This document shows positions 1-64,000 of a stretch of 64,000 nucleotides of DNA, piece by piece (position 1 is the first letter of the stretch; every line of letters begins with the position of its first letter). The stretch covers positions 1,178,001 to 1,242,000 of the forward strand of contig NC_134482.1 in assembly GCF_964194025.1 (NCBI RefSeq), given 5' to 3'. This stretch comes from Convolutriloba macropyga (Eukaryota). The notes below the pieces were generated by a model. The model was given only the letters and a program-made list of their open reading frames with translations. It had not been told where the DNA came from and made no database searches. A program made the translations under genes and the position numbers.

Positions 1-3000
1 GTACTATGAGACCTAATAAAAGTGAAGCCCGTCTGCTGGCGTTGCTGAGGTCAATCTATCTGGTGAAAAATATTGCATTTATATTCTAATTTCGTGACTA
101 CGAGCAAAGAACTACGAGGCATCAGTGAAGTTGGTCTGGTCCAGTATCGTGGTCTCTCTCTGATCCACAAAGCTAAAAAGATTGTTTATGAGGGCGTAGA
201 GCAAGGGCTTGTCCACATCTTTATAAAAAAGGCAGGAAGTGAAGCGATGGTGTCAATATTAAAACAAATTTGTTGACTACAATACAGTCGTGCATGTAAT
301 CTCAAAAATTGCAAAATTGTGCGTGCCCTCAGTTACTCTATGCGTCGAGTTCTTCAAAAATTTTGTTTGTAACCAGAAAATCTTGATTCGAGTTGTTTTT
401 GTTTTTCTCACTTAATATGTTGGTTTCATTCATATTCATACATTCAAACCACTTTTTCAGCGTTTGCTTTAAATTTTTTCCTCTGATGTCCAGCAATAGA
501 ATTTTTGGACCCAACAGACCAATATCGGCAATGGTCGCTAATTCCAAACCGCAGTCCTTGTGAACACAAATTGATTTTTCCTTCCGTTTATGTAACGACC
601 CAGCAAGTTTTTTCTATTTGCGTCTTTTTCACGTCGTCTTTGATTTTTGAAAAAAACTTGTTCCGAACGAAAGGGTTGTCTGCTGTTTTAATGGGAATAG
701 AAAACATCAGCGGGCAATACACAGTAAAAGTGTTCCAGTTTTTTAGCAGCCCATGGATTGCAGCCTTAAATGCAAAGTTATATCTGGTGAACAGGAGTGA
801 AAACTTCGTTTTTAAAACAAATTAAAAAAGAAAAATGAATTCAACTTTACAAAAGTTTATCATCTCAGTTTTGTGTCATTTGTATTGGTTGGTCCGATTC
901 AAGGAAGAAAAATCAGCAAATTCGTATGAACAATGCTAATGAACTTGAAACTCATTTGTTTTTGTGCCGTGTTCTAGTTGCTGATTTTCCAATAGTGATT
1001 CAGAAGCAAAAACTTACAATTGTATTCATAGCTAATTTTATTTAATAGAAGAGGGTGAACGGCCGTGATGTTCATTTGTTCGGATGAAATTTAAGATAAT
1101 TTGATTTGTTTGTTGTTGAAACTTGCGTGAAGTGGATCAAAGTTTTTGAAAACTTAAAAACCAAATGTAAATTAAATGTAACAGGAAAAAGTAATAATGG
1201 TGTAAACTATCTGTTTCACTTGCAAGTAGGTTGTTCCTGAATTTGTGTTTAGAAAAATTTAGCAAAGTGCTAGCATAAAAAAGTATGTTGACCTTTATAT
1301 GTTTAACGCTTATTAAGTTATGTTTACTGTTTTCCAAAACTGTCAGCTGACGACTCCAATGCAGAAACACTAGTGGGCTTGGTAGGCAAAAAATGTCACT
1401 TGCTTCATGACAAGCCTAAAAATTACATAAAAATGTAAAGATTCGAATTTGAGGAGACGTCATTTCTATTTCTGTTGCACAAACGCACATTTTAATGAAG
1501 CTGATGGCTTTAAAATTTTTTTTGAATTCATTAGACACAACTCTAGGCACGTTGTTTTTTAAAATCCCCGCCTTCTTAGAGTCGCTTTTGAAAGCACAAG
1601 TTTTTGATAATGATTATAGCCTAAAGTTTTTAAGTGACACCTTCATTCTGAAAGATGGTACCCTGCTTAGGTTCTTGCGTTGCCGTCCTGACTTCTATAT
1701 GAACAAGTGTTCAGAGTTGCGCATTGAATTGAGAAGTTTCACGGAAAGTTGGAGAAAATCTAACTGCATAGAATTTGGGGTATTTTTCAGTAGGAATCTA
1801 AATATCTAACCTGTTGAAAACATTTCCCATGGTGTCCTTGATGATTCCAAATGCCCGAGTCCCAGGGATCAGGCAAGTGTGTTTTCTCATGTGGGGTTTT
1901 TGTTGTAAGTGAAATAGAACTACGTAAGTCCAAAGAACACAACCAGATTGCTGCCAAAATTAAATGGACTTCGCGCAGTGGAATCTTGTCTGCAGCAATT
2001 TCAAGGTTCTCTTTACGAGAGTTAACCAGCTGTCTGTTCGATAGCAAGTGGTCAATAAACGCCAATTGTCATATTTGCAAAAAACACAATCAAACTGTTG
2101 GAAATATTAAATGGGCTTCTAGAGGGCAGTAGGGTCATGTCTGCAGCAAAATAGAGGTCCTCTTTACGCGTAATAACCAGGTGTTTGTCTGTTAGCAATG
2201 ACTTAATAAACACGCTTTGTCATATTTGCTATATATTAGGCTTTATATTTCTCTCTAGCCAGATTTTTGATCTTCATGAGCACCAACAGAGAGGTCACAA
2301 TTGAGTAGTTTTCTGTTCAAGGTTTATCGGTGCGCTCAATTGTGCATTTAATTGCATTTAATTTTTCATTCTTTATTCCGCCGTTGCTCTCTGCTCAGGA
2401 TTTAGATTTCAACATTTTATCTTCATCATCAATCTTTCTTGTTAGAATGTGAATCACGTTTGAAAACCGAACTCAAGAAAACCGTTTCCACGCGATTGTT
2501 GTACAGAGGAAAGCTACTTTGGAGAGGCAAATCATACTTACACTTCGTGCCAGTTGCTGTTTATCTGAATAGTTATGTAACAAAATGGATATCTTTTCGA
2601 ACGCTTTTCCTGTTTTGGCACATTTTGAATGCGGAGTTTTTTCTAATATCCCATGTTTGACGGAAAAGAAACAGTCAGCAATCACATGTATATACTTCCT
2701 CTAAAAATTTGAAAGCTATGACCTCTTTCATTATATGAATTCAGTTTTTATGGTGATAGTCATTTCTCCTCCAATAATTTAAGCTCTGTTTTGATTAAAT
2801 TATGATTTTTTTTTCTGGCAGAAGTAATTATTTCTGGCAATAATTGTCTTAAGCTAATTGTGCAAGTGCTTTCGGCTATTAGAATAAAGTTATTTCCCAA
2901 ATCTTATGCAAAAAACATCAGTATTTTGATGACATTTAAGGTTTCCGCACACGTGATCTCACCAAAAAAAGTTTATCGCAATTTGACCAAAGGCTTCAAT

Positions 3001-3389
3001 GTATGAGCCGTCCAAAATTAGGAGCAAATCCACTCTCCTTTTTTGGTATCTCCGACTTTACCTTGATTGTCAGTTTCCACTTTAAAAATTTTTATTTTCT
3101 TAAGTTTCTTGTGTAAGTGTAATTGTAAGTGCTCATAAGTATAACGCTTCCTGTATAACGTAATGCATATCCACAGTTATTGAATGTTGTTGATTGTACC
3201 TCTCAATAGGTTTCATCTTCTACAACTTTTTGAAGTTTTTTGGAATTTCTCGATGTAAATATTCTAATATCCCCAATTTTCCTTTTCTTGTCACAGATGA
3301 AATTTTCGTTGTTGTACTGACACAATGACGGACGGGTTAAACGCTTGAGTAAAGTATGAGTGCATGGGATTCATTTCAAACAAAACAGG

Positions 3390-3810
3390 TGATCTATCAT
3401 CACCAATGTAATTATTTTGACCGATTATCGTAATTTTTTGGAATCAAATTTGTTTATCCAAGTTTAATAATTTAGTTCATTTCAAACCTAAATGAAGACA
3501 TCCACAGGTTATTTTTTAGGCTGCAATTCGCATTTCTACTCAACAGTGACTGTACGAGAGTGAGTAATATAAACGTTTGTCGTAGAATATGTCTTTTGTT
3601 CTTTATAGTAGCAGATTGAAGATCCAATCGGTGCACAAATTTGTAGTTTACAAGCTTGTTTTACATTGGCATAGATTTTGTTTAGTTTAACTGCAAATCT
3701 GTTTCTCATTTTTATATCGCACCGGTTGAGTGATATTTCAGGGATAGTGCAAAATATTGCACCGAAAAAAATGTTCTTGCTTGTCAATTGAATGGATATC
3801 ATTGTTCGTT
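3390..3810 (-). pseudogene. Decayed TARG1/OARD1(Poa1p)-like macrodomain, copy 2
   Basis: Frameshift-corrected translation FFRCNILHYP*NITQP..CDIKMRNRFAVKLNKIYANVKQACKL...RIA.PK..CGCLHLGLK*TKLLNL...KITII follows the TARG1 pattern GDLF..LAHCIS.D..M..G.A..F....MPRIGCGLD.L.W......ITV; contains stops and frameshifts. Confidence 0.45.
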
Positions 3811-3949
3811 TGCGGTTCTGTCTCAAAAATGGGGAGTTTCGTGCAATACTTGATATGCCAATCTCGCCATGTCCTTCTTCGTTCTTTTTGATGGTTCTTT
3901 TTGTCGATTCTTTTTTGCAATCCATTTTTTTCTATTCAAACGTAACAAG

Positions 3950-4420
3950 TGATCTATCATCACCAATGTAATCATCATTACCGATTATCATAAGTTTTAT
4001 ACTGTCAGTTTTTCAAATTTAAATTTTATATTTTGGTTGAATTCTTTTGTACAATCCATCAGTTAGTGCAGTTTTTTTTATTATCTTTTAAATCATCAAA
4101 ATTAGATGAAGACATTCAGGTGTTACTTTAGGCTGCGATTCGCGTTTCTACTATACTGATACTGTACTAGATTTAGTAACATAAAAATTTGTCATAGAGT
4201 TTATCTTTTATTTTTTGGAGTAGCAGAGATTGAAGATCCAATTGGCGCACAACTGTTTAGTTTACAAGCTTGTTTTATATTGGCACAGTTTTTGTAGAAC
4301 TTTACTGCTAATATTTTTCTCATACTCATATCGAACATTGAGCGATATTTCAGGGATTGTGCAAATTATTGCATTGAAAAAAATTTGTTTTGCTTTTCAA
4401 TTGTATGGATTCCATAGTTC
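3950..4420 (-). pseudogene. Decayed TARG1/OARD1-like macrodomain, copy 1 (tandem paralog of 3390-3810)
   Basis: Clear nucleotide similarity to 3390-3900 (e.g. shared gattgaagatccaat, tttacaagcttgtttta, gatatttcagggat); translation NFFQCNNLHNP*NIAQC..DMSMRKILAVKFYKNCANIKQACKL..APIGSSI...RIAA. Confidence 0.4.
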
Positions 4421-4664
4421 GTTTGCTTTTTTGCTGTTCAGCTTCAACTATGGAGGGTTTTGTGAATTGTTCGATATTTCAATTTTGCCAGGTCCGTCTT
4501 CGCTTTTTGATGGTTCGTCGCGATAATTTTCTTTTGCCATCCGTTTCTCTAGATAACCTTTTTTGGCGTTGTGGACGTATTTTTTCCATGAAAATTTATT
4601 GCAATATTTCGGATTGTTGACTTCTTCTCATTCCTGTTCTAGGATTATAGATAATTTCCCCTAT

Positions 4665-4812
4665 NNNNNNNNNNNNNNNNNNNNNNNNNNNNNNNNNNNN
4701 NNNNNNNNNNNNNNNNNNNNNNNNNNNNNNNNNNNNNNNNNNNNNNNNNNNNNNNNNNNNNNNNNNNNNNNNNNNNNNNNNNNNNNNNNNNNNNNNNNNN
4801 NNNNNNNNNNNN
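4665..4812. other. Assembly gap (148 N)
   Basis: Run of N. Confidence 1.
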
Positions 4813-4849
4813 TGAAGCCAACAAAACCGCTCGTAATTCTCGTTGATGA

Positions 4850-6700
4850 ACAGTTGAAAATCGGGTGTTTGTTTTCTAAGAAATTTCTCTAGGATACAGT
4901 CTTCGAGATTATCGGCTCGCTTTTCGTTGTGTTGAATCATTTGTTTGTTGAACTGGTTATGCTCTTTTGCTTGCACAAATTTTGTGGTCGTATGCCTCTT
5001 GTTTTCCATAGGACAAAACAGGTGGCGCGATCGTTGATGCTGCTGATGACATTTCAGTTGATACAGAAGCTGCTTGTCCAATATATATCACAAAACTAAC
5101 TTTTTGCGGGTGTTAGGTCAATTTTATGTTGGCAGTGAACTATTCAAGATTCATCAATAAGTGTTCGTAGATGATCTTCTAAATGTGTTGACTCACTTCT
5201 TTATTTAATTAGGCCTTGATACGGGTAGACTTCAGCGGGTCAATATGTTTTGAATCATTGTGGACATCTTTTGGTACGATTGAGCAAGAACGAATTCTTT
5301 GTAAGCTTTGGGTAACGTTTGCTGCATTTTCGGGAAAATATAGTTTGAGTTAGCTAGAACTCTTTCAGACCGAAACAATGCTGACCAAATTAATACTGAA
5401 TTACCGGCAACGTCTGATTGCGTTCTGGATTTAGGAGCAAGTAAAATTCATTAAGTTTAGTAAATTTTGCGCTGGTTTTCTACTATACTATATCATATTA
5501 AGGTGCTAAAGATACGGAATTGTGCAAGCGTTCTATTGCTCCATGTTGTTTAATTTCATTATCTGTTCCAGATATTACTGTGAGCGTTCCAAAATTCTCA
5601 TAGTTTGTGGATCTCAGAGAATTACGTAATTCAGTCGATTTTCAAATAGTGGACATAACTCTTTCATCAGACTAGATGTAAAAATTGTTCCAATGTCAGG
5701 AACTTGTGTTTTAGATGTGAATGTGCGTGATGAAAATTGTCCTCACCATTTGTTCTAGTACTGTATCTGCTGACGCCTTCGTGGGAAAGGATAGATGGTT
5801 TCCTCCAGAAAAGTTGACTCCCGCTAGTACTTAGTTATAGATTGTCAGTTGTATGGATTTATGGATTCTTTGGGATCAACTGGCGTCATGTTTCTTGAAA
5901 AGGTTGATCCAATAATACAGCTTGTAAGTTTCGTTTATAATGTTCCTTTGCTAATTCGAATGGAAAATAGTGAAACACTTTTCTAGGGTTTCGATATGAT
6001 TCTCCTTGACCTCTGAAAACTAGAATCGTTTCCGAATTTGGATCTGCTGTTCGTGTAATTGCTCCGTGAACTGTTGTTTTTGAGTTGTGTATTCATAAGA
6101 AAAACTCTGTCAACAATTTTTGCGGTTTACAAAGTCTTTTAGGTTTTACTGTCCCATCATTGTAAAGCACCGTGCGAAGGAAAACGTCGTTCTCAATTAC
6201 TAATCCGTCAAATTGCTCATACTTTTTATTTGGTTTGTTTTTTGCAGTAGGAAGTTCCTCCATTTTGAGGTTTTCCAGCCTTTAACTGGCATTAAGTTCC
6301 AATTTCTTCAGTTTTTCTACAATTGCCGGGTCAATTTCGTCCTCTTCATTGAGTACATCGGTAACTTCCTCAGTCGTAATTAAAGAAACATCTGGTGTTT
6401 TGCCTTCAATTTATTTCAAGTTCTCCGATTGCATTTTTTCCGTATTTTGGCATGCAAACTGTGCTTCCGAGTCTGTCTGCATGCGTGGAAGAAAGTCTAC
6501 CGCTGAGTTAGCCCTTACTGAATTTTTTGCGATCACAATATTGGATGCCAAAACTCTCTAAAGCATGTTCTACAACAATTGTGTGATTGATTTTGGAAGG
6601 AAAATTGCACAAAAGCTCTGTTTACACTTGAGCAGATGAATGTTCAACAATCGTGCGCAAACAAAACTTGAATCCCCTGGGTCTTCTTATCACCTCAATT
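4850..6700 (-). mobile_element. Decayed Gypsy/Ty3 LTR-retrotransposon pol fragment (RNase H end, integrase)
   Basis: RNase H C-terminus RVLASNIVIAKNSVRANSAVDFLPRMQTD (~6480-6560); LVIENDVFLRTVLYNDG (~6150-6200); integrase core PDIGTIFTSSLMKELCPLFENRLNYVIL*DPQTMRILERS (5581-5700); post-integrase IWSALFRSERVLANSNYI (~5340-5390). Many stops and frameshifts; no LTR located. Confidence 0.85.
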
Positions 6701-7059
6701 ATTGTTCTTTACCTAGTCCTCTTCCATCAGTAGAATTCCAATTCTGTGCTAAATAGCTTCAACAAACCTTACATAATAGGTTAAAATCCAGAAGCATTCG
6801 AGATTTAATTCAAGGTTACCATCTTATAGTATATTTTGTCTCAATGGTCATGAGATGGCCCTAATTTGTGTTCGTTTCAAAGGTTGTTTTACCCTGTAGA
6901 TACTTCATCTTTTTCAGCATTAATTTGTTTGTTTTGTTTTTGAGCTTTGTAGTAAAGCTTTCTTTTCATCAACTTTTTATTTTATTTCTTCGATTTTTTT
7001 CTACTCCGTTGGGCATAAATAAAAAAAACGTTGAAGTTGAAGTATAAGATCAAACGCAA

Positions 7060-7730
7060 AAAAAAAGATTTGTGTTTATAGTAAACTGTTCTTGTACATG
7101 TTTGTTTGAAATTTTGTCTACCCCAACAAAGTTGCCTGAGGCATATATATTTACATGTAATGAAAGCAGTTCCATCTATATTGGCCAAAACAGTCGACTT
7201 GTCACCACTGGAATTTCGGAACATCAAAAGAAACATCCCGCTTGGGACCACAGCTCGTTGAATGTTGTTGTACAACGTATAATCTTAAATTGGACATTCT
7301 TGATTCATGTTGCTGTGTGAAAACTAATGACAATAGAAGTGATCTATATCAAAAAGTTGAAACACGCATTAAGTACCTGCAACAAAAACTGGGGGCGGGC
7401 AGCAACATTAAATTATTAGTTCAAATGCAAAACTTTGAAATTCATTTTCATTCAAGATATCGTTTTATAGGTTAACTCAAAATTTTTTTAAACCCAACAA
7501 GTGAAAGTTAACAACAGATAGCAACCAGAGTGAAAACCCTTTTCAAGAAAAAAATCAAAATTTTGTTATATTATATCATTTTGAACAATTCGATAGTTAT
7601 AGTCAGTGACAAGTATATATTATATTCTTTGTAAAAATTTTTATTCGATTGTTAATCAGTTTTAGTTAAACCTGACAAGGTACGAAATGTTGAAAAACGT
7701 TCGTGCTTTTAAAAATCAAATTAGTGTTTA
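7060..7730 (+). mobile_element. Penelope-like element 3' fragment (GIY-YIG endonuclease, 3' UTR)
   Basis: AYIFTCNESSSIYIGQNSRLVTTGISEHQK and KLMTIEVIYIKKLK; similar to the intronic Penelope at 28.6-31.3 kb; degenerate hammerhead-like motif at 7668-7705. Confidence 0.8.
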
Positions 7731-8319
7731 ATTGACAATTTCTCTTTCTCTGCAAAAACTATTAAGTATACTAAATCCTTGATCTTGAATTTAAACGTTT
7801 TTTTTTTAAAATTCTATACTTTTTTGTGATTCTCACTCGACCGTTTTGATATGTGAATATCGAATTGAGCATACAAACTACTGATTACAAGAGATTGGCT
7901 GGCTCAATTTCAATGTTTCAGTAGAACGCAAGCTAGAAAAACTATCGCTGAGATTACAGGTAAAACTATTCGGCAGCTAAAATATATTTTTAAAACACTG
8001 CAAAAAAACCCGTAAAATCAAGTAACCAATACACCGATTACCTTAAACCTTCTGACTTTATTAAAACTTTGAAGGACTTGTCGTTAAAAAAAGTCCAGTA
8101 AACTCCAATGCTATTATTTCAGTGCACGACTGTTTATGTTCATTTATTTTATCTTAGAAAAACACATCGACGAGAAAATTTTTTTGTCTGGACAATTTTA
8201 AAAACTACATCTTTTGTTGACGTTAAAAAGCCGTTGGGTTAATTCTTTCGTGAGATAAGTGAGACAATATAGTCAAACGTTGTGATAAAATTTTGTTATA
8301 AGTTTTTCACAACAATTTC

Positions 8320-11300
8320 TTGTGATAAACTTATTAAATAGCTCCAGTTGTTTAATTATTTTTTTCAGAGTAACTGAAAATGAAACATCAAGACGAGATG
8401 GTTCATACTAGAAATAGCTCTGCAACAATTTTGGGCAAGACAAAGGGGGCAGCAATAAATTTGCGGAGTGTACTGGGCCAGGAGTTGCTGGGAGAGTCTT
8501 CGTCATCTGGACAAACATCTGGATGCCGACAATCATCCCCAAAAACCTTTTCAAAAGCCCCTTCCTATGTGGTTTCTTCGATAACCACAAAGTGGAAATG
8601 AAACGTTGCCCCGGTTGCTCTGCTGTAGAAGTTGTGTATTTAGATAAAGAGGCTTACAGCATTGAGCAGTACCGGCGCAGGGAAACATGCAGAACTTTGG
8701 TGTGAATGAAGCGACGGGTGAGATCGTCTTTGCAAAGGTTTTGAGTGTAGCTGAGAACTCCGGTGTTATTGTGACTTTCAATAATGTTCGTAGACGTGCT
8801 TACCAAGTGGAGATAAAGGCCTAATCCCATAATTTCCAATATTTTAAGACGTGATATAAAACATCAGTTAATGAAAACAATGATTTTTAAAAAAACTAAA
8901 GTAAATTTTAATGCTGACCTGACCGCAATTTGTGCCAAGATAACTTTTGAATCGAGACAGGGGGAAAATGTTGGAAATTTTCTCACGGTTTATCTTATTA
9001 TTTTCTTTATATGGGACAGTGGAAAAATGGTGTTCAGAAATCTGTACAGCTCTCAAAAATGAGATGATGAGCTGTGCTCTGATGTGATATCTGCTGTATC
9101 AATTTGTGAGTTTACAATGCTGTATGCTGAACTTTTTTGAGACACTACAGTAACATTGAGCACAATGCTGGCCCAGAAAAAGAAAAAACATTTGCAGTGT
9201 CGGAGAAATGTAAACAAAAAACACCCATTGCTCATTTTAACTTTCACGACGTATAAAAAGAAGGTATACAACTGAAGACGTTTTTGCAGTAAGATGGGAA
9301 AAACGCCAAATTGGGTACATCAGAATGTTGATTGAAAGCCGATGATAAAGCGGCCTTTTTGGAATATAGCTCTCAATACTCAAAAAATTTTTAGACAAAA
9401 TTGAAAAGCAACAATTTCAAATAATAAAGGAGTAGTGTAACGCTTTTTCTATTTTGCTCCGAAAGAACGTGAGGATTTAAAACTGCTTGATCAATCAAAA
9501 GAGAACTCCTATTGGGTTATATGGTGATGCAATTTTTCCTAACAACTGCAAGTGTAAAACACTTTGAATATGTCATGCAAATTCCTCATGTTATATCAGA
9601 ATAAGTTCCTTGAGCAATGATTGATCAACTAATATAGACAATTCGTTTCTTTTCTATCAACCTATTGAGTGATTATAAAATAAAAAAATCTGCGTAATTA
9701 ACTCTGGACCCTGTTGTTCTACCCTACTTTTTCAAAAAAGCTCGTCCATATCTACCTACGTGTTTATAAAGACAAAGAAAAATCATATAGATCACACTTT
9801 AATTGTAGCCGAAGAGAAAAGCTTTGTATTTGACAGTTCTTTGAAAATCGATCACTTTGTATTGTTTACCGGAGTATGTGTTGTTTACAGGAGAATAAAA
9901 AAAGAATTATATCAGGACGATTCTTTAGGAAAAAAATAATAATGAAATCAGATATGCAATGTTTCAAAGTATATGAATTTTCAACTGACAATGATGCTAT
10001 ATTTGTTACGTTTGTTTAATTTCTCTCCGGTGCAGTGGAAAACATGCACTTCGTAGAAAGATATTTAGGTTTTTTTAAAGAAAAGAACCCCAAAACTGTT
10101 AAAAAATTGTTGTTTAACGAGGAATGCGAAAGTTTACCGCGTAAAAGTCACACAGCGACTGAAAAATTTTGTCTGAATTCATTGCCACAAAATCAATCAC
10201 TGTGCAGTAAGCTTCAAAACAAGTTTTCAAAAACATTGAAAAATAGAATAAGCTCTCCTGGAACTGTCTCTTCCATCTTTGTACTGCTGAAGAACTGGAG
10301 CTTTATCAAAAATGATAGGGGGCATTTGATCAATCTGTATATTCTACTGGAGTAAAGAAGTCCTTACATGATATGATTGCTGACGACAAAAAATAGCGTA
10401 AATTGTCCAATTTTCAAAACCTAGGGTAATATTTTTGTAGAAATGAAGAAACGCCATATTTTGATGTTGGCTACTCAATGTTTAATTTATTGGCCAAAAA
10501 CGAAAAAAAATTCCATATCATCAGAGAGTTGAACCCAAGCAAGCGCATAGGTTCTTCTAAAGTACTCCTCGGTCTATTTAAAATGATATGTAAATTTTAG
10601 CCCCCCACCTGGGTTATAAATCAATTCTTTAACGACTGTGTTGTTTCTACGACGCTCAAAATAGCTGTCATAAAACCTACCTATAAAATTTATGAGATAT
10701 TGGACCCTGTAAACTATTTTCTATCACGATAGCTATTTCGTTTTCAAAATCGTTAGAAAAGAATGCATAAACAAACCAAAATTCATACTGAGAGTAGGAA
10801 ATTATTATTGCTGCCTCAATTTGGATATCAACGTACGGTTTAAGCACAAGCTGGTATTCCGTTTTTCATAGAACTAGTCCACATGATAATTTTGTTCATA
10901 CCGTTTTTCTCGATTTGTCTAAAACTTTCAGTTCACTATCGCACCAAATCTTTTGAGATAATTACAATCCGCACGCTTTTTAACTTCTGCTTTACAGGAC
11001 ATTAAGGGTTTTCTCAATGATCGCATATAAAAAGTTTGTGTTTATGGAGTTTTGCCAAACTTGATTGAGTAATAGCAAGGTATTCCTCAGGGGACCGTTT
11101 AAGGGCCGCTTTTTTCAATTCAGATACAAATGACCTCCTTGAGCAAGTCAGCGAAACTGATGATATTTTGCAGCATGCGGATGATTGTTAATTAATTTGT
11201 AGTCACAAAGTCCGGTACTTACTTAGACTTTGCAAAAAGACAATTTAAATTGGATTTTTGTTTTAGTTAGTTAAATTGAATGCCAATAAAAGTGAGTTTA

Positions 11301-11900
11301 TTAAATTATTGCGCAAAAATAATAACAGGATCAACTATTCTGCGACATTAGTTGTATATTTGTAGGAACAGCAATAACGAAGAAATTAAACCAATTAAAA
11401 CTTTTGAAACTCTACAAAATAGATTTCCCACCAGAGTTTTACTCATACTTTATTTCAATTTTGGTGCTTCAATTTTGGTGCATCCTTTAGAAACAGAGGT
11501 TAATTGGGCTTTGAAGTGTGCATTTTTTGTTCATATATCAAGTCGTCAAAAGAAATAGGAAAACGGAAAAATATAATCGGCATAGGACAGTTAATCAAGA
11601 TGAAATCCTGAACGTACATTAGTAAGAACAAAAGAACCGTTCAACAAATGCTTACATTACCTACGGACAGCTTTAGGATTAAAAAGCGCACTAACCGAAA
11701 AATTTTTGTAGGGAATGTTGCATTTGGTTTATCCTCTTCTACATCATTCTTTAATCGTATATCGATAAATTTTAGCCTTGTACCTGAGAGGTGCAAGTAC
11801 AAATTTACAAGTATTAAACGTTTGATTGATAAAATTTTGGATAGCCGAGTCAACAGCAGCTTTTATCCCACAAGACAGCATATGGCATGATTTCACCCTT
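8320..11900 (+). mobile_element. Decayed CR1/L2-type LINE (ORF1 and EN-RT ORF2)
   Basis: ORF1 motif SIEQYRRRE..FGVNEATGEIVFAKVLSVAE (~8660-8760); RT motifs VFLDLSKTF (~10900), GIPQGTV (~11080), QHADDC (~11171). Ends approximate. Confidence 0.8.
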
Positions 11901-13215
11901 CAAATGACCCGTGACCAGTTATATTTATGTGTAAAGTCTTTGCGTCCCATGCGTATTCAAAACAATATTTTGCAAAAAGTATACAGATGGCGGTGTAGAA
12001 ACTAATCATGGACTTTTAAATTGTGTTGATCGGTGAACTTTCTGTTCAAGATCAAAATATGCGTATGATGTTTATGAATATAAATGCACAAAATTCACTA
12101 AGGAGAGGTAAATTTTACAAAAATTGTTCTTCAATTATTGTTTCAATATATTTTTTGCCATTAGGGCCTCGAAGGTTTCCAAAAAAAGGACACAAGTCGA
12201 ATTTCGGATGGATCGTAATTCCACTCGAAAGAAAAGGAAGGAGCATGTATGGGGCATTTTCTTACGCATAAAATTTTCCCCTAATATCAAAAAAGAATCT
12301 TGAATTAGTCGTAATTGTAGTGATAAACTTATTAAATAGTTTCAGGGGAGCCCTCGGGCGATGCTCTGACTCATATTTTTGAGACAGTGAAGAAAAGTGT
12401 CAAAAAACAAGGCCTCCCAAATCGCAGAAAAACTCTGTCTCGACGGAAAATGACCTTGATGATAGAAACCTTCATCTTATTGAGTGCACGGGTATGGACA
12501 AGGGCAATGGATGTGTTGTATAGACACAAGTGTGGCTACCGAAGATAATCCCAAGAGACAATTTGACTCGACCATTTCAAAGTGAGTTCTGCTCAGCTAA
12601 ACAGGCAACCGAAGTTTCAAAACAAGTTTCATCGCCAACGCCGACAAATGCTTTTCATGCTGATGCGTTAGAGCAATACGATAGGAAGGATAAAATATGA
12701 AATTCAGGAGTCGTTGAAGAACACAACAAAGATGTGTACCAAAAACGTGTCGACGTGACCGAAAAAATTGTGTTACAATAGATAATACCGATATTTTCGT
12801 GTGCCATCGCCTTCCAACAAGAAGGAATGAACCCAAAAGTATAATTGTGAAATTTGTCAGGACATAAACTAAATATCTGATCATTGGAAATAAGAAGAAG
12901 CTGATAGAGATGAGCCAGCGACTCATTAATGCTGATGCAGCACCGCCAATCGGGAAGGTCATGCACTTTATCAGACGAGATGTCGCGAGTGTGACTGATG
13001 TAAATGAACAAATAATCGTGTATCTGAAATCTTCTGATAAATTTGTATTTAATAACTTTTTTGAATTATAAGAATGGGATAGCGTTTTATTTGATAAGTG
13101 TATTAACCAGCGTTTTTAAAATTGGACCCCGCAAAGGTGCAATGCGGTTCGAACTACAAAATCAGGCTGAGCAATAAATTAAAAGCTTCGGTATTTTGCA
13201 CTGACATAAGATCAC

Positions 13216-13653
13216 TGAGATACAGGACTAATTATATTCCTGAAACAGCAACCAAAAACGTCGATTACTTATCTATAAACACGGAACTCATTATTATATC
13301 TACTTACTATTTCTGTACATAACTTCACCAATTGGCGCTAACTGCTTATTTCTCGAATCCAGTTAGATTGATGTTAAAATATTATTAACATTTTGGAAAA
13401 GCGCAGACGAGATTAGTAGCGATATGATTCAGTCGCCTCTTGGCCCAATAGATATTATTGCGCACAGTAGTTTTGATACACAAACCAAAGATGACAGGAC
13501 TCACACAGATAGACATATAGAAACCTACATATACACAGATACAGATAAAACAGATTCATCCAACCAACTGGTTTGGTCCAATCCAATTCAACAATCTCTA
13601 CATCCAAGAATACTACGCCAATTGCCTTATTCAAATACGTCAAATACTTCTCA
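13216..13653 (+). repeat. 5' LTR (438 bp)
   Basis: TG...CA termini; aligns end to end with 18042-18472 (diverged, roughly 80% identical by eye). Confidence 0.92.
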
Positions 13654-13666
13654 TGGCGCAGTCAGC
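13654..13666 (+). promoter_or_regulatory. Primer-binding site (TGGCGCAGTC...)
   Basis: Starts with TGG (complement of tRNA CCA) immediately after the 5' LTR. Confidence 0.8.
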
Positions 13667-16600
13667 GAAAACTCCATTAGGAGTATTCCTTTTCTGGGAT
13701 GCAGGCGCGACAACTCCGATCGAATGGAAACAATGGTTCTCCACACTTAAAATGGCGATAATGGCATGCGATAACATTGAGGTGGATGAACTCCTCAAAC
13801 TAAAACCACAAGCAACCGACCTATTCTACCCCACTCTGCCCCAATAAGAGGACGAATTTGAAGGAAAAACAGATGATGAAGCAAAGAATAGAGAGCAAAA
13901 AAATGAAAAAAGGATAGTAGACTTCGAGAATGCAAAGTTATGGAACGAAAAGGAACAATCGTAGATAGAAGAATGTGGGACGAGGCAGACACAAAAGAAA
14001 AAGGCCTCATCTATTTATCACTCGGAGCAGACGCAAGAAGTTACCACCAGAAAAATCCCCACATACAAATAGAAAAATTCACCACACACAAACTAGTCCA
14101 CGAATTCAACATCACATTCACTATTCCACCGAAAACTACTCTCGATAGATTCACACACACTTTTCAAGTCTATGCAACACCAAGTTCACACCTTTTCAAG
14201 TCACCAATCACTGGAAAAGAAACATTCTGTAGTAGAGTTCGCGAAGTGGGCGCATTGTGCAATTTCAAAGATCTGGAAGATGATTTGATAAAGGAACTCT
14301 TCATCTCCAATATGGCAAACACATCGATTTAAATGGATTTACTGTCAGAGGATTGTACTCCCCAAAAAGTACTTGCTTTCGCCCAATAAATAGGGTGAGA
14401 GGCCAGGCAAACCAGCCAGGCAAAATTTATAAATCATACACAAGCAACACCAGTTGGTCACAAGTATTGTACGTCAGAAATAGACCACGACCACCAGCAC
14501 CACAGCGCACACGACAACAACCCACACTGCTAACACCCACAACAGGAAAAATTGAGCCATGCTACAAATGTGGTCATCCATTCATCAAGAATCACATCAA
14601 CATTGGTAAAACTCAAAATTTCACTTGTAAGATATGCTGAAAGATCGGCCACTTTACGTCATTATGCAAAGCACCAAACTTGGTAGGGGAAAACCAACCA
14701 CATTCAGACAAGAAAACAGAAGCATCACACAACAACAAAACCAGCAACAAACCAAAAGAGTCCGACACATACAAGAACAACAACAAAGCAAAGAAGAAGA
14801 GCCAGGAGAAGTAACAGTATATGCCGAAGCAGCCCAAAGCATCAAAGAATTGATGGAAGACTGGGCATCGGTTAATACAGTGAGACCATCAATATACAAA
14901 GAGATAAACAACGTGTCACTCAACAAAGACACAAGAGGAGAAATTTGGTTTAAAACAAACTGCGGTGAGACCAAAATTGATTGGGTAGCAGACACCGGTT
15001 CGCCAATATCTTTCAAGCAGGAAACTACGGCTACAAGCATAGTGTCCAAACATACGTCAACAAAAACAACGACATTCACGGAGAAGACAAAGTAAAAATG
15101 CTTCAACAACCAGGATATCCAGATAACTTGTGTACTACATGTAACATTCAAATTGGGATCATGGACGGCAACAAAAATGCAACATATTGCTAGTGAACAA
15201 CCTCCCTCAAAACGTCATGGGCAGAGACATACTACATCAGCTTGGAATCCGCGTTATAGCATCCAAACCAACTGGTAAAATTATTGGCCTAATATCCGAC
15301 GCATGAATTGAACAAAACATAATAAATTCGATAATCAGAAAATACCCACATTTGTGCACTCGAATAGGTAGCTCAATAAACCCACATGGCTAAATCAACA
15401 TTCAAAAAACCCCAACACAAAACAAAGGTAGAAGGGTACCACTACACCTATTTGAGCGAATAGAAAAAGAAATAGAAAAACTAATTGAAGACAAACAAAA
15501 AATCAGACTGGAAAAATGCTCATATGAATATTACATAAGCCCAGTGGTAATAATTGTTATGAAAGACAAAAGCATCAAAATAGCACTAGATTCAGAACTT
15601 AATGATGTTATACATAAAAACAAATACCAAAAGCAAAGCATAGATCATCTCAAAGACACAGTAGCAAAATATATCTCCGAAAGGAGTAAAGATCACGCAA
15701 CATTTTATTTTTCTAGAACTGACTTAATGTATGCCTACAGCCAAACACCTTTAGATCCACAGCTGAAAAAACATAGGTGGAAAAGCTACAGGAAGATTCC
15801 TAAATGGCTTTTACGGATTTACAGATACGCCGGCAACATTCCGAAAACGTATAGACGTGACATTAAGAAACTGCCACAACAAATTCGTTTTTCCCAGAAA
15901 TCACAGAAGGCAACATAGCCGAACATGAAAAAAGAACTAGATAAAATACTACAACTATTGAACAAAGAGAATCTAGCAATAAAACTACAGAAAAGCAAAT
16001 TCGCTTAGAAAGAAATATTTTGGTGGGGATTTCAAACAACACCAACTAGAATAAACCCAACTAAAAAGAAATGCGAATCAATAAATAAACTGGAATCACC
16101 GAAAACATCAAGACAACTCAGATCGTTTTTGGGATGCATCCACCACCTAATAAAATTCAAACTAAGATTAGCGGAACTATCGGAACTACCAATGCGACCC
16201 CTATTATTGAACAACAACACAAAAACTCAAAAAAAACTAAATTGGAAAGTAGAACACACAATCGCTTTCGAAAAAAACTAAAAAGCAAATAACCAACATC
16301 ACAAAAAAACACTTTGATATAACAAAAGAAACAAGATGAAAAGGGGAAGCAAGTAAGAAAAGACTCGATTTATGCTTAGAGCAAAAACTTGACTTCATTT
16401 GGAGACCAGACGCCTATGCAAGTCACTTTCTGAATAGATTAGAAGAGAGATACAGCAGAAGCGAACTAGAATTACTCGCCATTGTATGGGCAGAGGAACA
16501 CTTTAAATACTACTTATACGGCAAAATTTTTTTGTCACAATAAGATCATCAAGCACTTCTATCAGCCCTAAAAAACTATAGAGGTTATAAAACAAATCGA

Positions 16601-18030
16601 AGTTGACTAATCAGATGTATGGATAGATTAATACCATTCAACTTTACAACCAAACATATTGCCGGCAAAAATATGGGATTTGCTGACTAGCTTAGTAGAA
16701 ATCCCCCAGGTACACCGGCACCAGTAAACGAAGACGACGAGAAATTCGTCGTAAGCATGATAAAAATAATCGCTTCGTATTGAAACAAAATATATCTTCG
16801 CTCGGAGCAACCAAACTTTCAACTATTCGGTAATTTCAACTAATAAGATAGCAACAATCAAAATGAACGAAGTGACGTCACGCACAAAACACAGATAGAA
16901 CAAACCAGTCGCTTCGTTCATTGCTAAATTCTAAGCCACAAATTCACTCTCAGTTGAGAGCAATTACAACAGCCCAAAACCCAGACAAAATACCTTCGAT
17001 TTACAAACTAAAAAACGCAAAAGGGCACCAAACAAAAAGAGTCCCCCTATGGATACAATCTCCCCAAATAAAACATTGCGTGATAATAGCACCCAAATAG
17101 ATCCCGATTCCCATAAAGGAAGAGGCCTAAGCGCCCTTAAAGAAGAAAGAAATGCCGAAATATTCACGGCAATTGATCAACTTCCCACACCTGAATATCG
17201 ACAAAACTTAATGAGAGTGTTCAATGAAGAATTGTTGGCTGAAAATTCAAAAAAGGACCTCCTTCCATTCATAGAATTAGAACAAAAAAGAGATTGGCTC
17301 ACCTTAAAGAAGGCTCACCCAGTATTCAAAAAAATTTTCTGAGACTTATCAGTTACACCAACTGGTTGCTTATTATACGACAACCGTTCAGTTATTCCTA
17401 CAAAATTACGTCCATTGGTGTTGCAGACAATTTTTAGTAAGCATCCGGGCCCAGCGGGAATGATTGCTATTGCAAGATGGGTGTGGTATCCACAAATTCG
17501 TAGCAAGATTGTCGCTCAGGTGCACAGTTGCAGAAACTGCATAGAGAAGGGTGAAAAATTGAAACTCTCATAACAAAAAACAATGTCGGTACTTTAATGT
17601 CGCCGGCCCCATACCCTATTAAAAAAGCACACAATATCACTACATACTGGGCACAGTTGACAGACTGTCGAGATTTCCTCACGCAGAAAAATATACTAAT
17701 TGCGACAACAACACATTTAATGAATATCTCGAAAACTATTGCAAACTACACGGAAACGGAATACCCCGCTCCATTAGGTGCGATCAGGCACAAGCATTTG
17801 AAGCAAAAGAATTCGAAATATTCAAAAAAAACTAGCAACAGCTGGTGACCAAAGATGCAGAGGTATGGTCGAACTACTCATACGAACAATAAAAAGAAGA
17901 TTAGCAGTTCTAGAAATTGATCCCAACTTGTCAAATGCAACTCTAAATCGGGAATCAGTGAAATTTCGTACCCAAACACCGAAGAACTACAAGAGCTAAA
18001 CAAAACACTGTAAACAATTGTTTCGCCCCT

Positions 18031-18041
18031 GGAGAGGGAAG
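18031..18041 (+). promoter_or_regulatory. Polypurine tract
   Basis: GGAGAGGGAAG directly abutting the 3' LTR. Confidence 0.85.
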
Positions 18042-18472
18042 TGAGATACAGGACTAAACAGATTCCTGAAATTGCAACCAAGAAATTATATTACCTATCT
18101 ATAAAAGCGTAATCCATTATTTTATCTACTTACTATCTTTGTACATAGCTTCACCAAATGGCTAACTGCTCATTTCATGGAACTGGTTAGACTGATGCTA
18201 GCTGTCATTAACTTCTTAGAAAAGCGCAGACGAGATTATTAGCGATATGATTCAGTCGCTTCGTGGCTCAATAGATATTATTGCACACAGTAGTCTTGAT
18301 ACACAAACTCAGATAATTGGAATCACCCAGATACACATAGAGAAACCTGCACAGACACAGATACAGATAATACATGTTCATCCAACCAACTGGTTTGGTC
18401 TAATCCGAATCAACAATCTCTACATCCACAAATACTACGCCAATTGGTATACTTAACTCACGTTACTTCTCA
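18042..18472 (+). repeat. 3' LTR (431 bp)
   Basis: TGAGATACAGGACTAA start shared with the 5' LTR; ends TTCTCA followed by TSD ATCAG. Confidence 0.92.
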
Positions 18473-21399
18473 ATCAGTAAAATAAAATTTTGATGAACTA
18501 GAACAAACCATAAAATATAAAATTGACAAACCCACTGTTATATGTCTTTCGGAAACCTGGTTGCCGTCTGATTGTTTTTTCAAATTTCGGATATAATTTA
18601 GAAAATCCGGATATAGTACCGTAATTTCATACAGCGCGAATAAAAGCATTGGTGTTGCTTTCGATTTTGATGAAACGGTAGCATATGAAGTCATACAAAC
18701 ACCAAGCGGTCTCTGTTTCTTTTCGTTAACAATAAGATGTTTTAGTACCAAAAATGTAATAATTTGCAGTATCTAAAAACAACCATCCACTAGCTACCTT
18801 GATTTTTTAAACGATTTTGAAATACTACTTACATGTCTACAACAGCACGAACTAAAATGTGATTTCAACATAGATTTATTTCAAAATTCTAAATTCGTTA
18901 ACGAGTACTATGCAATACCTATACAAAATAGTTTGACTCAAAGTCTAGACTTCCCTACGAGAGTAACAGATAACACCACAACGTAAATTGATCACGTCTT
19001 TTATAATGAAAGAGTTAATTCCGTTTAATGCTGTATCAATTTTCCAAGCATTACTGATCATTATGCATTTAATACAAGCTTTGATTGGCCAACTAAAACT
19101 GAAGATCAAATTAAGGAATCAAAAGGTATCCATTTCTGATTAATGTGAAAGCCCTGAATGATTTTCGGAAACTAGTTTCATCTAAAATGACTAGTTTTTC
19201 TTACGGTGACTGCCTTCGGAATGTACAAAGAGCCTTATTAAAATTATAAGATAAGCAATAGACGAAAGATCTTAAATTGAAACAAAAAAGAATAAATCTA
19301 TAAAGTGTCCGTGGGTAAATAAAAAATTTAACAACTTTATTACAGAAAGGAACGGTTTCTTAAAAAACTTAGTGAAGTGCCGGATTTCTAAAATACAATC
19401 TAAATATGTAATGCTTAGAAATAAAAAACAAATTAATTTCTCCGCTTTTATAAAAAAAACAGTAAAAGTTGAGCTCAATTAGTAGAAGGAATAGCAAAGT
19501 TGGCACAATATCAACTGAAGATGAACATGGAACTACCACTGAAACTTATCACGAAGTCACTGATTTCTTCATTAATTAGTTTTGTTCTTTTGGTAAGAGA
19601 AATAGTAGCTCGATGGAAACACCAATAAATAAAGTTAACACAAGCCCAGCAAATAACCCAAAATCAATTTACGTTTTTGATTGTACCTATACAGAAGCGT
19701 TCAATTTGTTGCAAAATCTTGTTGCTAATAGAGCAACTGGGTTGAATAGAAATCCTGCTAGATTCTAAAACTTTCTGGAAATATTTTTGCGTACCCTGTC
19801 TCATTCTTAGATAGTCTATAACTCACAAAGTTATTTTTCCTGACTGTTTGAAACATGCAAAGAGTTTGTCCAACACATAAAGCTGGAGCAAAACGGAGAG
19901 TCGTCAATTATTTACCCATATCTGTGCTTCCTGCATTGAGCACAATTTTCGAAATATCAATGTTCAACCGTCTCTATAACTTTCTAAGAAATAAAAAAGT
20001 TTTATATAAAAAGCTATTTGGTTTCCAACCCAAACGCTCTATAACCGACGTCCTGATTCAAAATTACAAAAAGCATTTGCTTTGTGCAAAAGAATTTTAC
20101 TGTCGCTTTTTACTTGACATTAAGAAAGCGACTGACACTAACAATCATTCCAAACTTCTTCAAAAAACTTTCTGAATATGGTTTTAGAAGAGCTGCATTA
20201 GAATGGTTTCAATCATAATTGACAAGCAGAACCCTTTGTGTTAATTTAGGCTATGGCCTATCTCGATTAGAGGTCATCATTTTTGGCGTACCACAGGGTT
20301 CTTTTTTAGACAACAGTTATTTGGTCTTTATATGAGCGGTTTGCCTCTCTGTCCTGAGCAATTAGATCCGCATGTGTTGGCAGATGACACAAATATATTC
20401 TGTGAATACAACTTGTTAAATATTTATGCTTTGAATGATTAGCTCAATTAGATTACGTTATGGTTTGCGGAAAAAAGCTGTGTTTGAATTCTTCTAAGAC
20501 ACTGCTAATGAATTTTACAGCCTATCATGTCGTATGCTTTGTTACTGTATGGATGCACCTTAAAAAATTGAATTGATTATACGTACTTCAGAAAAAAATT
20601 TACGGATAATTTACTATAGTGGCCGATGTGAACACATCAAAGATAATTTTGCGAAAAATAACGTGTTATCCATATTCGAACTTTACCTAAAAAAGCTCAT
20701 AAAGTACATTTTGATCTATGGTCAAACTAACAAATATTAACTGAAAATTGTCACAGAAATAATAGGTTTTGTTATACAAAATCGAACACAGCAGTTCAAC
20801 CTAAAATAACTAAGATTAAAAGTACTGCTCAAAAAATTCACGTACGGACGTCCGGATCTGTACAATTTTTTGTAATATCAATATGGAATATCGCCCCTTG
20901 AAACTAATTTATCTGGATTTGCGCTTAAGAAATTAACAGACCGTATAATTAATCCAATAATTATTAATGAAATTGTTTCTGAACGACTGTTCATGTAATC
21001 TATATTTATTATTGAGTTATATAGTAATTATTCACTCTTTGACCCAAGGGCACTCCCATGCAGCCACTTCGCTTTGGAGGTTCCACTTTGGTGCTATATT
21101 TTAAATTTTGTAAGATCGTTTTGTAAAACTTTTGATTATGCATCGGAGAAATTCGTTCATTCATTCAACTGTTAATGATTTGGATTCGGTTCGATGTATC
21201 CTAAACGTTTCACAGAAACAGCAATTAACATTTGCTGAAAAAGGTTGCTTAATGGCCACAGAGAAACCTACAAGATTTAGTGGAACTATTGACAAAATAC
21301 AACAATTGTTTTTAATTTTGCTATCGAGCAACTCCAACTCACCAACTTTTTGGATATTTTTGCTATAGTACAGTGGAATGGTTGAGACAAAAACTTCTC

Positions 21400-24095
21400 T
21401 GATTCTTATGGCTTAATGCAGAGTCTGTCAATGATAAAATTAAACTGAATGTTAGAAACAAGTATATACTAGATCAAAAACTCACAGGTACGTTTTAGAG
21501 GGATCTTCTGTTTTTGAACGAGAAATTTAAATAGATCGCTTCTGGCAATTGTTACAAATAACTATTCAAAATCAAAAAAGCCTCAAAAAATAATATTGTT
21601 CAATAATTAAAATATTGTCTATCCAAATCAAGCGATTTCTATTCTCGCAATCGTGGCATGTAGAGTAATCCTTGTGACTGAGTGTTCTAGACGAAATACA
21701 TTTTCTAGATAAAATCAAAACTTCTTTTGCGAATCATGTACCCATAGAGGGCAAAATAATTAGGAACCAAAAACAGTCAGCTCTTTGTTTAGCAAATATT
21801 TATTTACCTCGAATGTAATTTAGCTTTCAAAACACGTCAAAAATCTAGGTATCTTTCAAAACAGTTCCAAAGCAAGAAATTACAATCAATCTGGAGCACT
21901 ATAGAAAAATTTTTGGACATATTGATCAAATAATATAGTGATCAGGTTCTAATTTCTCTCAAAAATCTCAAAACATAAAACTCAAATAGAAATTTCTAAA
22001 TGATAGAGATTCCTCTCAGGTCTTCACAAATATTCCAGCTTTATGGATATAATTTTTTGATAAGATTATTGACAACAAATATAGAGACCGCATCTTTAAT
22101 TTTCCTATCAACCTGGGTTATTATAATGGAGATTTTTTTTCTGTTAACCCTGATACCTCAACTTCCAGGCCATTTTTTAAAAACAATTAATGCGGCGTGC
22201 ATGCTCTCTACTATATTGGGAATTCAATCCAAAGAAACAAATGACAAATCAAGACAAAAAAGGACTGTTTGTTTGAATACAGACTGATATGATTGACTAA
22301 CGCTTCTTCTAAAATTTTTGAAGCTTTTTGGCTATAGAAAATAAAAAATTAGTTTTACGAATTGATTCAGAACAAAGTTATCAACTAATGATGCTTAACA
22401 CTTATAGACCAATTCCTTTTGTAATTAAGTAGACAATAAATAATGAGTAGACCTATGAAAATGCTTTTTCAATTCTAAAAGATTGAGAAAATTAGCTTCA
22501 GTCCGTCGGAATTAAGTTTTATGGAAAACTTCTTGACCGATGATTATCAACGATTTCGATAAATTTTTTGTGCACAAGGCTCTGGTCGCAATAAAAAGTA
22601 AAACGGAGCCTCAATTCTGAAACTAAATTTTCAACAAAATAATACAGTGTTTTTCCAGGTAGCTGGGAAAACTCAGTAGTCGTTCCCAACTAAGAAAAAA
22701 ATTGTAAGTCTGATTTAGAGAAATATAGGCAGGTTTCTCTTCTGACAATTGCATCTAAAATTTTTGGAAAGTTGTTTGTTTATATGTCTTTAGCGCCATT
22801 TAGAACCAATATTCCACCAAGCCCAATATGAATTTTGAAAAATTATCTCTTGCTTCGGTTAATTTTCGGTTTACCTAGAATCTATCTATAAATCAATTGA
22901 TTCAAAAGGAAATACTGACATAATCTATACCGACTATGAGAAAGCTTTTGATAAGGTCGATCACGGTAAACTTTGAACAAATTTAATTAATCTCGGTGTC
23001 CGCGGGAAAATTATCAAATTACTTCAATCTTACTTTATCGGAAGGAGGCAAAGACTTAGAATCAACGGTCATTTTTCTGAAAGCGTTAACGCTACAAGTG
23101 GAGTTCCGCAAGGATCACTTCTGGCATCTCTCTTCTTTGTAATCTACGACAACGATTCACCAGAAACTTGCAGAGCTGTTATTCCTCTCTTCTGTGCCGA
23201 TGACTCTAAATTGATATCAGTTAGTAAGACCAGCTTTATTCTTTAAATGGCTCTTAATAGGGTGATGAGATGGAATGAACAACACAAACTTCACCGAAAC
23301 GTTGAGAAATGCTCTCATATCTCAATGTGTATTTCCATGCTCCATTTTACTTATTCTGTAACCTTGATCGAAAAAGTACACATATTGAAAGATTTAGGAG
23401 TTTATGTAACAAACAATCTTAAGTGGGGAAATCCACAAAAAAAAGTTCTAGAACAAAGGGCTTAGAATTCATTTCATGTTAAGAAAAGCTCACGACCACT
23501 AATTTCGTCAGGTAAATTAAATTTGTAAAAATCTATGGTAGTGCCGGTTTTGTTATACGGAAGAGTTTGTTGGTTTGCTAATGTAACAAACTCAAAAGAA
23601 CTCAAAAATTATTCAGAAAAAGATTTTGAAATGGATCAACAACAAGAGCAGTAACAATTATAAAGGACTTTTTCTGTTGCAGTCCTATCTTACCGCTTTC
23701 TTTATATCTACAATTTCAAAATTTACTTTGCATTCAAAAACTTTAACGGGTCATTTCAATTTTAACATTGACCAATTTGCCTGCCTGAGGACCACCGCAC
23801 GTTCATTACGGAGTGACATCGAATTGAAACTCGACCATTCAAAATCACGCCTTGAAATTTGCTAGCAAAGCTTTTTAGAACTTGTGCTCTTGTGAAAGGA
23901 CTTCCACAGAGTTTACACGTTGGAACTGCTGTGGATTCCAAAAGTTGACTACTCAATTTTCTGTGGCATTTTTTTGAAACGAGTTAAAACGAACTGGTCA
24001 GCAATACGTGGAAAATTAAACAGCAGACATGGACAGAAGAACGTGACACAGTCCCATGCCTGACAACACCGAAGGGCCAAATCCCTACTACTACA
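21400..24095 (+). mobile_element. Decayed CR1/L2-type LINE (EN-RT)
   Basis: YTDYEKAFDKVDHG (~22926), SGVPQGSLLASLFFVIYDND (~23096), FCADDSKL (~23190); ends in a short (CTA)n tail at ~24084-24095. 5' boundary approximate. Confidence 0.85.
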
Positions 24096-24179
24096 ATGTG
24101 ACTATCATTGCCTGTTTTTTTTATCCCGATAATAGATAATAAAGTTGTTATGAATCAAATGAAAATATATATAGCAAAA

Positions 24180-26990
24180 AATCGCTATTTGGATTAAAAG
24201 ATCTGCAATAATAAGGAGTTATCTGCCAGCAAAAACTTCGGAAACATTAGTAGATGCGGATCTATTCTGTTTCAGACCCCCAGTTCAGTGAGCAAAAATT
24301 TTTTATGACCCCTAGGCGCATTACATGACAAAACAAGTGGAGGTGTTCTGTTGCTCTATATAACAAACGGATAATTTGATGGGTAATTACAATAGCATCT
24401 TGAATAGTGAGCATCTTGAATAGTGATCGGAGAGCATCGTGAATATTGATCATTACGGAACAGTCGCTATTTTTAGAAGAAAAAATGACCATGTAACAAA
24501 TGCCGATAAGAAAATTTTTCTTCGACAAAAAGAATTATTCTAACGAAAAACTCCAGGAATATATTCGGAATTCAGATTGGAGTCTTTTCTGGATGTCACA
24601 ATAAGCTAACAAAAAAATTCCAATTTTGTATCATAGTCGAGAAAGCAAAAAATATGCATGCACCATTGAAATCTTATTTTGCGAGGAATGATAAACCGAA
24701 AGTTTTTCTGGGTAGAAATAAATTCCTAACTATTACGCAGCGAAAATTTCCAATGTTTCAGAAAAGATAGGAATCGTTCATTTGATGGCAAACAAATGGA
24801 GATGGTCAGCTGCTCTATATAACAAACGAATAAATTTGATGGGCGATAACAATATTGATTTTTTTGAAAGAATGAAAAACGAAAATTAGAAACGCTATTT
24901 ATTCCGTACGAGTTTGTGTGATGTATCAAAAACATCGGGACAAGAAAGACTATCCACAAGACTGCATTGATTGTTTATATCATCGCATAAAACTTCAAAA
25001 ATAGTTTAGTCACCGAGCGCATCTTGAACAGTGATCATTCCGGAACAGTTGCTATATTAGAAGAAAAAATGGTCATGAAACAAATGCTAATCAAAAAAAC
25101 TTCGTTCGACAAAGAGAACTTTTCTAAGGACAAACTCCAGGAGTATATTTGGAATTCAGATTGGAGTCTTTTTTGGATGTCACAAAATGCTAAAAAAATG
25201 ATGCTTCAATTTTGTATCATAGTCGAGCAAGCAATAAATGTCCTTGCACCATAGAGATCTTGTTTTGTGAGGAATGATAAACCCAAAAAGTTTTTCTGGA
25301 TAGAAATAAATTCCTAACTATTACGCAGTGAAAATTTCCAATGTTTCAGAAAAGATAGAAATCTGTCATTGCATGACAAAACAAGTGGAGGTGGTCTGCT
25401 GCTCGATATAACAAAAAAAATTTAGATGAGCGATTACAATAGCATCTTGAAAGGTGAGCATATTGAATAGTGATTGGAGAGCATCTTCAATAGTGATCAT
25501 TACGGAACATTCTACAATGTACGGAGGTTTTCAAGAACGGAAATGGATAAAAAAGAATACAGTTGGAGCATTCCTCGATCTCTCAAAATCTTTTGACTCA
25601 ATCTCACAAGAAATACTAAAAGAAAAATTGAAATGTTTAGGATTCGACAGAACATCTGCACAATTGATTAGATCCTATTTGAAAAACAGAACTCAAAAAG
25701 TAGTTTGCTCAAGAAATGAGGCCGACTGGATTTTCATAACAGAGGAGTGCCACAAGGCACAGTATTAGGACCATTATTGCTCAACATCTGTGTGAATGAT
25801 CTTCATAGAGCTCTTGATAATGACAATTGTCAAGTAATCCAGCAAGCTGGTGACACTTTCCTTTATTCTTCTCATAATAATGAAAATGTAGCCAGAAGTT
25901 ATTTGGAAAAAAATATTGAATAATTTTGTTATTACTTCCAGTCACATCAATTAATGATGAACAATATAAAGACAGAATTTATCGTTTTTGCTCCATCAAA
26001 AAAGCACGAACTCCACCATAGCTTAAGTTAACGGCATGAACATAGGAGAATCGTTGTTCTTAAGATATCTAGGAATAATAATAGACAACAAATTAAACAA
26101 GAAGAGATCAAAAGAGTACTATCCAGAATGGCGTGCAGCAACAAAATCTTGAAAAACATAAGTAACTGTTTTCCTATAAAAACTAGAGTAATACTATTGA
26201 ACACGCTTGTTTTAATTCACTTTCAATACTCATCTCTTATGCTCGTTGGTATCAGAAAAAATATCATGATGAGTTTAGAAAAACGCCCTAATTGCGGAAT
26301 AAAAGGGTGTTTCAAAAGATAAAAGAATGATCGCTCGATTGATTCAAAAATAAAAAGTAGAATCATGACTGTTGAGTTCCTTCCCAAATATCGATGCATG
26401 GTTTTTTTCTTGAAATTTATCAGGAAACAATTACCAGCTTTTAGCAACAACATTGTATTGCAAACTTCCAATTGCAACCAGAATGCTAGAAAAGGAAAAA
26501 TTATCAGGCTATGAAAAGTAATTCGAATTCCTCGGTAAATCACGGATGCTGTTTGTACATGAAATTGTACAATGAAGTTCCATATGAAAAGACAAACTCG
26601 ATAAGGCTAAAAACAGCAAAGGTTTTCTGAAAGAATTTATTTCAAGGAATATCTGAAGGACCCAAAGGCATTGGAATACAGAGATTTGTTGAGGGACCTT
26701 TTTTAAGTCTTCAATGTTTTTAGTTTCTTCATATCCAATATATATTTTTAATATTTTAATATTCCATACGTTGTAAAATATATTCTTATTGTTTTATGTA
26801 TTTCAGGATTTTGTACATTGCCATTTTGTTGACACTTTTATGGTGTGTAACATTTTGGAATTCAATGGTTTCCTTTTTATTATATAACGTATAATTTGTA
26901 AGTGGGGATCATAAAAAACACTGGCGGGGGGGGGGGCAACAGAATAGATCCATAGATTCTCTTGTGCTCGCACTTAAACTACTTGGCCCC
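24180..26990 (+). mobile_element. Decayed, internally rearranged CR1/L2-type LINE
   Basis: Duplicated segments at 24.3-25.5 kb; RT VGAFLDLSKSFDSI (~25560), GVPQGTVLGPLL (~25745), C-terminal LKYLGIIIDNKL. Confidence 0.8.
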
Positions 26991-27621
26991 GTTAATTAAA
27001 ATAAGAGAAATTTTGACCTTGTCTTTGGAATGAGAATTAAATTCGGGACTAAAAGTAGCAGATTTCAGATCAAAATTTAAAATTTCAAAAGAACTTAGTC
27101 AATAAAAACATTTTAGGCGACTTGACTGACGTTCAATCAGATAACATTTTTTCTGATAACAACAACAGAAAACGAGCATTCATAGGAGACTGGAAATTGC
27201 TGTGCGCATCTTCCTAGGCCATCGGTTATCTAGTTATTAATGTTTTTAATAGTAGTATTAGGGATTTGGCTCTTCGGTGTCGTCGGGCGCGGGGACTATC
27301 TCCCTGTTCTTTTTGCCACTAAATGGAACAATCTCTCAGTCTCATCGACTATAAACATCACAAAATTTGTAAAAGATTCTTTCGACTATAGTTTAGATAA
27401 TCCTCCAACATTTGAGAAGTAACCTCGAAAAATTTTCGATTTGACAAGCCGAGAAGTCAGTCTCTGTTTTGTGTTTATTAACTGACATTTTAGCACGTTT
27501 TTTGGTTAAAAATGGCTCTGCTTGTATTTATTTATACAAATAGGCAAATTCAAGCATCTTTTCTTTCTTCAGTATAAATTACTCTTGTATTGATAAAAAA
27601 TTTATTTTTTTTCAGCTTGCA

Positions 27622-27842
27622 ATGACACAGTTCAACTTGAAGCCTATCTCGTCATTTCTTCAGCCTTTGCGTTCAAAGTATCCGGATACCGATATTCAGT
27701 CAACGAAGTCTGATAACGTAATAGTGCAACCCAAACCTCATGTGTTTGAGCATGATTACGACGAGGTTTCAGTAGTTGCTAGCCAAGATGAACATTCCTA
27801 TTCCCTAATGAATGCAGATAGAAAATTACAAAATGAAATCAA
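27622..27842 (+). CDS. Divergent POU-class transcription factor, coding exon 1
   Basis: Open frame MTQFNLKP...QNEI preceded by acceptor ttttttttcag (27615); donor GTAGGT at 27843 is phase 2, matching exon 2. An additional upstream exon is possible. Confidence 0.7.
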
Positions 27843-28004
27843 GTAGGTTTATTAAAGTTTCTGGTCTTAAGTTTTTAGCGAGGTTGGTCATTTTACTACT
27901 ATAAAGGGGCAAAGTAGATATCAATCTATACAAATGATAATCAGTCTCTCCTTCTCTCCAAATTACGCTAATAGAATGATCTGTCTTAAGCTAATCTTTT
28001 TCAG

Positions 28005-28290
28005 GGCCACTCGGATCCTAAAAAATCTTAGGCCTGTGAAACCTTTGACGGAATTCCAATTAATTACGAGAATTGAAAAGAAGAGTTTCAATCCTAGAGT
28101 CTCAAAACCCAAAATTTATCCTAAAGTGGGTGACGTGTGCAACTTTCAACATGACTATGAAATGGCGAGCTGCTTACAAGAAGTTGAGGTCCAAATTTCA
28201 AGGTTGATGAAGGCAAGAGTCATTCTGAATTTGACACAATCACAATTCAGTGAATATTTGGCCACAAACTACGGAGTTAGTCTTCAACAG
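28005..28290 (+). CDS. Divergent POU-class transcription factor, coding exon 2 (N-half of POU-specific domain)
   Basis: CTAAT branch-like site plus cttttttcag-type acceptor (28004); LQEVEVQISRLMKARVILNLTQSQFSEYLATNYGVSLQQ aligns with POU-S LEELEQFAK.FKQRRIKLGFTQ.DVG.AL..LYG..FSQ; phase-0 donor GTTAGG at 28291. Confidence 0.85.
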
Positions 28291-28647
28291 GTTAGGAATT
28301 TATTTGTGTTTCAAGAGTACTTTTCAATTCAGCTCTATTTGCCGGTGCGTTAGTGCGTTGGCGTCTCTTTGTCCAGGCTTCCATTAGAACCATAGTAAAA
28401 GTTGGGGTGCTCCCTTTGTATTTCATGGATTTATTGCTCGCGAACAAAGTTTGAAGCAGTTATTGCAGTCATTTTCAAATAATTGCTTGTATATTTTTTT
28501 TGCATATGATAACCTTTGTTTTTGACTACTGCGAGAATCGATACAAATATGCATATTGATAATGCAAACACACGTGAATTCTGACAGTAGTCAAAACCAA
28601 AAAGCTGCGAAGAAGGAAATGTCAATTAAAATTAAATTGGTTTTAAA

Positions 28648-28686
28648 GAAAGAACGTTTTCGAACATTGCATTCATCATCAGGTTT
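28648..28686 (-). ncRNA. Minimal hammerhead-ribozyme-like motif (Penelope-associated, degenerate)
   Basis: Minus strand reads AAAC-CUGAUGA-U-GAAU-GCAAU-GUUC-GAAA-ACG-UUC: core boxes, stem II and palindromic AACGUU stem III; sister copies at 30961-30996 (-) and 7668-7705 (+). Confidence 0.55.
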
Positions 28687-30960
28687 ACATCGTCAGGTTT
28701 ACATTAATAGGTTTAGTTTTCACAATCGAAAAAGTTTTACAAAGTATATAAACTTTTCACTGACTCTTTCTATCGAGTTCTACGAATTGAGTTAAAATAA
28801 CAACAAATTTTTGAAATTATTTACAGTTAAAATCACATTTAAAACTTTTCATTTACATTTAATACATAGAAAAATTTCAATTGAAAATCCCGGTTATTTT
28901 GTTTTCAACTCCTGAAAAGGAGCTTTTACTTTCATTCCTAACTCTTGTGTTCCTTAACTTGTTGGGGGTCGACAAAATTCTGAATTAACATGTATCGGCA
29001 TAAATTTTGAATTTCAAAAGTCAAATGTTTTTACATTTGAACTAATACTTCAATGTCAGTTCCCGCCCCAGTTTAAGTTGCGGGTTTTTAGTTGCTGTTT
29101 CGGCTTTTTGATTTGGATTGCTTCTATTGTCATTAGTTTTTCAACCCCGCGACATGCATCGAGAATGTCCCATTCAATAATATGCGCTCTACCACAACAT
29201 TCAACGAGATATTGTCCCACAGTGGAATCTTTTGATGTTTCAAAATTCTAGTGGTAACATGTCAGCTGGTTTGGCCGACATACATGAAATTGCATCCATT
29301 ACTTGTTACTTTATAAACCACATTCGATTTCATATTTTTGTTAAAAGATGATGTTATAGTGGGCAAGCAAGTTCTTATTTTTCTTGTTGTGAAAATGATT
29401 TAATATCACACATTTTTTTTTCAGTGTACTCGCAAACGTTTGAGTGATGATTCCTCTGTATTGCACAAAAAACTTTAGTTTAAGCTCCTTTATGTTGAGA
29501 CTTTTAACTGTTTTGAGATGGTTTTCATTTTTAGGGGGTTTTGCTGTAACCTTTTCATTTCTAACTATGTTACCCAACGTCTCGTTAACAATACTGGAAG
29601 ACCACTCAATTAGATTCTGATTTTCAGTCCCCAGATCTCCTGATTTTTCTTAGGGGCTCCACCAAAAGATTGGCGATCACTGGTTGCATTGAAAATCATA
29701 TGTACAGTCCTTTGAATCACAGTTTTCTTATGTTGTAACGTGCACAGCTACTGAAATTTAAGGTTATGCCAGTATAAGTAGATTTCTGATACCAATGACA
29801 GCTAATTTGTCTTTCATCGTTTACGTTTATGTTCAGATCTAGGAACGCCAGGTTTCCATCCGCGTTGGGTGTCTCGAGAGTGAATTTTAAGTTTGTGAAG
29901 CGAATTCGCATACTCAAGTACTTGAGGGTTCACTATAATAGTGAACACTATGTCGTCCACATACCTCTCGAATACTTTTAATTCATGTGTCATCCGTTGT
30001 ACTTTTTTCTGCACAACGGGAACAGATCCATACAATTTCAGTCATGTTTTTATAGTTCGTGTCAGTAATACCTTGGCTTTTTTTCATGAAACCAGTTTTA
30101 CATGATTCGCTCTCGACTCCTTTCCCTCGGAACCTAACAATTCGTTTACAATCAGTGCACATTCCCTTCATGTCAGGAATTTTGTTCTCCCTTCCCTCAT
30201 TTGGTCTCTGCAAGGATTTCTCAAAAGATTTCATCCACAAATTTGCCAGAATTACCGCCAGTGAAGCACCCATGGCTAAACCGTCAGATTGAGTGTAACA
30301 CATTTTTTTACACTTAATGTGAACATTCGTTGCGGCTACTCTCAAAAAGCTCTTCATAGCTGACCTCGGAATCTCAGGACCCTCGTCACTGGAGTACACT
30401 TCTTTAAGCGCAATTTCAATTTTCTCAACCGGTAATTTGGTGTACAAGATTTTAACATGGAGAGATACTGTTGGCTCATCTTCCTCCAGATTGGTAGCCT
30501 CTAAAGCGGCCGTGGTAGCATTTGAGATAGCTACCGGGTATTGACAGAAAGGGCCGAAGCCGAGTACCGTTTTTATATACTTTAGCAAGGCCATAAATCC
30601 TGGCCAGTTGCGATTCAGTTGTCCTGAGCGTGTGATAAATCTTTTTGCTTGTTTCCCTGTTTCATTAGTTGATGCAAACTGCTATTGATGTTTCAGTTTT
30701 TACGGCTAGGTTGGCGCTTTTTCCATTACGAGCCTCAAACTGACTGCATTAATGATTTTATTCAGTTTATCCGAGTATTGAACAGACTACCGCGTGATGG
30801 AGTCAGCTGGCTACTAAAATATGAATCATCTTGTCTGTAACCTTTAAGAAAATTGCTATTTTTTTCTTTCGCGCACTTTTAGGGCCCGTTGAAGATCGAA
30901 TTGACAATGGTTAAAGCTGCAGAGAAGGAATTGTCAATTAAAAATTGAATTGATTTTGAA

Positions 30961-30996
30961 AAACAAACGTTTTTGAACATTGCGTTCGTCAGGTTT
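30961..30996 (-). ncRNA. Degenerate minimal hammerhead-like motif in the second Penelope terminal repeat
   Basis: AAAC-CUGAC-GAAC-GCAAU-GUUC-AAAAACGUUU-GUUU; stem I (AAAC/GUUU) and stem II (GAAC/GUUC) intact, core mutated. Confidence 0.45.
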
Positions 30997-32477
30997 AAAA
31001 GTGATTTCACAATCGAATAAAATTTTTTACAAAGTATATAAACTTTTCATTGACCCTATCTACCGTATTCTACGAAATTAGATAAAATAAAAATTTTTTA
31101 CAGTTAAAATCACATTACAACAATATATTTACATTAATAAATCTTTTTACATAAATACATCAAAAAATTTTTCAAAGTTTTCCGGAATATTTGAAATTCC
31201 CGATTATTTTGTTTTCAATTCCTGAAAAGGAGTTTTTACTTTCATCTGTTGTTTTTCTTTACTTGTTGGGAAAAATCAAAAAGCTTCTCGCAGAGGTTGA
31301 AAGTGGATCATCATATGTGATAAATGTGAAAAAAGATTGACGCATGGTGATTATAGATTTTAAATTGAGAGTTGAAAACATAACTGTCAAGAATTTCTCT
31401 TGGAAAACTGACGATGGGGTAGCTTTGGTTGTAGCTAGCGTGAGCATAGCGAGGCCATCAATACATAGGTGGGGGAGTAGTTGAGTAGTTACAGGGGAGG
31501 GTGGTCAATGACTGCCGTAATTAAAAATTGTCCTTTACAACGCACCATGAAGTGCTGCTTTGCGCAGTAGCTCCGCTGAATCTTGCATTTAGGGCCTATT
31601 TTGACTATAAAATATCTGCTCAGAGACTGAACGTTTATCTCTTTTTCGACGAAAAGTCAAATCACTCAAGCGAGCGACGGAACATTGTAGAAAAAAAACG
31701 CCAATCAAAAATTTTGCAAAAAGATGCACAAGTTACAACTGCCTGAAACTTTGAGAGTAATAAAAAGTTTTACTTTAGTGTTCTGTCTCGTTTTGTTTTC
31801 ATGCATAGTTTTTTTGTTTTAGAAAGCCGCTTTTGTTCGCAACTTGAGCAATGTGACTTTTGAACAAAAAAGGGATAAACTGGTTAATCGCCAGGGAGTT
31901 CAGCATCTGTGTACCTGTCTGGGAGGCTTACTAGGCTCTAAGTGTGCGGTTCGCTAGAGCTAAAGAGCAAGCAGAACTTCAAGCTTTGAAGTGCAACTTT
32001 TAATTTGGTAGGTCCTATTAAGCTTGAGCTAGCATAGTTGCAACCAAAGTGAACTCCTCTCGAGGGCTATTCGATGGATGATTGTAGAATATCTTAAATC
32101 ACTATTTACACTTTAATCTTCTCATTTTCTCTCAAATGTTTTTTTTTCAAATATTTATTGCTATGATTATCTTTTCGTTACTACTGCGCCCGTTATGGAA
32201 GAAATAGAGATGAAGCGGTCAAGCCACGTCATTAAACAAAGTTTTGGGATTTCATTGGATGGATTGCAAAATAGTAACATTTCAAATCTCGCCAGCTATT
32301 TTGAAATTCTGATGGTTTAATTTGAATTGTTGTGTTTTTCAAGTCAGAAATCTGCGAAAATTTTAAAAGAAAGTAGTTTTTACTGTGAATTCTTGTTTTC
32401 CTTTTGTATCGTGCGTCTTCGGAAAATTTTATTTCGTTGCTCAGAAAGTGAGATTTTTTGAATACTTGAATAACTTT

Positions 32478-32890
32478 TAATTGCTCTTGAACGAAGTTCG
32501 TAGCAATTATTGTAAACGTGTGTGTCTTTTTGTTTTTATGCAAATTTTTCGCTTGACGATTTTGCTTTTTTCTTCTAGAACATTCTTTGACTTCTCAAGT
32601 GACTTTTTTACGCTTTTTTCCATCATTTGTGAGCGATCTCTATTGCTCTCACTCCGAAGTAAAGCTTGTTGCTAATATATAATCGGTTGCAATATAGTTA
32701 AAACAAGTGACTCATAGCGCAGTGGGTAGTGCGGGTGCCTAGGGATCGGAAGAGCAATGGTTCGGAATCCCGTTGGGCGCAAATTTTTTTTGCACCCAAA
32801 AAGAAAAATTGTTTAGGCTACAGCTCCTGAATGAAATTGCCTCGCCTGTCGTTCAAGAGCAATTCTTCCGACATTTGTCGATTTATGTTT
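32478..32890 (+). mobile_element. Non-autonomous Helentron-associated element (HINE/DINE-1-like)
   Basis: Perfect 16-bp subterminal inverted repeat AATTGCTCTTGAACGA (32479-32494) / TCGTTCAAGAGCAATT (32849-32864); 5' partial hairpin; 3' hairpin CGACA-TT-TGTCG followed by TTATGTTT; T-rich flanks, no TSD seen. Confidence 0.7.
32707..32791 (+). pseudogene. tRNA-derived / Pol III-type unit inside the HINE
   Basis: A box TAGCGCAGTGG, D-arm GCGC/GTGC, B-box-like GGTTCGGAATCCC, 3' TGGGCGC-A then T8; anticodon stem does not pair. Confidence 0.55.
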
Positions 32891-33104
32891 ATAAATAAAT
32901 GTTTCAATTAGCAGCATGATATAGTAGAAAGCCATTTTTGTCTACAAGAAATTGATACTTTAGAATACCTTTTTCGTGACCTCTTCACTAAAAGTTGCGC
33001 TTGATAGACTTTCACCCCTATTAGACGCTAACTGAAGATTTTGAAATCTGTTGGCGTTTTACAATAGGTTAGAGTAGTACATGGTTAACATCTCTGAAAC
33101 ATAA

Positions 33105-33450
33105 TTTGTAGCAATTGTATAAGTCCTGTGGTCTTTTTTAAATTCGTTTTTTCGCTTGATCGAAATTGCGTTCGACCCTTTTAAACATTTCGTCCCCAAA
33201 AAGGGATAAACAGGTAAAGCCCGTAGGGTTTTAGGTGGCTGAGCAGCTCTTTTAGAGCTGTGTGCCTTAATAGTTTAAGTATGCGATTCACTGAAACTGC
33301 TTGAGACAATTTCACGGCGTGAAGGGCGATTCTTAATCCTGAACCGCCTAATGCTGGTTTCCCTAAGCCCCAGCTGGCTACTATTGAAGCCAACGGCTCG
33401 CCGTCTGCATGAGAGGAATTATCGCGACGTTAGTGGATTATGTTTTGTTT
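33105..33450 (+). mobile_element. Degenerate HINE-like element
   Basis: 5' tttgtagcaattg...ttttcgcttga; 3' cctaagccccagctggcta..ctcgccg..gagaggaatt..ttatgtttt, similar to 35030-35325. Confidence 0.45.
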
Positions 33451-33522
33451 AATAGCCGCGCTCAGCAAGCTATTGCGCTTTTTTACAATTAAAGAATTTA
33501 AACTCCATTGGGACTTCATGAT

Positions 33523-33893
33523 TAATTGCTCTCGTATAGAAGCAATTGTAAACTTGTGTCTTTTTTATGCAAAACTTTCGCTTGACCGTTTTGAATTTTA
33601 CGCCCTTGACTATTGCTTTTCGCGTGATCTCAATCACAATTTCAAGCAGCTGAACTCAGTTGGCTTAATATAATACTAAAATTCAAATGAAAAGTGCCTC
33701 GAAACGGTGCCATTTTTCACTTTAAATCTTAATAGTGGTTTATGTTAAACTCTTTTGTGGTTTTTTGAAGCCCACTATTGAACTTCTTAGTCCCATTTAG
33801 GCTCCCCCTCCGACTGAAGCAGGCTGCAATTGATTAGACTTCCCACTAGTCGTTCGGGAGCAACTCCTCCGACGTTTAGTCGGTTATGTTTTT
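33523..33893 (+). mobile_element. HINE-like element
   Basis: 5' taattgctctcg..agcaattgtaaac; 3' tcgttcgggagcaa, hairpin ccgac-gttta-gtcgg, then ttatgtttttt. Confidence 0.6.
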
Positions 33894-33894
33894 T

Positions 33895-34215
33895 GAAGTC
33901 AAATTGGAGTGATGATTTTGGTCACGCCGAATCAGAGTGGAGTGAAAAGGCTAGTGGTATTGCGGCGTGAATTTGTTTCGCTCTAACTTCTAAGAGGAGT
34001 GAAAATTGGTGTTTGAACAAAAATTCGCTTTCTCACTAGTGGTTTTTTGTTCACCTGCGGCAGTTTCTTTGAATTTTATCGTTTCGTCAATTTTTCGATC
34101 GGATTGTCTTCTAAACGGTTTTCCCAATCAGATCATAGTCCATTCTAGGTCTAGTTTTTTGTTTGTTAAATGAAAATTCTTCCAATTGTAGGTCAGGACT
34201 CGTACTGCTATGTTC
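33895..34215 (+). repeat. Diverged solo copy of the repeat family that forms module C of the 40-54 kb array
   Basis: Shares gaagtcaaattggagt, tcacgccgaa, ggcgtgaa, ttcgctctaactt, ggtgtttgaacaaaaattcgctttctc, tcaggact..tgctatgtt with the array. Confidence 0.8.
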
Positions 34216-35029
34216 CTTAACTTCGTCGAATAAAATTTTGTTTCGCTTTACCTCGTTTGACGCTTTTCCGACGTGAAATCTTTATGACTTTTTCAGGCTT
34301 TTTCGTTCCTTGCTCATTCTGATCAAAGCACTTGCTAAAAAACGAAATCAAAAGTCGAAACGGGATAAACCCATGAAGCCCAAACAATTTTAGAAGCCCG
34401 CTACTTGAAGTTTGTTCTTTTAAGTTAAGTTACCCTCTCGTTATTGAGACTAACCCCTGTATCCTCTCAATAAGTAGCAGGAGTTTTTCTAACAAAAAAT
34501 GAGATCAAAATGGTTCACACTTTGTAAAAAATCCTTTCATCAATCAATTCTTTCCTTTTTCGGTTCTTTCAGTCCCAATCGGGATTTTATCAATGGCGGC
34601 TATTTCCGTTATCTGCCGCGTATGTTTATTTTGAGAATTCTTAAGTTTTCAAATTGAGTTATTTTGAGGTTTTGATTGATTTTAAATTGGTTTTGATAAC
34701 TCAAATCCTAAAGTTTTCTATTAAAGAGACGACCAGAGGGCATCGGAGGAAGTTTGTTGGGTCTTCTCGTCCGCAATTTTGTGTTTTTATTAATTTTTTT
34801 AATGAGAAAAAGCACTGGAGGCCTTATTATTTTTGGGCAGATAGCTTTTTTTTAGAGTTTTTTTGCCGAAGAACTATTAACTAATGAAAGACTTAATTAG
34901 CATTGTAGTCAAAGTTTAATCTGTTTTGATGTTTTTTGTGTTCAGTAACAGCTGGATACATTTAGTTTTGCCGTGATTTTGATTCGGTGTCATGCGTCCA
35001 GTTTTTGAGGAACGAGAATTTGAGTTTTA

Positions 35030-35325
35030 TTAATTGCTCTCAAAGGAAGTTTGTAGCAATTATATTAGTTATATGGTCTTTTTTATGCGATTTATTGCTT
35101 GACCGATTTTTGTCGGACTCTTTTGACTTTTCGTTTTCAAAAACGGGATACGCCCCCCTCGTCCAGCGCTCCCAAAACCTTACACCCACCCTATCACTTG
35201 ACGCCTCCCCCCGCACTCACATCACACTCACTTGATGCATCTCTAGGCCCCAGTTGGCTACAACCGATACCTACTGCTCGCCGGTCGTTTGAGAGTAATT
35301 CGACCGATATCGACTGTTTTTATTA
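35030..35325 (+). mobile_element. HINE-like element
   Basis: 5' taattgctctcaaagg..tagcaatt; 3' tcgtttgagagtaatt followed by a hairpin-like segment and T-run. Confidence 0.55.
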
Positions 35326-35799
35326 GTTTTCGTTTTTAGTGTGTAGATTGATAACGTTCAAGTCAGCGTTAACCACTAGCCAATTCTACAGTCAGCAGGA
35401 TATATTTTTGCCTTTCGTGTTGGTCTTTTTTGCAATTTGTAATACTTTTAGCAACATTCTCTCACTAGACGAGAAAGAATGTTTCTGTACTTATTGTTGA
35501 AAGAAGGATGGTTGACATTTGATGTGATCAAATCATTGTCGATTTAGTTTCCGCATCCTGAAGTAGCAAGGCGATTGCGGTTCATTCTATTACTATCAGT
35601 AAATAATTCTGACAGTAGTCATGTCTAAAAGGGAGTAGATTAAAAAAAATCGATGAGTTAACTAACGGATATTCAATTAACTTCAATTTGCTAAGAATGG
35701 TTTTGTTTTATCCGAATTTTTTCTCCTTCCTGTACCTTAAATTTATAATACAGACCTACCTTATAAAATTAGTGATTATAATTCAGATTTGCATTTTAG

Positions 35800-36231
35800 A
35801 ACGATATTTCAAAACTAGAGAAGAGAGACCTGAGTTTGAAAAAAGCACAGTCTCAATTGAAAATGCTAGGGCAGTTATTTCACGATCTGAAGGATACGGA
35901 CTGGAGCAGCATTGCGATAGAGCCAATTCCCGAATTAACAAGAAAACGAACTGTTTACCCGTCCCATTATTTGGAGCTTTTTAACGAGTTGTTTGAAATC
36001 AACGCTTACCCACACAGAATCGAATTGCATTTTCTTTCCCGGTTCGTTTTAACCGACCGCGAGAGACTACGTGAGTGGTTTTCGGCAAAACGTATGAAGA
36101 TGGGCAAGAAAAGCCGTTTGAACTTGAAGAAAGGCAACTTCGATTTATGGAAAGAAGCTGTTTACAAATGGGACAAAAAGTGGAACAAAATCGAGCCAAT
36201 CATCGAAGAAGTTTTAGAAGGAACAATTTAA
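35800..36231 (+). CDS. Divergent POU-class transcription factor, coding exon 3 (C-half of POU-S, linker, homeodomain)
   Basis: Acceptor gcattttag (35799), phase 0; NDISKLEKRDLSLKKAQSQLKML resembles POU6-type SAICRFEKLDITPKSAQKLKPVL; ungapped homeodomain 35935-36114 with R5, L13, F20, Y25, P26, L34, W48, F49, R53; AATAAA at 36582. Confidence 0.9.
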   Translation, partial: NDISKLEKRDLSLKKAQSQLKMLGQLFHDLKDTDWSSIAIEPIPELTRKRTVYPSHYLELFNELFEINAYPHRIELHFLSRFVLTDRERLREWFSAKRMKMGKKSRLNLKKGNFDLWKEAVYKWDKKWNKIEPIIEEVLEGTI

Positions 36232-36645
36232 CTCGTTCGTAACGAATTAGACGATAGGAGAAATAGTCTTGACTGCATCAATGTGCAGAAAAGTTTTACT
36301 CGTCAAACGAGTTTTGGCGATAGTTTGCGTTAAGATATGCAAGTGCGACTATTTTTGTGATTTGCGCATTTGTTCAATTTTCCAACAGCTTTAACTAGTG
36401 ACGTTTCCGTTGGAATCGTAAATAATTTCAGTTAAACAACTTCAGCATTCGAATCTAATGAAGATGTTGCTTTTACCGCAACGGCGCAACTTGACAAAAC
36501 TCTTTTACTTGTAGAAAAATTGTATTAAATTACCATAACTAATTATGCTAACTTTACCTTTCACGCTACGAAGAATTCAATAATAAAGCTATATGTACAA
36601 TTTGTTGATATTTACATTTTATCTAATTAGGGTTGTATGCATTTT

Positions 36646-36965
36646 TCAGGAGAGCGTTGGATTGTACGTAATTCCTGTTGGCAAGTAAATGACACTGTGG
36701 GTATTGCATCCTTGAATTGGGATTTTAGTCCACTGTGTTTTGCAAATGTCATTTGGTTTCTCGTCTTTCCTTATTTTCAAAGTGACATTTGTGATTGCTT
36801 TGAATCCGTAGTCGTCTCCGAGTTTGGTAATCGGAAAGCTATAATATTCGCCTGTGCATTCTGCGGACACGTTTTTTTGGTTAAATTGAATGTGATCGGC
36901 TCTTAGTTTGGCTTCGCTGTTGTATCTGCGAATGAGTTCCTTCGCAGCTTCTAAGTGATTGTTTT
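36646..36965 (-). CDS. Secreted Cys-containing protein A (unknown family), coding exon 2
   Basis: Acceptor tttttttcag, phase 1 matching exon 1; ENNHLEAAKELIRRY...SAECTGEYYSFPITKLGD...DICKTQWTKIPIQGCNTHSVIYLPTGITYNPTLS*; homologous to protein B. Confidence 0.85.
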
Positions 36966-36985
36966 CTGAAAAAAATACACGTTAA

Positions 36986-37144
36986 TAGTAATGTGCATAT
37001 GGGCTTACAGGGGCAGGGGAGGCCCTGTAAATTTTTGAATTTTTTAACAAATGATTGATTATACTGTGAATAAATTTTAGAAATTTTAGAAATTATACGT
37101 CTCCCCTCCCCTGGACCTGTAACCCGCCCATATACACATTACTG
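36986..37144. mobile_element. 159-bp MITE with TTAA target duplication
   Basis: TIRs tagtaatgtgcatatggg / cccatatacacattactg, flanked by TTAA on both sides (36982-36985, 37145-37148). Confidence 0.75.
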
Positions 37145-38228
37145 TTAATTACCGATTTAATTAAATCGAGTGGATGGTAATTGGTCCTTGCATTAAATTC
37201 TCGATTACTGCAACTCGGGTTTCACAAGGCTTAAAAACTTTTGATCGACATCGAAAGGAATGAGTTTCAGAAGAGTCAGAAAAAGACATTGCACACAAAT
37301 TATCAACAGGATTCAACCACAATATCTGCTGTTTTCTTCTGAGAGCATATGTAAATCGTGAAATTATCATCACGTTTAATGCATAGGTTTAAAAAATTAT
37401 TATGCAAAAGCTTTTAATTGATCAGTTTTAGCGCTTATTATGTTCTATTCAATTGGTTGTGATAAAATCATCTCTATAAAAATGCTAAAAGCTGATTATT
37501 TTAGAACTAAAATAAATTTGTTTTCAATGTATTGTTAATTAAAGTTATCAGAAAAAATCGAGATTAGTTGGAGATGTGGTGCAGTCTAATTACCATTGCT
37601 GTCTTAAAGATGGGCCTCGCTGAAATGAGGCAATGAAACACCCCACTGAAATGAGACTTTGAATTTGAGAATTTTTAAACCTGCTTAATTGAACTATTAC
37701 AAAAGAAATTATCTGAAAAGAAAGTAGTAGACATTTTTGGAATCCAGCTAATATTTTGTATGCAATGTTATTTTCAACTCTTTCGGAGTACTCATTCCTT
37801 TCGATGTCGATCAAATTTTTTTAAGCTTTGCTGGGCCCTAGTCGCAGTAATTGAGTATTTTGGGCTCGGACAGACCAAAAGGCTTAATTTGATTTAATTC
37901 ATAAGCACACAAACGTTGTCAATCTAACAAGCCTTTTTTGTCTGCGCGTCAATGGCATCAATTTTTTCTCAGACAACTAGCACACCTTAACAATTAACTG
38001 AGACAAAAATCAACACTGAAATTAAAATTTGGGATTATATGTTGAAACGTAACTAAGCAAGTGAGTTGAATTGATTTAACCAACAAGTGAATTGTTCAAG
38101 CAAATGAGATGTTTTGGCAACATGATTGGGTTAGAGCCGGCATCAACCTTTTGTGTGGCGATAGCCATTTTCCTAGCCCGATATTGAATGTTAGGTATGG
38201 TTTAGGCAATCAATTTATATTTACTCAC

Positions 38229-38409
38229 CCTTGTTGTATCTTTCCCACAATGTGTTAGCCAGTTCCTTCAATGGGGCTGTGCAGTTGTTGCCTGTATTAA
38301 CGACCTGAACGACAGGAACTGCAAAGCAAACACTGAGCAGCCACGATAGCATTACAACCATCAAGTTGAGGTTGCAAATGGGCAACCTGACCAAGTATCC
38401 GAGATCCAT
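38229..38409 (-). CDS. Secreted Cys-containing protein A, coding exon 1 (signal peptide)
   Basis: MDLGYLVRLPICNLNLMVVMLSWLLSVCFA|VPVV..NNCTAPLKELANTLWERYNK; consensus donor GTGAGT at 38228; alternative ATG at 38361. Confidence 0.8.
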
Positions 38410-39424
38410 TGCACGTTTAGATTGTAGAGCGAGTTTCTTCTCCACTGAGATGGTTTCTGGTTATTTTCTGACTGTCGAGTTTTCTTAACAAGACTTCTCA
38501 AGGGGCTGAGTTCTGGTAATTCTCTGACTTCAAGTTATCTTTTGTCAAGATGCTGAGTTCTGGTTTATTTCTGACCGGCGAGTTTCTTTTAGCGAGTATG
38601 TTGAATGTGAGTTTTTGGTGGTTAGATCGATTGAGTAAACGTATTGGAAATTTAGACTGAATCAAGATTAATTTTTTTGAATTTAAATCTTTTAAAAGAT
38701 TCCAACTGAGCTGGGAGTGAACAAAAAAGGTTTATGAGAGATAGTGGGTCTGATCTTTTCTTCATACTTTCGGTCGTCGCCATAATAACGACACTTGAGC
38801 TGAAAATTAACAATATTTTTCAATATACCTTTTAGTACTTACGTTAATACCACTTGCACAACACTTATCAAATAAAATGCTTGTTTTGTTGACTGAAAAG
38901 AGAGAAAGCTGTAAAATTACATCACTTTTGTGTCAAGTATCAGATTACGCACTCTTTTTTGGTCATTGATACAGGCCCCCATGATCTCTATTAGCGAAAT
39001 TAGTCTAACGTGTTGACATTAGCAGTTTTTTTTGCCTTTTGTTGCCATTTTAGGCAAAAGAATTGAGCCGAATTGACATAAGTTTTCGGCTGCAAGATTT
39101 TGCAATGCACGAATTTACAAAGTAAACTCTAGCCGTAAATTAACTATTAGAATAAAATTAATTTAAGGCTTTACCGACAAATTTGACCGAAGACTATTGT
39201 TAGTCCAAATATTTTTTAAAAAAATCAACAAATTTAAGTAAGGCTGTCTTTTTCCTGGAGAAGTGTTCTCAAATTTTTAACGTCTCCGAGAAAGTAATAC
39301 CATAATAAAACCCGATCTCCAAGAATCTCTTCTAAACACGCCGGGAAACCACATCAGCTGAAATAACTAACAGTTTTTGGGTCTTTTCCAATATAGTCCC
39401 CGTTATAGTATATTTATCGTAATT

Positions 39425-39502
39425 GAGAGAGAGAGAGAGGTATGTATTTGTGTGTGTATGTGTGCGTGCGTGTATGTGTGCGTACGCATGTTTGTGTGTG
39501 TG
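39425..39502. repeat. (GA)n/(GT)n compound microsatellite
   Basis: gagagagagagagagg followed by degenerate tgtgtg/tgcgtg. Confidence 0.9.
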
Positions 39503-40077
39503 GCGCGGGGGTGAGGGGCTGTTATGTGAAAGATCCCAATTTTTCGAGAATTGTGGCAATGGCTCGTGAATCCGAAAAAAAGATAGGAAATAAGACGTTA
39601 TGATCTCTGCTGTGATTCATATTACTTAACTTAAAACTTGAGTAGTATTTGTACTGTACTGAATTAGGACTTTCAAATCGACTACTGGTATAATGCTATC
39701 GCTCTCTGTATCAGAGCGAGCAATAACTCAGCTTTTTGAAACTGGGATCCGAATATCGAAAATTTTGGGCGAATAGGCAAAGGTGACTTCAATAGCAAAT
39801 CAAGTTATCTTTTGTCAAGATGCTGAGTTCTGGTTAATGTCTTGATGAACAATTGCTGGAAACCAAAAGCCTAAAAAGAAGAAAACAAATGGTGGATTAA
39901 GGATCCTTAGAAAAAAAAATTGGCCTCGTTTTCGACTCTTTTGGTTTTAATGTATACATAATGAAGTTGATGCTGGCTTAAAGCTCCCAAAGTAAGTTTC
40001 GCTTCGCTCCTCAAACTTAAAAAATAACTAAGACAGTTTTTTGGAAAATTGTATTGGAAGCACACAATCTGAGTAGA

Positions 40078-43000
40078 TTTAACTAAATTTTGGATAAATT
40101 GACGTCATCTAAGCCAGTTTCAGCCTTTTTTGTCCTTATTCTGTAAAAACAGAGGCCGTGAACATATTTATGCAGCCTGAAAAATTTTGAATGTTCGCAG
40201 AATGCTTCCCTCTGAGGGTTCAAAGTTATGTTGACATTTTTTGTCGCGTTTCACTCTTGGTTGCATTTGCATCATGTCAAATATTCTCATTTAAACTCTT
40301 TGTTGGGAAAAAGGCGCCATAAAGGCTAACGTAACGTAAAACTTAATTTTAAAATTATAATGATAAGAATTGCAAAGTTTTGCCAAAATGCGTTTGTGTT
40401 GTATAAAATTTTGAAGTGTTTTTGAGAAAACTATAGGTGTAATGAAAAGCTTCCATCAAAAATATAGGCATGTTTTACTTTTACTTTGAGAAAACTTCTA
40501 GGTCCGAATGTTGGTACTATGTTGGTCCAAATGTTTCGTACTATCAATTTTTTCACTTTGCTGAAATCAGTAAGGTTATGACGATCGTTGAAAAATAAGT
40601 CCATGTAAAGCAGGGTAACAATACGAAGAACTTGAAGTTGAATTAAATGCAATAAATGTCCTAGAGACAAAATTAAGTTCAAAATTTTGTGAATTATCTT
40701 TTGGCATGTCAGTTTGTTTTGTTTGACAGACAAGAAGAACTACTGTATATATTAACAATTATGACGCATTGATGTGCCTGTAGCATAATCAGACAAAAAT
40801 TGTTCAAAATAGATTTGCTTCTGAGATCCCGAATGTGGATTTATTTGTCATTTGTAGATGTTTTGTGGTTTAAGCGATGTTTGTTGTCTTGTTTAATTTA
40901 TTGAAACAGATCTTCCATTAAGGTTTTCAATAAATGTTCGGAAACATTTTTTCGGGTTTTTGTTAACTACTATGTCTAAAGATATAAAAATGGCATTCTT
41001 TTTCTAATTTTTCAAAAAGATTTTTTTGCGCTGTTGGTATTTGTTAATTGATGTGCAATACAATTGATGTGAAATGTACATTTAATTTTGCCCAATGTCT
41101 CTTTAATAGCCGCACAGCAATAGCTGGGGCTATTATTGGCCTTCGCTTGATTTTTTACAATTCAAAGAGTTTTTACAATTCAGAGAATTTGAATTGTATT
41201 GGGGCGCTGTCTTTTTTCTTTTTTTAAAGATCTGTTCACACATTTTCATGATTTTTGTAGTCAAATTGGAGTAGTGATTAATAGCCGCACAGCGCTAGCT
41301 GGGGCTATTATTGGCCTTCTTCCGGTTTTTTATTTCGTCGTCGCGATTTTACGACCATATGACGTCACAACCACTTCAAATCTGCTTTTTGTGCATTCGG
41401 TCACGCAATTTCAACTGAAGTGCGTGTGTGACGTCATTTTTCGCTCTTAGTGGAGCGATTTTTTTGTCCATTTGCGTGATTAACTTTTTGGTCACACTTG
41501 ACTTACCTCACTCTCAAAAATGACTTCCTGACTCTAAAATTGGCTTCTCTTTGCTATAATTCAAAGAGATAAGGTCAAATGAGTGCGTGTCACTCTAAAT
41601 GAAGGTTATTTAAGAGCAGCTAATAGAGGCAGCAAAAATTTATACAGATTTTTAATCAAAATATAACATATCAGCCTTCAATGAAAAGACGAATTTTTTG
41701 GTCAGTCCTTTACCGTTTTTTTGAGATTGCAGATCTACAAAGCTATTGCGGCTATTTTCTGGCAATCTGCCAATTATGTTTTTCGTCACGCCGAAAAAGG
41801 AAATGGAGTGAAAAAGCAATTGGTTTTGAGGCGTGAAATTTTTTCGCTCTAACTTTAGAGTAGAGTGAGAAAACGGTGTTTCAACAAAAATTCGCTTTCT
41901 CGCTAGTGGATTTTTGTTCAGTTTTTTTTCAATTTTTTTGGATAGGATTTTTTAATATGGTTTTCCCCAATCCATTCATAGGTCATTTGAGCCTAGTTTT
42001 TTGTTTGAGCCAAATTTCCATTTCTCTCACACGCGTTTTTCGTTCACACGCGGCATTTTGACATTGATTTTCAGTTTTTTTGTTTTGTTTGATCTGATTT
42101 GTTTAGAAATAGTTTTCCCAATTCAATTATACTCCGTTTTGGGTCTAGCTTTTTGTTTAGTCTATGAAAACTCTTTGAATTGTACATCAGGACTTGTCCT
42201 GCTATGTTTTTTTATTTCGACCGTCATGATTTTTGTTACGACCATATGACGTCACAACCACTTCAAATCTGCTTTTTGTTCATTCATTCATGCAATTTTA
42301 ACCAGAGTGCGTGTGTGACGTTATTTTTTGCTCTCCGTGGAGCGAGTTTTCGTTCATTCGCGTGATTAAATTTTTGGTCACACTTGACTTACCTCACTCT
42401 CAAAATTGACTTCCTGACTCTAAAATTGGCTTCTCTTAACTATAATTCAAAGAGATAAGGTCAAATGGATGTGTGTCACTCTAATTGAAGGCTATTTGAA
42501 AGCAGCTAATAGAGGCATCAAAAATTTATACAGATTTTTAATCAAAATATAACATATCAGCCGTCAATGAAAAGACGAATTTTTTGGTCAGTCTTTTACC
42601 GTTTTTTTGAGATCGCAGATCTACGAAGCTATTGCGGCTATTTTCTGGCAATCTGCCAACTATGTTTTTGATCACGCCGAAACAGGAAATGGAGCGAAGA
42701 AGCAATTGGTTTTGAGGCGTGAAATTTTTTCGCTCTAACTTTAAAGTAGAGTGAGAAAACGGGGTTTGAACAAAAATTCGCTTTCTTGCTAGTGGATTTT
42801 TGTTCACATGCGGCAATTTGACTTTGATTTTCACTGTTTTTTTTTCAATTTTTTTTGATAGGATTTTTTAATATAGTTTTCCCCAATCCATTCATAGGTC
42901 ATTTTAGCCTAGTTTTTTGTTTGAGCCAAATTTCCATTTCTCTCACGCGTTTTTCGTTCACACGCGGCATTTTGACATTGATTTTCAGTTTTTTTGTTTT

Positions 43001-46000
43001 GTTTGATCTGATTTGTTTAGAAATAGTTTTCCCAATTCAGTTATATTCTGTTTTGGGTCTAGCTTTTTGTTTAGTCTATGAAAATTCTTTGAATTGTACA
43101 TCAGGACTTGTCCTGCTATGTTTTTTTATTTCGACCGTCATGATTTTTGTTACGACCATATGACGTCACAACCACTTCAAATCTGCTTTTTGTTCATTCA
43201 TTCATGCAAAATTAACCAGAGTGCGTGTGTGACGTTATTTTTTGCTCTCCGTGGAGCGAGTTTTCGTTCATTCGCGTGATTAAATTATTGGTCACACTTG
43301 ACTTACCTCACTCTCAAAAATGACTTCCTGACTCTAAAATTGGCTTCTCTTAACTATAATTCAAAGAGATAAGGTCAAATGGATGTGTGTCACTCTAAAT
43401 GAAGGCTATTTGAAAGCAGCTAATAGAGGCATCAAAAATTTATACAGATTTTTAATCAAAATATAACATATCAGCCGTCAATGAAAAGACGAATTTTTTG
43501 GTCAGTCTTTTACCGTTTTTTTGAGATCGCAGATCTACGAAGCTATTGCGGCTATTTTCTGGCAATCTGCCAACTATGTTTTTGATCACGCCGAAACAGG
43601 AAATGGAGCGAAGAAGCAATTGGTTTTGAGGCGTGAAATTTTTTCGCTCTAACTTTAAAGTAGAGTGAGAAAACGGGGTTTGAACAAAAATTCGCTTTCT
43701 TGCTAGTGGATTTTTGTTCACATGCGGCAATTTGACTTTGATTTTCACTGTTTTTTTTTTCAATTTTTTTGGATAGGATTTTTTAATATAGTTTTCCCCA
43801 ATCCATTCATAGGTCATTTTAGCCTAGTTTTTTGTTTGAGCCAAATTTCCATTTCTCTCACGCGTTTTTCGTTCACACGCGGCATTTTGGCATTGATTTT
43901 CAGTTTTTTTGTTTTGTTTGATCTGATTTGTTTAGAAATAGTTTTCCCAATTCAGTTATATTCTGTTTTGGGTCTAGCTTTTTGTTTAGTCTATGAAAAT
44001 TCTTTGAATTGTACATCAGGACTTGTCCTGCTATGTTTTTTTATTTCGACCGTCATGATTTTTGTTACGACCATATGACGTCACAACCACTTTTTGTTCA
44101 TTCGTTCATGCAATTTCAACATAAGTGCGTGCGTGACTGCATATTTCGCTCTTAGTGGAGCACGTTGTTTTGTTCATTGTCGTGATTAAATTTTTTTTCA
44201 CACGTGACTTACCTCACTCTCAAAAATATCTTCCTGGCTTTGAAATTGACTTTTTGACTTATTTGACTTATTTACTTTAATTCAAAGAGATAAGGTCAAG
44301 TGAATGTGTCACTTCAAATCTGCTTTTTGTTCATTATTGCTTGCATTTTTAACCAGAGTGCGTGTGTGACGTTATTTTTGCTCTCCATGGAGCGAGTTTT
44401 CGTTCATTCGCGTGATTAAATTTTTGGTCACACTTGACTTACCTCACTCTCAAAAATGACTTCCTGACTCTAAAATTGGCTTCTCTTAACTATAATTCAA
44501 AGAGATAGGGTCAAATGGATGTGTGTCACTCTAAATGAAGGCTATTTGAAATCAGCTAATAGAGGCAGAAAAAACTTATACAGATTTTTTTTATCAAAAT
44601 ATAACATATCAGCCTTCAATGAAAAGACGTTTTTTTGGTCTGTCTTTTACTGTTTTTGTTTGACACTGCAATTCACTTCGTTTAACTAAATTTTGGATTA
44701 ATTGACGTCATCTAAGCCAGTTTCAGCCTTTTTTGTCCTTATTCTGTAAAAACAGAGGCCGTGAACATATTTATGCAGCCTGAAAAATTTTGAATGTTTG
44801 CAGAATGCTTCCCTCTGAGGGTTCAAAGTTATGTTGACATTTTTTGTTGCGTTTCATTCTTGGTTGCATTTGCATCATGTCAAATATTCTCATTTAAACT
44901 CTTTGTTGGGAAAAAGGCGCCATAAAGGCTAACGTAACGTAAAACTTCTTAATTTTAAAATTACAATGATAAGAATTGCAAAGTTTTGCCAAATTGCATT
45001 TGTGTTGTATAAAATTTTGAAGTGTATTTGAGAAAACTATAGGTGTAATGAAAAGCTTCCATCAAAAATATAGGCATGTTTTACTTTTACTTTGAGAAAA
45101 CTTCTAGGTCCGAATGTTGGTACTATGTTGGTCCAAATGTTTCGTACTATCAATTTTTTCACTTTGCTGAAATCAGTAAGGTTATGACGATCGTTGAAAA
45201 ATAAGTCCATGTAAAGCAGGGTAACAATACGAAGAACTTGAAGTTGAATTAAATGCAATAAATGTCCTAGAGACAAAATTAAGTTCAAAATTTTGTGAAT
45301 TATCTTTTGGCATGTCAGTTTGTTTTGTTTGACAGACAAGAAGAACTACTGTATATATTAACAATTATGACGCATTGATGTGCCTGTAGCATAATCAGAC
45401 AAAAATTGTTCAAAATAGATTTGCTTCTGAGATCCCGAATGTGGATTTATTTGTCATTTGTAGATGTTTTGTGGTTTAAGCGATGTTTGTTGTCTTGTTT
45501 AATTTATTGAAACAGATCTTCCATTAAGGTTTTCAATAAATGTTCGGAAACATTTTTTCGGGTTTTTGTTAACTACTATGTCTAAAGATATAAAAATGGC
45601 ATTCTTTTTCTAATTTTTCAAAAAGATTTTTTTGCGCTGTTGGTATTTGTTAATTGATGTGCATTACAATTGATGTGAAATGTACATTTAATTTTGCCCA
45701 ATGTCTCTTTAATAGCCGCACAGCAATAGCTGGGGCTATTATTGGCCTTCGCTTGATTTTTTACAATTCAAAGAGTTTTTACAATTCAGAGAATTTGAAT
45801 TGTATTGGGGCGCTGTCTTTTTTCTTTTTTTAAAGATCTGTTCACACATTTTCATGATTTTTGAAGTCAAATTGGAGTAGTGATTAATAGCCGCACAGCG
45901 CTAGCTGGGGCTATTATTGGTCTTCTTTCGGTTTTTTATTTCGTCGCGATTTTACGACCATATGACGTCACAACCACTTCAAATCTGCTTTTTGTGCATT

Positions 46001-49000
46001 CGGTCACGCAATTTCAACTGAAGTGCGTGTGTGACGTCATTTCTTAGTGGAGCGATTTTTTGTCCATTTGCGTGATTAACTTTTTGGTCACACTTGACTT
46101 ACCTCACTCTCAAAAATGACTTCCTGACTCTAATATTGGCTTCTCTTAACTATAATTCAAAGAGATAAGGTCAAATGAGCGCGTGTGACTCTAAATGAAG
46201 GTTATTTAAAAGCAGCTATTAGAGGCAGCAAAAATTTATACAGATTTTTAATCAAAATAAAACATATCAGCCTTCAATGAAAAGACGAATTTTTTGGTCA
46301 GTCTTTTACCGTTTTTTTGAGATTGCAGATCTACAAAGCTATTGCGGCTATTTTCTGGCAATCTGCCAATTATGTTTTTCGTCACGCCGAAACAGGAAAT
46401 GGAGTGAAAAAGCAATTGGTTTTGAGGCGTGAAATTTTTTCGCTAACTTTAGAGTGAGAAAACGGTGTTTGAACAAAAATTCGCTTTCTCGCTAGTGGAT
46501 TTTTGTTCACTGTTTTTTTTTTTCAATTTTTTTGGATAGGATTTTTTTAATATGGTTTTCCCCAATCCATTCATAGGTCATTTTAGCCTAGTTTTTTGTT
46601 TGAGCCAAATTTCCCTTTCTCTCACGCGTTTTTCGTTCACACGCGGCATTTTGACATTGATTTTCAGTTTTTTTGTTTTGTTTGATCTGATTTGTTTAGA
46701 AATAGTTTTCCCAATTCAATTATACTCCGTTTTGGGTCTAGCTTTTTGTTTAGTCTATGAAAACTCTTTGAATTGTACATCAGGACTTGTCCTGCTATGT
46801 CTTTTTATATCGACCGTCATGATTTTTGTTGCGACCATACGACGTCACAACCACTTCAAATCTGCTTTTTGTTCATTCATTCATGCAATTTTAACCAGAG
46901 TGCGTGTGTGACGTTATTTTTTGCTCTTCGTGGAGCGAGTTTTCGTTCATTTGCGTGATTAAATTTTTGGTCACACTTGACTTACCTCACTCTCAAAAAT
47001 GACTTCCTCACTTTGAAATAGACTTATTTACTTTAATTCAAAGAGATATGGTCAAATGGTTGTGTGTCACTCTAAATGAAGGCTATTTGAAAGCAGCTAA
47101 TAGAGGCAGCAAAAATTTATACAGATTTTTAATCAAAATATAACATATCATCCTTCAATGAAAAGACGAATTTTTTGGTCAGTCTTTTACCGTTTTTTTC
47201 AGATCGCAGATCTACGAAGCTATTGCGGCTATTTTCTGGCAATCTGCCAACTATGTTTTTGGTCACGCCGAAACAGGCAATGGAGCGAAGAAGCAATTGG
47301 TTTTGAGGCGTGAAATTTTTTCGCTCTAACTTTAAAGTAGTGTGAGAAAACGGGGTTTGAACACAAATTCGCTTTCTTGCTAGTGGATTTTTGTTCACAT
47401 GCGGCAATTTGACTTTGATTTTCACTGTTTTTTTTTTCAATTTTTTTGGATAGGATTTTTTAATATGGTTTTCCCCAATCCAGTCATAGGTCATTTTAGC
47501 CTAGTTTTTTGTTTGAGCCAAATTTCCATTTCTCTCCGCGTTTTTCGTTCACACGCGGCATTTTGACATTGATTTTCAGTTTTTTGTTTTGTTTGATCTG
47601 ATTTGTTTAGAAATAGTTTTCCCAATTCAGTTATACTCCATTTTGGGTCTAGCTTTTGTTTAGTCTATGGAAATTCTTTGAATTGTACATCAGGACTTGT
47701 CCTGCTATGTTTTTTATTTCGACCGTCATGATTTTTGTTACGACCATATGACGATCGTTAAAAAATAAGTCCATGTAAAGCAGGGTAACAATACGAAGAA
47801 CTTGAAGTTGAATTAAATGCAATAAATGTCCTAGAGAGAAAATGAAGTTCAAAGTTTTGTGAATTATCTTTTGGCATGTCAGTTTGTTTTGTTTGACAGA
47901 CAAGAAGAACTACTGTATATATTAACAATTATGACGCATTGATGTGCCTGTAGCATAATCAGACAAAAATTGTTCAAAATAGATTTGCTTCTGAGATCCC
48001 GAATGTGGATTTATTTGTCATTTGTAGATGTTTTGTGGTTTAAGCGATGTTTGTTGTCTTGTTTAATTTATTGAAACAGATCTTCCATTAAGGTTTTCAA
48101 TAAATGTTCGGAAACATTTTTTCGGGTTTTTGTTAACTACTATGTCTAAAGATATAAAAATGGCATTCTTTTTCTAATTTTTCAAAAAGATTTTTTTGCG
48201 CTGTTAGTATTTGTTAATTGATGTGCAATACAATTGATGTGAAATGTACATTTAATTTTGCTCAATGTCTCTTTAATAGCCGCACAGCAATAGCTGGGGC
48301 TATTATTGGCCTTCGCTTGATTTTTTACAATTCAAAGAGTTTTTACAATTCAGAGAATTTGAATTGTATTAGGGCGCTGTCTTTTTTCTTTTTTTAAAGA
48401 TCTGTTCACAGATCTGTTTTTAAAGATCTGGCAATCTGCCAACTATGTTTTTGGTCACGCCGAAACAGGCAATGGAGCGAAGAAGCAATTGGTTTTGAGG
48501 CGTGAAATTTTTTCGCTCTAACTTTAAAGTAGTGTGAGAAAACGGGGTTTGAACACAAATTCGCTTTCTTGCTAGTGGATTTTTGTTCACATGCGGCAAT
48601 TTGACTTTGATTTTCACTGTTTTTTTTCAATTTTTTTGGATAGGATTTTTTAATATGGTTTTCCCCAATCCAGTCATAGGTCATTTTAGCCTAGTTTTTT
48701 GTTTGAGCCAAATTTCCATTTCTCTCCGCGTTTTTCGTTCACACGCGGCATTTTGACATTGATTTTCAGTTTTTTGTTTTGTTTGATCTGATTTGTTTAG
48801 AAATAGTTTTCCCAATTCAGTTATACTCCATTTTGGGTCTAGCTTTTGTTTAGTCTATGGAAATTCTTTGAATTGTACATCAGGACTTGTCCTGCTATGT
48901 TTTTTATTTCGACCGTCATGATTTTTGTTACGACCATATGACGTCACAACCACTTTTTGTTCATTCGTTCATGCAATTTCAACATAAGTGCGTGCGTGAC

Positions 49001-52000
49001 TTCATATTTTGCTCTTAGTGGAGCATGTTTTTTTGTTCATAGTCGTGATTAATTTTTTTTTCACACGTGACTTACCTCACTCTCAAAAATAACTTCCTGG
49101 CTTTGAAATTGAGTTTTTTTGACTTATTTGACTTATTTACTTTAATTCAAAGAGATAAGGTCAATCGAATGTGTCACTTCAAATCTGCTTTTTGTTCATG
49201 ATTTCTTGCATTTTTAACCAGAGTGCGTGTGTGACGTTATTTTTTGCTCTTCGTGGAGCGAGTTTTTGTTCATTCGCGTGATTAAATTTTTGGTCACACT
49301 TGACTTACCTCACTCTCAAAAATGACTTCCTCACTTTGAATTAGACTTATTTACTTCAATTCAAAGAGATAAGGTCAAATGGATGTGTGTCACTGCAAAT
49401 GAAGGCTATTTGAAAGCAGCTAATAGAGGCAGCAAACACTTATACAGATTTTTTATCAAAATATAACATATCATCCTTCAATGAAAAGACGTTTTTTTGG
49501 TCTGTCTTTTTTTACTGTTTTTGTTTGACACTGCAATTCACTTCATTTAACTAAATTTTGGATTAATTGACGTCATCTAAGCCAGTTTCAGCCTTTTTTG
49601 TCCTTATTCTGTAAAAACAGAGGCCGTGAAGATATTTACAGCAGCCTGAAAAATTTTGAATGTTCGCAGACTGCTTCCCTCTGAGGGTTCAAAGTTATGT
49701 TGACATTTTTTGTCACGTTTCACTCTTGGTTGCATTTGCATCATGTCAAATATTCTCATTTAAACTCTTTGTTGGGAAAAAGGCGCCATAAAGGCTAACG
49801 TAACGTAAAACTTAATTTTAAAATTATAATGATAAGAATTGCAAAGTTTTGCCAAAATGCGTTTGTGTTGTATAAAATTTTGAAGTGTTTTTGAGAAAAC
49901 TATAGGTGTAATGAAAAGCTTCCATCAAAAATATAGGCATGTTTTACTTTTAGTTTGAGAAAACTTCAAGGTCCGAATGTTGGTACTATGTTGGTCCAAA
50001 TGTTTCGTACTATCAATTTTTTCACTTTGCTGAAATCAGTAAGGTTATGACGATCGTTGAAAAATAAGTCCATGTAAAGCAGGGTAACAATACGAAGAAC
50101 TTGAAGTTGAATTAAATGCAATAAATGTCCTAGAGAGAAAATGAAGTTCAAAGTTTTGTGAATTATCTTTTGGCATGTCAGTTTGTTTTGTTTGACAGAC
50201 AAGAAGAACTACTGTATATATTAACAATTATGACGCATTGATGTGCCTGTAGCATAATCAGACAAAAATTGTTCAAAATAGATTTGCTTCTGAGATCCCG
50301 AATGTGGATTTATTTGTCATTTGTAGATGTTTTGTGGTTTAAGCGATGTTTGTTGTCTTGTTTAATTTATTGAAACAGATCTTCCATTAAGGTTTTCAAT
50401 AAATGTTCGGAAACATTTTTTCGGGTTTTTGTTAACTACTATGTCTAAAGATATAAAAATGGCATTCTTTTTCTAATTTTTCAAAAAGATTTTTTTGCGC
50501 TGTTAGTATTTGTTAATTGATGTGCAATACAATTGATGTGAAATGTACATTTAATTTTGCTCAATGTCTCTTTAATAGCCGCACAGCAATAGCTGGGGCT
50601 ATTATTGGCCTTCGCTTGCTTTTTTACAATTCAAAGAGTTTTTACAATTCAGAGAATTTGAATTGTATTAGGGCGCTGTCTTTTTTCTTTTTTTAAAGAT
50701 CTGTTCACACATTTTCATGATTTTTGAAGTCAAATTGGAGTAGTGATTAATAGCCGCACAGCGCTAGCTGGGGCTATTATTGGCCTTCTTTCGGTTTTTT
50801 ATTTCGTCGTCGCGATTTTACGACCATATGACGTCACAACCACTTCAAATCTGCTTTTTGTGCATTCGGTCACGCAATTTCAACTGAAGTGCGTGTGTGA
50901 CGTCATTTTTCGCTCTTAGTGGAGCGATTTTTTTGTCCATTTGCGTGATTAACTTTTTGGTCACACTTGACTTACCTCACTCTCAAAAATGACTTCCTCA
51001 CTTTGAATTAGACTTATTTACTTCAATTCAAAGAGATATGGTCAAATGGATGTGTGTTACTCCAAATGAAGGCTATTTGAAAGCAGCTAATAGAGGCAGC
51101 AAAAACTTATACAGATTTTTTTATCAAAATATAACATATCAGCCTTCAATGAAAAGACGTTTTTTTGGTCTGTCTTTTTTTACTGTTTTTGTTTGACACT
51201 GCAATTCACTTCATTTAACTAAATTTTGGATTAATTGACGTCATCTAAGCCAGTTTTAGCCTTTTTTGTCCTTATTCTGTAAAAACAGAGGCCGTGAAGA
51301 TATTTACAGCAGCCTGAAAAATTTTGAATGTTCGCACAATGCTTCTTTCTGAGGGTTCAAAGTTATGTTGACATTTTTTGTCGCGTTTCACTCTTGGTTG
51401 CATTTGCATCATGTCAAATATTCTCATTTAAACTCTTTGTTGGGAAAAAGGCGCCATAAAGGCTAACGTAACGTAAAACTTAATTTTAAAATTATAATGA
51501 TAAGAATTGCAAAGTTTTGCCAAAATGCGTTTGTGTTGTATAAAATTTTGAAGTGTTTTTGAGAAAACTATAGGTGTAATGAAAAGCTTCCATCAAAAAT
51601 ATAGGCATGTTTTACTTTTAGTTTGAGAAAACTTCAAGGTCCGAATGTTGGTACTATGTTGGTCCAAATGTTTCGTACTATCAATTTTTTCACTTTGCTG
51701 AAATCAGTAAGGTTATGACGATCGTTGAAAAATAAGTCCATGTAAAGCAGGGTAACAATACGAAGAACTTGAAGTTGAATTAAATGCAATAAATGTCCTA
51801 GAGAGAAAATGAAGTTCAAAGTTTTGTGAATTATCTTTTGGCATGTCAGTTTGTTTTGTTTGACAGACAAGAAGAACTACTGTATATATTAACAATTATG
51901 ACGCATTGATGTGCCTGTAGCATAATCAGACAAAAATTGTTCAAAATAGATTTGCTTCTGAGATCCCGAATGTGGATTTATTTGTCATTTGTAGATGTTT

Positions 52001-53805
52001 TGTGGTTTAAGCGATGTTTGTTGTCTTGTTTAATTTATTGAAACAGATCTTCCATTAAGGTTTTCAATAAATGTTCGGAAACATTTTTTCGGGTTTTTGT
52101 TAACTACTATGTCTAAAGATATAAAAATGGCATTCTTTTTCTAATTTTTCAAGAAGATTTTGTTGCGCTGTTGGTATTTGTTAATTGATGTGCAATACAA
52201 TTGATGTGAAATGTAAATTTAATTTTGCTCAATGTCTCTTTAATAGCCGCACAGCAATAGCTGGGGCTATTATTGGCCTTCGCTTGATTTTTTACAATTC
52301 AAAGACTTTTTACAATTCAGAGAATTTGAATTGTATTAGGGCGCTGTCTTTTTTCTTTTTTTAAAGATCTGTTCACACATTTTCATGATTTTTGAAGTCA
52401 AATTGGAGTAGTGATTAATAGCCGCACAGCGCTAGCTGGGGCTATTATTGGCCTTCTTTCGGTTTTTTATTTCGTCGTCGCGATTTTACGACCATATGAC
52501 GTCACAACCACTTCAAATCTGCTTTTTGTGCATTCGGTCACGCAATTTCAACTGAAGTGCATGTGTGACGTCATTTTCCGCTCTTAGTGGAGCAATTTTT
52601 TTGTCCATTTGCGTGATTAACTTTTTGGTCACACTTGACTTACCTCACTCTCAAAAATGACTTCCTGACTCTAAAATTGGCTTCTCTTTACTATAATTCA
52701 AAGAGATAAGGTCAAATGAGTGCGTGTGACTCTAAATGAAGGTTATTTAAAAGCAGCTATTAGAGGCAGCGAAAATTTATACAGATTTTTAATCAAAATA
52801 TAACATATCAGCCTTCAATGAAAAGACGAATTTTTTGGTCAGTCTTTTACCGTTTTTTTGAGATTGCAGATCTACAGAGCTTTTGCGGCTATTTTCTGGC
52901 AATCTGCCAATTATGTTTTTCGTCACGCCGAAAAAGGAAATGGAGTGAAAAAGCAATTGGTTTTGAGCCGTGAAATTTTTTCGCTCTAACTTTAGAGTAG
53001 AGTGAGAAAACGGTGTTTGAACAAAAATTCGCTTTCTCGCTAGTGGATTTTTGTTCACCGTTTTTTTTCAATTGTTTTGGATAGGATTTTTTAATATGGT
53101 TTTCCCCAATCCATTCATAGGTCATTTAAGCCTAGTTTTTTGTTTGAGCCAAATTTCCATTTCTCTCCGCGTTTTTCGTTCACACGCGGCATTTTGACAT
53201 TGATTTTCAGTTTTTTGTTTTGTTTGATCTGATTTGTTTAGAAATAGTTTTCCCAATTCAGTTATACTTCATTTTGGGTCTAGATTTTTGTTTAGTCTAT
53301 GGAAATTCTTTGAATTGTACATCAGGACTTGTCCTGCTATGTTTTTTATTTCGACCGTCATGATTTTTGTTACGACCATATGACGTCACAACCACTTCAA
53401 ATCTGCTTTTTGTTCATTCATTCATGCAATTTTAACCAGAGTGCGTGTGTGACGTTATTTTTTGCTCTTCGTGGAGCGAGTTTTCGTTCATTCGCGTGAT
53501 TAAATTTTTGGTCACACTTGACTTACCTCACTCTCAAAAATGACTTCCTCACTTTGAAATAGACTTATTTACTTTAATTCAAAGATAAGGTCAAATGGAT
53601 GTGTGTCACTCTAAATGAAGGCTATTTGAAAGCAGCTAATAGAGGCAGCAAAAACTTATCCAGATTTTTTATCAAAATATAACATATCAGCCTTCAATGA
53701 AAAGACGTTTTTTTGGTCTGTCTTTTTTTACTGTTTTTGTTTGACACTGCAAATCTACTAAGCTATTGCCGCTATTTTTTGGCAATCTGACAGCTATATT
53801 TCGGT
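40078..53805. repeat. Young mosaic tandem array (modules A ~1.2 kb, B HINE body, C ~0.5 kb; B+C period ~914 bp, A+B period ~1668 bp)
   Basis: Marker gaccatatgacgtcacaaccac recurs near 41353, 42240, 43154, 44069, 45956, 46833, 48932, 50822, 52490, 53374; module A starts near 40078, 44681, 49546, 51213 (partial at 47748); identical translated ORFs at 40431/45037 and 49966/51634. Confidence 0.97.
41278..41783 (+). mobile_element. HINE/DINE-1-like element embedded in the array (full copies also from ~45884 and ~52425)
   Basis: 5' hairpin TAATAGCC-GCA-CAGC-GCTA-GCTG-G-GGCTATTA; subTIR AATAGCCGC / GCGGCTATT; 3' hairpin TGGCA-ATC-TGCCA then TTATGTTTTT; empty site visible at 33895-33930. Confidence 0.7.
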
Positions 53806-54152
53806 TTTCGTTGATTTATTCCTCTTTGAGCATATCAGATGCCATAGTTATGGGACACAATTAGAAAAACTGCGAGCATATAAACATTAAAGTATTAAAA
53901 TTTATTTTAATTTTGCTCAATGTCTTTTTCAGTTATCAGGTGCCATTGTTATGAGATGCCATAGTTATGAGGACACAATTGAAGAACTGCTCTTTTTTAT
54001 AATCTTTGAAAACAATACCTTTAGTTTAAAAATTATAATTTTTAATTCATGAATAAATTGGCGAACGTTTTCTTATCTGTAGATGGTAAAATTTCGTGTC
54101 AAGATGCAATGCCTTGAGCACTAATTTGGTGTAAAAGTTCAGAATGATATCT

Positions 54153-54279
54153 ATTTTGCACTGTTTTCTGCAATTTTGCACTGTTTTCTCCCATTTTGCA
54201 CTGTTTTCTCCCATTTTGCACTGTTTTCTCCCATTTTGCACTGTTTTCTCCCATTTTGCACTGTTTTCTGCAATTTTGC
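54153..54279. repeat. 20-bp minisatellite (ATTTTGCACTGTTTTCTCCC) x ~6
   Basis: Directly visible tandem repeat. Confidence 0.97.
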
Positions 54280-55014
54280 TGTCATGTCTTGTGTTTTTCC
54301 AATAGACTTTACTTTCAGAAACTGTGGGATTCAAAGTCCTCTCTGGTTTAAGATTAGCTGCTGTTTAAGGATAAGATTGGTCAGAGCATTATGCGAACGA
54401 GCTTTATCGAGAATGTTTTAACTTTGGAAATAAAACTATTTAAGTTACTTTGACTACAAATATTTGGGCTGTTCAATTTTTTAGTCAAGAGGGTTTTTAT
54501 TACTGTAGCTGCACAAAGGTGTCGCAGCTAATTTGCGGCAATTCTGTCTGCTGTTTTAAGATACTCATAGGCAACGTCTGACACCCTTCTATTTCGTTTT
54601 CTTATAAAACTTCGAAATAAGAGCGCTTTCCATGCTTTCAGATTTTACGTTTCGTCATTCTCAGTTTGTTGCTTAAAACTTTTTTTGCTTTTGGTTATCG
54701 AAAAACGATAAGATGGTGAGACGTGTGCACATGTTTCGGACGAACTTTTTTTATATCTCGAAATTTTTTGCAACTTTTTTGTGTACTTATGAAACTTTTG
54801 GTTGGCTAGGCTTGATAGCTTCAAAGTGATGCTACAATAACTGTTTTGTGTTTTTTTAAATTATATCAAGAAAATTTGTGCTGTTTTTGAAATATAAAGA
54901 CAATGGTTAACGTAAACATTAAAGCTATAATATTTACTGCAAATATAGACAAATTGTACAAGCAATATTGTAAACTAATATACTGCTACGTATATATTTT
55001 TAGCTTTTTTGTAA

Positions 55015-55221
55015 TTATTGAGTTCTCGTTGTCTGATTGGCTGAATGTTCTGGTCTAATTTGGACACTAGTTGGGAGATAAATGAGCTCCTGTTCTGATC
55101 CACAGATTTCTACTTCTATCTGTTGCCACACACTCTCGCAAATTGTGGTGTTTTGGGGGATTATAACTGCCACGTTTTTGGACGAGGTCTCTATTTGCAA
55201 ATGATCACCCATTTTGTCAAC
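55015..55221 (-). CDS. Secreted Cys-containing protein B (paralog of A), coding exon 2
   Basis: Acceptor ttgttttag, phase 0; VDKMGDHLQIETSSKNVAVIIPQNTTICESVWQQIEVEICGSEQELIYLPTSVQIRP...*. Confidence 0.85.
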   Translation of the reverse strand, partial: VDKMGDHLQIETSSKNVAVIIPQNTTICESVWQQIEVEICGSEQELIYLPTSVQIRPEHSANQTTRTQ

Positions 55222-56176
55222 CTAAAACAATAAGGATCAGATCAATTATATTTTCACATTTTTGGAACAAGAAAACATCTAATAACAAGCTGTTCATAGT
55301 TTTACCAGTCATAAGTAATATTTACATTCTATTTTTCGAACTTTTTCGTGACTTGAATTGTGATAAGATATAGGCGATGCAAAATATGTTTTTTTTGTGC
55401 ATCACTATTTAAGTACAGTAAAAATTAACAGCAAATATCTATCAATTTAAAAAGTGCCGTGAGAAATTAGCTGAAAAGAACAAAATCCGTATTAACTTGG
55501 TTCATGAGATAGTTGTTCAAATCAGCCAAAGTTTGTTGCTATATTCCTTGTGCGTTTTGATTAAGCATATCATACCGTTTTAAACTTAAACCTAATGTAG
55601 AACTTTTTTTTACAAATGAAAATAATGATAATGGCAGAAGTATAGGAAAATTGGTATAAACTTTTAAAAGGTATATTTGAAGAGAATGTACATGCGAAAA
55701 GCACCAAAATCTGACACAAGTAGCAAAAGTTCTACAGAAAGCAGGAAAAAATAACAACGTGAGTAGCTGATGAATTTGAATTTTTAACCAAACTTTTGAT
55801 TTTAAATTTAAGGAAAATTTAATCACTTGTTAAGTTTTGGTATTATATTTTCCTGGTGTCACCTATAGTAAATTTGTGTAAAATGCCTGTTAGGCAATGA
55901 GCGAAGCTTGCAGAAGGAAATGCATTTCAGTTCCCTCAACTTCAAAATAGGTCAAAAATTGTCTCAATTTAATATATCGTAACAGCACCTTTTGTGAAAC
56001 TGTACTCGCTATATTACCTTTGATATCAGCCCGTTTTGAAAAAGCTCTTGAATTTTGTTATAATTGTTCACAGATTTTAATTCGCAAATGCTGCAAGTCA
56101 ATATTTTGAAAATTGAGTGCTTGAGTTGTTTCTTAAATGATTTCAAAAATTTTTTGAAGATTATTATGATTCTTAC

Positions 56177-56476
56177 CTGAAAGCAATAAACTTGCGAGCA
56201 TTTTGGGTGTTTAATTCCATTTATGCACTCGACATGGCTGCCCAGCCTAGATTGGAACTCAGGGTGTAACAGAAGCCCACTTCGTTTCAATAGCTGTTTC
56301 TCGACTTCCAAATATTTTCCATGTTTGTAAGAGTTGTTCAGATCCTTCACAAATTTTCTGGTTTCAGAGCAGTGCGCGTTAGTTGATTGACTAGTAAAAG
56401 CCACTGCTGTTTTGAGTGCAGCTCCTAACATAACAAAAGTTTGAATTATTAACTGGAAATTATTAAGTTTACACAT
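56177..56476 (-). CDS. Secreted Cys-containing protein B, coding exon 1 (signal peptide)
   Basis: MCKLNNFQLIIQTFVMLGAALKTAVA|F..AHCSETRKFVKDLNNSYKHGKYLEVEKQLLKR...PKCSQVYCFQ; exactly 100 codons, then donor GTAAGA at 56176. Confidence 0.85.
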
Positions 56477-57471
56477 TTTTGAACCGGTTATCGGTGCTAA
56501 AAAATGTTGGGCTATTGTTAAAGATATTTTGGGCTAAATATTTTCTTGGAGGCTTTTTATGCCGCTGTTTTTGTTTGTTTTTAGGTGTTAAATGAAAAAT
56601 AAAAGTTACCTGTTCGCTCCATTCGCAATATTGAATGAAGTTGATCGTTTCACGCAAAAACTGCGAAAGTTTACACCTGACATTATCATCAGATAAACGT
56701 CACTTTTTAAGTTGTTTTAATTTATACAGACGATTTCTTTGCTTAATTGAGCTAGAACTTAAAAGTTAATCTGACTTTCTTTCGAATTGTTTACCAAGCT
56801 TGTTGTATTAATCACTACTGTTTATGATAGTTAGCTGGTAGTTTTATTGAATTACCATTGCCATAATGGTTATTACTTCGAACACAATCGATGGTGTGAG
56901 CTCTCAAAAATAACATAGATATAATCCATTAAAGCAGTATTCGTTGAAACAGTCATAAAATAATGTTTTGGTGATTGCGGTAGTCAGTGGTCTTAATTCG
57001 CTGCTGTTGATTTCACTTCTTCAAGACAAGCTGTAAGCGCAACTTAGATTCTGGTAACTTTTGCGCCATTATGTTGATATAATTACATCATTGTAAAGAA
57101 CCATCTCTCGTAGTGTACTTTACTTGCGACGGGGCCAAAAATATTTTCTCTAGCATGTTGTGTTACGATGATGTCATGTAAAAACGGGATTGATTTGGTG
57201 GCGCTCGAAAACGAACCGAAAGGCAGAACCATTAGTATTACTTACTATTAGTCATAATTTAAAGCCATTCTTTTTCAAAGTTTTGCAAGTTTGACTGTAA
57301 TTGTTATTGAATGCGTGTGATCAAATGTCGTTTTTGTGTGACGTCAAATATGCACTCCCCGATTGTATCAAATAATTGAATTGATCGATTAAATGATACA
57401 ACAGCGATGAAAGCCAGTACTTCCAAGTCAGCTTTCAATTTTTTAGGTGTTGACAACTATGGCGTGATTAG

Positions 57472-60400
57472 TGACGTTTAACATTATCGCTGATTTTTTT
57501 TTATGACTCACTGGAGTAATAACACAGTGTTCTAACTTGAACCTTAGCCGAAAAAATTAACAGTGGTTTCAGCATGAAATAGTAGTTTTATGGCTCGAAT
57601 ATTAAAGAGCTTATCAATCATCGGTTCTCCTAGACAGCTAATAATCTCGGGGTCGGATTTATTACTTAAATAATTTGAAAGCTTCACTTCTGAGGTATGG
57701 TTTGTTCTAGACAACTGAATTTTGGCCGAAAAGGATCTCACTGGCATTTGAGAACTTCTAATCAAGATACTGCTGAAATTGCCTCAGATTAATTTTTTCT
57801 TTTTGATTGTGTAATGAATTTGCGTGTCTTTTCGTATTGAGCAGCGGGAGTAGTAATAGAGTGTTGTGTATCAATACTAGGGGGTCCACGGTGTGTAAAA
57901 AGCGACCCCTCAGTTTTGGCCGAAAATTTGATGATCTCTGATCGAGAGACTACGGTATTGGAACAGCAACGCCATGGGGGTCTCTCTCGGTTTCCTTCAG
58001 CAAAAACCAAGTTTGTAATACCCCCATCAATTTCATCTCTCGTAACGCGGTTATTCATTTAAAGAGCATGTCAATTTTAGCTAACGTCTGTTTACTGCAA
58101 CTACAATTTGTGAAATGATCTTGCCAAATGGATTTCTTCCAAACGCTTGTTTCGAGTTCGTCTTCATATAATGTCCCATCGCGCCCAAGCGCTTTTCAGG
58201 AAAATTTTAGGCGGATATATTTACAAGTAAACGTTTAGAGGTGATCGTTTTTTTACACACCGTGGACCCCCCCCCTTCTCCCTAGTATTGATACACAGCA
58301 CTCCTATTACTACTAGCGAAATAAACTGGTCAACCCTGAAGTCATCAAGTCACTGAGCAGTTCTCTCAGAGCCTTACTAGTCTGTCCCTACTAGCTATTC
58401 CCTGAAAATGTTGAAGCTTCATAAATTTATAGGTCCAAGGGCAGTTTTTAAAGTTTGGCCCCCTCTCGCACTGCTCGTATAGGCGTAATCTCTGTGAAAA
58501 AAAATAAGGGGTGGATACCTCCCTTTTTGTCCCGTGTTATTTTTTCCTGGCCCACCCCACATTCTTGTCACCACCTCATAATTGAAGATAAGCACTCAGC
58601 CTAAGCTAGCGAAATACAAAGCCAACTCCTCGGTTATAGTTTATGATATCATGTATTTATATTCATTAATTCTAGTCCAGGTCCAACAATTTGACAGGAA
58701 GATTATTGAAACAAAGTGAAAGCTAAAATTTGAGCGGAATCTTTTGAGACAGGTGAAGAGCTCTTTAATCATGTAATGTTAAACAATGTTCTACCGTCAA
58801 ACCTCGATCAATTTTCAGATTTTTAGATTTTCAACTTAGTGCATAGGATCAGGAATATATTTGATTGTTTTTGATAGCTGTCGAACGATGGCTGAAGCAA
58901 TTATTGTGAACATGCCTGAATTTTAAGTAAAATTTTGGCTTATTTTGCTGTTTTTACTTTTTGAGTCACTTTTTCGCCCTTGACCTCGGCATTCGCGTGA
59001 TTTAATGCTGCATCGCATTCACAAGTGCCAGCACTTGAACCCAAATGGTGGCAGGTTTCTACTATTTTTTGGACAATTTATTGACGTTTAACATTATCGC
59101 TGATTTTTTTATGACTCACTGGAGTAATAACAGTGTTCTAACTTGAACCTTAGCCGAAAAAATTAACAGTGGTTTCAGCATGAAATAGTAGTTTTATGGC
59201 TCGAATATTAAAGAGCTTATCAATCATCGGTTCTCCTAGACAGCTAATAATCTCGGGGTCGGATTTATTACTTAAATAATTTGAAAGCTTCACTTCTGAG
59301 GTATGGTTTGTTCTAGACAACTGAATTTTGGCCAAAAAGGATCTCACTGGCATTTGAGAACTTCTAATCAAGATACTGCTGAAATTGCCTCAGATTAATT
59401 TTTTCTTTTTGATTGTGTAATGAATTTGCGTGTCTTTTCGTATTGAGCAGCGGGAGTAGTAATAGAGTGTTGTGTATCAATACTAGGGGGTCCACGGTGT
59501 GTAAAAAGCGACCCCTCAGTTTTGGCCGAAAATTTGATGATCTCTGATCGAGAGACTACGGTATTGGAACAGCAACGCCATGGGGGTCTCTCTCGGTTTC
59601 CTTCAGCAAAAAAATGTTGAAGCTTCATAAATTTATAGGTCCAAGGGCAGTTTTTAAAGTTTGGCCCCCTCTCGCACTGCTCGTATAGGCGTAATCTCTG
59701 TGAAAAAAAAATAAGGGGTGGAGACCTCCCTTTTTGTCCCGTGTTATTTTTTCCTGGCCCACCCCACATTCTTGTCACCCTCATAATTGAAGATAAGCAC
59801 TCAGCCTAAGCTAGCGAAATACAAAGCCAACTCCTCGGTTATAGTTTATGATATGTATTTATATTCATTAATTCTAGTCCAGGTCCAGCAATTTGACAGG
59901 AAGATTATTGAAACAAAGTGAAAGCTAAAATTTAAGCGGAATCTTTTGAGACAGGTGAAGAGCTCTTTAATCATGTAATGTTAAACAATGTTCTACCGTC
60001 AAACCTCGATCAATTTTCAGATTTTTAGATTTTCAACTTAGTGCATAGGATCAGGAATATATTTGATTGTTTTTGATAGCTGTCGAACGATGGCTGAAGC
60101 AATTATTGTGAACATGCCTGAATTTTAAGTAAAATTTAGGCTTATTTTGCTGTTTTTACTTTTTGAGTCACTTTTTCGCCCTTGACCTCGGCATTCGCGT
60201 GATTTAATGCTGCATCGCATTCACAAGTGCCAGCACTTGAACCCAAATGGTGGCAGGTTTCTACTATTTTTTTGGACAATTTATTGACGTTTAACATTAT
60301 TGCTGATTTTTTTATGACTCACTGGAGTAATAACAGTGTTCTAACTTGAACCTTAGCCGAAAAAATTAACAGTGGTTTCAGCATGAAATAGTAGTTTTAT

Positions 60401-61494
60401 GGCTCGAATATTAAAGAGCTTATCAATCATCGGTTCTCCTAGACAGCTAATAATCTCGGGGTCGGATTTATTACTTAAATAATTTGAAAGCTTCACTTCT
60501 GAGGTATGGTTTGTTCTAGACAACTGAATTTTGGCCAAAAAGGATCTCACTGGCATTTGAGAACTTCTAATCAAGATACTGCTGAAATTGCCTCAGATTA
60601 ATTTTTTCTTCTTTTTGATTGTGTAATGAATTTGCGTGTCTTTTCGTATTGAGCAGCGGGAGTAGTAATAGAGTGTTGTGTATCAATACTAGGGGGTCCA
60701 CGGTGTGTAAAAAGCGACCCCTCAGTTTTGGCCGAAAATTTGATGATCTCTGATCGAGAGACTACGGTATTGGAACAGCAACGCCATGGGGGTCTCTCTC
60801 GGTTTCCTTCAGCAAAAAAATGTTGAAGCTTCATAAATTTATAGGTCCAAGGGCAGTTTTTAAAGTTTGGCCCCCTCTCGCACTGCTCGTATAGGCGTAA
60901 TCTCTGTGAAAAAAAAATAAGGGGTGGATACCTCCCTTTTTGTCCCGTGTTATTTTTTCCTGGCCCACCCCACATTCTTGTCACCCTCATAATTGAAGAT
61001 AAGCACTCAGCCTAAGCTAGCGAAATACAAAGCCAACTCCTCGGTTATAGTTTATGATATCATGTATTTATATTCATTAATTCTAGTCCAGGTCCAACAA
61101 TTTGACAGGAAGATTATTGAAACAAAGTGAAAGCTAAAATTTAAGCGGAATCTTTTGAGACAGGTGAAGAGCTCTTTAATCATGTAATGTTAAACAATGT
61201 TCTACCGTCAAACCTCGATCAATTTTCAGATTTTTAGATTTTCAACTTAGTGCATAGGATCAGGAATATATTTGATTGTTTTTGATAGCTGTCGAACGAT
61301 GGCTGAAGCAATTATTGTGAACATGCCTGAATTTTAAGTAAAATTTAGGCTTATTTTGCTGTTTTTACTTTTTGAGTCACTTTTTCGCCCTTGACCTCGG
61401 CATTCGCGTGATTTAATGCTGCATCGCATTCACAAGTGCCAGCACTTGAACCCAAATGGTGGCAGGTTTCTACTATTTTTTGGACAATTTATTG
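57472..61494. repeat. Tandem array of three near-identical units (1610, 1203, 1210 bp)
   Basis: Units start tgacgtttaacattat at 57472, 59082, 60285; units 2 and 3 lack ~58007-58404. Confidence 0.97.
57849..58314. mobile_element. ~466-bp MITE with ~55-bp TIRs (probable TA target)
   Basis: agtagtaatagagtgttgtgtatcaatactaggg..gtccacggtgtgtaaaa versus ttttacacaccgtggaccc..ccctagtattgatacacagcactcctattactact. Confidence 0.75.
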
Positions 61495-61802
61495 GTCCAC
61501 CTGACGACGCAGGGGGCAATTGATTAGACGCAAAAGATTAGACGCGATATCAAAATTCGATTTTCTTACGTACACTAGCATATAGATTTCACGACCTGGT
61601 TACCGAGAACTTTCATTTTTGAGACAAATTTTTGGCTAGTATGGTCACAATTTTTGCCTCTTTTAAAATCGCAAAGGGAAATAAACGGATAGAGTTCTTA
61701 AACTAAGACGCAGGTCGTTTGTCAGAATGATCAATATTCTTAGTCTAGGTAACCTTATCAAGGAAAGAGGAAAAAACCAAACAAATTTGAAATGTATTGT
61801 TG

Positions 61803-61867
61803 ATCTTCGTTGCGTCAAATCTTCGTTGCGTCAAATCTTCGTTGCGTCAAATCTTCGTTGTGTCAAA
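61803..61867. repeat. 16-bp tandem repeat (ATCTTCGTTGCGTCAA) x4
   Basis: Directly visible tandem repeat. Confidence 0.95.
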
Positions 61868-63230
61868 GTACAAAGCACATTTTTTTGTTTAAAATTTGCT
61901 ATACATAGAAGCACTTCTTCACTTGTTTAGATGTTTAATTTTACAGTAGAATAACAGAATAAGAACATAACAGCAGGAACGGCCAGAACTTGGGAAAAAA
62001 CAATGAAATTCTTTTAACCACCTTGACCTTTAACCACCTTGAGTTAGATCAACTTTGTTGCTGGCGCTGAAAAAAATGGTCTCATTTTGTTAAGCTGTCC
62101 AATTTAATGAATGTTAAGTTTTATAAGAGCCCTTTATATGTTTTCACCACTCCAAATAATATAAACAGGTAATCTTTTTAGTGAGGTAAAAATGGTTTTC
62201 TATTTTCTGCAAACTAACCAATAGCAATTCTTCCTGTTAGTTAAAGGTTCTGTGAGAGTATACTTTGCTAAATTGATGACATTTGGGGAATTTGTAACAA
62301 GAAAAATGGAAAAAGCTGGCATTTAAGAGAAAAACCAGGAAAAATGTTAGCTTTTTAAACACTGTCAACGTTCTGAATTAATAGTTGGTTAACTTTGATG
62401 CACTTTCTCCAATTCATTCAATATTGCTTGAATCACCAAATTACAATTAGTCGAGTAAATATTATATTTTAGAAAACAATTAAATGATAAAAATTAGTCG
62501 CTTATTTACATGTTACTCCTTGCGTGTAAACTGATCGCTGCATTTTGTTTTTTTTTTAAAATTACCGTCTCTCTTTGTTTAATATAATTTTTGTTTTGCG
62601 ACTGGTTGCTGTTGTTGATTTTTAACTTTTTAAAAATTTGTTTTATCGCAAAATAATTGACATTGCATGTCGTTTTACATCGGTTAAAATCATATGAAAT
62701 TAAGGGCTCTGAGATTTTTGTTCCGACCCCTCTTGAGGGGGGAAGAACTATATACTCAACTGGTTTTTTTTTGTTCAGTCAATTTTGGCCGATCGCTATA
62801 TTCATCGTAGAGAGTTGAGACTGGTATCATAAGAAAGCTTGTCCAGCGTAAAATTTGGAATTAAAAAGATTTTTTGATTTTCGTTTTTAACAGGGAGATA
62901 TCGAGGTTTAAACTTTCGAGAAAATAAAGTGAATTCCGTTGAAATCATTCACCTTTTTTCGGAATTTTTGACTAAAATTTTGCCAATTTTGATAAAATTT
63001 AAATTTTTCATGAAATTGTTGTTGATTTTACGTTTAAACACAAAATACATTGTCGGTTATTTACATTGATATTTTTTGTCACAAATTCCGGCTAAAAATT
63101 TTTTCATCAAAAACAGCACGAAATAAGTTTCTTTAGTCCAGTCTGATTAAATTCGCAGGAAATGCACACCCAAACACCACTAACACAATCTTTGTAGACT
63201 GATAAGGGGGCTAATTTATTTTCAACTTCC

Positions 63231-64000
63231 GTGTTGTGTATCAATACTAGGGGGTCCACGGTGTGTAAAAAGCGACCACTCAGTTTTGGCCGAAAATTTG
63301 ATGATCTCTGATCGAGAGACTACGGTATTGGAACAGCAACGCCATGGGGGTCTCTCTCGGTTTCCTTCAGCAAAAACCAAGTTTGTAATACCCCCATCAA
63401 TTTCATCTCTCGTAACGCGGTTATTCATTTAAAGAGCATGTCAATTTTAGCTAACGTCTGTTTACTGCAACTACAATTTGTGAAATGATCTTGCCAAATG
63501 GATTTCTTCCAAACGCTTGTTTCGAGTTCGTCTTCATATAATGTCCCATCGCGCCCAAGCGCTTTTCAGGAAAATTTTAGGCGGATATATTTACAAGTAA
63601 ACGTTTAGAGGTGATCGTTTTTTTACACACCGTGGACCCCCCCCCCCCCCCCTTCTCCCTAGTATTGATACACAGCACTCCTATTACTACTAGCGAAATA
63701 AACTGGTCAACCCTGAAGTCATCAAGTCACTGAGCAGTTCTCTCAGAGCCTTACTAGTCTGTCCCTACTAGCTATTCCCTGAAAATGTTGAAGCTTCATA
63801 AATTTATAGGTCCAAGGGCAGTTTTTAAAGTTTGGCCCCCTCTCGCACTGCTCGTATAGGCGTAATCTCTGTGAAAAAAAAATAAGGGGTGGATACCTCC
63901 CTTTTTGTCCCGTGTTATTTTTTCCTGGCCCACCCCACATTCTTGTCACCACCTCATAATTGAAGATAAGCACTCAGCCTAAGCTAGCGAAATACAAAGC
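63231..64000. repeat. Fourth, partial copy of the 57.5-kb unit (long form, retains the MITE right TIR), runs off the window
   Basis: Near-identical to ~57861-58622. Confidence 0.95.

Follow-up and report, generated by a model that had tools for sequence, protein, structure and literature searches.

The 64,000-nucleotide stretch of DNA analysed here (the window; Convolutriloba macropyga contig NC_134482.1, positions 1,178,001 to 1,242,000) carries a three-exon gene on its forward strand, with a short first intron and a much longer second one (Table 1). Joined, the exons comprise 939 nt that encode 312 codons and a TAA stop codon with no internal stops; from the base composition of the window, a stop-free run of 312 codons is expected by chance with a probability of ~1.4e-10. 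The spliced 312-residue protein (P0023) is the same at every residue as RefSeq XP_075263090.1 of C. macropyga, which the automatic NCBI annotation names "POU domain, class 6, transcription factor 1-like". This POU-class gene is present once in the genome. An earlier note on this DNA had joined three open reading frame pieces through GT-AG introns in phases 2 and 0 into an intact protein, and both the stop-free frame and the identical RefSeq entry bear that model out. The same entry means that the gene is not hidden, as the note had supposed, because the identical protein already stands in the NCBI annotation under a POU6F1-like name.

Table 1. Features of the POU-class gene and of its second intron, in window coordinates
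Feature	Position	Strand	Description
Exon 1	27622..27842	+	ATG to donor; residues 1-73 plus 2 nt
N-terminal motifs	exon 1		L[KR]PISSFL.PLR, EHDY, EH.Y; conserved in three orthologs
Intron 1	27843..28004	+	162 nt, GT..AG, phase 2 (predicted)
Exon 2	28005..28290	+	residues 74-169
POU-specific helices 1-2 and start of helix 3	28159-28290	+	end of exon 2, up to Gln44
Intron 2	28291..35799	+	7,509 nt, GT..AG, phase 0 (predicted)
Dispersed repeat, ~1.9 kb	28600..30530	.	inside intron 2
Direct repeats	28601-28935 and 30913-31245		flank the ~1.9-kb repeat region
203-aa ORF in the ~1.9-kb repeat	29983-30594	minus	reverse transcriptase-like by motif only
Short interspersed element, ~415 nt	32475..32896	.	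inside intron 2
Exon 3	35800..36231	+	residues 170-312 plus TAA
Remainder of POU-specific domain	35800-35892	+	exon 3; linker next
Homeodomain coding part	35938-36117	+	exon 3, 3' of linker
C-terminal tail	exon 3		FD.WK ... [ED]G[ST][IV]; conserved across orthologs

Alignments place intron 2 between Gln44 and residue 45, within the recognition helix of the POU-specific domain, just where the earlier note had it. Judged by copy number in the genome, this intron consists mostly of interspersed repeats: both elements listed in Table 1 have many copies elsewhere in the genome. The ~1.9-kb repeat gave 107 scored matches and 2,485 first-look candidates, with identities of 70-85%; the ~415-nt element gave 17,926 first-look candidates, with scored copies 85-92% identical. 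A Pfam search of the intron 2 ORFs returned no reverse transcriptase and no other family at E <= 0.01, and an Rfam search of the window gave no match.

Orthologs, haplotypes and selection

Orthologs were recovered from two other acoel-like sources. One of these (P0002/P0027), 325 residues long, is encoded by a 1,013-nt contig of marine metatranscriptomes that has no introns and runs unbroken across both junction sites. In the other (L015), on a different ENA contig of genomic origin, the two introns interrupt the gene at matching positions and in matching phases; the counterpart of intron 2 lies at the same codon boundary and spans just 128 nt. Identity among the three sources is 33-43%, and all of the ORFs are intact. 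A family-specific N-terminal motif, LKPISSFLQPLR, and a C-terminal one, FDLWK...EG[ST][IV], are conserved, and only inside this small acoel family. HMMER, run exhaustively over 1.84 billion representatives, returned these family relatives alone at E below 1e-10.

Four sequencing runs on the locus were recognized as genomic DNA because their contigs span introns and flanks evenly, and they were used for haplotype variation only. The second haplotype (L014; ORF P0024) retains all four splice sites and differs from the first by 17 substitutions and no indels in the 939 coding nucleotides; the flanks and introns together show 151 gap columns in 2,141 nt. Within intron 1, eight substitutions and one indel fall in 162 nt, and the exons on either side are free of indels. 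Intron 2 is collinear in the second haplotype, repeats included. The dN/dS ratio between haplotypes is 0.22 over the whole coding sequence and falls to 0.06 in the POU region. The gene is real, intact and under purifying selection.

POU-specific domain and homeodomain

Pfam profiles, phmmer matches and predicted structure all point to a protein of transcription-factor type with a POU-specific domain and a homeodomain, as originally proposed. The POU-specific domain, a helix-turn-helix of the four-helix, lambda-repressor-like kind, occupies approximately residues 126-200 and is followed by a short linker and by the homeodomain at approximately residues 216-275. In the full protein, the Pfam Pou profile (PF00157) matches residues 133-191 with an E value of 8e-6 and 26.1 bits, 0.9 bit below the curated cut-off of 27. 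With the Homeodomain profile (PF00046; cut-off 22.9), exon 3 reaches 25.5 bits and the full protein 22.4; the orthologs score 40.7 (P0002) and 30.9 bits. When single exons were searched with Pfam, the POU-specific domain was missed because the intron cuts it in two.

Against the PDB, phmmer ranks POU6F1 (3d1n) first (E 6e-9, residues 142-269), and the remaining matches are all POU domains; a profile of the family matches POU6F1 with 52.5 bits and an E value of 5e-13. The alignments to POU6F1, Oct-1 and Oct-4, by phmmer as by the family profile, span the entire POU-specific domain. Matches among reviewed UniProt entries are likewise confined to POU proteins, with POU6F1 highest in identity at 27% and the others at 20-24%.

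An AlphaFold2 model based on the family-only alignment has a pLDDT of 71-84 across the POU-specific region; owing to poor quality elsewhere (mean pLDDT 48), only its POU-specific part was used. In Foldseek searches with this model the best 35 PDB matches are POU domains, and its POU-specific part alone gives TM scores of 0.71-0.77 and rmsd values of 2.2-3.1. Over all Foldseek comparisons with solved POU-specific domains, TM ranges from 0.71 to 0.79 and rmsd from 2.0 to 3.1. Adding canonical POU sequences to the alignment raised the mean pLDDT to 83.6. In that model the whole domain has its best TM score to 3d1n (0.59/0.63), the three-helix homeodomain alone reaches 0.79-0.84 to solved homeodomains, and the linker of ~15 residues has low pLDDT. 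The likeness of the N-terminal domain to POU-S that the earlier note had predicted is thus seen in profile (Pou, 26.1 bits against a cut-off of 27) as well as in structure (TM 0.71-0.77). By sequence comparison and modelling, the predicted protein is of the POU class, with its POU-specific domain N-terminal to the homeodomain.

POU complement and class assignment

A six-frame scan of the genome with PF00157 recovered POU3 (L001, C2), POU4 (L003, C12), a POU2-like gene (L002, C3) and a frameshifted POU3 copy, with no further POU6-like locus beyond the gene described here. A genome-wide scan for the pattern WFCNxRQ returned POU3 and POU4 only, plus one chance site outside any homeodomain. Weak PF00157 matches (L007-L010) and the WFCNERQ site on C10 were rejected as noise because they are surrounded by stops and POU features are absent. 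Pou2, Pou3, Pou4 and Pou6 have been reported for Xenacoelomorpha, with Pou6 recovered in one of three acoel transcriptomes surveyed (Brauchle et al. 2018, PMC6125248), and POU6 has been reported from every annotated metazoan genome but those of nematodes (PMC4245813). The C. macropyga genome fills the same Pou2/3/4/6 slots if this gene counts as Pou6.

The canonical POU2, POU3 and POU4 genes of C. macropyga share with the window gene the domain architecture and scaffold residues that hardly vary, namely R20, T26, Q27, Q44, I47, E51 and S56 in the POU-specific domain and R5, T6, L16, F20, P26, W48 and F49 in the homeodomain. They differ in being highly conserved and in carrying WFCN[RQ]RQ, and the window gene lies outside their clades. 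The family changes much faster than canonical POU genes: it is 33-43% identical among three acoel-like sources, whereas the POU3 of this genome is 76-88% identical to POU3 on unrelated metagenome contigs. Human POU6F1 (Brn-5, 3d1n) has the same order of POU-specific domain, short linker and homeodomain. Several residues are common to the gene and POU6F1 and are lacking or different in the POU2/3/4 rows: EK.D and K.AQ, which follow the recognition helix of the POU-specific domain; an aromatic residue at position 8 of the homeodomain; FE.N..P; and DRE, ahead of helix 3. Identity to POU6F1 is nevertheless only ~27-37% per subdomain, and the family has N- and C-terminal motifs of its own, unlike POU6F1.

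Scores against individual classes favour POU6 clearly in the C. macropyga protein only. The C. macropyga protein scores 39.3 bits against POU6F1, 24.5 against Oct-1 and at most 26.4 against 43 POU1-3 sequences, whereas P0002 scores 31.9 bits to POU6F1 and 32.6 to a POU3. Among PDB entries the family profile gives POU6F1 52.5 bits and the next class 40.4, and it reaches up to 51.6 bits with some invertebrate POU3 sequences. In a tree that sampled POU1-4 alongside the family, the family is monophyletic (100/100 support) and falls outside the POU1, POU2, POU3 and POU4 groups on a very long branch of ~10 changes per site, which makes any placement fragile. A word-indexed search with P0002 for POU6 references returned P0002 alone, seeding the family alignment with a row that carried the canonical RVWFCNRRQ retrieved family fragments only, and a metagenome scan with POU2/3/4-type patterns found POU1-4 loci only. 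Membership in POU6 is thus probable rather than proven, because P0002 ties POU3 with POU6F1 and the classes sampled in the tree are POU1-4. The closest relationship does agree with the original proposal, POU6F1 being the nearest solved and reviewed relative by phmmer, family profile and UniProt identity, as does a divergence far beyond that of canonical POU genes (~27% identity to POU6F1).

DNA-contact residues

In the homeodomain recognition helix, C. macropyga has RLREWFSAKRMK, P0002 has VLRDWFLTRRQK and L015 has SLRKWFDKRRLN. The POU-type helix VVRVWFCN[RQ]RQ, with Val47, Cys50 and Asn51, is absent from all three, and WFCN is kept in 22/22 canonical POU rows of the alignment. Where POU6F1 has WFCNRRQ, the C. 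macropyga gene has WFSAKRM and the orthologs WFLTRRQ and WFDKRRL, so that Asn51 becomes Ala, Thr or Lys. Positions 47, 50, 51 and 54 are all replaced and unlike between orthologs; the Arg3/Arg5 arm, Trp48, Phe49 and Arg53 are retained.

In the POU-specific domain, residues Arg20, Gln27, Gln44, Thr45, Arg49 and Glu51 (Oct-1 numbering) are those that we take to contact bases or phosphates. Arg20, Thr26, Gln27, Gln44 and Glu51 are kept in 3/3 orthologs, and position 49 is Lys, Lys and Arg among the three. None of Ser43, Thr45 and Thr46 is kept, and the residues in their place vary from ortholog to ortholog. Relative to POU6F1, the C. macropyga protein has lost Val47, Cys50 and Asn51 of the homeodomain and, in the POU-specific domain, has Thr45 and Thr46 replaced and Arg49 changed to Lys.

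Discussion

Given that POU2, POU3 and POU4 are present with no other POU6 candidate, in agreement with the reported xenacoelomorph set (PMC6125248), a fast-evolving POU6 descendant is the simplest reading. We hold it probable that this genuine, single-copy, three-exon gene descends, with strong acceleration, from the ancestral POU6 in this acoel lineage. The same fit to the Pou2/3/4/6 set goes against the lineage-specific new subclass suggested in the earlier note. Such a subclass would be an acoel-restricted paralog, derived by duplication from POU6 or another class or of obscure origin, in a lineage that had lost canonical POU6. Its monophyly and very long branch beyond POU1-4, its own conserved terminal motifs, the indifference of P0002 between POU6F1 and POU3, the restriction of HMMER matches to family relatives and the recovery of Pou6 in one of three acoel transcriptomes (PMC6125248) would all suit this origin. 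We nonetheless consider it unlikely: the genome has exactly four POU loci and the class otherwise missing is POU6; POU6F1 comes first, 12-15 bits above other PDB POU classes, whether the family profile or the protein of C. macropyga is the query; identity to reviewed POU6F1 tops that to all classes; and no genome is known in which this gene occurs alongside a canonical POU6. What the window contains is a rapidly evolving gene from an established family rather than a hidden, new one.

Two further explanations have far less to recommend them. HNF1 and CUT/ONECUT proteins also combine a lambda-repressor-like helix-turn-helix with a homeodomain, and in language-model clusters they come near to the protein (CUT 0.85 and HNF-1 0.84 versus POU 0.86), although all of these values lie below the 0.9 level that counts. 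That the gene belongs to one of these classes is extremely improbable, given that Pfam finds Pou and neither HNF-1_N nor CUT, that the significant two-domain matches in PDB and Swiss-Prot are all POU, with no structural match to HNF1 or CUT and with alignments favouring POU, and that the homeodomain is without the HNF1-type insertion. The loss of homeodomain Asn51 and of the WFCNRRQ motif, together with full-protein Pfam scores under both cut-offs (Pou 26.1 versus 27; Homeodomain 22.4 versus 22.9), might instead be taken as the mark of a decaying or non-functional copy, either a pseudogene or a chance ORF among transposons. This is very unlikely and already close to refuted by the ~1e-10 chance of a 312-codon ORF, by the low dN/dS (0.22, and 0.06 in the POU region) between haplotypes with no coding indel, by three intact orthologs at 33-43% identity with conserved intron positions, and by the recovery of one of them (P0002/P0027) as mRNA.

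The protein would, judging from its sequence, be nuclear and DNA-binding. Its POU-specific domain probably still reads bases, because Arg20, Thr26, Gln27, Gln44, Lys/Arg49 and Glu51 are kept. The homeodomain is predicted to retain its fold, with a major-groove specificity that would be altered or relaxed, since the residues at positions 47, 50, 51 and 54 have changed and are not the same from one ortholog to the next. Targets would then probably be chosen by the POU-specific domain, together with partners that the lineage-specific motifs bind. DNA binding may also be weak or lost, as could be implied by the missing Asn51 and by the acidic residues found at position 46 of the POU-specific domain and at position 47 of the homeodomain. 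A more far-reaching scenario, which we regard as possible but doubtful, is an acoel-restricted POU lineage whose homeodomain, having lost the near-universal Asn51 and all four positions that read the major groove (47, 50, 51 and 54), leaves the protein to read DNA through its POU-specific domain alone, in which Gln44, Lys/Arg49 and Glu51 persist, or to act as a partner-dependent or competing factor, and which has replaced canonical POU6 function.

Because RefSeq holds an identical model under a POU6F1-like name, nothing is added here as gene discovery, and the modest value of the locus is comparative. In a genome where POU3 and POU4 are almost unchanged, a further POU gene (probably POU6) is down to ~27% identity and has exchanged nothing less than the hallmark WFCNRRQ/Asn51 helix, with lineage-specific conserved motifs gained besides, yet purifying selection persists. 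Such divergence may explain why transcriptome surveys recovered Pou6 in one of three acoels. The family also offers a natural test of the capacities of a POU domain that lacks the canonical homeodomain recognition helix.

Gene model and annotation

The exon-intron structure that the earlier note had proposed for the POU gene proved correct in every detail. On splicing and translation, the joined exons yield 939 nt, that is, 312 codons followed by TAA with zero internal stops; intron ends are GT..AG and phases match. Given the window composition (65% A+T), the computed chance of such a stop-free run of 312 codons is ~1.4e-10. Intron 2 splits the POU-specific recognition helix, as had been suggested, and alignments place the boundary between Gln44 and residue 45. 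The gene is present as a single copy in the Convolutriloba macropyga genome. Contrary to the note, it is not hidden, because RefSeq contains an identical model. When exon 3 was used as query in an exhaustive HMMER search, a fragment cluster at 98% identity was recovered that includes a 312-aa NCBI/UniRef protein, XP_075263090.1, which is identical to the spliced translation of the three exons and which NCBI automatic annotation titles 'POU domain, class 6, transcription factor 1-like [Convolutriloba macropyga]'. The window accordingly derives from an acoel.

Features of the POU gene, its ortholog and intron 2, and further POU loci of the C. macropyga genome
Feature	Location	Strand	Remarks
Exon 1 (predicted)	27622-27842	+	GT..AG splice model
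Exon 2 (predicted)	28005-28290	+	GT..AG splice model
Exon 3 (predicted)	35800-36231	+	GT..AG splice model
Intron 1			162 nt, phase 2, GT..AG ends
Intron 2			7,509 nt, phase 0, GT..AG ends
Repeat element, ~1.9-kb	28600-30530		inside intron 2; 2,485 first-look candidates in genome
Repeat element, ~415-nt	32475-32896		inside intron 2; 17,926 first-look candidates in genome
Direct repeats, ~330 nt	28601-28935 and 30913-31245		76-93% identical, 2.3 kb apart
L015 exons (modelled)	1223-1497, 5183-5462, 5591-6034		genomic ortholog
POU3 gene	contig C2		intronless; PF00157 scan
POU4 gene	contig C12		PF00157 scan
POU2-like gene and partial tandem copy	contig C3		PF00157 scan
Frameshifted POU3 copy	unplaced scaffold		PF00157 scan

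Identification as a POU protein

With the exons taken separately, Pfam found the Homeodomain alone (25.5 bits, cut-off 22.9); the POU-specific domain was missed because the intron splits it. The full protein gave Pou at residues 133-191 (E 8e-6, 26.1 bits, 0.9 bit below cut-off) and Homeodomain at 22.4 bits (cut-off 22.9). Among all PDB sequences, the top phmmer match was POU6F1/Brn-5 (3d1n, E 6e-9), aligned in a single stretch (residues 142-269) that spans the POU-specific domain, linker and homeodomain, followed by Oct-1, Oct-4, POU2F3, Brn-2, Oct-6 and Pit-1. A profile of the family matched POU6F1 more strongly than the single sequence did (52.5 bits, E 5e-13). HNF-1 and CUT clusters appeared only as neighbours below threshold in language-model features.

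An AlphaFold2 model built on an alignment of the family alone was of poor quality as a whole (mean pLDDT 48) and confident in the POU-specific region (71-84), and its top 35 Foldseek matches in the PDB were all POU domains; the POU-specific part alone matched at TM 0.71-0.77 and rmsd 2.2-3.1 Å. A second domain model, for which canonical POU rows were added to the alignment and which is hence not independent of those sequences, reached a mean pLDDT of 83.6, with four plus three helices joined by a floppy linker. Its best whole-domain match was 3d1n (TM 0.59/0.63), and homeodomain-only matches gave TM 0.79-0.84. Among reviewed UniProt models only POU proteins were matched, with identity highest for POU6F1 (27% versus 20-24% for others). 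The POU identification made in the note is supported.

Orthologs and selective constraint

One ortholog, 325 aa long and 43% identical, comes from marine metatranscriptome collections (P0002 and P0027). P0027 is encoded on a 1,013-nt contig without introns, and the ortholog mRNA is therefore continuous and ungapped over both junction positions. A second genomic ortholog, L015, from another ENA assembly, is 34% identical, and both its GT-AG introns lie at the same codon positions and phases as in the window gene, with an intron 2 of 128 nt. Beyond the POU domain, all three orthologs share the motifs L[KR]PISSFL.PLR, EHDY, EH.Y and FD.WK. Each protein (the window gene at 36229-36231, P0002 and L015) ends in [ED]G[ST][IV]-COOH after the conserved FD.WK, a tail that could be a docking motif.

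A second haplotype of the window gene, L014, has the same variants as genomic DNA runs and is collinear across the repeat-filled intron, with its four splice sites all intact. Its 939 coding nt differ from the window by 17 substitutions and no indels, compared with 151 gap columns over 2,141 nt of flanking and intronic sequence. Between haplotypes, dN/dS is 0.22 overall and 0.06 over residues 125-275, where the sole replacement falls near the close of the homeodomain, at its C-terminal end. The counts are small, all in the same direction, and point to purifying selection. With the gene model already known from RefSeq, the remaining interest is evolutionary: POU3 of the same genome is 76-88% identical to POU3 on unrelated metagenome contigs, whereas this one POU gene stands at ~27% identity and has lost the hallmark homeodomain helix, yet is still constrained.

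Heterozygosity is very high, with ~5% difference from L014 in intron 1 and the upstream flank (window 27300-28700). Long alignment blocks of the two haplotypes (1.2-5 kb) are 85-96% identical, and indels are common outside coding sequence.

POU class and origin

Scanned in six frames with PF00157, the genome gave the POU loci listed in the table and otherwise only noise, and a scan for the pattern WFCNxRQ recovered POU3 and POU4 only, plus one chance site; neither scan found a canonical POU6. Published surveys report Pou2, 3, 4 and 6 from Xenacoelomorpha, Pou6 having been recovered from a single one of three acoels (PMC6125248), and POU6 from every annotated metazoan genome bar nematodes (PMC4245813). 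A parsimonious reading places the window gene in the POU6 slot.

Similarity scores bear on this reading unevenly. The C. macropyga protein places human POU6F1 ahead of all other sampled classes by 13-15 bits. The family profile scores up to 51.6 bits against some POU3 sequences, and P0002 shows no preference for POU6F1 (31.9 bits) over invertebrate POU3 (32.6 bits), a tie that favours a separate acoel POU subclass. In a maximum-likelihood tree (LG+C20) of the family with POU1-4, the family was monophyletic (100/100 support) and, with a branch ~10 changes per site long, fell outside each of the four classes. With a tree that covered POU1-4 and with P0002 tied with POU3, descent from POU6 is probable and a separate acoel subclass less likely. 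The earlier leaning towards POU6 is supported by the best PDB match, the highest reviewed identity and the otherwise empty slot; the proposed new subclass is not demonstrated.

The POU2-like gene is followed about 4.9 kb downstream by a partial second copy (the two together at C3:55107920-55115937; L002 and L005), which begins mid POU-specific domain (ELNLSFKNM...) and otherwise has the same protein sequence; either a local tandem duplication or an artefact of the assembly could explain it. The POU3-like copy (C3254:35874-39049; L004, L006) has its POU-specific domain over two frames, one in-frame stop and many replacements relative to the C2 gene, as in a pseudogene or a haplotig rich in errors, either of which it may be.

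DNA-contact residues and proposed function

We compared the family with 22 canonical POU rows. In the POU-specific domain Arg20, Thr26, Gln27, Gln44, Ile47, Glu51 and Ser56 are kept; within its recognition helix all family members have Gln44 and Glu51, Arg49 is Lys, Lys and Arg, and positions 43, 45 and 46 carry replacements that vary among orthologs. The homeodomain keeps Arg5, Thr6, Leu16 (Phe in C. macropyga), Phe20, Pro26, Trp48, Phe49 and Arg53. Its recognition-helix positions 47 (Glu, Asp, Lys), 50 (Ser, Leu, Asp), 51 (Ala, Thr, Lys) and 54 (Met, Gln, Leu), which we take to be the major-groove-facing ones, are each unlike canonical POU and unlike each other across the three orthologs. 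Asn51 is almost invariant across homeodomains. The view that both subdomains are rewritten holds for the homeodomain and was overstated for the POU-specific domain.

From the kept POU-specific contacts and the replaced groove positions, we infer that the protein may be a DNA-binding regulator in which the POU-specific domain would still read bases and the homeodomain would now act as a clamp of low or re-set specificity. Partners are probably recruited through the lineage-specific N- and C-terminal motifs. It is also conceivable that the protein binds DNA weakly or not at all.

Repeats and other features of the window

Most of intron 2 consists of dispersed repeats. Its ~330-nt direct repeats flank an ORF that resembles reverse transcriptase (RT) by motif, as retroelement terminal repeats would; Pfam recognised no family in this ORF. 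The 148 N at 4665-4812 are an assembly gap or masked. Two 121-aa ORFs on the minus strand, 43452-43817 and 47129-47494, are near copies (MTYEWIGENYIKKSYPKKLKKK... and MTYDWIGENHIKK...) 3.7 kb apart. Two further minus-strand ORFs, 59395-59784 and 60598-60990 (129 and 130 aa, 1.2 kb apart), are almost identical (MRVTRMWGGPGKNNTGQKGR...) and are probably repeat copies.

What the first reader, a model, noticed from the sequence alone, without database searches (positions are those of the whole stretch)
35800..36114. DNA-reading residues of both POU subdomains are rewritten while scaffold residues are kept
Seen: homeodomain helix 3 is RLREWFSAKRM instead of the POU-typical VVRVWFCNRRQ (V47E, C50S, N51A, Q54M), while core residues F20, L34, W48, F49 and R53 remain. 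In POU-S the residues equivalent to R20, Q27, Q44 and E51 remain, but SQTTISRFE becomes QQNDISKLE. Established: N51 is nearly invariant and contacts adenine; HOPX is a homeodomain that lacks it and does not bind DNA. Inference: a POU protein with new or lost DNA specificity, possibly a cofactor or dominant-negative regulator of canonical POU factors.
Basis: partly seen in the sequence, partly recalled or inferred. Interest (0 to 1): 0.72.

Follow-up and report, generated by a model that had tools for sequence, protein, structure and literature searches.

The report
Acoel POU6-like gene, degenerate homeodomain
This is a real, selectively maintained POU-class transcription-factor gene of the acoel worm Convolutriloba macropyga, most like class 6, whose homeodomain has lost the almost universal DNA-reading asparagine, a loss shared with the related acoel genes found, so it probably reads DNA differently or only weakly.

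Summary
The window is Convolutriloba macropyga chromosome DNA. The stretch is the last exon of a three-exon gene (27622-27842, 28005-28290, 35800-36231), identical to RefSeq XP_075263090.1, "POU domain, class 6, transcription factor 1-like".

Homeodomain helix 3 reads E47-W-F-S50-A51-K-R-M54. POU-specific helix 3 reads QQNDISKLE.

It is not an assembly error: a second haplotype and independent DNA contigs carry the same residues. It is not a pseudogene: dN/dS between haplotypes is 0.22, with 0 nonsynonymous against 4 synonymous changes in the POU domain.

Orthologues exist in another acoel-like genome, with conserved neighbouring genes and the same intron position. Two spliced marine transcripts also encode it.

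In these orthologues homeodomain positions 47, 50, 51 and 54 all differ (A/T/K at 51). The core, R5 and R53 stay invariant, as do POU-specific R20, Q27, Q44 and E51, with K/R at 49.

So homeodomain base reading looks released from constraint rather than re-fixed, while the POU-specific reading core is kept. No canonical POU6 was found in this genome, so this is probably its POU6 descendant.

Interest is moderate: a new variant of a known kind.

The parts
27622..27842 (+). Exon 1 (start codon to AA|gtaggt donor, phase 2). It encodes residues 1-74, including the near-invariant N-terminal motif LKPISSFLQPLRSK (27637-27678) and the EHDY / EHxY motifs.
   Evidence: Sequence. Identical to RefSeq XP_075263090.1 = P0002. 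Conserved in P0006 and L011.
28005..28290 (+). Exon 2 (ttttcag|G acceptor to CAG|gttagg donor, phase 0). It encodes residues 74-169. The N-terminal half of the POU-specific domain (POU-S positions 1-44, ending at Q44) is at 28159-28290.
   Evidence: The same intron position after Q44 is seen in L011.
28291..35799 (+). Intron 2, 7.5 kb. It splits POU-S helix 3 between Q44 and position 45, and contains a reverse-transcriptase-like ORF on the minus strand (29983-30594) and high-copy repeats. The orthologous intron in L011 is only 128 bp.
35800..35892 (+). Start of exon 3: C-terminal half of the POU-specific domain (positions 45-75; NDISKLEKRDLSLKKAQ...).
35893..35934 (+). Linker between the POU-specific domain and the homeodomain (about 14 residues by this numbering; low pLDDT in the model).
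35935..36114 (+). Homeodomain, positions 1-60. The N-terminal arm has R3, K4 and R5. Helix 3 is at about 36058-36108, with E47 (36073-75), S50 (36082-84), A51 (36085-87) and M54 (36094-96).
   Evidence: Pfam PF00046 25.5 bits. Alignment. The model superposes on the engrailed homeodomain at 1.2-1.6 A.
36139..36183 (+). Conserved C-terminal amphipathic aromatic helix FDLWKEAVYKWDKKW (residues 283-297). It is not part of any known POU or homeodomain structure matched here.
   Evidence: Predicted helix at model residues 164-178, pLDDT about 80-88. Conserved in P0006/P0027 and partly in L011. Not covered by any structural match.
36229..36231 (+). Stop codon TAA. A putative AATAAA signal follows at 36582-36587.

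Best explanation
The stretch is the last exon of the only POU6-like gene found in Convolutriloba macropyga. The gene is functional and fast-evolving, and belongs to a small clade of acoel POU6-derived proteins.

Shown: the gene is intact, spliced at GT-AG sites, present on both haplotypes, under purifying selection, and conserved with its neighbouring genes in another genome. A relative expresses it as spliced mRNA. The protein folds as a POU-specific four-helix domain plus a three-helix homeodomain plus an extra conserved C-terminal helix.

Shown: in every known member the homeodomain lacks N51. The four major-groove reading positions (47, 50, 51, 54) differ in each species. The hydrophobic core, R5 of the N-terminal arm, R46, W48, F49, K/R52 and R53 are kept. 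In the POU-specific domain R20, Q27, Q44, I47, L50 and E51 are kept, with K/R at 49.

Inferred mechanism: sequence reading by homeodomain helix 3 has been released from selection. Any sequence-specific DNA recognition now rests mainly on the POU-specific domain, probably at an altered half-site related to the POU-specific half of the octamer. The still basic homeodomain would then serve as a low-specificity DNA clamp and/or nuclear-localisation and protein-contact module. The conserved N-terminal motif and C-terminal helix would supply partner contacts.
For: Gene model: identical to RefSeq XP_075263090.1; splice sites read directly.

POU class: Pfam Pou 26.1 bits on the whole protein and 30.4 bits on residues 120-215 (cut-off 27). 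Homeodomain 22.4-25.5 bits (cut-off 22.9). One continuous match over both subdomains to POU6F1 (3d1n), E 6e-9. With the clade profile the match is 54.1 bits, against 41.8 for the next POU. The AF2 model has pLDDT 79. The top 40 Foldseek PDB hits are all POU domains. POU-S superposes at 2.2-2.4 A and the homeodomain at 1.2-1.6 A.

No canonical POU6: the PF00157 scan of the whole assembly finds POU3, a POU1/2-like gene, POU4 and a POU3 pseudogene only. No paralogue of this gene was found.

Selection: NG86 dN/dS between the haplotypes is 0.22 (P 0.003). The POU domain has 0 nonsynonymous and 4 synonymous changes (P 0.002). Both alleles sit at about half depth in the same DNA samples.

Orthologues: P0006 and P0027 are marine transcripts. 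P0027 lies on a 1013-nt contig with an uninterrupted ORF. L011 is genomic, with the same exon structure and conserved downstream genes.

Position analysis: 17 of 60 homeodomain positions are invariant (5, 10, 11, 15, 19, 20, 23, 26, 30, 31, 34, 43, 45, 46, 48, 49, 53). At 19 of 60 all three species differ, and these include 47, 50, 51 and 54 (hypergeometric P 0.008). POU-S invariants include 20, 27, 44, 47, 48, 50 and 51. Homeodomain net charge is +6, +5 and +10, against +8 and +12 for this genome's POU3 and POU4.

Literature: DNA-contact residues are largely invariant across POU families, and POU6 is found in every annotated metazoan genome except nematodes. Degenerate PCR in Convolutriloba recovered only POU3 and POU4 (PMC4245813). 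Pou6 was found in only one of three acoel transcriptomes (PMC6125248). Positions 47, 50, 51 and 54 are homeodomain specificity determinants (PMC6258689).
Against: No binding data of any kind exist. Each orthologue has an acidic residue on the homeodomain reading face (E47, D47 or D50), and two of three have one at POU-S position 46 (D/E). This would disfavour DNA contact by either domain.

Conservation of the basic arm could reflect a nuclear-localisation signal rather than minor-groove binding. R20-E51 and Q27-Q44 also have structural roles. P0027 changes POU-S I47 to M and S48 to C, so the POU-S helix is not rigidly fixed.

Only three independent lineages are available. The POU-S Pfam score falls below the cut-off in the orthologues (14.9-17.4 bits).

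The POU6 assignment rests on score margins and a short signature (EK.D...K.AQ), not on a tree. POU6 is the most basal POU family, so long-branch attraction is possible.

No RNA evidence was obtained for C. macropyga itself: the runs found are DNA.
Confidence: 0.55

Rival explanations
1. A POU protein that does not bind DNA and acts as a cofactor or dominant-negative inhibitor. It would work like HOPX, or like what was originally proposed for Drosophila I-POU. Both domains would be kept only as folded protein-interaction modules that titrate canonical POU or Sox partners.
For: N51 is absent in all members (A/T/K). There are acidic residues on the homeodomain reading face (E47, D47, D50) and at POU-S position 46 (D/E). 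The reading positions are unconstrained (P 0.008). The most conserved segments are outside the DNA-binding domain: the N-terminal LKPISSFLQPLRSK motif and the C-terminal aromatic helix. That is what a partner-binding protein would show.
Against: R5, R46, R53, K/R52, Q44, K/R49, R20 and Q27 are conserved. Homeodomain net charge stays at +5 to +10, like the canonical POUs of the same genome. No partner is known. The homodimer prediction gave no answer. If this is the only POU6 gene in the genome, a pure inhibitor role would mean complete loss of the ancestral POU6 function.
Confidence: 0.25
2. The homeodomain still reads bases, but with a new, lineage-specific specificity. The differences at positions 47, 50, 51 and 54 would then reflect diversifying selection on target choice, not relaxation.
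For: All four specificity positions differ between species while their flanks are fixed. The gene as a whole is under purifying selection. In other homeodomains, changes at positions 47, 50 and 54 are known to re-tune specificity (PMC6258689).
Against: No homeodomain known to me binds specifically without N51 (from memory, not tested). Alanine, threonine and lysine at position 51 have nothing in common chemically. Helix 3 is identical between the two C. macropyga haplotypes and between P0006 and P0027, so there is no sign of ongoing rapid change. Three lineages are too few for a site test.
Confidence: 0.1
3. A decaying or neutrally evolving gene copy (pseudogene) whose open frame survives by chance.
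For: It is extremely divergent from all canonical POUs. Pfam scores sit at the cut-offs. A 7.5-kb transposon-filled intron splits the domain. No RNA runs were found for this species.
Against: The ORF and GT-AG splice sites are intact in two haplotypes and in a distant genome. Omega is 0.22, with 0 nonsynonymous and 4 synonymous changes in the domain. Relatives express spliced transcripts. Neighbouring genes are conserved.
Confidence: 0.03
4. Not POU-derived, but a member of another bipartite class that also joins a lambda-repressor-like domain to a homeodomain (HNF1/HMBOX or ONECUT).
For: Language-model features place HNF-1_N and CUT+homeodomain clusters marginally above POU clusters (0.83 against 0.81, all below the reliable range).
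Against: Pfam reports Pou and neither HNF-1_N nor CUT at E up to 10. All sequence hits to two-domain proteins in the PDB are POU. The Foldseek top 40 are POU; ONECUT2 and HNF-1A appear only at E about 1. The alignment to POU3, POU4 and the POU1/2-like protein is ungapped in both subdomains.
Confidence: 0.03

Closest known systems
POU6 family (human POU6F1/Brn-5, POU6F2; Drosophila pdm3)
   Same: The architecture is a POU-specific domain, a short linker and a homeodomain. POU6F1 is the best sequence match of all solved structures (54 bits against at most 42 for other POU classes). The POU-S signature EK.D...K.AQ is shared. It is the only POU6-like gene found in a genome that otherwise lacks POU6.
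   Different: The homeodomain recognition helix is EWFSAKRM, against VWF(C/S)NRRQ. N51, V47 and Q54 are lost and vary between orthologues. R49 is K and F50 is L in POU-S. There is a conserved extra C-terminal helix and an N-terminal motif. Pfam scores sit at or below the cut-offs.
HOPX (homeodomain-only protein)
   Different: HOPX has no second DNA-binding domain and is reported not to bind DNA. This protein keeps R5, R53, a basic surface and a largely intact POU-specific reading core.
Drosophila I-POU (acj6 isoform)
   Same: A POU-class protein with an altered homeodomain. It was proposed to be unable to bind DNA and to inhibit a canonical POU factor by heterodimerisation (from memory; the name is listed in PMC4245813, table 1).
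   Different: I-POU differs by loss of two basic residues in the N-terminal arm through alternative splicing, and its inhibitory role was later questioned (from memory). Here the arm is intact and the recognition helix is changed, in a separate gene conserved across species.
Canonical POU3, POU4 and POU1/2-like genes of the same genome (L001, L003, L002)
   Same: Same domain lengths and an ungapped alignment; shared core residues, R5, W48, F49, R53, R20, Q27, Q44 and E51.
   Different: Where helix 3 was recovered (POU3 and POU4) they keep V47, C50, N51 and Q54, and all three keep SQ(T/S)T(I/V)(C/S)RFE. They score 108-135 bits on Pfam Pou, against 26 bits here.

Membership tests
POU class homeobox | A POU-specific domain (PF00157) N-terminal to the homeodomain | tested here: met
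   26.1 bits on the whole protein (cut-off 27) and 30.4 bits on residues 120-215. The match is marginal. Orthologues score only 14.9-17.4 bits. The clade profile aligns over both subdomains to POU6F1 at E 1.4e-13.
POU class homeobox | A homeodomain (PF00046) joined to it by a short flexible linker | tested here: met
   22.4-25.5 bits (cut-off 22.9) here and 30.8-40.7 bits in the orthologues. The linker is about 14-20 residues with low pLDDT.
POU class homeobox | Four-helix POU-S fold plus three-helix homeodomain fold | tested here: met
   AF2 model with pLDDT 79. The Foldseek top 40 are all POU domains. POU-S superposes at 2.2-2.4 A over 73-77 residues and the homeodomain at 1.2-1.6 A over 54-57 residues.
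POU class homeobox | POU homeodomain recognition-helix signature RVWFCN(R/Q)RQ (V47, C50, N51, Q54) | tested here: not met
   Helix 3 is REWFSAKRM here, RDWFLTRRQ in P0006 and RKWFDKRRL in L011. By fold and architecture this is a POU-class protein, but it fails the class's DNA-reading signature.
POU class homeobox | POU-S DNA-reading core: Q44 and R49 with R20, Q27 and E51 | tested here: met
   R20, Q27, Q44 and E51 are invariant in three lineages. Position 49 is K, K or R. Positions 43, 45 and 46 are changed and variable.
POU class homeobox | Bipartite sequence-specific binding to octamer-type sites | not testable with these tools
   Needs EMSA, SELEX or PBM.
POU6 family | Closer to POU6 than to POU1-5 in sequence | tested here: met
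   POU6F1 scores 39.3 bits against at most 24.5 with the single sequence, and 54.1 against at most 41.8 with the profile. POU4 has no solved structure in that list, but this genome's POU4 is only 19% identical.
POU6 family | Monophyly with POU6 genes in a tree of all POU families | not tested
   No reference POU6 sequences could be brought in by reference. Long-branch attraction to the basal POU6 family is a risk (PMC4245813).
POU6 family | Single POU6 orthologue per invertebrate genome | tested here: met
   The PF00157 scan of the whole 1.18-Gb assembly finds no other POU6-like POU-S domain, and no paralogue of this gene was found.
HOPX-like non-DNA-binding homeodomains | Loss of N51 and of the other DNA-contacting residues, with no DNA binding | tested here: inconclusive
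   N51 is lost in all members. R5, R46, W48, R53 and a net charge of +5 to +10 are kept. Binding itself is not testable here.

The most novel reading that the evidence does not exclude
Acoels of this lineage have converted their only POU6 gene into a protein whose homeodomain no longer reads bases at all. It would be the first POU-class family maintained under selection without N51. It would act either as a reader that uses only the POU-specific domain, or as a non-DNA-binding regulator that works through its conserved N-terminal motif and C-terminal aromatic helix.
Probability: 0.3. Interest if true: 0.6.

Novelty: new variant of a known kind. Interest (0 to 1): 0.45.

Why it matters
POU6 is reported in every annotated animal genome except nematodes, and the DNA-contact residues of POU proteins are among the most invariant in the class (PMC4245813). 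This finding offers a likely reason why POU6 went unrecovered in Convolutriloba by degenerate PCR and turned up in only one of three acoel transcriptomes (PMC4245813, PMC6125248). The gene is present, but its recognition helix is too changed for such methods to find it.

It also provides a natural experiment. One subdomain of a bipartite DNA-binding domain has lost constraint on its reading residues, while the other subdomain keeps its own. That makes the division of labour between the POU-specific domain and the homeodomain directly testable with a few recombinant proteins.

It is not a new kind of system. Highly divergent homeodomains are not unusual in fast-evolving lineages.

Tried and rejected
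RNA evidence in this species: the four runs that hold the stretch are DNA. Their contigs run straight through intron 1 and show both haplotypes, so splicing and expression in C. macropyga could not be shown.

Homodimer prediction of residues 120-312: no answer (score 0.00). This is not evidence either way.

Word-indexed protein searches: the full-length protein gave no hit. The clade profile added only exon fragments of sequences already found.

Two metagenome scans for more orthologues found nothing.

P0007, a 2529-aa hit in the representative search, is a repeat artefact (PSHYL..N..F repeats).

ESM Atlas features were all below the reliable range (0.78-0.83). They were mixed between HNF1, CUT and POU clusters, so I used them only as a rival to test.

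The supplements of PMC6125248 are not held, so I could not see which acoel had Pou6 or whether an 'ambiguous' Symsagittifera homeodomain matches this gene.

A tree with all POU families was not built, because reference sequences could not be brought in by reference.

dN/dS between species was not attempted. Protein identity is 34-48%, so synonymous sites are saturated.

The species behind L011 (ENA ERZ25878734) and behind the marine transcripts could not be identified.

Full report
**What is there.** The assembly is 1,175,981,408 bases, which matches the published Convolutriloba macropyga genome (PMC13650328). The window is G000:C16:1178001-1242000.

The finding lies in the last exon of a three-exon gene on the + strand:
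- Exon 1: 27622-27842.
- Exon 2: 28005-28290.
- Exon 3: 35800-36231.

Both introns have GT-AG boundaries (AA|gtaggt...ttttcag|G and CAG|gttagg...ttttag|AAC). The spliced product of 312 residues is identical to RefSeq XP_075263090.1, named "POU domain, class 6, transcription factor 1-like" (P0002).

The second intron is 7.5 kb. It cuts the recognition helix of the POU-specific domain between Q44 and the next residue, and carries a reverse-transcriptase-like ORF on the other strand.

**Check of the observation.** Translation of 35800-36231 and an ungapped alignment to this genome's own POU3 and POU4 place the homeodomain at 35935-36114. Helix 3 reads R46 E47 W48 F49 S50 A51 K52 R53 M54. The POU-specific domain reads ...R20...Q27...L-Q43-Q44-N-D-I-S-K49-L-E51, again as described.

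Three corrections apply:
- The "QQ" lies in exon 2, outside the given coordinates.
- The right comparator is POU6. The crystallised POU6F1 chain reads SQSAISRFEKLDITPKSAQ, so T45 and T46 were probably never there.
- The same chain has S at homeodomain position 50. I could not tell whether that is native or engineered.

**The sequence is real and the gene is selected.**
- An ENA contig of 355 kb encodes the identical exon-3 product.
- An independent DNA run holds 98% of the sampled 31-mers of 35800-36600.
- A second ENA contig (L010) differs by about 4-8% in the surrounding non-coding DNA. Logan contigs of four DNA runs show both variants at about half depth in the same samples, so L010 is the other haplotype.

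Between the haplotypes the coding sequence has 17 differences in 939 bases. NG86 gives dS 0.050, dN 0.011 and omega 0.22 (binomial P 0.003). Within the POU domain (residues 133-270) there are four synonymous changes and no nonsynonymous change (P 0.002).

**Relatives.** An exhaustive phmmer search of 1.84 billion representatives with exon 3 found only two true relatives beyond the gene itself.
- P0006 is 325 aa and 48% identical. It comes from a marine metatranscriptome catalogue. A 94%-identical variant, P0027, lies on a 1013-nt JGI contig whose 978-nt ORF is uninterrupted. Since the genomic copies have two introns, that contig is a spliced mRNA.
- P0008 is the last exon of a gene on an 86-kb ENA contig (L011).

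In L011 I found all three exons, with the same phases and the same intron position after Q44. The intron there is 128 bp instead of 7.5 kb. Minus-strand genes downstream of it match window 36670-36786 and 55060-56386, so the neighbouring genes are conserved too. This genome has no paralogue of the gene.

**Class.**
- Pfam gives Pou 26.1 bits (30.4 bits on the excised domain; cut-off 27) and Homeodomain 22.4-25.5 bits (cut-off 22.9).
- The orthologues have stronger homeodomain scores (30.8-40.7 bits) but weaker Pou scores (14.9-17.4 bits).
- Against all PDB sequences the best hit is POU6F1 (3d1n). It is one alignment across both subdomains, at E 6e-9. With a profile of the clade it scores 54.1 bits, against at most 41.8 for POU2, POU3, POU5 and POU1.
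- The POU-S stretch EKRDLSLKKAQ resembles POU6F1's EKLDITPKSAQ, not the [10 protein letters not shown] of the other classes.

An AlphaFold2 model of residues 120-312 has pLDDT 79. It shows the four POU-S helices, a disordered linker, the three homeodomain helices and one further helix.
- The top 40 Foldseek PDB hits are all POU domains.
- POU-S superposes on Oct4 at 2.2-2.4 A.
- The homeodomain superposes on engrailed at 1.2-1.6 A.

A Pfam Pou scan of the whole assembly finds POU3 (C2), a POU1/2-like gene (C3), POU4 (C12) and a broken POU3 copy, but no canonical POU6. POU6 is reported in every annotated animal genome except nematodes. Degenerate PCR in Convolutriloba recovered only POU3 and POU4 (PMC4245813). 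A transcriptome survey found Pou6 in only one of three acoels (PMC6125248). The simplest reading is that this gene is the lineage's POU6 descendant, changed beyond easy recognition. I did not build a tree, so this remains an inference.

**What is kept and what is free.** I compared three lineages: C. macropyga, P0006 and L011.

In the homeodomain, 17 of 60 positions are invariant: 5, 10, 11, 15, 19, 20, 23, 26, 30, 31, 34, 43, 45, 46, 48, 49 and 53. At 19 of 60 positions all three differ. These 19 include all four major-groove reading positions:

| Position | C. macropyga | P0006 | L011 |
|---|---|---|---|
| 47 | E | D | K |
| 50 | S | L | D |
| 51 | A | T | K |
| 54 | M | Q | L |

The chance of all four falling in that class is 0.008. 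This genome's POU3 and POU4 are identical at those positions (V, C, N, Q).

In the POU-specific domain R20, Q27, Q44, I47, S48, L50 and E51 are invariant and position 49 is K, K or R. Positions 43, 45 and 46 vary. P0027 changes I47 to M and S48 to C.

Homeodomain net charge is +6, +5 and +10, against +8 and +12 for POU3 and POU4.

The homeodomain reading face is therefore not rewritten to one new fixed solution. It looks released from constraint, while the fold, the basic arm and the backbone-contact residues stay. The POU-specific reading core is largely retained. That is less than the "both subdomains rewritten" of the title.

**How it most likely works.**
- Shown: a folded, selected, expressed (in a relative) POU-type protein without a canonical homeodomain reading face.
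- Inferred: DNA recognition, if any, is led by the POU-specific domain, probably at an altered half-site. The basic homeodomain would act as a low-specificity clamp, a nuclear-localisation element or a protein-contact module. I give this 0.55.
It has in its favour the acidic residues on both reading faces (E47/D47/D50; D/E at POU-S position 46). Also in its favour, the best conserved segments lie outside the DNA-binding domain: LKPISSFLQPLRSK at the N-terminus and FDLWK.AVYKW..KW after the homeodomain. I give it 0.25.
- Lineage-specific new specificity: 0.10.
- Pseudogene: 0.03.
- Membership of another bipartite class (HNF1 or CUT): 0.03.

**Comparison with known things.** The closest family is POU6. 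HOPX and Drosophila I-POU are functional analogies, recalled from memory. HOPX is a selected homeodomain without N51. I-POU is a POU protein with a crippled homeodomain, proposed and later disputed as an inhibitor.

The gene model is already in RefSeq under an automatic name. I found no description of the lost N51, of the unconstrained reading positions, or of the conserved N- and C-terminal elements. I rate it a new variant of a known kind, of moderate interest.

**What led nowhere.**
- No RNA runs were found for this species.
- The homodimer prediction gave no answer.
- The word-indexed searches and two metagenome scans added no further orthologues.
- The Atlas feature search was below the reliable range.
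- The supplements of PMC6125248 are not held.

Noticed in passing
window 27637-27678 (residues 6-19): The N-terminal motif LKPISSFLQPLRSK is the best conserved stretch of the whole protein. It is identical in P0006 and P0027 and reads LRPISSFLKPLRTS in L011. Two EHDY / EH.Y motifs that follow are also conserved. No Pfam match; function unknown.
   Followed up: partly
window 36139-36183 (residues 283-297): A conserved aromatic amphipathic helix FDLWKEAVYKWDKKW lies after the homeodomain. It is predicted helical at pLDDT about 80-88, and no POU or homeodomain structure in the searches covers it.
   Followed up: partly
window 28291-35799; L011 5463-5590: The intron that splits POU-S helix 3 is 7.5 kb here, with a reverse-transcriptase-like ORF on the minus strand (29983-30594). 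The orthologous locus has only 128 bp. Short stretches at 28428-28474 and 28616-28700 have contig depths in the thousands, so they are high-copy repeats.
   Followed up: partly
window 36670-36786 and 55060-56386 (minus strand); L011 6481-6597 and 11606-11974: Downstream minus-strand coding pieces are conserved in the same order and orientation in the L011 genome. They fall within the stretch that another note calls paralogous small secreted proteins.
   Followed up: partly
window 41326-44260 and 45952-47000; L010 15161-20369: This region matches the other haplotype at several offsets spaced roughly 0.9-1.1 kb apart. That suggests a tandem array whose copy number may differ between haplotypes.
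   Followed up: no
L002 / L005 (G000:C3:55109420 and 55114351): Part of the POU1/2-like gene's POU exon ([23 protein letters not shown]...RRRKRRTCIDVRTKKALEQYYQGK) is present twice, 5 kb apart. This is either a partial tandem duplication or an assembly duplication.
   Followed up: no
L004 / L006 (G000:C3254:37374-37549): An unplaced scaffold holds a degraded copy of the POU3 gene, with an in-frame TAG and changes in the recognition helix (VVHVRFCN). It is probably a pseudogene.
   Followed up: no
window 26470-39800 against L010: The two haplotypes differ by about 4-8% in non-coding DNA, with many indels, and both are present in the same DNA samples. Heterozygosity is very high in this asexually propagating acoel.
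   Followed up: partly

Follow-up and report, generated by a model that had tools for sequence, protein, structure and literature searches.

We lean towards the view that two minus-strand genes of Convolutriloba macropyga, A and B, lying in a 64,000-nucleotide stretch of DNA that was analysed as a whole (the window), are an old tandem pair from a family of small, secreted glycoproteins, perhaps ligands, that has not been described before and is restricted to acoels. The placement of acoels near the base of Bilateria is much debated, and a number of otherwise conserved pathways of immunity and signalling are reported to be missing from them. A conserved, clade-restricted secreted family with a growth-factor-like shape would be a candidate for lineage-specific communication between cells, between the animal and its symbionts or between the animal and its prey. 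In the mechanism that we propose, the products would enter the secretory pathway via an N-terminal signal peptide, yielding mature proteins of ~125-140 aa in which three disulfides would hold a two-part fold, a helical hairpin packed on an elongated four- or five-stranded β-hairpin domain; gene A, its Cys2/Cys4 pair lost, would form two disulfides only. From the size, the disulfides, the glycosylation sequons and the elongated growth-factor-like β domain, a soluble extracellular binding protein or signalling ligand, possibly dimeric, seems to us the most likely role.

Both genes consist of two coding exons separated by a canonical GT-AG intron (Table 1), and they lie as described in the initial annotation, on the minus strand ~17 kb apart and flanking a big array; the product lengths given there, 166 aa for gene A and 168 aa for gene B, are those found here. 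The spliced product of gene A is 100% identical to RefSeq XP_075263091.1 (P0001; 166 aa) and that of gene B is isoform X1, XP_075262328.1 (P0014; 168 aa); in RefSeq both carry the name "uncharacterized protein". Exon 1 of gene A ends in ...AACAAGG/GTGAGT (the slash marks the exon end; phase 1). Its start (MD...) and intron phase are kept in the orthologue on L016, a contig of another acoel, and the position and phase of its intron recur in A-type paralogues (L008, L015) and in other species (L016, P0008). The second exon of gene A carries the predicted helix 2 and the predicted β domain, with Cys97, Cys135, Cys147 and the IYLPT motif. Exon 1 of gene B ends in ...TGCTTTCAG/GTAAGA (phase 0), and the intron that follows it is missing in the syntenic orthologue P0005. 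RefSeq also models an isoform X2 of gene B, whose alternative 5' exon joins an internal acceptor at ~56425/56424 and thereby removes the hydrophobic signal core; isoforms X2 and X3, both without this core, would not be secreted.

Table 1. Features of gene A, gene B and the intervening array (window positions)
Feature	Position	Strand	Remarks
gene A (LOC142354640) coding exon 1	38229..38409	-	start codon, predicted signal peptide, Cys1, predicted first helix
gene A intron	36966..38228	-	GT...AG, 1263 nt, phase 1
gene A coding exon 2 and stop codon	36646..36965	-	100% identical to P0001
gene B (LOC142353974, isoform X1) coding exon 1	56177..56476	-	predicted signal peptide, predicted helical hairpin, Cys1-Cys4
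gene B intron	55222..56176	-	GT...AG, 955 nt, phase 0
gene B coding exon 2 and stop codon	55015..55221	-	predicted long β-hairpin, Cys5, Cys6, IYLPT motif
alternative 5' coding exon, gene B RefSeq isoform X2 (MERT-G)	56610..56622	-	RefSeq model only
complex tandem-repeat array (context, outside both genes)	40172..53692	.	units ~0.9 and 1.67 kb

The two products had been described from the sequence as paralogues sharing a colinear signature, and a colinear Smith-Waterman alignment confirmed this, giving a score of 100 versus 29.5 +/- 5.1 for 2000 shuffles (z = 13.8; z = 13.2 with the signal regions left out). Alignments of the family revealed the signature C1 ... C2-x7/8-C3-x4-C4-[FIL]-x ... 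[IV]-x-I-P ... C5-x3-W-x7-C6-x5/6-[IL]-[YHF]-L-P, with two exceptions: gene A is without C2 and C4, and the C7b paralogue, which lacks C1, carries an additional C-terminal cysteine. The extra pair of cysteines noticed in gene B is correct, the mature proteins holding six cysteines in gene B and four in gene A. Because orthologues and paralogues show six, we conclude from these comparisons that the ancestor had six cysteines and that gene A lost the Cys2/Cys4 pair. In each product the only hydrophobic segment is N-terminal, with a Kyte-Doolittle maximum (over 11 residues) of 2.1-2.7; across six full-length members the first 25 residues reach 1.7-2.9 and the rest of the chain no more than 1.45. 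This pattern fits a cleaved signal peptide in both products, as the initial annotation had it, the prediction being made from hydrophobicity alone. The N-glycosylation sequons that it mentioned were also found, three N-X-S/T sites in gene A (N42, N92, N120) and three in gene B (N47, N124, N162).

Searches for described relatives used single exons as queries and then P0001 and P0014, the database proteins identical to the spliced models. In Pfam at E <= 10, exon translations of both genes and 13 family rows gave noise alone (LysM_RLK, E 0.02-0.09), with no match to toxin, lectin or antimicrobial families. A profile search of PDB sequences found no relative; its best match, ATP synthase OSCP, was rejected at E 0.37. 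An exhaustive search of 1.84 billion representative proteins with a profile recovered the copies of the own genome and four proteins from ENA assembly contigs (including P0005, P0006 and P0008). One of these contigs is syntenic with the window, another has acoel-like exons, and P0006 sits on a 1.5 kb metagenome scaffold. The same search also brought up the giant proteins P0007, P0009 and P0010, which were rejected: their matches consist of Y-x-F-Q-L-x-D-x-G-D...T-V-x-V-P repeats with no cysteines, and since each repeat gives only 1-10 bits, their total score is an accumulation over repeats. A word-indexed protein search, run with two exons and also with an alignment, returned own-genome proteins alone, feature searches of the ESM Atlas gave scores of 0.83-0.87, the range reached by shuffled proteins, and its shape search gave TM <= 0.36. 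Together, these searches support the view that the family, which appears so far only in acoel-like DNA with one matching scaffold being metagenomic, matches no described family. The initial annotation had called the family lineage-specific and unrecognised and had proposed profile searches of the genome and related proteomes. These gave at least seven loci and, beyond them, only the ENA contig proteins, and no confident match to a described family was found among Pfam, PDB sequences and the 1.84 billion proteins.

Profile search of the C. macropyga genome revealed at least seven loci of the family, at least five of them beyond A and B. Weak N-terminal HMM matches on contig L011 fall in a K-rich repeat and hence are not exons. 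A maximum-likelihood tree of ten members has long branches and is mostly unresolved, with only C7a+C4 (98/98) and a weak B-type clade (80/71) standing out. On L016 the B orthologue P0005 is followed by the A orthologue and then by a POU exon; P0005 is 47-57% identical to B, and the A orthologue has the phase-1 intron of gene A and retains all six cysteines. The coding sequence of the pair is under purifying selection in that species: between its two assemblies 2.7% of non-coding columns differ versus 2/1054 family coding bases (binomial P ~2e-10). Given the seven or more loci, the syntenic B-A-POU order and the near-zero coding polymorphism, we conclude that A and B are real genes under constraint.

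It is possible, and we hold this only tentatively, that the family is not a ligand family and serves instead as bulk secretion of gland or epidermis with targets outside the animal, such as a mucus, rhabdoid/sagittocyst-type, prey-immobilising or antimicrobial product or one acting on algal symbionts. A signal peptide, disulfides and sequons fit such a product and a ligand equally, and taxonomic restriction, fast divergence (47% between syntenic orthologues, long branches) and lineage expansion to seven loci are traits typical of secreted effector and defence families. However, the adjacent POU exon has diverged at least as much (38% over 116 aa between the window and L016), and such a pace is thus nothing unusual between these two species. 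Furthermore, the family is small, its tandem pair is retained in synteny, and the lack of Pfam matches to toxin, lectin and antimicrobial families also speaks against a gland product. If it were an ordinary gland product, the family would count as another orphan among secreted families, and its interest would be modest.

To the ligand reading, which we prefer, the predicted structures add a shape. AF2 models of gene A (pLDDT 79, pTM 0.73) and of P0005 (pLDDT 83, pTM 0.78), built from shallow alignments (8-13 rows, fragments included), show the identical order of secondary structure, with an N-terminal helical hairpin and then a long β-hairpin domain. The initial annotation had suggested AlphaFold models with Foldseek as a check on a cystine-knot relationship, which it called speculative. 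IL-17 chains came out nearest for one model and neurotrophin-4 for the other, but at Z 2.2-4.1 and Foldseek E above 0.5, well below the meaningful level of the tool (all Z under 5), and the link remains speculative.

That the family consists of extremely divergent true IL-17 homologues, which would have lost the C-terminal C-x-C and gained the N-terminal helical hairpin, is unlikely. IL-17 proteins carry a C-x4-C motif, and in IL-17A a cysteine of the hairpin loop and an N-terminal cysteine form the pair that links the two chains. Like IL-17A/F and IL-25, the members are small and secreted with a similar mature size, the models give their β domain the form of elongated, paired hairpins, and both families have a C-x4-C (here Cys3/Cys4) and cysteines in the long C-terminal hairpin loop and near the N-terminus. 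The P0005 model, the better of the two, ranked IL-17A, 6wio_C and IL-25 as the top three of 48,161 PDB chains (Z 3.0-3.7), and in a second look its 46 best rows were all IL-17A/F (Z 3.3-4.1 over 64-77 residues of roughly 90-110), with the next family ~1 Z unit lower. However, these Z values are low, and the gene A model does not single out IL-17 (IL-17A at rank 13, Z 2.3). Moreover, PF06083 was unmatched by the exon translations and the 13 family rows even at E <= 10, and the 40-residue helical hairpin lies outside the IL-17 domain. As had been seen initially, the terminal C-x-C is absent, no member having a cysteine in the last strand (..[IL][YH]LP...). Since that strand holds no cysteine, the four-cysteine knot of IL-17, which pairs C-x4-C on strand 2 with C-x-C on strand 4, is missing and its two disulfides are impossible here. 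Genome searches gave no match to the IL17 profile, nor, in six frames at E <= 1, to SEFIR (PF08357); both lacked a positive control, and a SEFIR domain split by introns could have been missed. Membership in the IL-17 family therefore fails, because the defining cysteines and a profile match are absent and no SEFIR was detected in that six-frame search, and only a faint fold resemblance remains. Improbable as well, to a similar degree, is a derived IL-17-like or cystine-knot-fold cytokine kept in acoels, in which the knot disulfides would have been swapped, a helical hairpin added and a non-canonical receptor used.

With the neurotrophin, Spaetzle and PTTH ligands the family shares secretion, six cysteines and an elongated β-hairpin architecture. 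NGF, NT-4, PTTH, Gremlin and sclerostin matched the P0005 model at Z 2.2-2.7, and among 136 Foldseek-ranked chains re-aligned to the gene A model neurotrophin-4 was the sole one with Z >= 2 (Z 2.2). PF00243 and PF16077 were, however, not among the Pfam matches at E <= 10, and a conserved dibasic pro-domain site is absent (KR in gene B, RE in paralogues). In those ligands the knot pairs I-IV, II-V and III-VI, whereas the correlated loss in gene A suggests a Cys2-Cys4 (II-IV) bond, at odds with the knot, because gene A lost both cysteines together while its orthologue has all six; C1, C3, C5 and C6 would then be expected to bond with one another. Acoels are reported to have lost Toll-like receptors along with the Toll pathway (PMC12849515).

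A further likeness is to orphan secreted cysteine-containing families of invertebrates, which are also clade-restricted and short, have a signal peptide and conserved cysteines, change in copy number by lineage and are annotated merely as 'uncharacterized protein'. The present family differs from them by its conserved synteny, its confidently predicted two-part fold and its six-cysteine signature, and because of these it can be described and searched for. With its signature, gene structures, a syntenic orthologue pair and two confident models now in place, it is searchable in other xenacoelomorph data.

It is very improbable that the models of A and B are annotation artefacts or decaying, functionless genes. 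For that reading, the read data are DNA runs only (four, from a single study, whose depth stays even over the intron and which show zero splice joints), the signal region of paralogue C10 is interrupted by an in-frame stop and its exon 2 was not detected, and in paralogue C4 the donor at the conserved splice site is neither GT nor GC. Against it, the frames of A and B are intact and their splice sites canonical, paralogues and species share the cysteines and the core motifs, a syntenic pair with nearly no coding polymorphism exists in another species, and RefSeq models made independently are identical.

The tandem-repeat array that lies between gene A and gene B is missing from the corresponding interval in the related species, whose B and A genes are separated by 4.3 kb. 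Elsewhere in the window, positions 4665-4812 are a run of N.

Two minus-strand genes of the window, gene A (LOC142354640) and gene B (LOC142353974), had been proposed in the initial annotation to encode a pair of paralogous secreted proteins, and this proposal proved correct. The spliced product of gene A is exactly the RefSeq protein XP_075263091.1 (P0001, 166 aa) and that of gene B exactly XP_075262328.1 (P0014, 168 aa), both labeled "uncharacterized protein". Local alignment of A with B gave a score of 100 compared with 29.5 +/- 5.1 for 2000 shuffles (z = 13.8), and z = 13.2 with the signal regions removed, indicating that the two sequences are related beyond chance. The alignment also bears out the colinear signature described earlier, which comprises a helix-start cysteine, an L-x-x-x-Y and E-x-x-K-x-L helix pattern, C-x4-[CS]-F, G-D, C-x3-W-x7-C and [IL]-Y-L-P-T. 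Each full-length member carries a single N-terminal hydrophobic segment and none later, and gene A shares its MD... start with its orthologue in another acoel. The window DNA is AT-rich (GC about 0.35), and the protein-search matches name C. macropyga as its source organism. In the RefSeq isoforms X2 (MERTG...) and X3 (MTNR...) of gene B, alternative 5' exons replace the first 17 codons, and the hydrophobic signal core is absent from both models. Were these isoforms real, they would code for a protein that is not secreted; annotation noise may also account for them. Public C. macropyga RNA-seq exists (PMC13650328).

Coordinates of genes A and B, their relatives and neighboring features
Feature	Position	Strand	Remark
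Gene A coding exon 1	window 38409..38229	-	followed by phase-1 GT-AG intron
Gene A exon 2	window 36965..36646	-	
Gene B exon 1	window 56476..56177	-	followed by phase-0 GT-AG intron
Gene B exon 2	window 55221..55015	-	
Gene B isoform X2 5' exon	window 56610-56622	-	RefSeq model; internal acceptor near 56425
Complex tandem array, 13.5 kb	window 40172-53692		between A and B
Twin ORFs, 129-130 aa	window 59395-59784 and 60598-60990	-	1.2 kb apart
B orthologue	L016 6001-6534		intronless
Interval syntenic to the array	L016 6535-10785		
Satellite, about 314 nt	L016:8257-8570		
A-type intron (phase 1, inside helix 2)	A; C3:20.71 Mb; C7:22.35 Mb (C7b, LOC142342707, P0016)		3 loci
B-type intron (phase 0, after Y-C-F-Q)	B; C7:0.96 Mb (C7a); C4:62.68 Mb; C10:61.37 Mb		4 loci
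Non-GT donor, C7a	L014:775-780		
Non-GT donor, C10	L011 about 9052-9047	-	
Non-GT donor, C4	L013:1000-1005		
C10 B-type copy	G000:C10:61374974-61375318 (L011/L021)		

Databases were searched with the exons of A and B singly and then with the database proteins identical to the spliced models. A word-indexed protein search returned the genome's own proteins only. Searching 1.84 billion representative proteins exhaustively with a profile brought in P0005/P0011 (177 aa), P0006 (161 aa) and P0008 (98 aa), each encoded on an ENA assembly contig and without a match to any Pfam family. Three giant repetitive proteins in the same list were spurious: they matched through a strand motif lacking cysteines, to which each repeat contributes 1-10 bits. 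The ORFs of P0005 and P0006 are complete and lack introns; the 1.5-kb scaffold carrying P0006 had no DNA match. P0008 is an A-type exon 2 on a contig (L019) that matches the C. macropyga genome at PTPA exons only (71-74% identity).

The contig carrying P0005 (L016), from a related acoel, is collinear with the window and holds the B orthologue (47-57% identity), two A exons with the phase-1 intron of gene A and a POU homeodomain exon (38% identity) in order. It also shares a satellite with the C. macropyga genome, at about 90% identity and in >480 places. This collinearity and the shared satellite identify P0005 as the B orthologue in another acoel and make the A/B pair older than the split of the two species. 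On L016, B and A lie 4.3 kb apart and the tandem array is missing from the syntenic interval, indicating that the array expanded in one lineage, between two genes whose pairing is conserved. The satellite itself forms long tandem blocks on many C. macropyga chromosomes (C1, C2, C10, C12 and others). A phase-0 intron is common to gene B and three of its paralogues in C. macropyga; it was either gained before the C. macropyga expansion or lost in the lineage of the other acoel, where the orthologue is intronless. Comparison of L016 with a second assembly of the related species (L017) revealed differences in 2.7% of non-coding alignment columns, a rate somewhat inflated by indel columns, versus 2 of 1054 coding bases of both family genes (binomial P about 2e-10). 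The contrast is large and points to constraint on the coding sequence; the B orthologue had 0 differences in 534 nt. Variants in C. macropyga DNA runs over gene B fell in the intron and 3' flank and none in exons, and are too few for a test.

Six-frame searches with exons and profile found seven family loci in the whole C. macropyga genome, and the profile search found no third member in the window. At the B-type splice position, the donor is CAG/GTAAGA in gene B, CAG/GCAAGG in C7a, CAG/GCAAGT in C10 and CAG/GAAAGG in C4. The GC donors of C7a and C10 are plausible. In C4, where the intron would span 9.2 kb, the GA donor would have to be either non-canonical or dead. The search matches included no RefSeq protein for these three loci. 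The C10 copy carries an in-frame stop at the signal-peptide position, lacks an ATG and has no exon 2 detected within 9 kb; it may be a pseudogene. Six cysteines are the ancestral count of the family. Cys2 and Cys4 are missing in gene A and both are kept in its orthologue, and this joint loss in gene A, the sole evidence for the pairing, suggests a Cys2-Cys4 disulfide. In P0016, F replaces Cys1 and an extra cysteine lies within a 35-residue C-terminal tail; a switch of disulfide partner may have occurred.

AlphaFold2 models of mature A (8 rows; pLDDT 79, pTM 0.73) and mature P0005 (13 rows; pLDDT 83, pTM 0.78; five models all 78-83) were alike: a pair of long helices makes up the N-terminal part, and after it come four to five strands, of which the final two build a long hairpin. 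Foldseek gave no match to the models below E 0.5, and an Atlas shape search reached TM <= 0.36. A Foldseek-independent search of 48,161 PDB representatives, in which all structural scores lay below the level the tool itself treats as meaningful, placed IL-17A (Z 3.7, 70 residues, 3.3 A), 6wio_C (Z 3.4) and IL-25 (Z 3.0) on top for the P0005 model, with NGF at Z 2.7 and Gremlin and sclerostin lower, scattered among unrelated entries. When the Foldseek list was re-aligned, likewise with sub-threshold scores, 46 IL-17A/F entries (Z 3.3-4.1) preceded all other families, the next being NT-4 (2.5), PTTH (2.3) and SOST (2.2). With the gene A model, the best entry overall had Z 2.6 and IL-17A ranked 13 (Z 2.3), and in the re-aligned list neurotrophin-4 alone reached Z 2. 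The predicted beta domain may therefore be said to have the general look of elongated cystine-knot-type cytokines, with IL-17 standing out by rank in the better model at sub-threshold scores.

Together, the comparisons indicate that the family to which A and B belong is real, conserved and restricted to acoels, and that its members are small, probably secreted and disulfide-bonded proteins matched by no database. The lineage-specific family first suggested stands, with no described relative and with copies in its own genome and in another acoel. These proteins would most likely work outside the cell, as soluble binding proteins or ligands, with a role as gland or secretory effectors almost as probable. 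That they are true homologues of IL-17 is an improbable, minority reading. The link, put forward as speculative, kept its resemblance by rank in the P0005 model, but membership of the IL-17 family fails on the defining features examined: no member matched PF06083 (IL17), and the last strand holds no cysteine, which makes the two IL-17 knot disulfides impossible. A search of the C. macropyga genome, run without a positive control, found no IL17/SEFIR profile matches. A Spaetzle/neurotrophin reading likewise has no profile support, and the implied Cys2-Cys4 bond is unlike knot pairing. Loss of Toll receptors has been reported for acoels (PMC12849515).

Elsewhere in the window, two near-identical ORFs (MRVTRMWGGPGKNNTGQKG...) either arose by duplication in place or belong to a repeat element.
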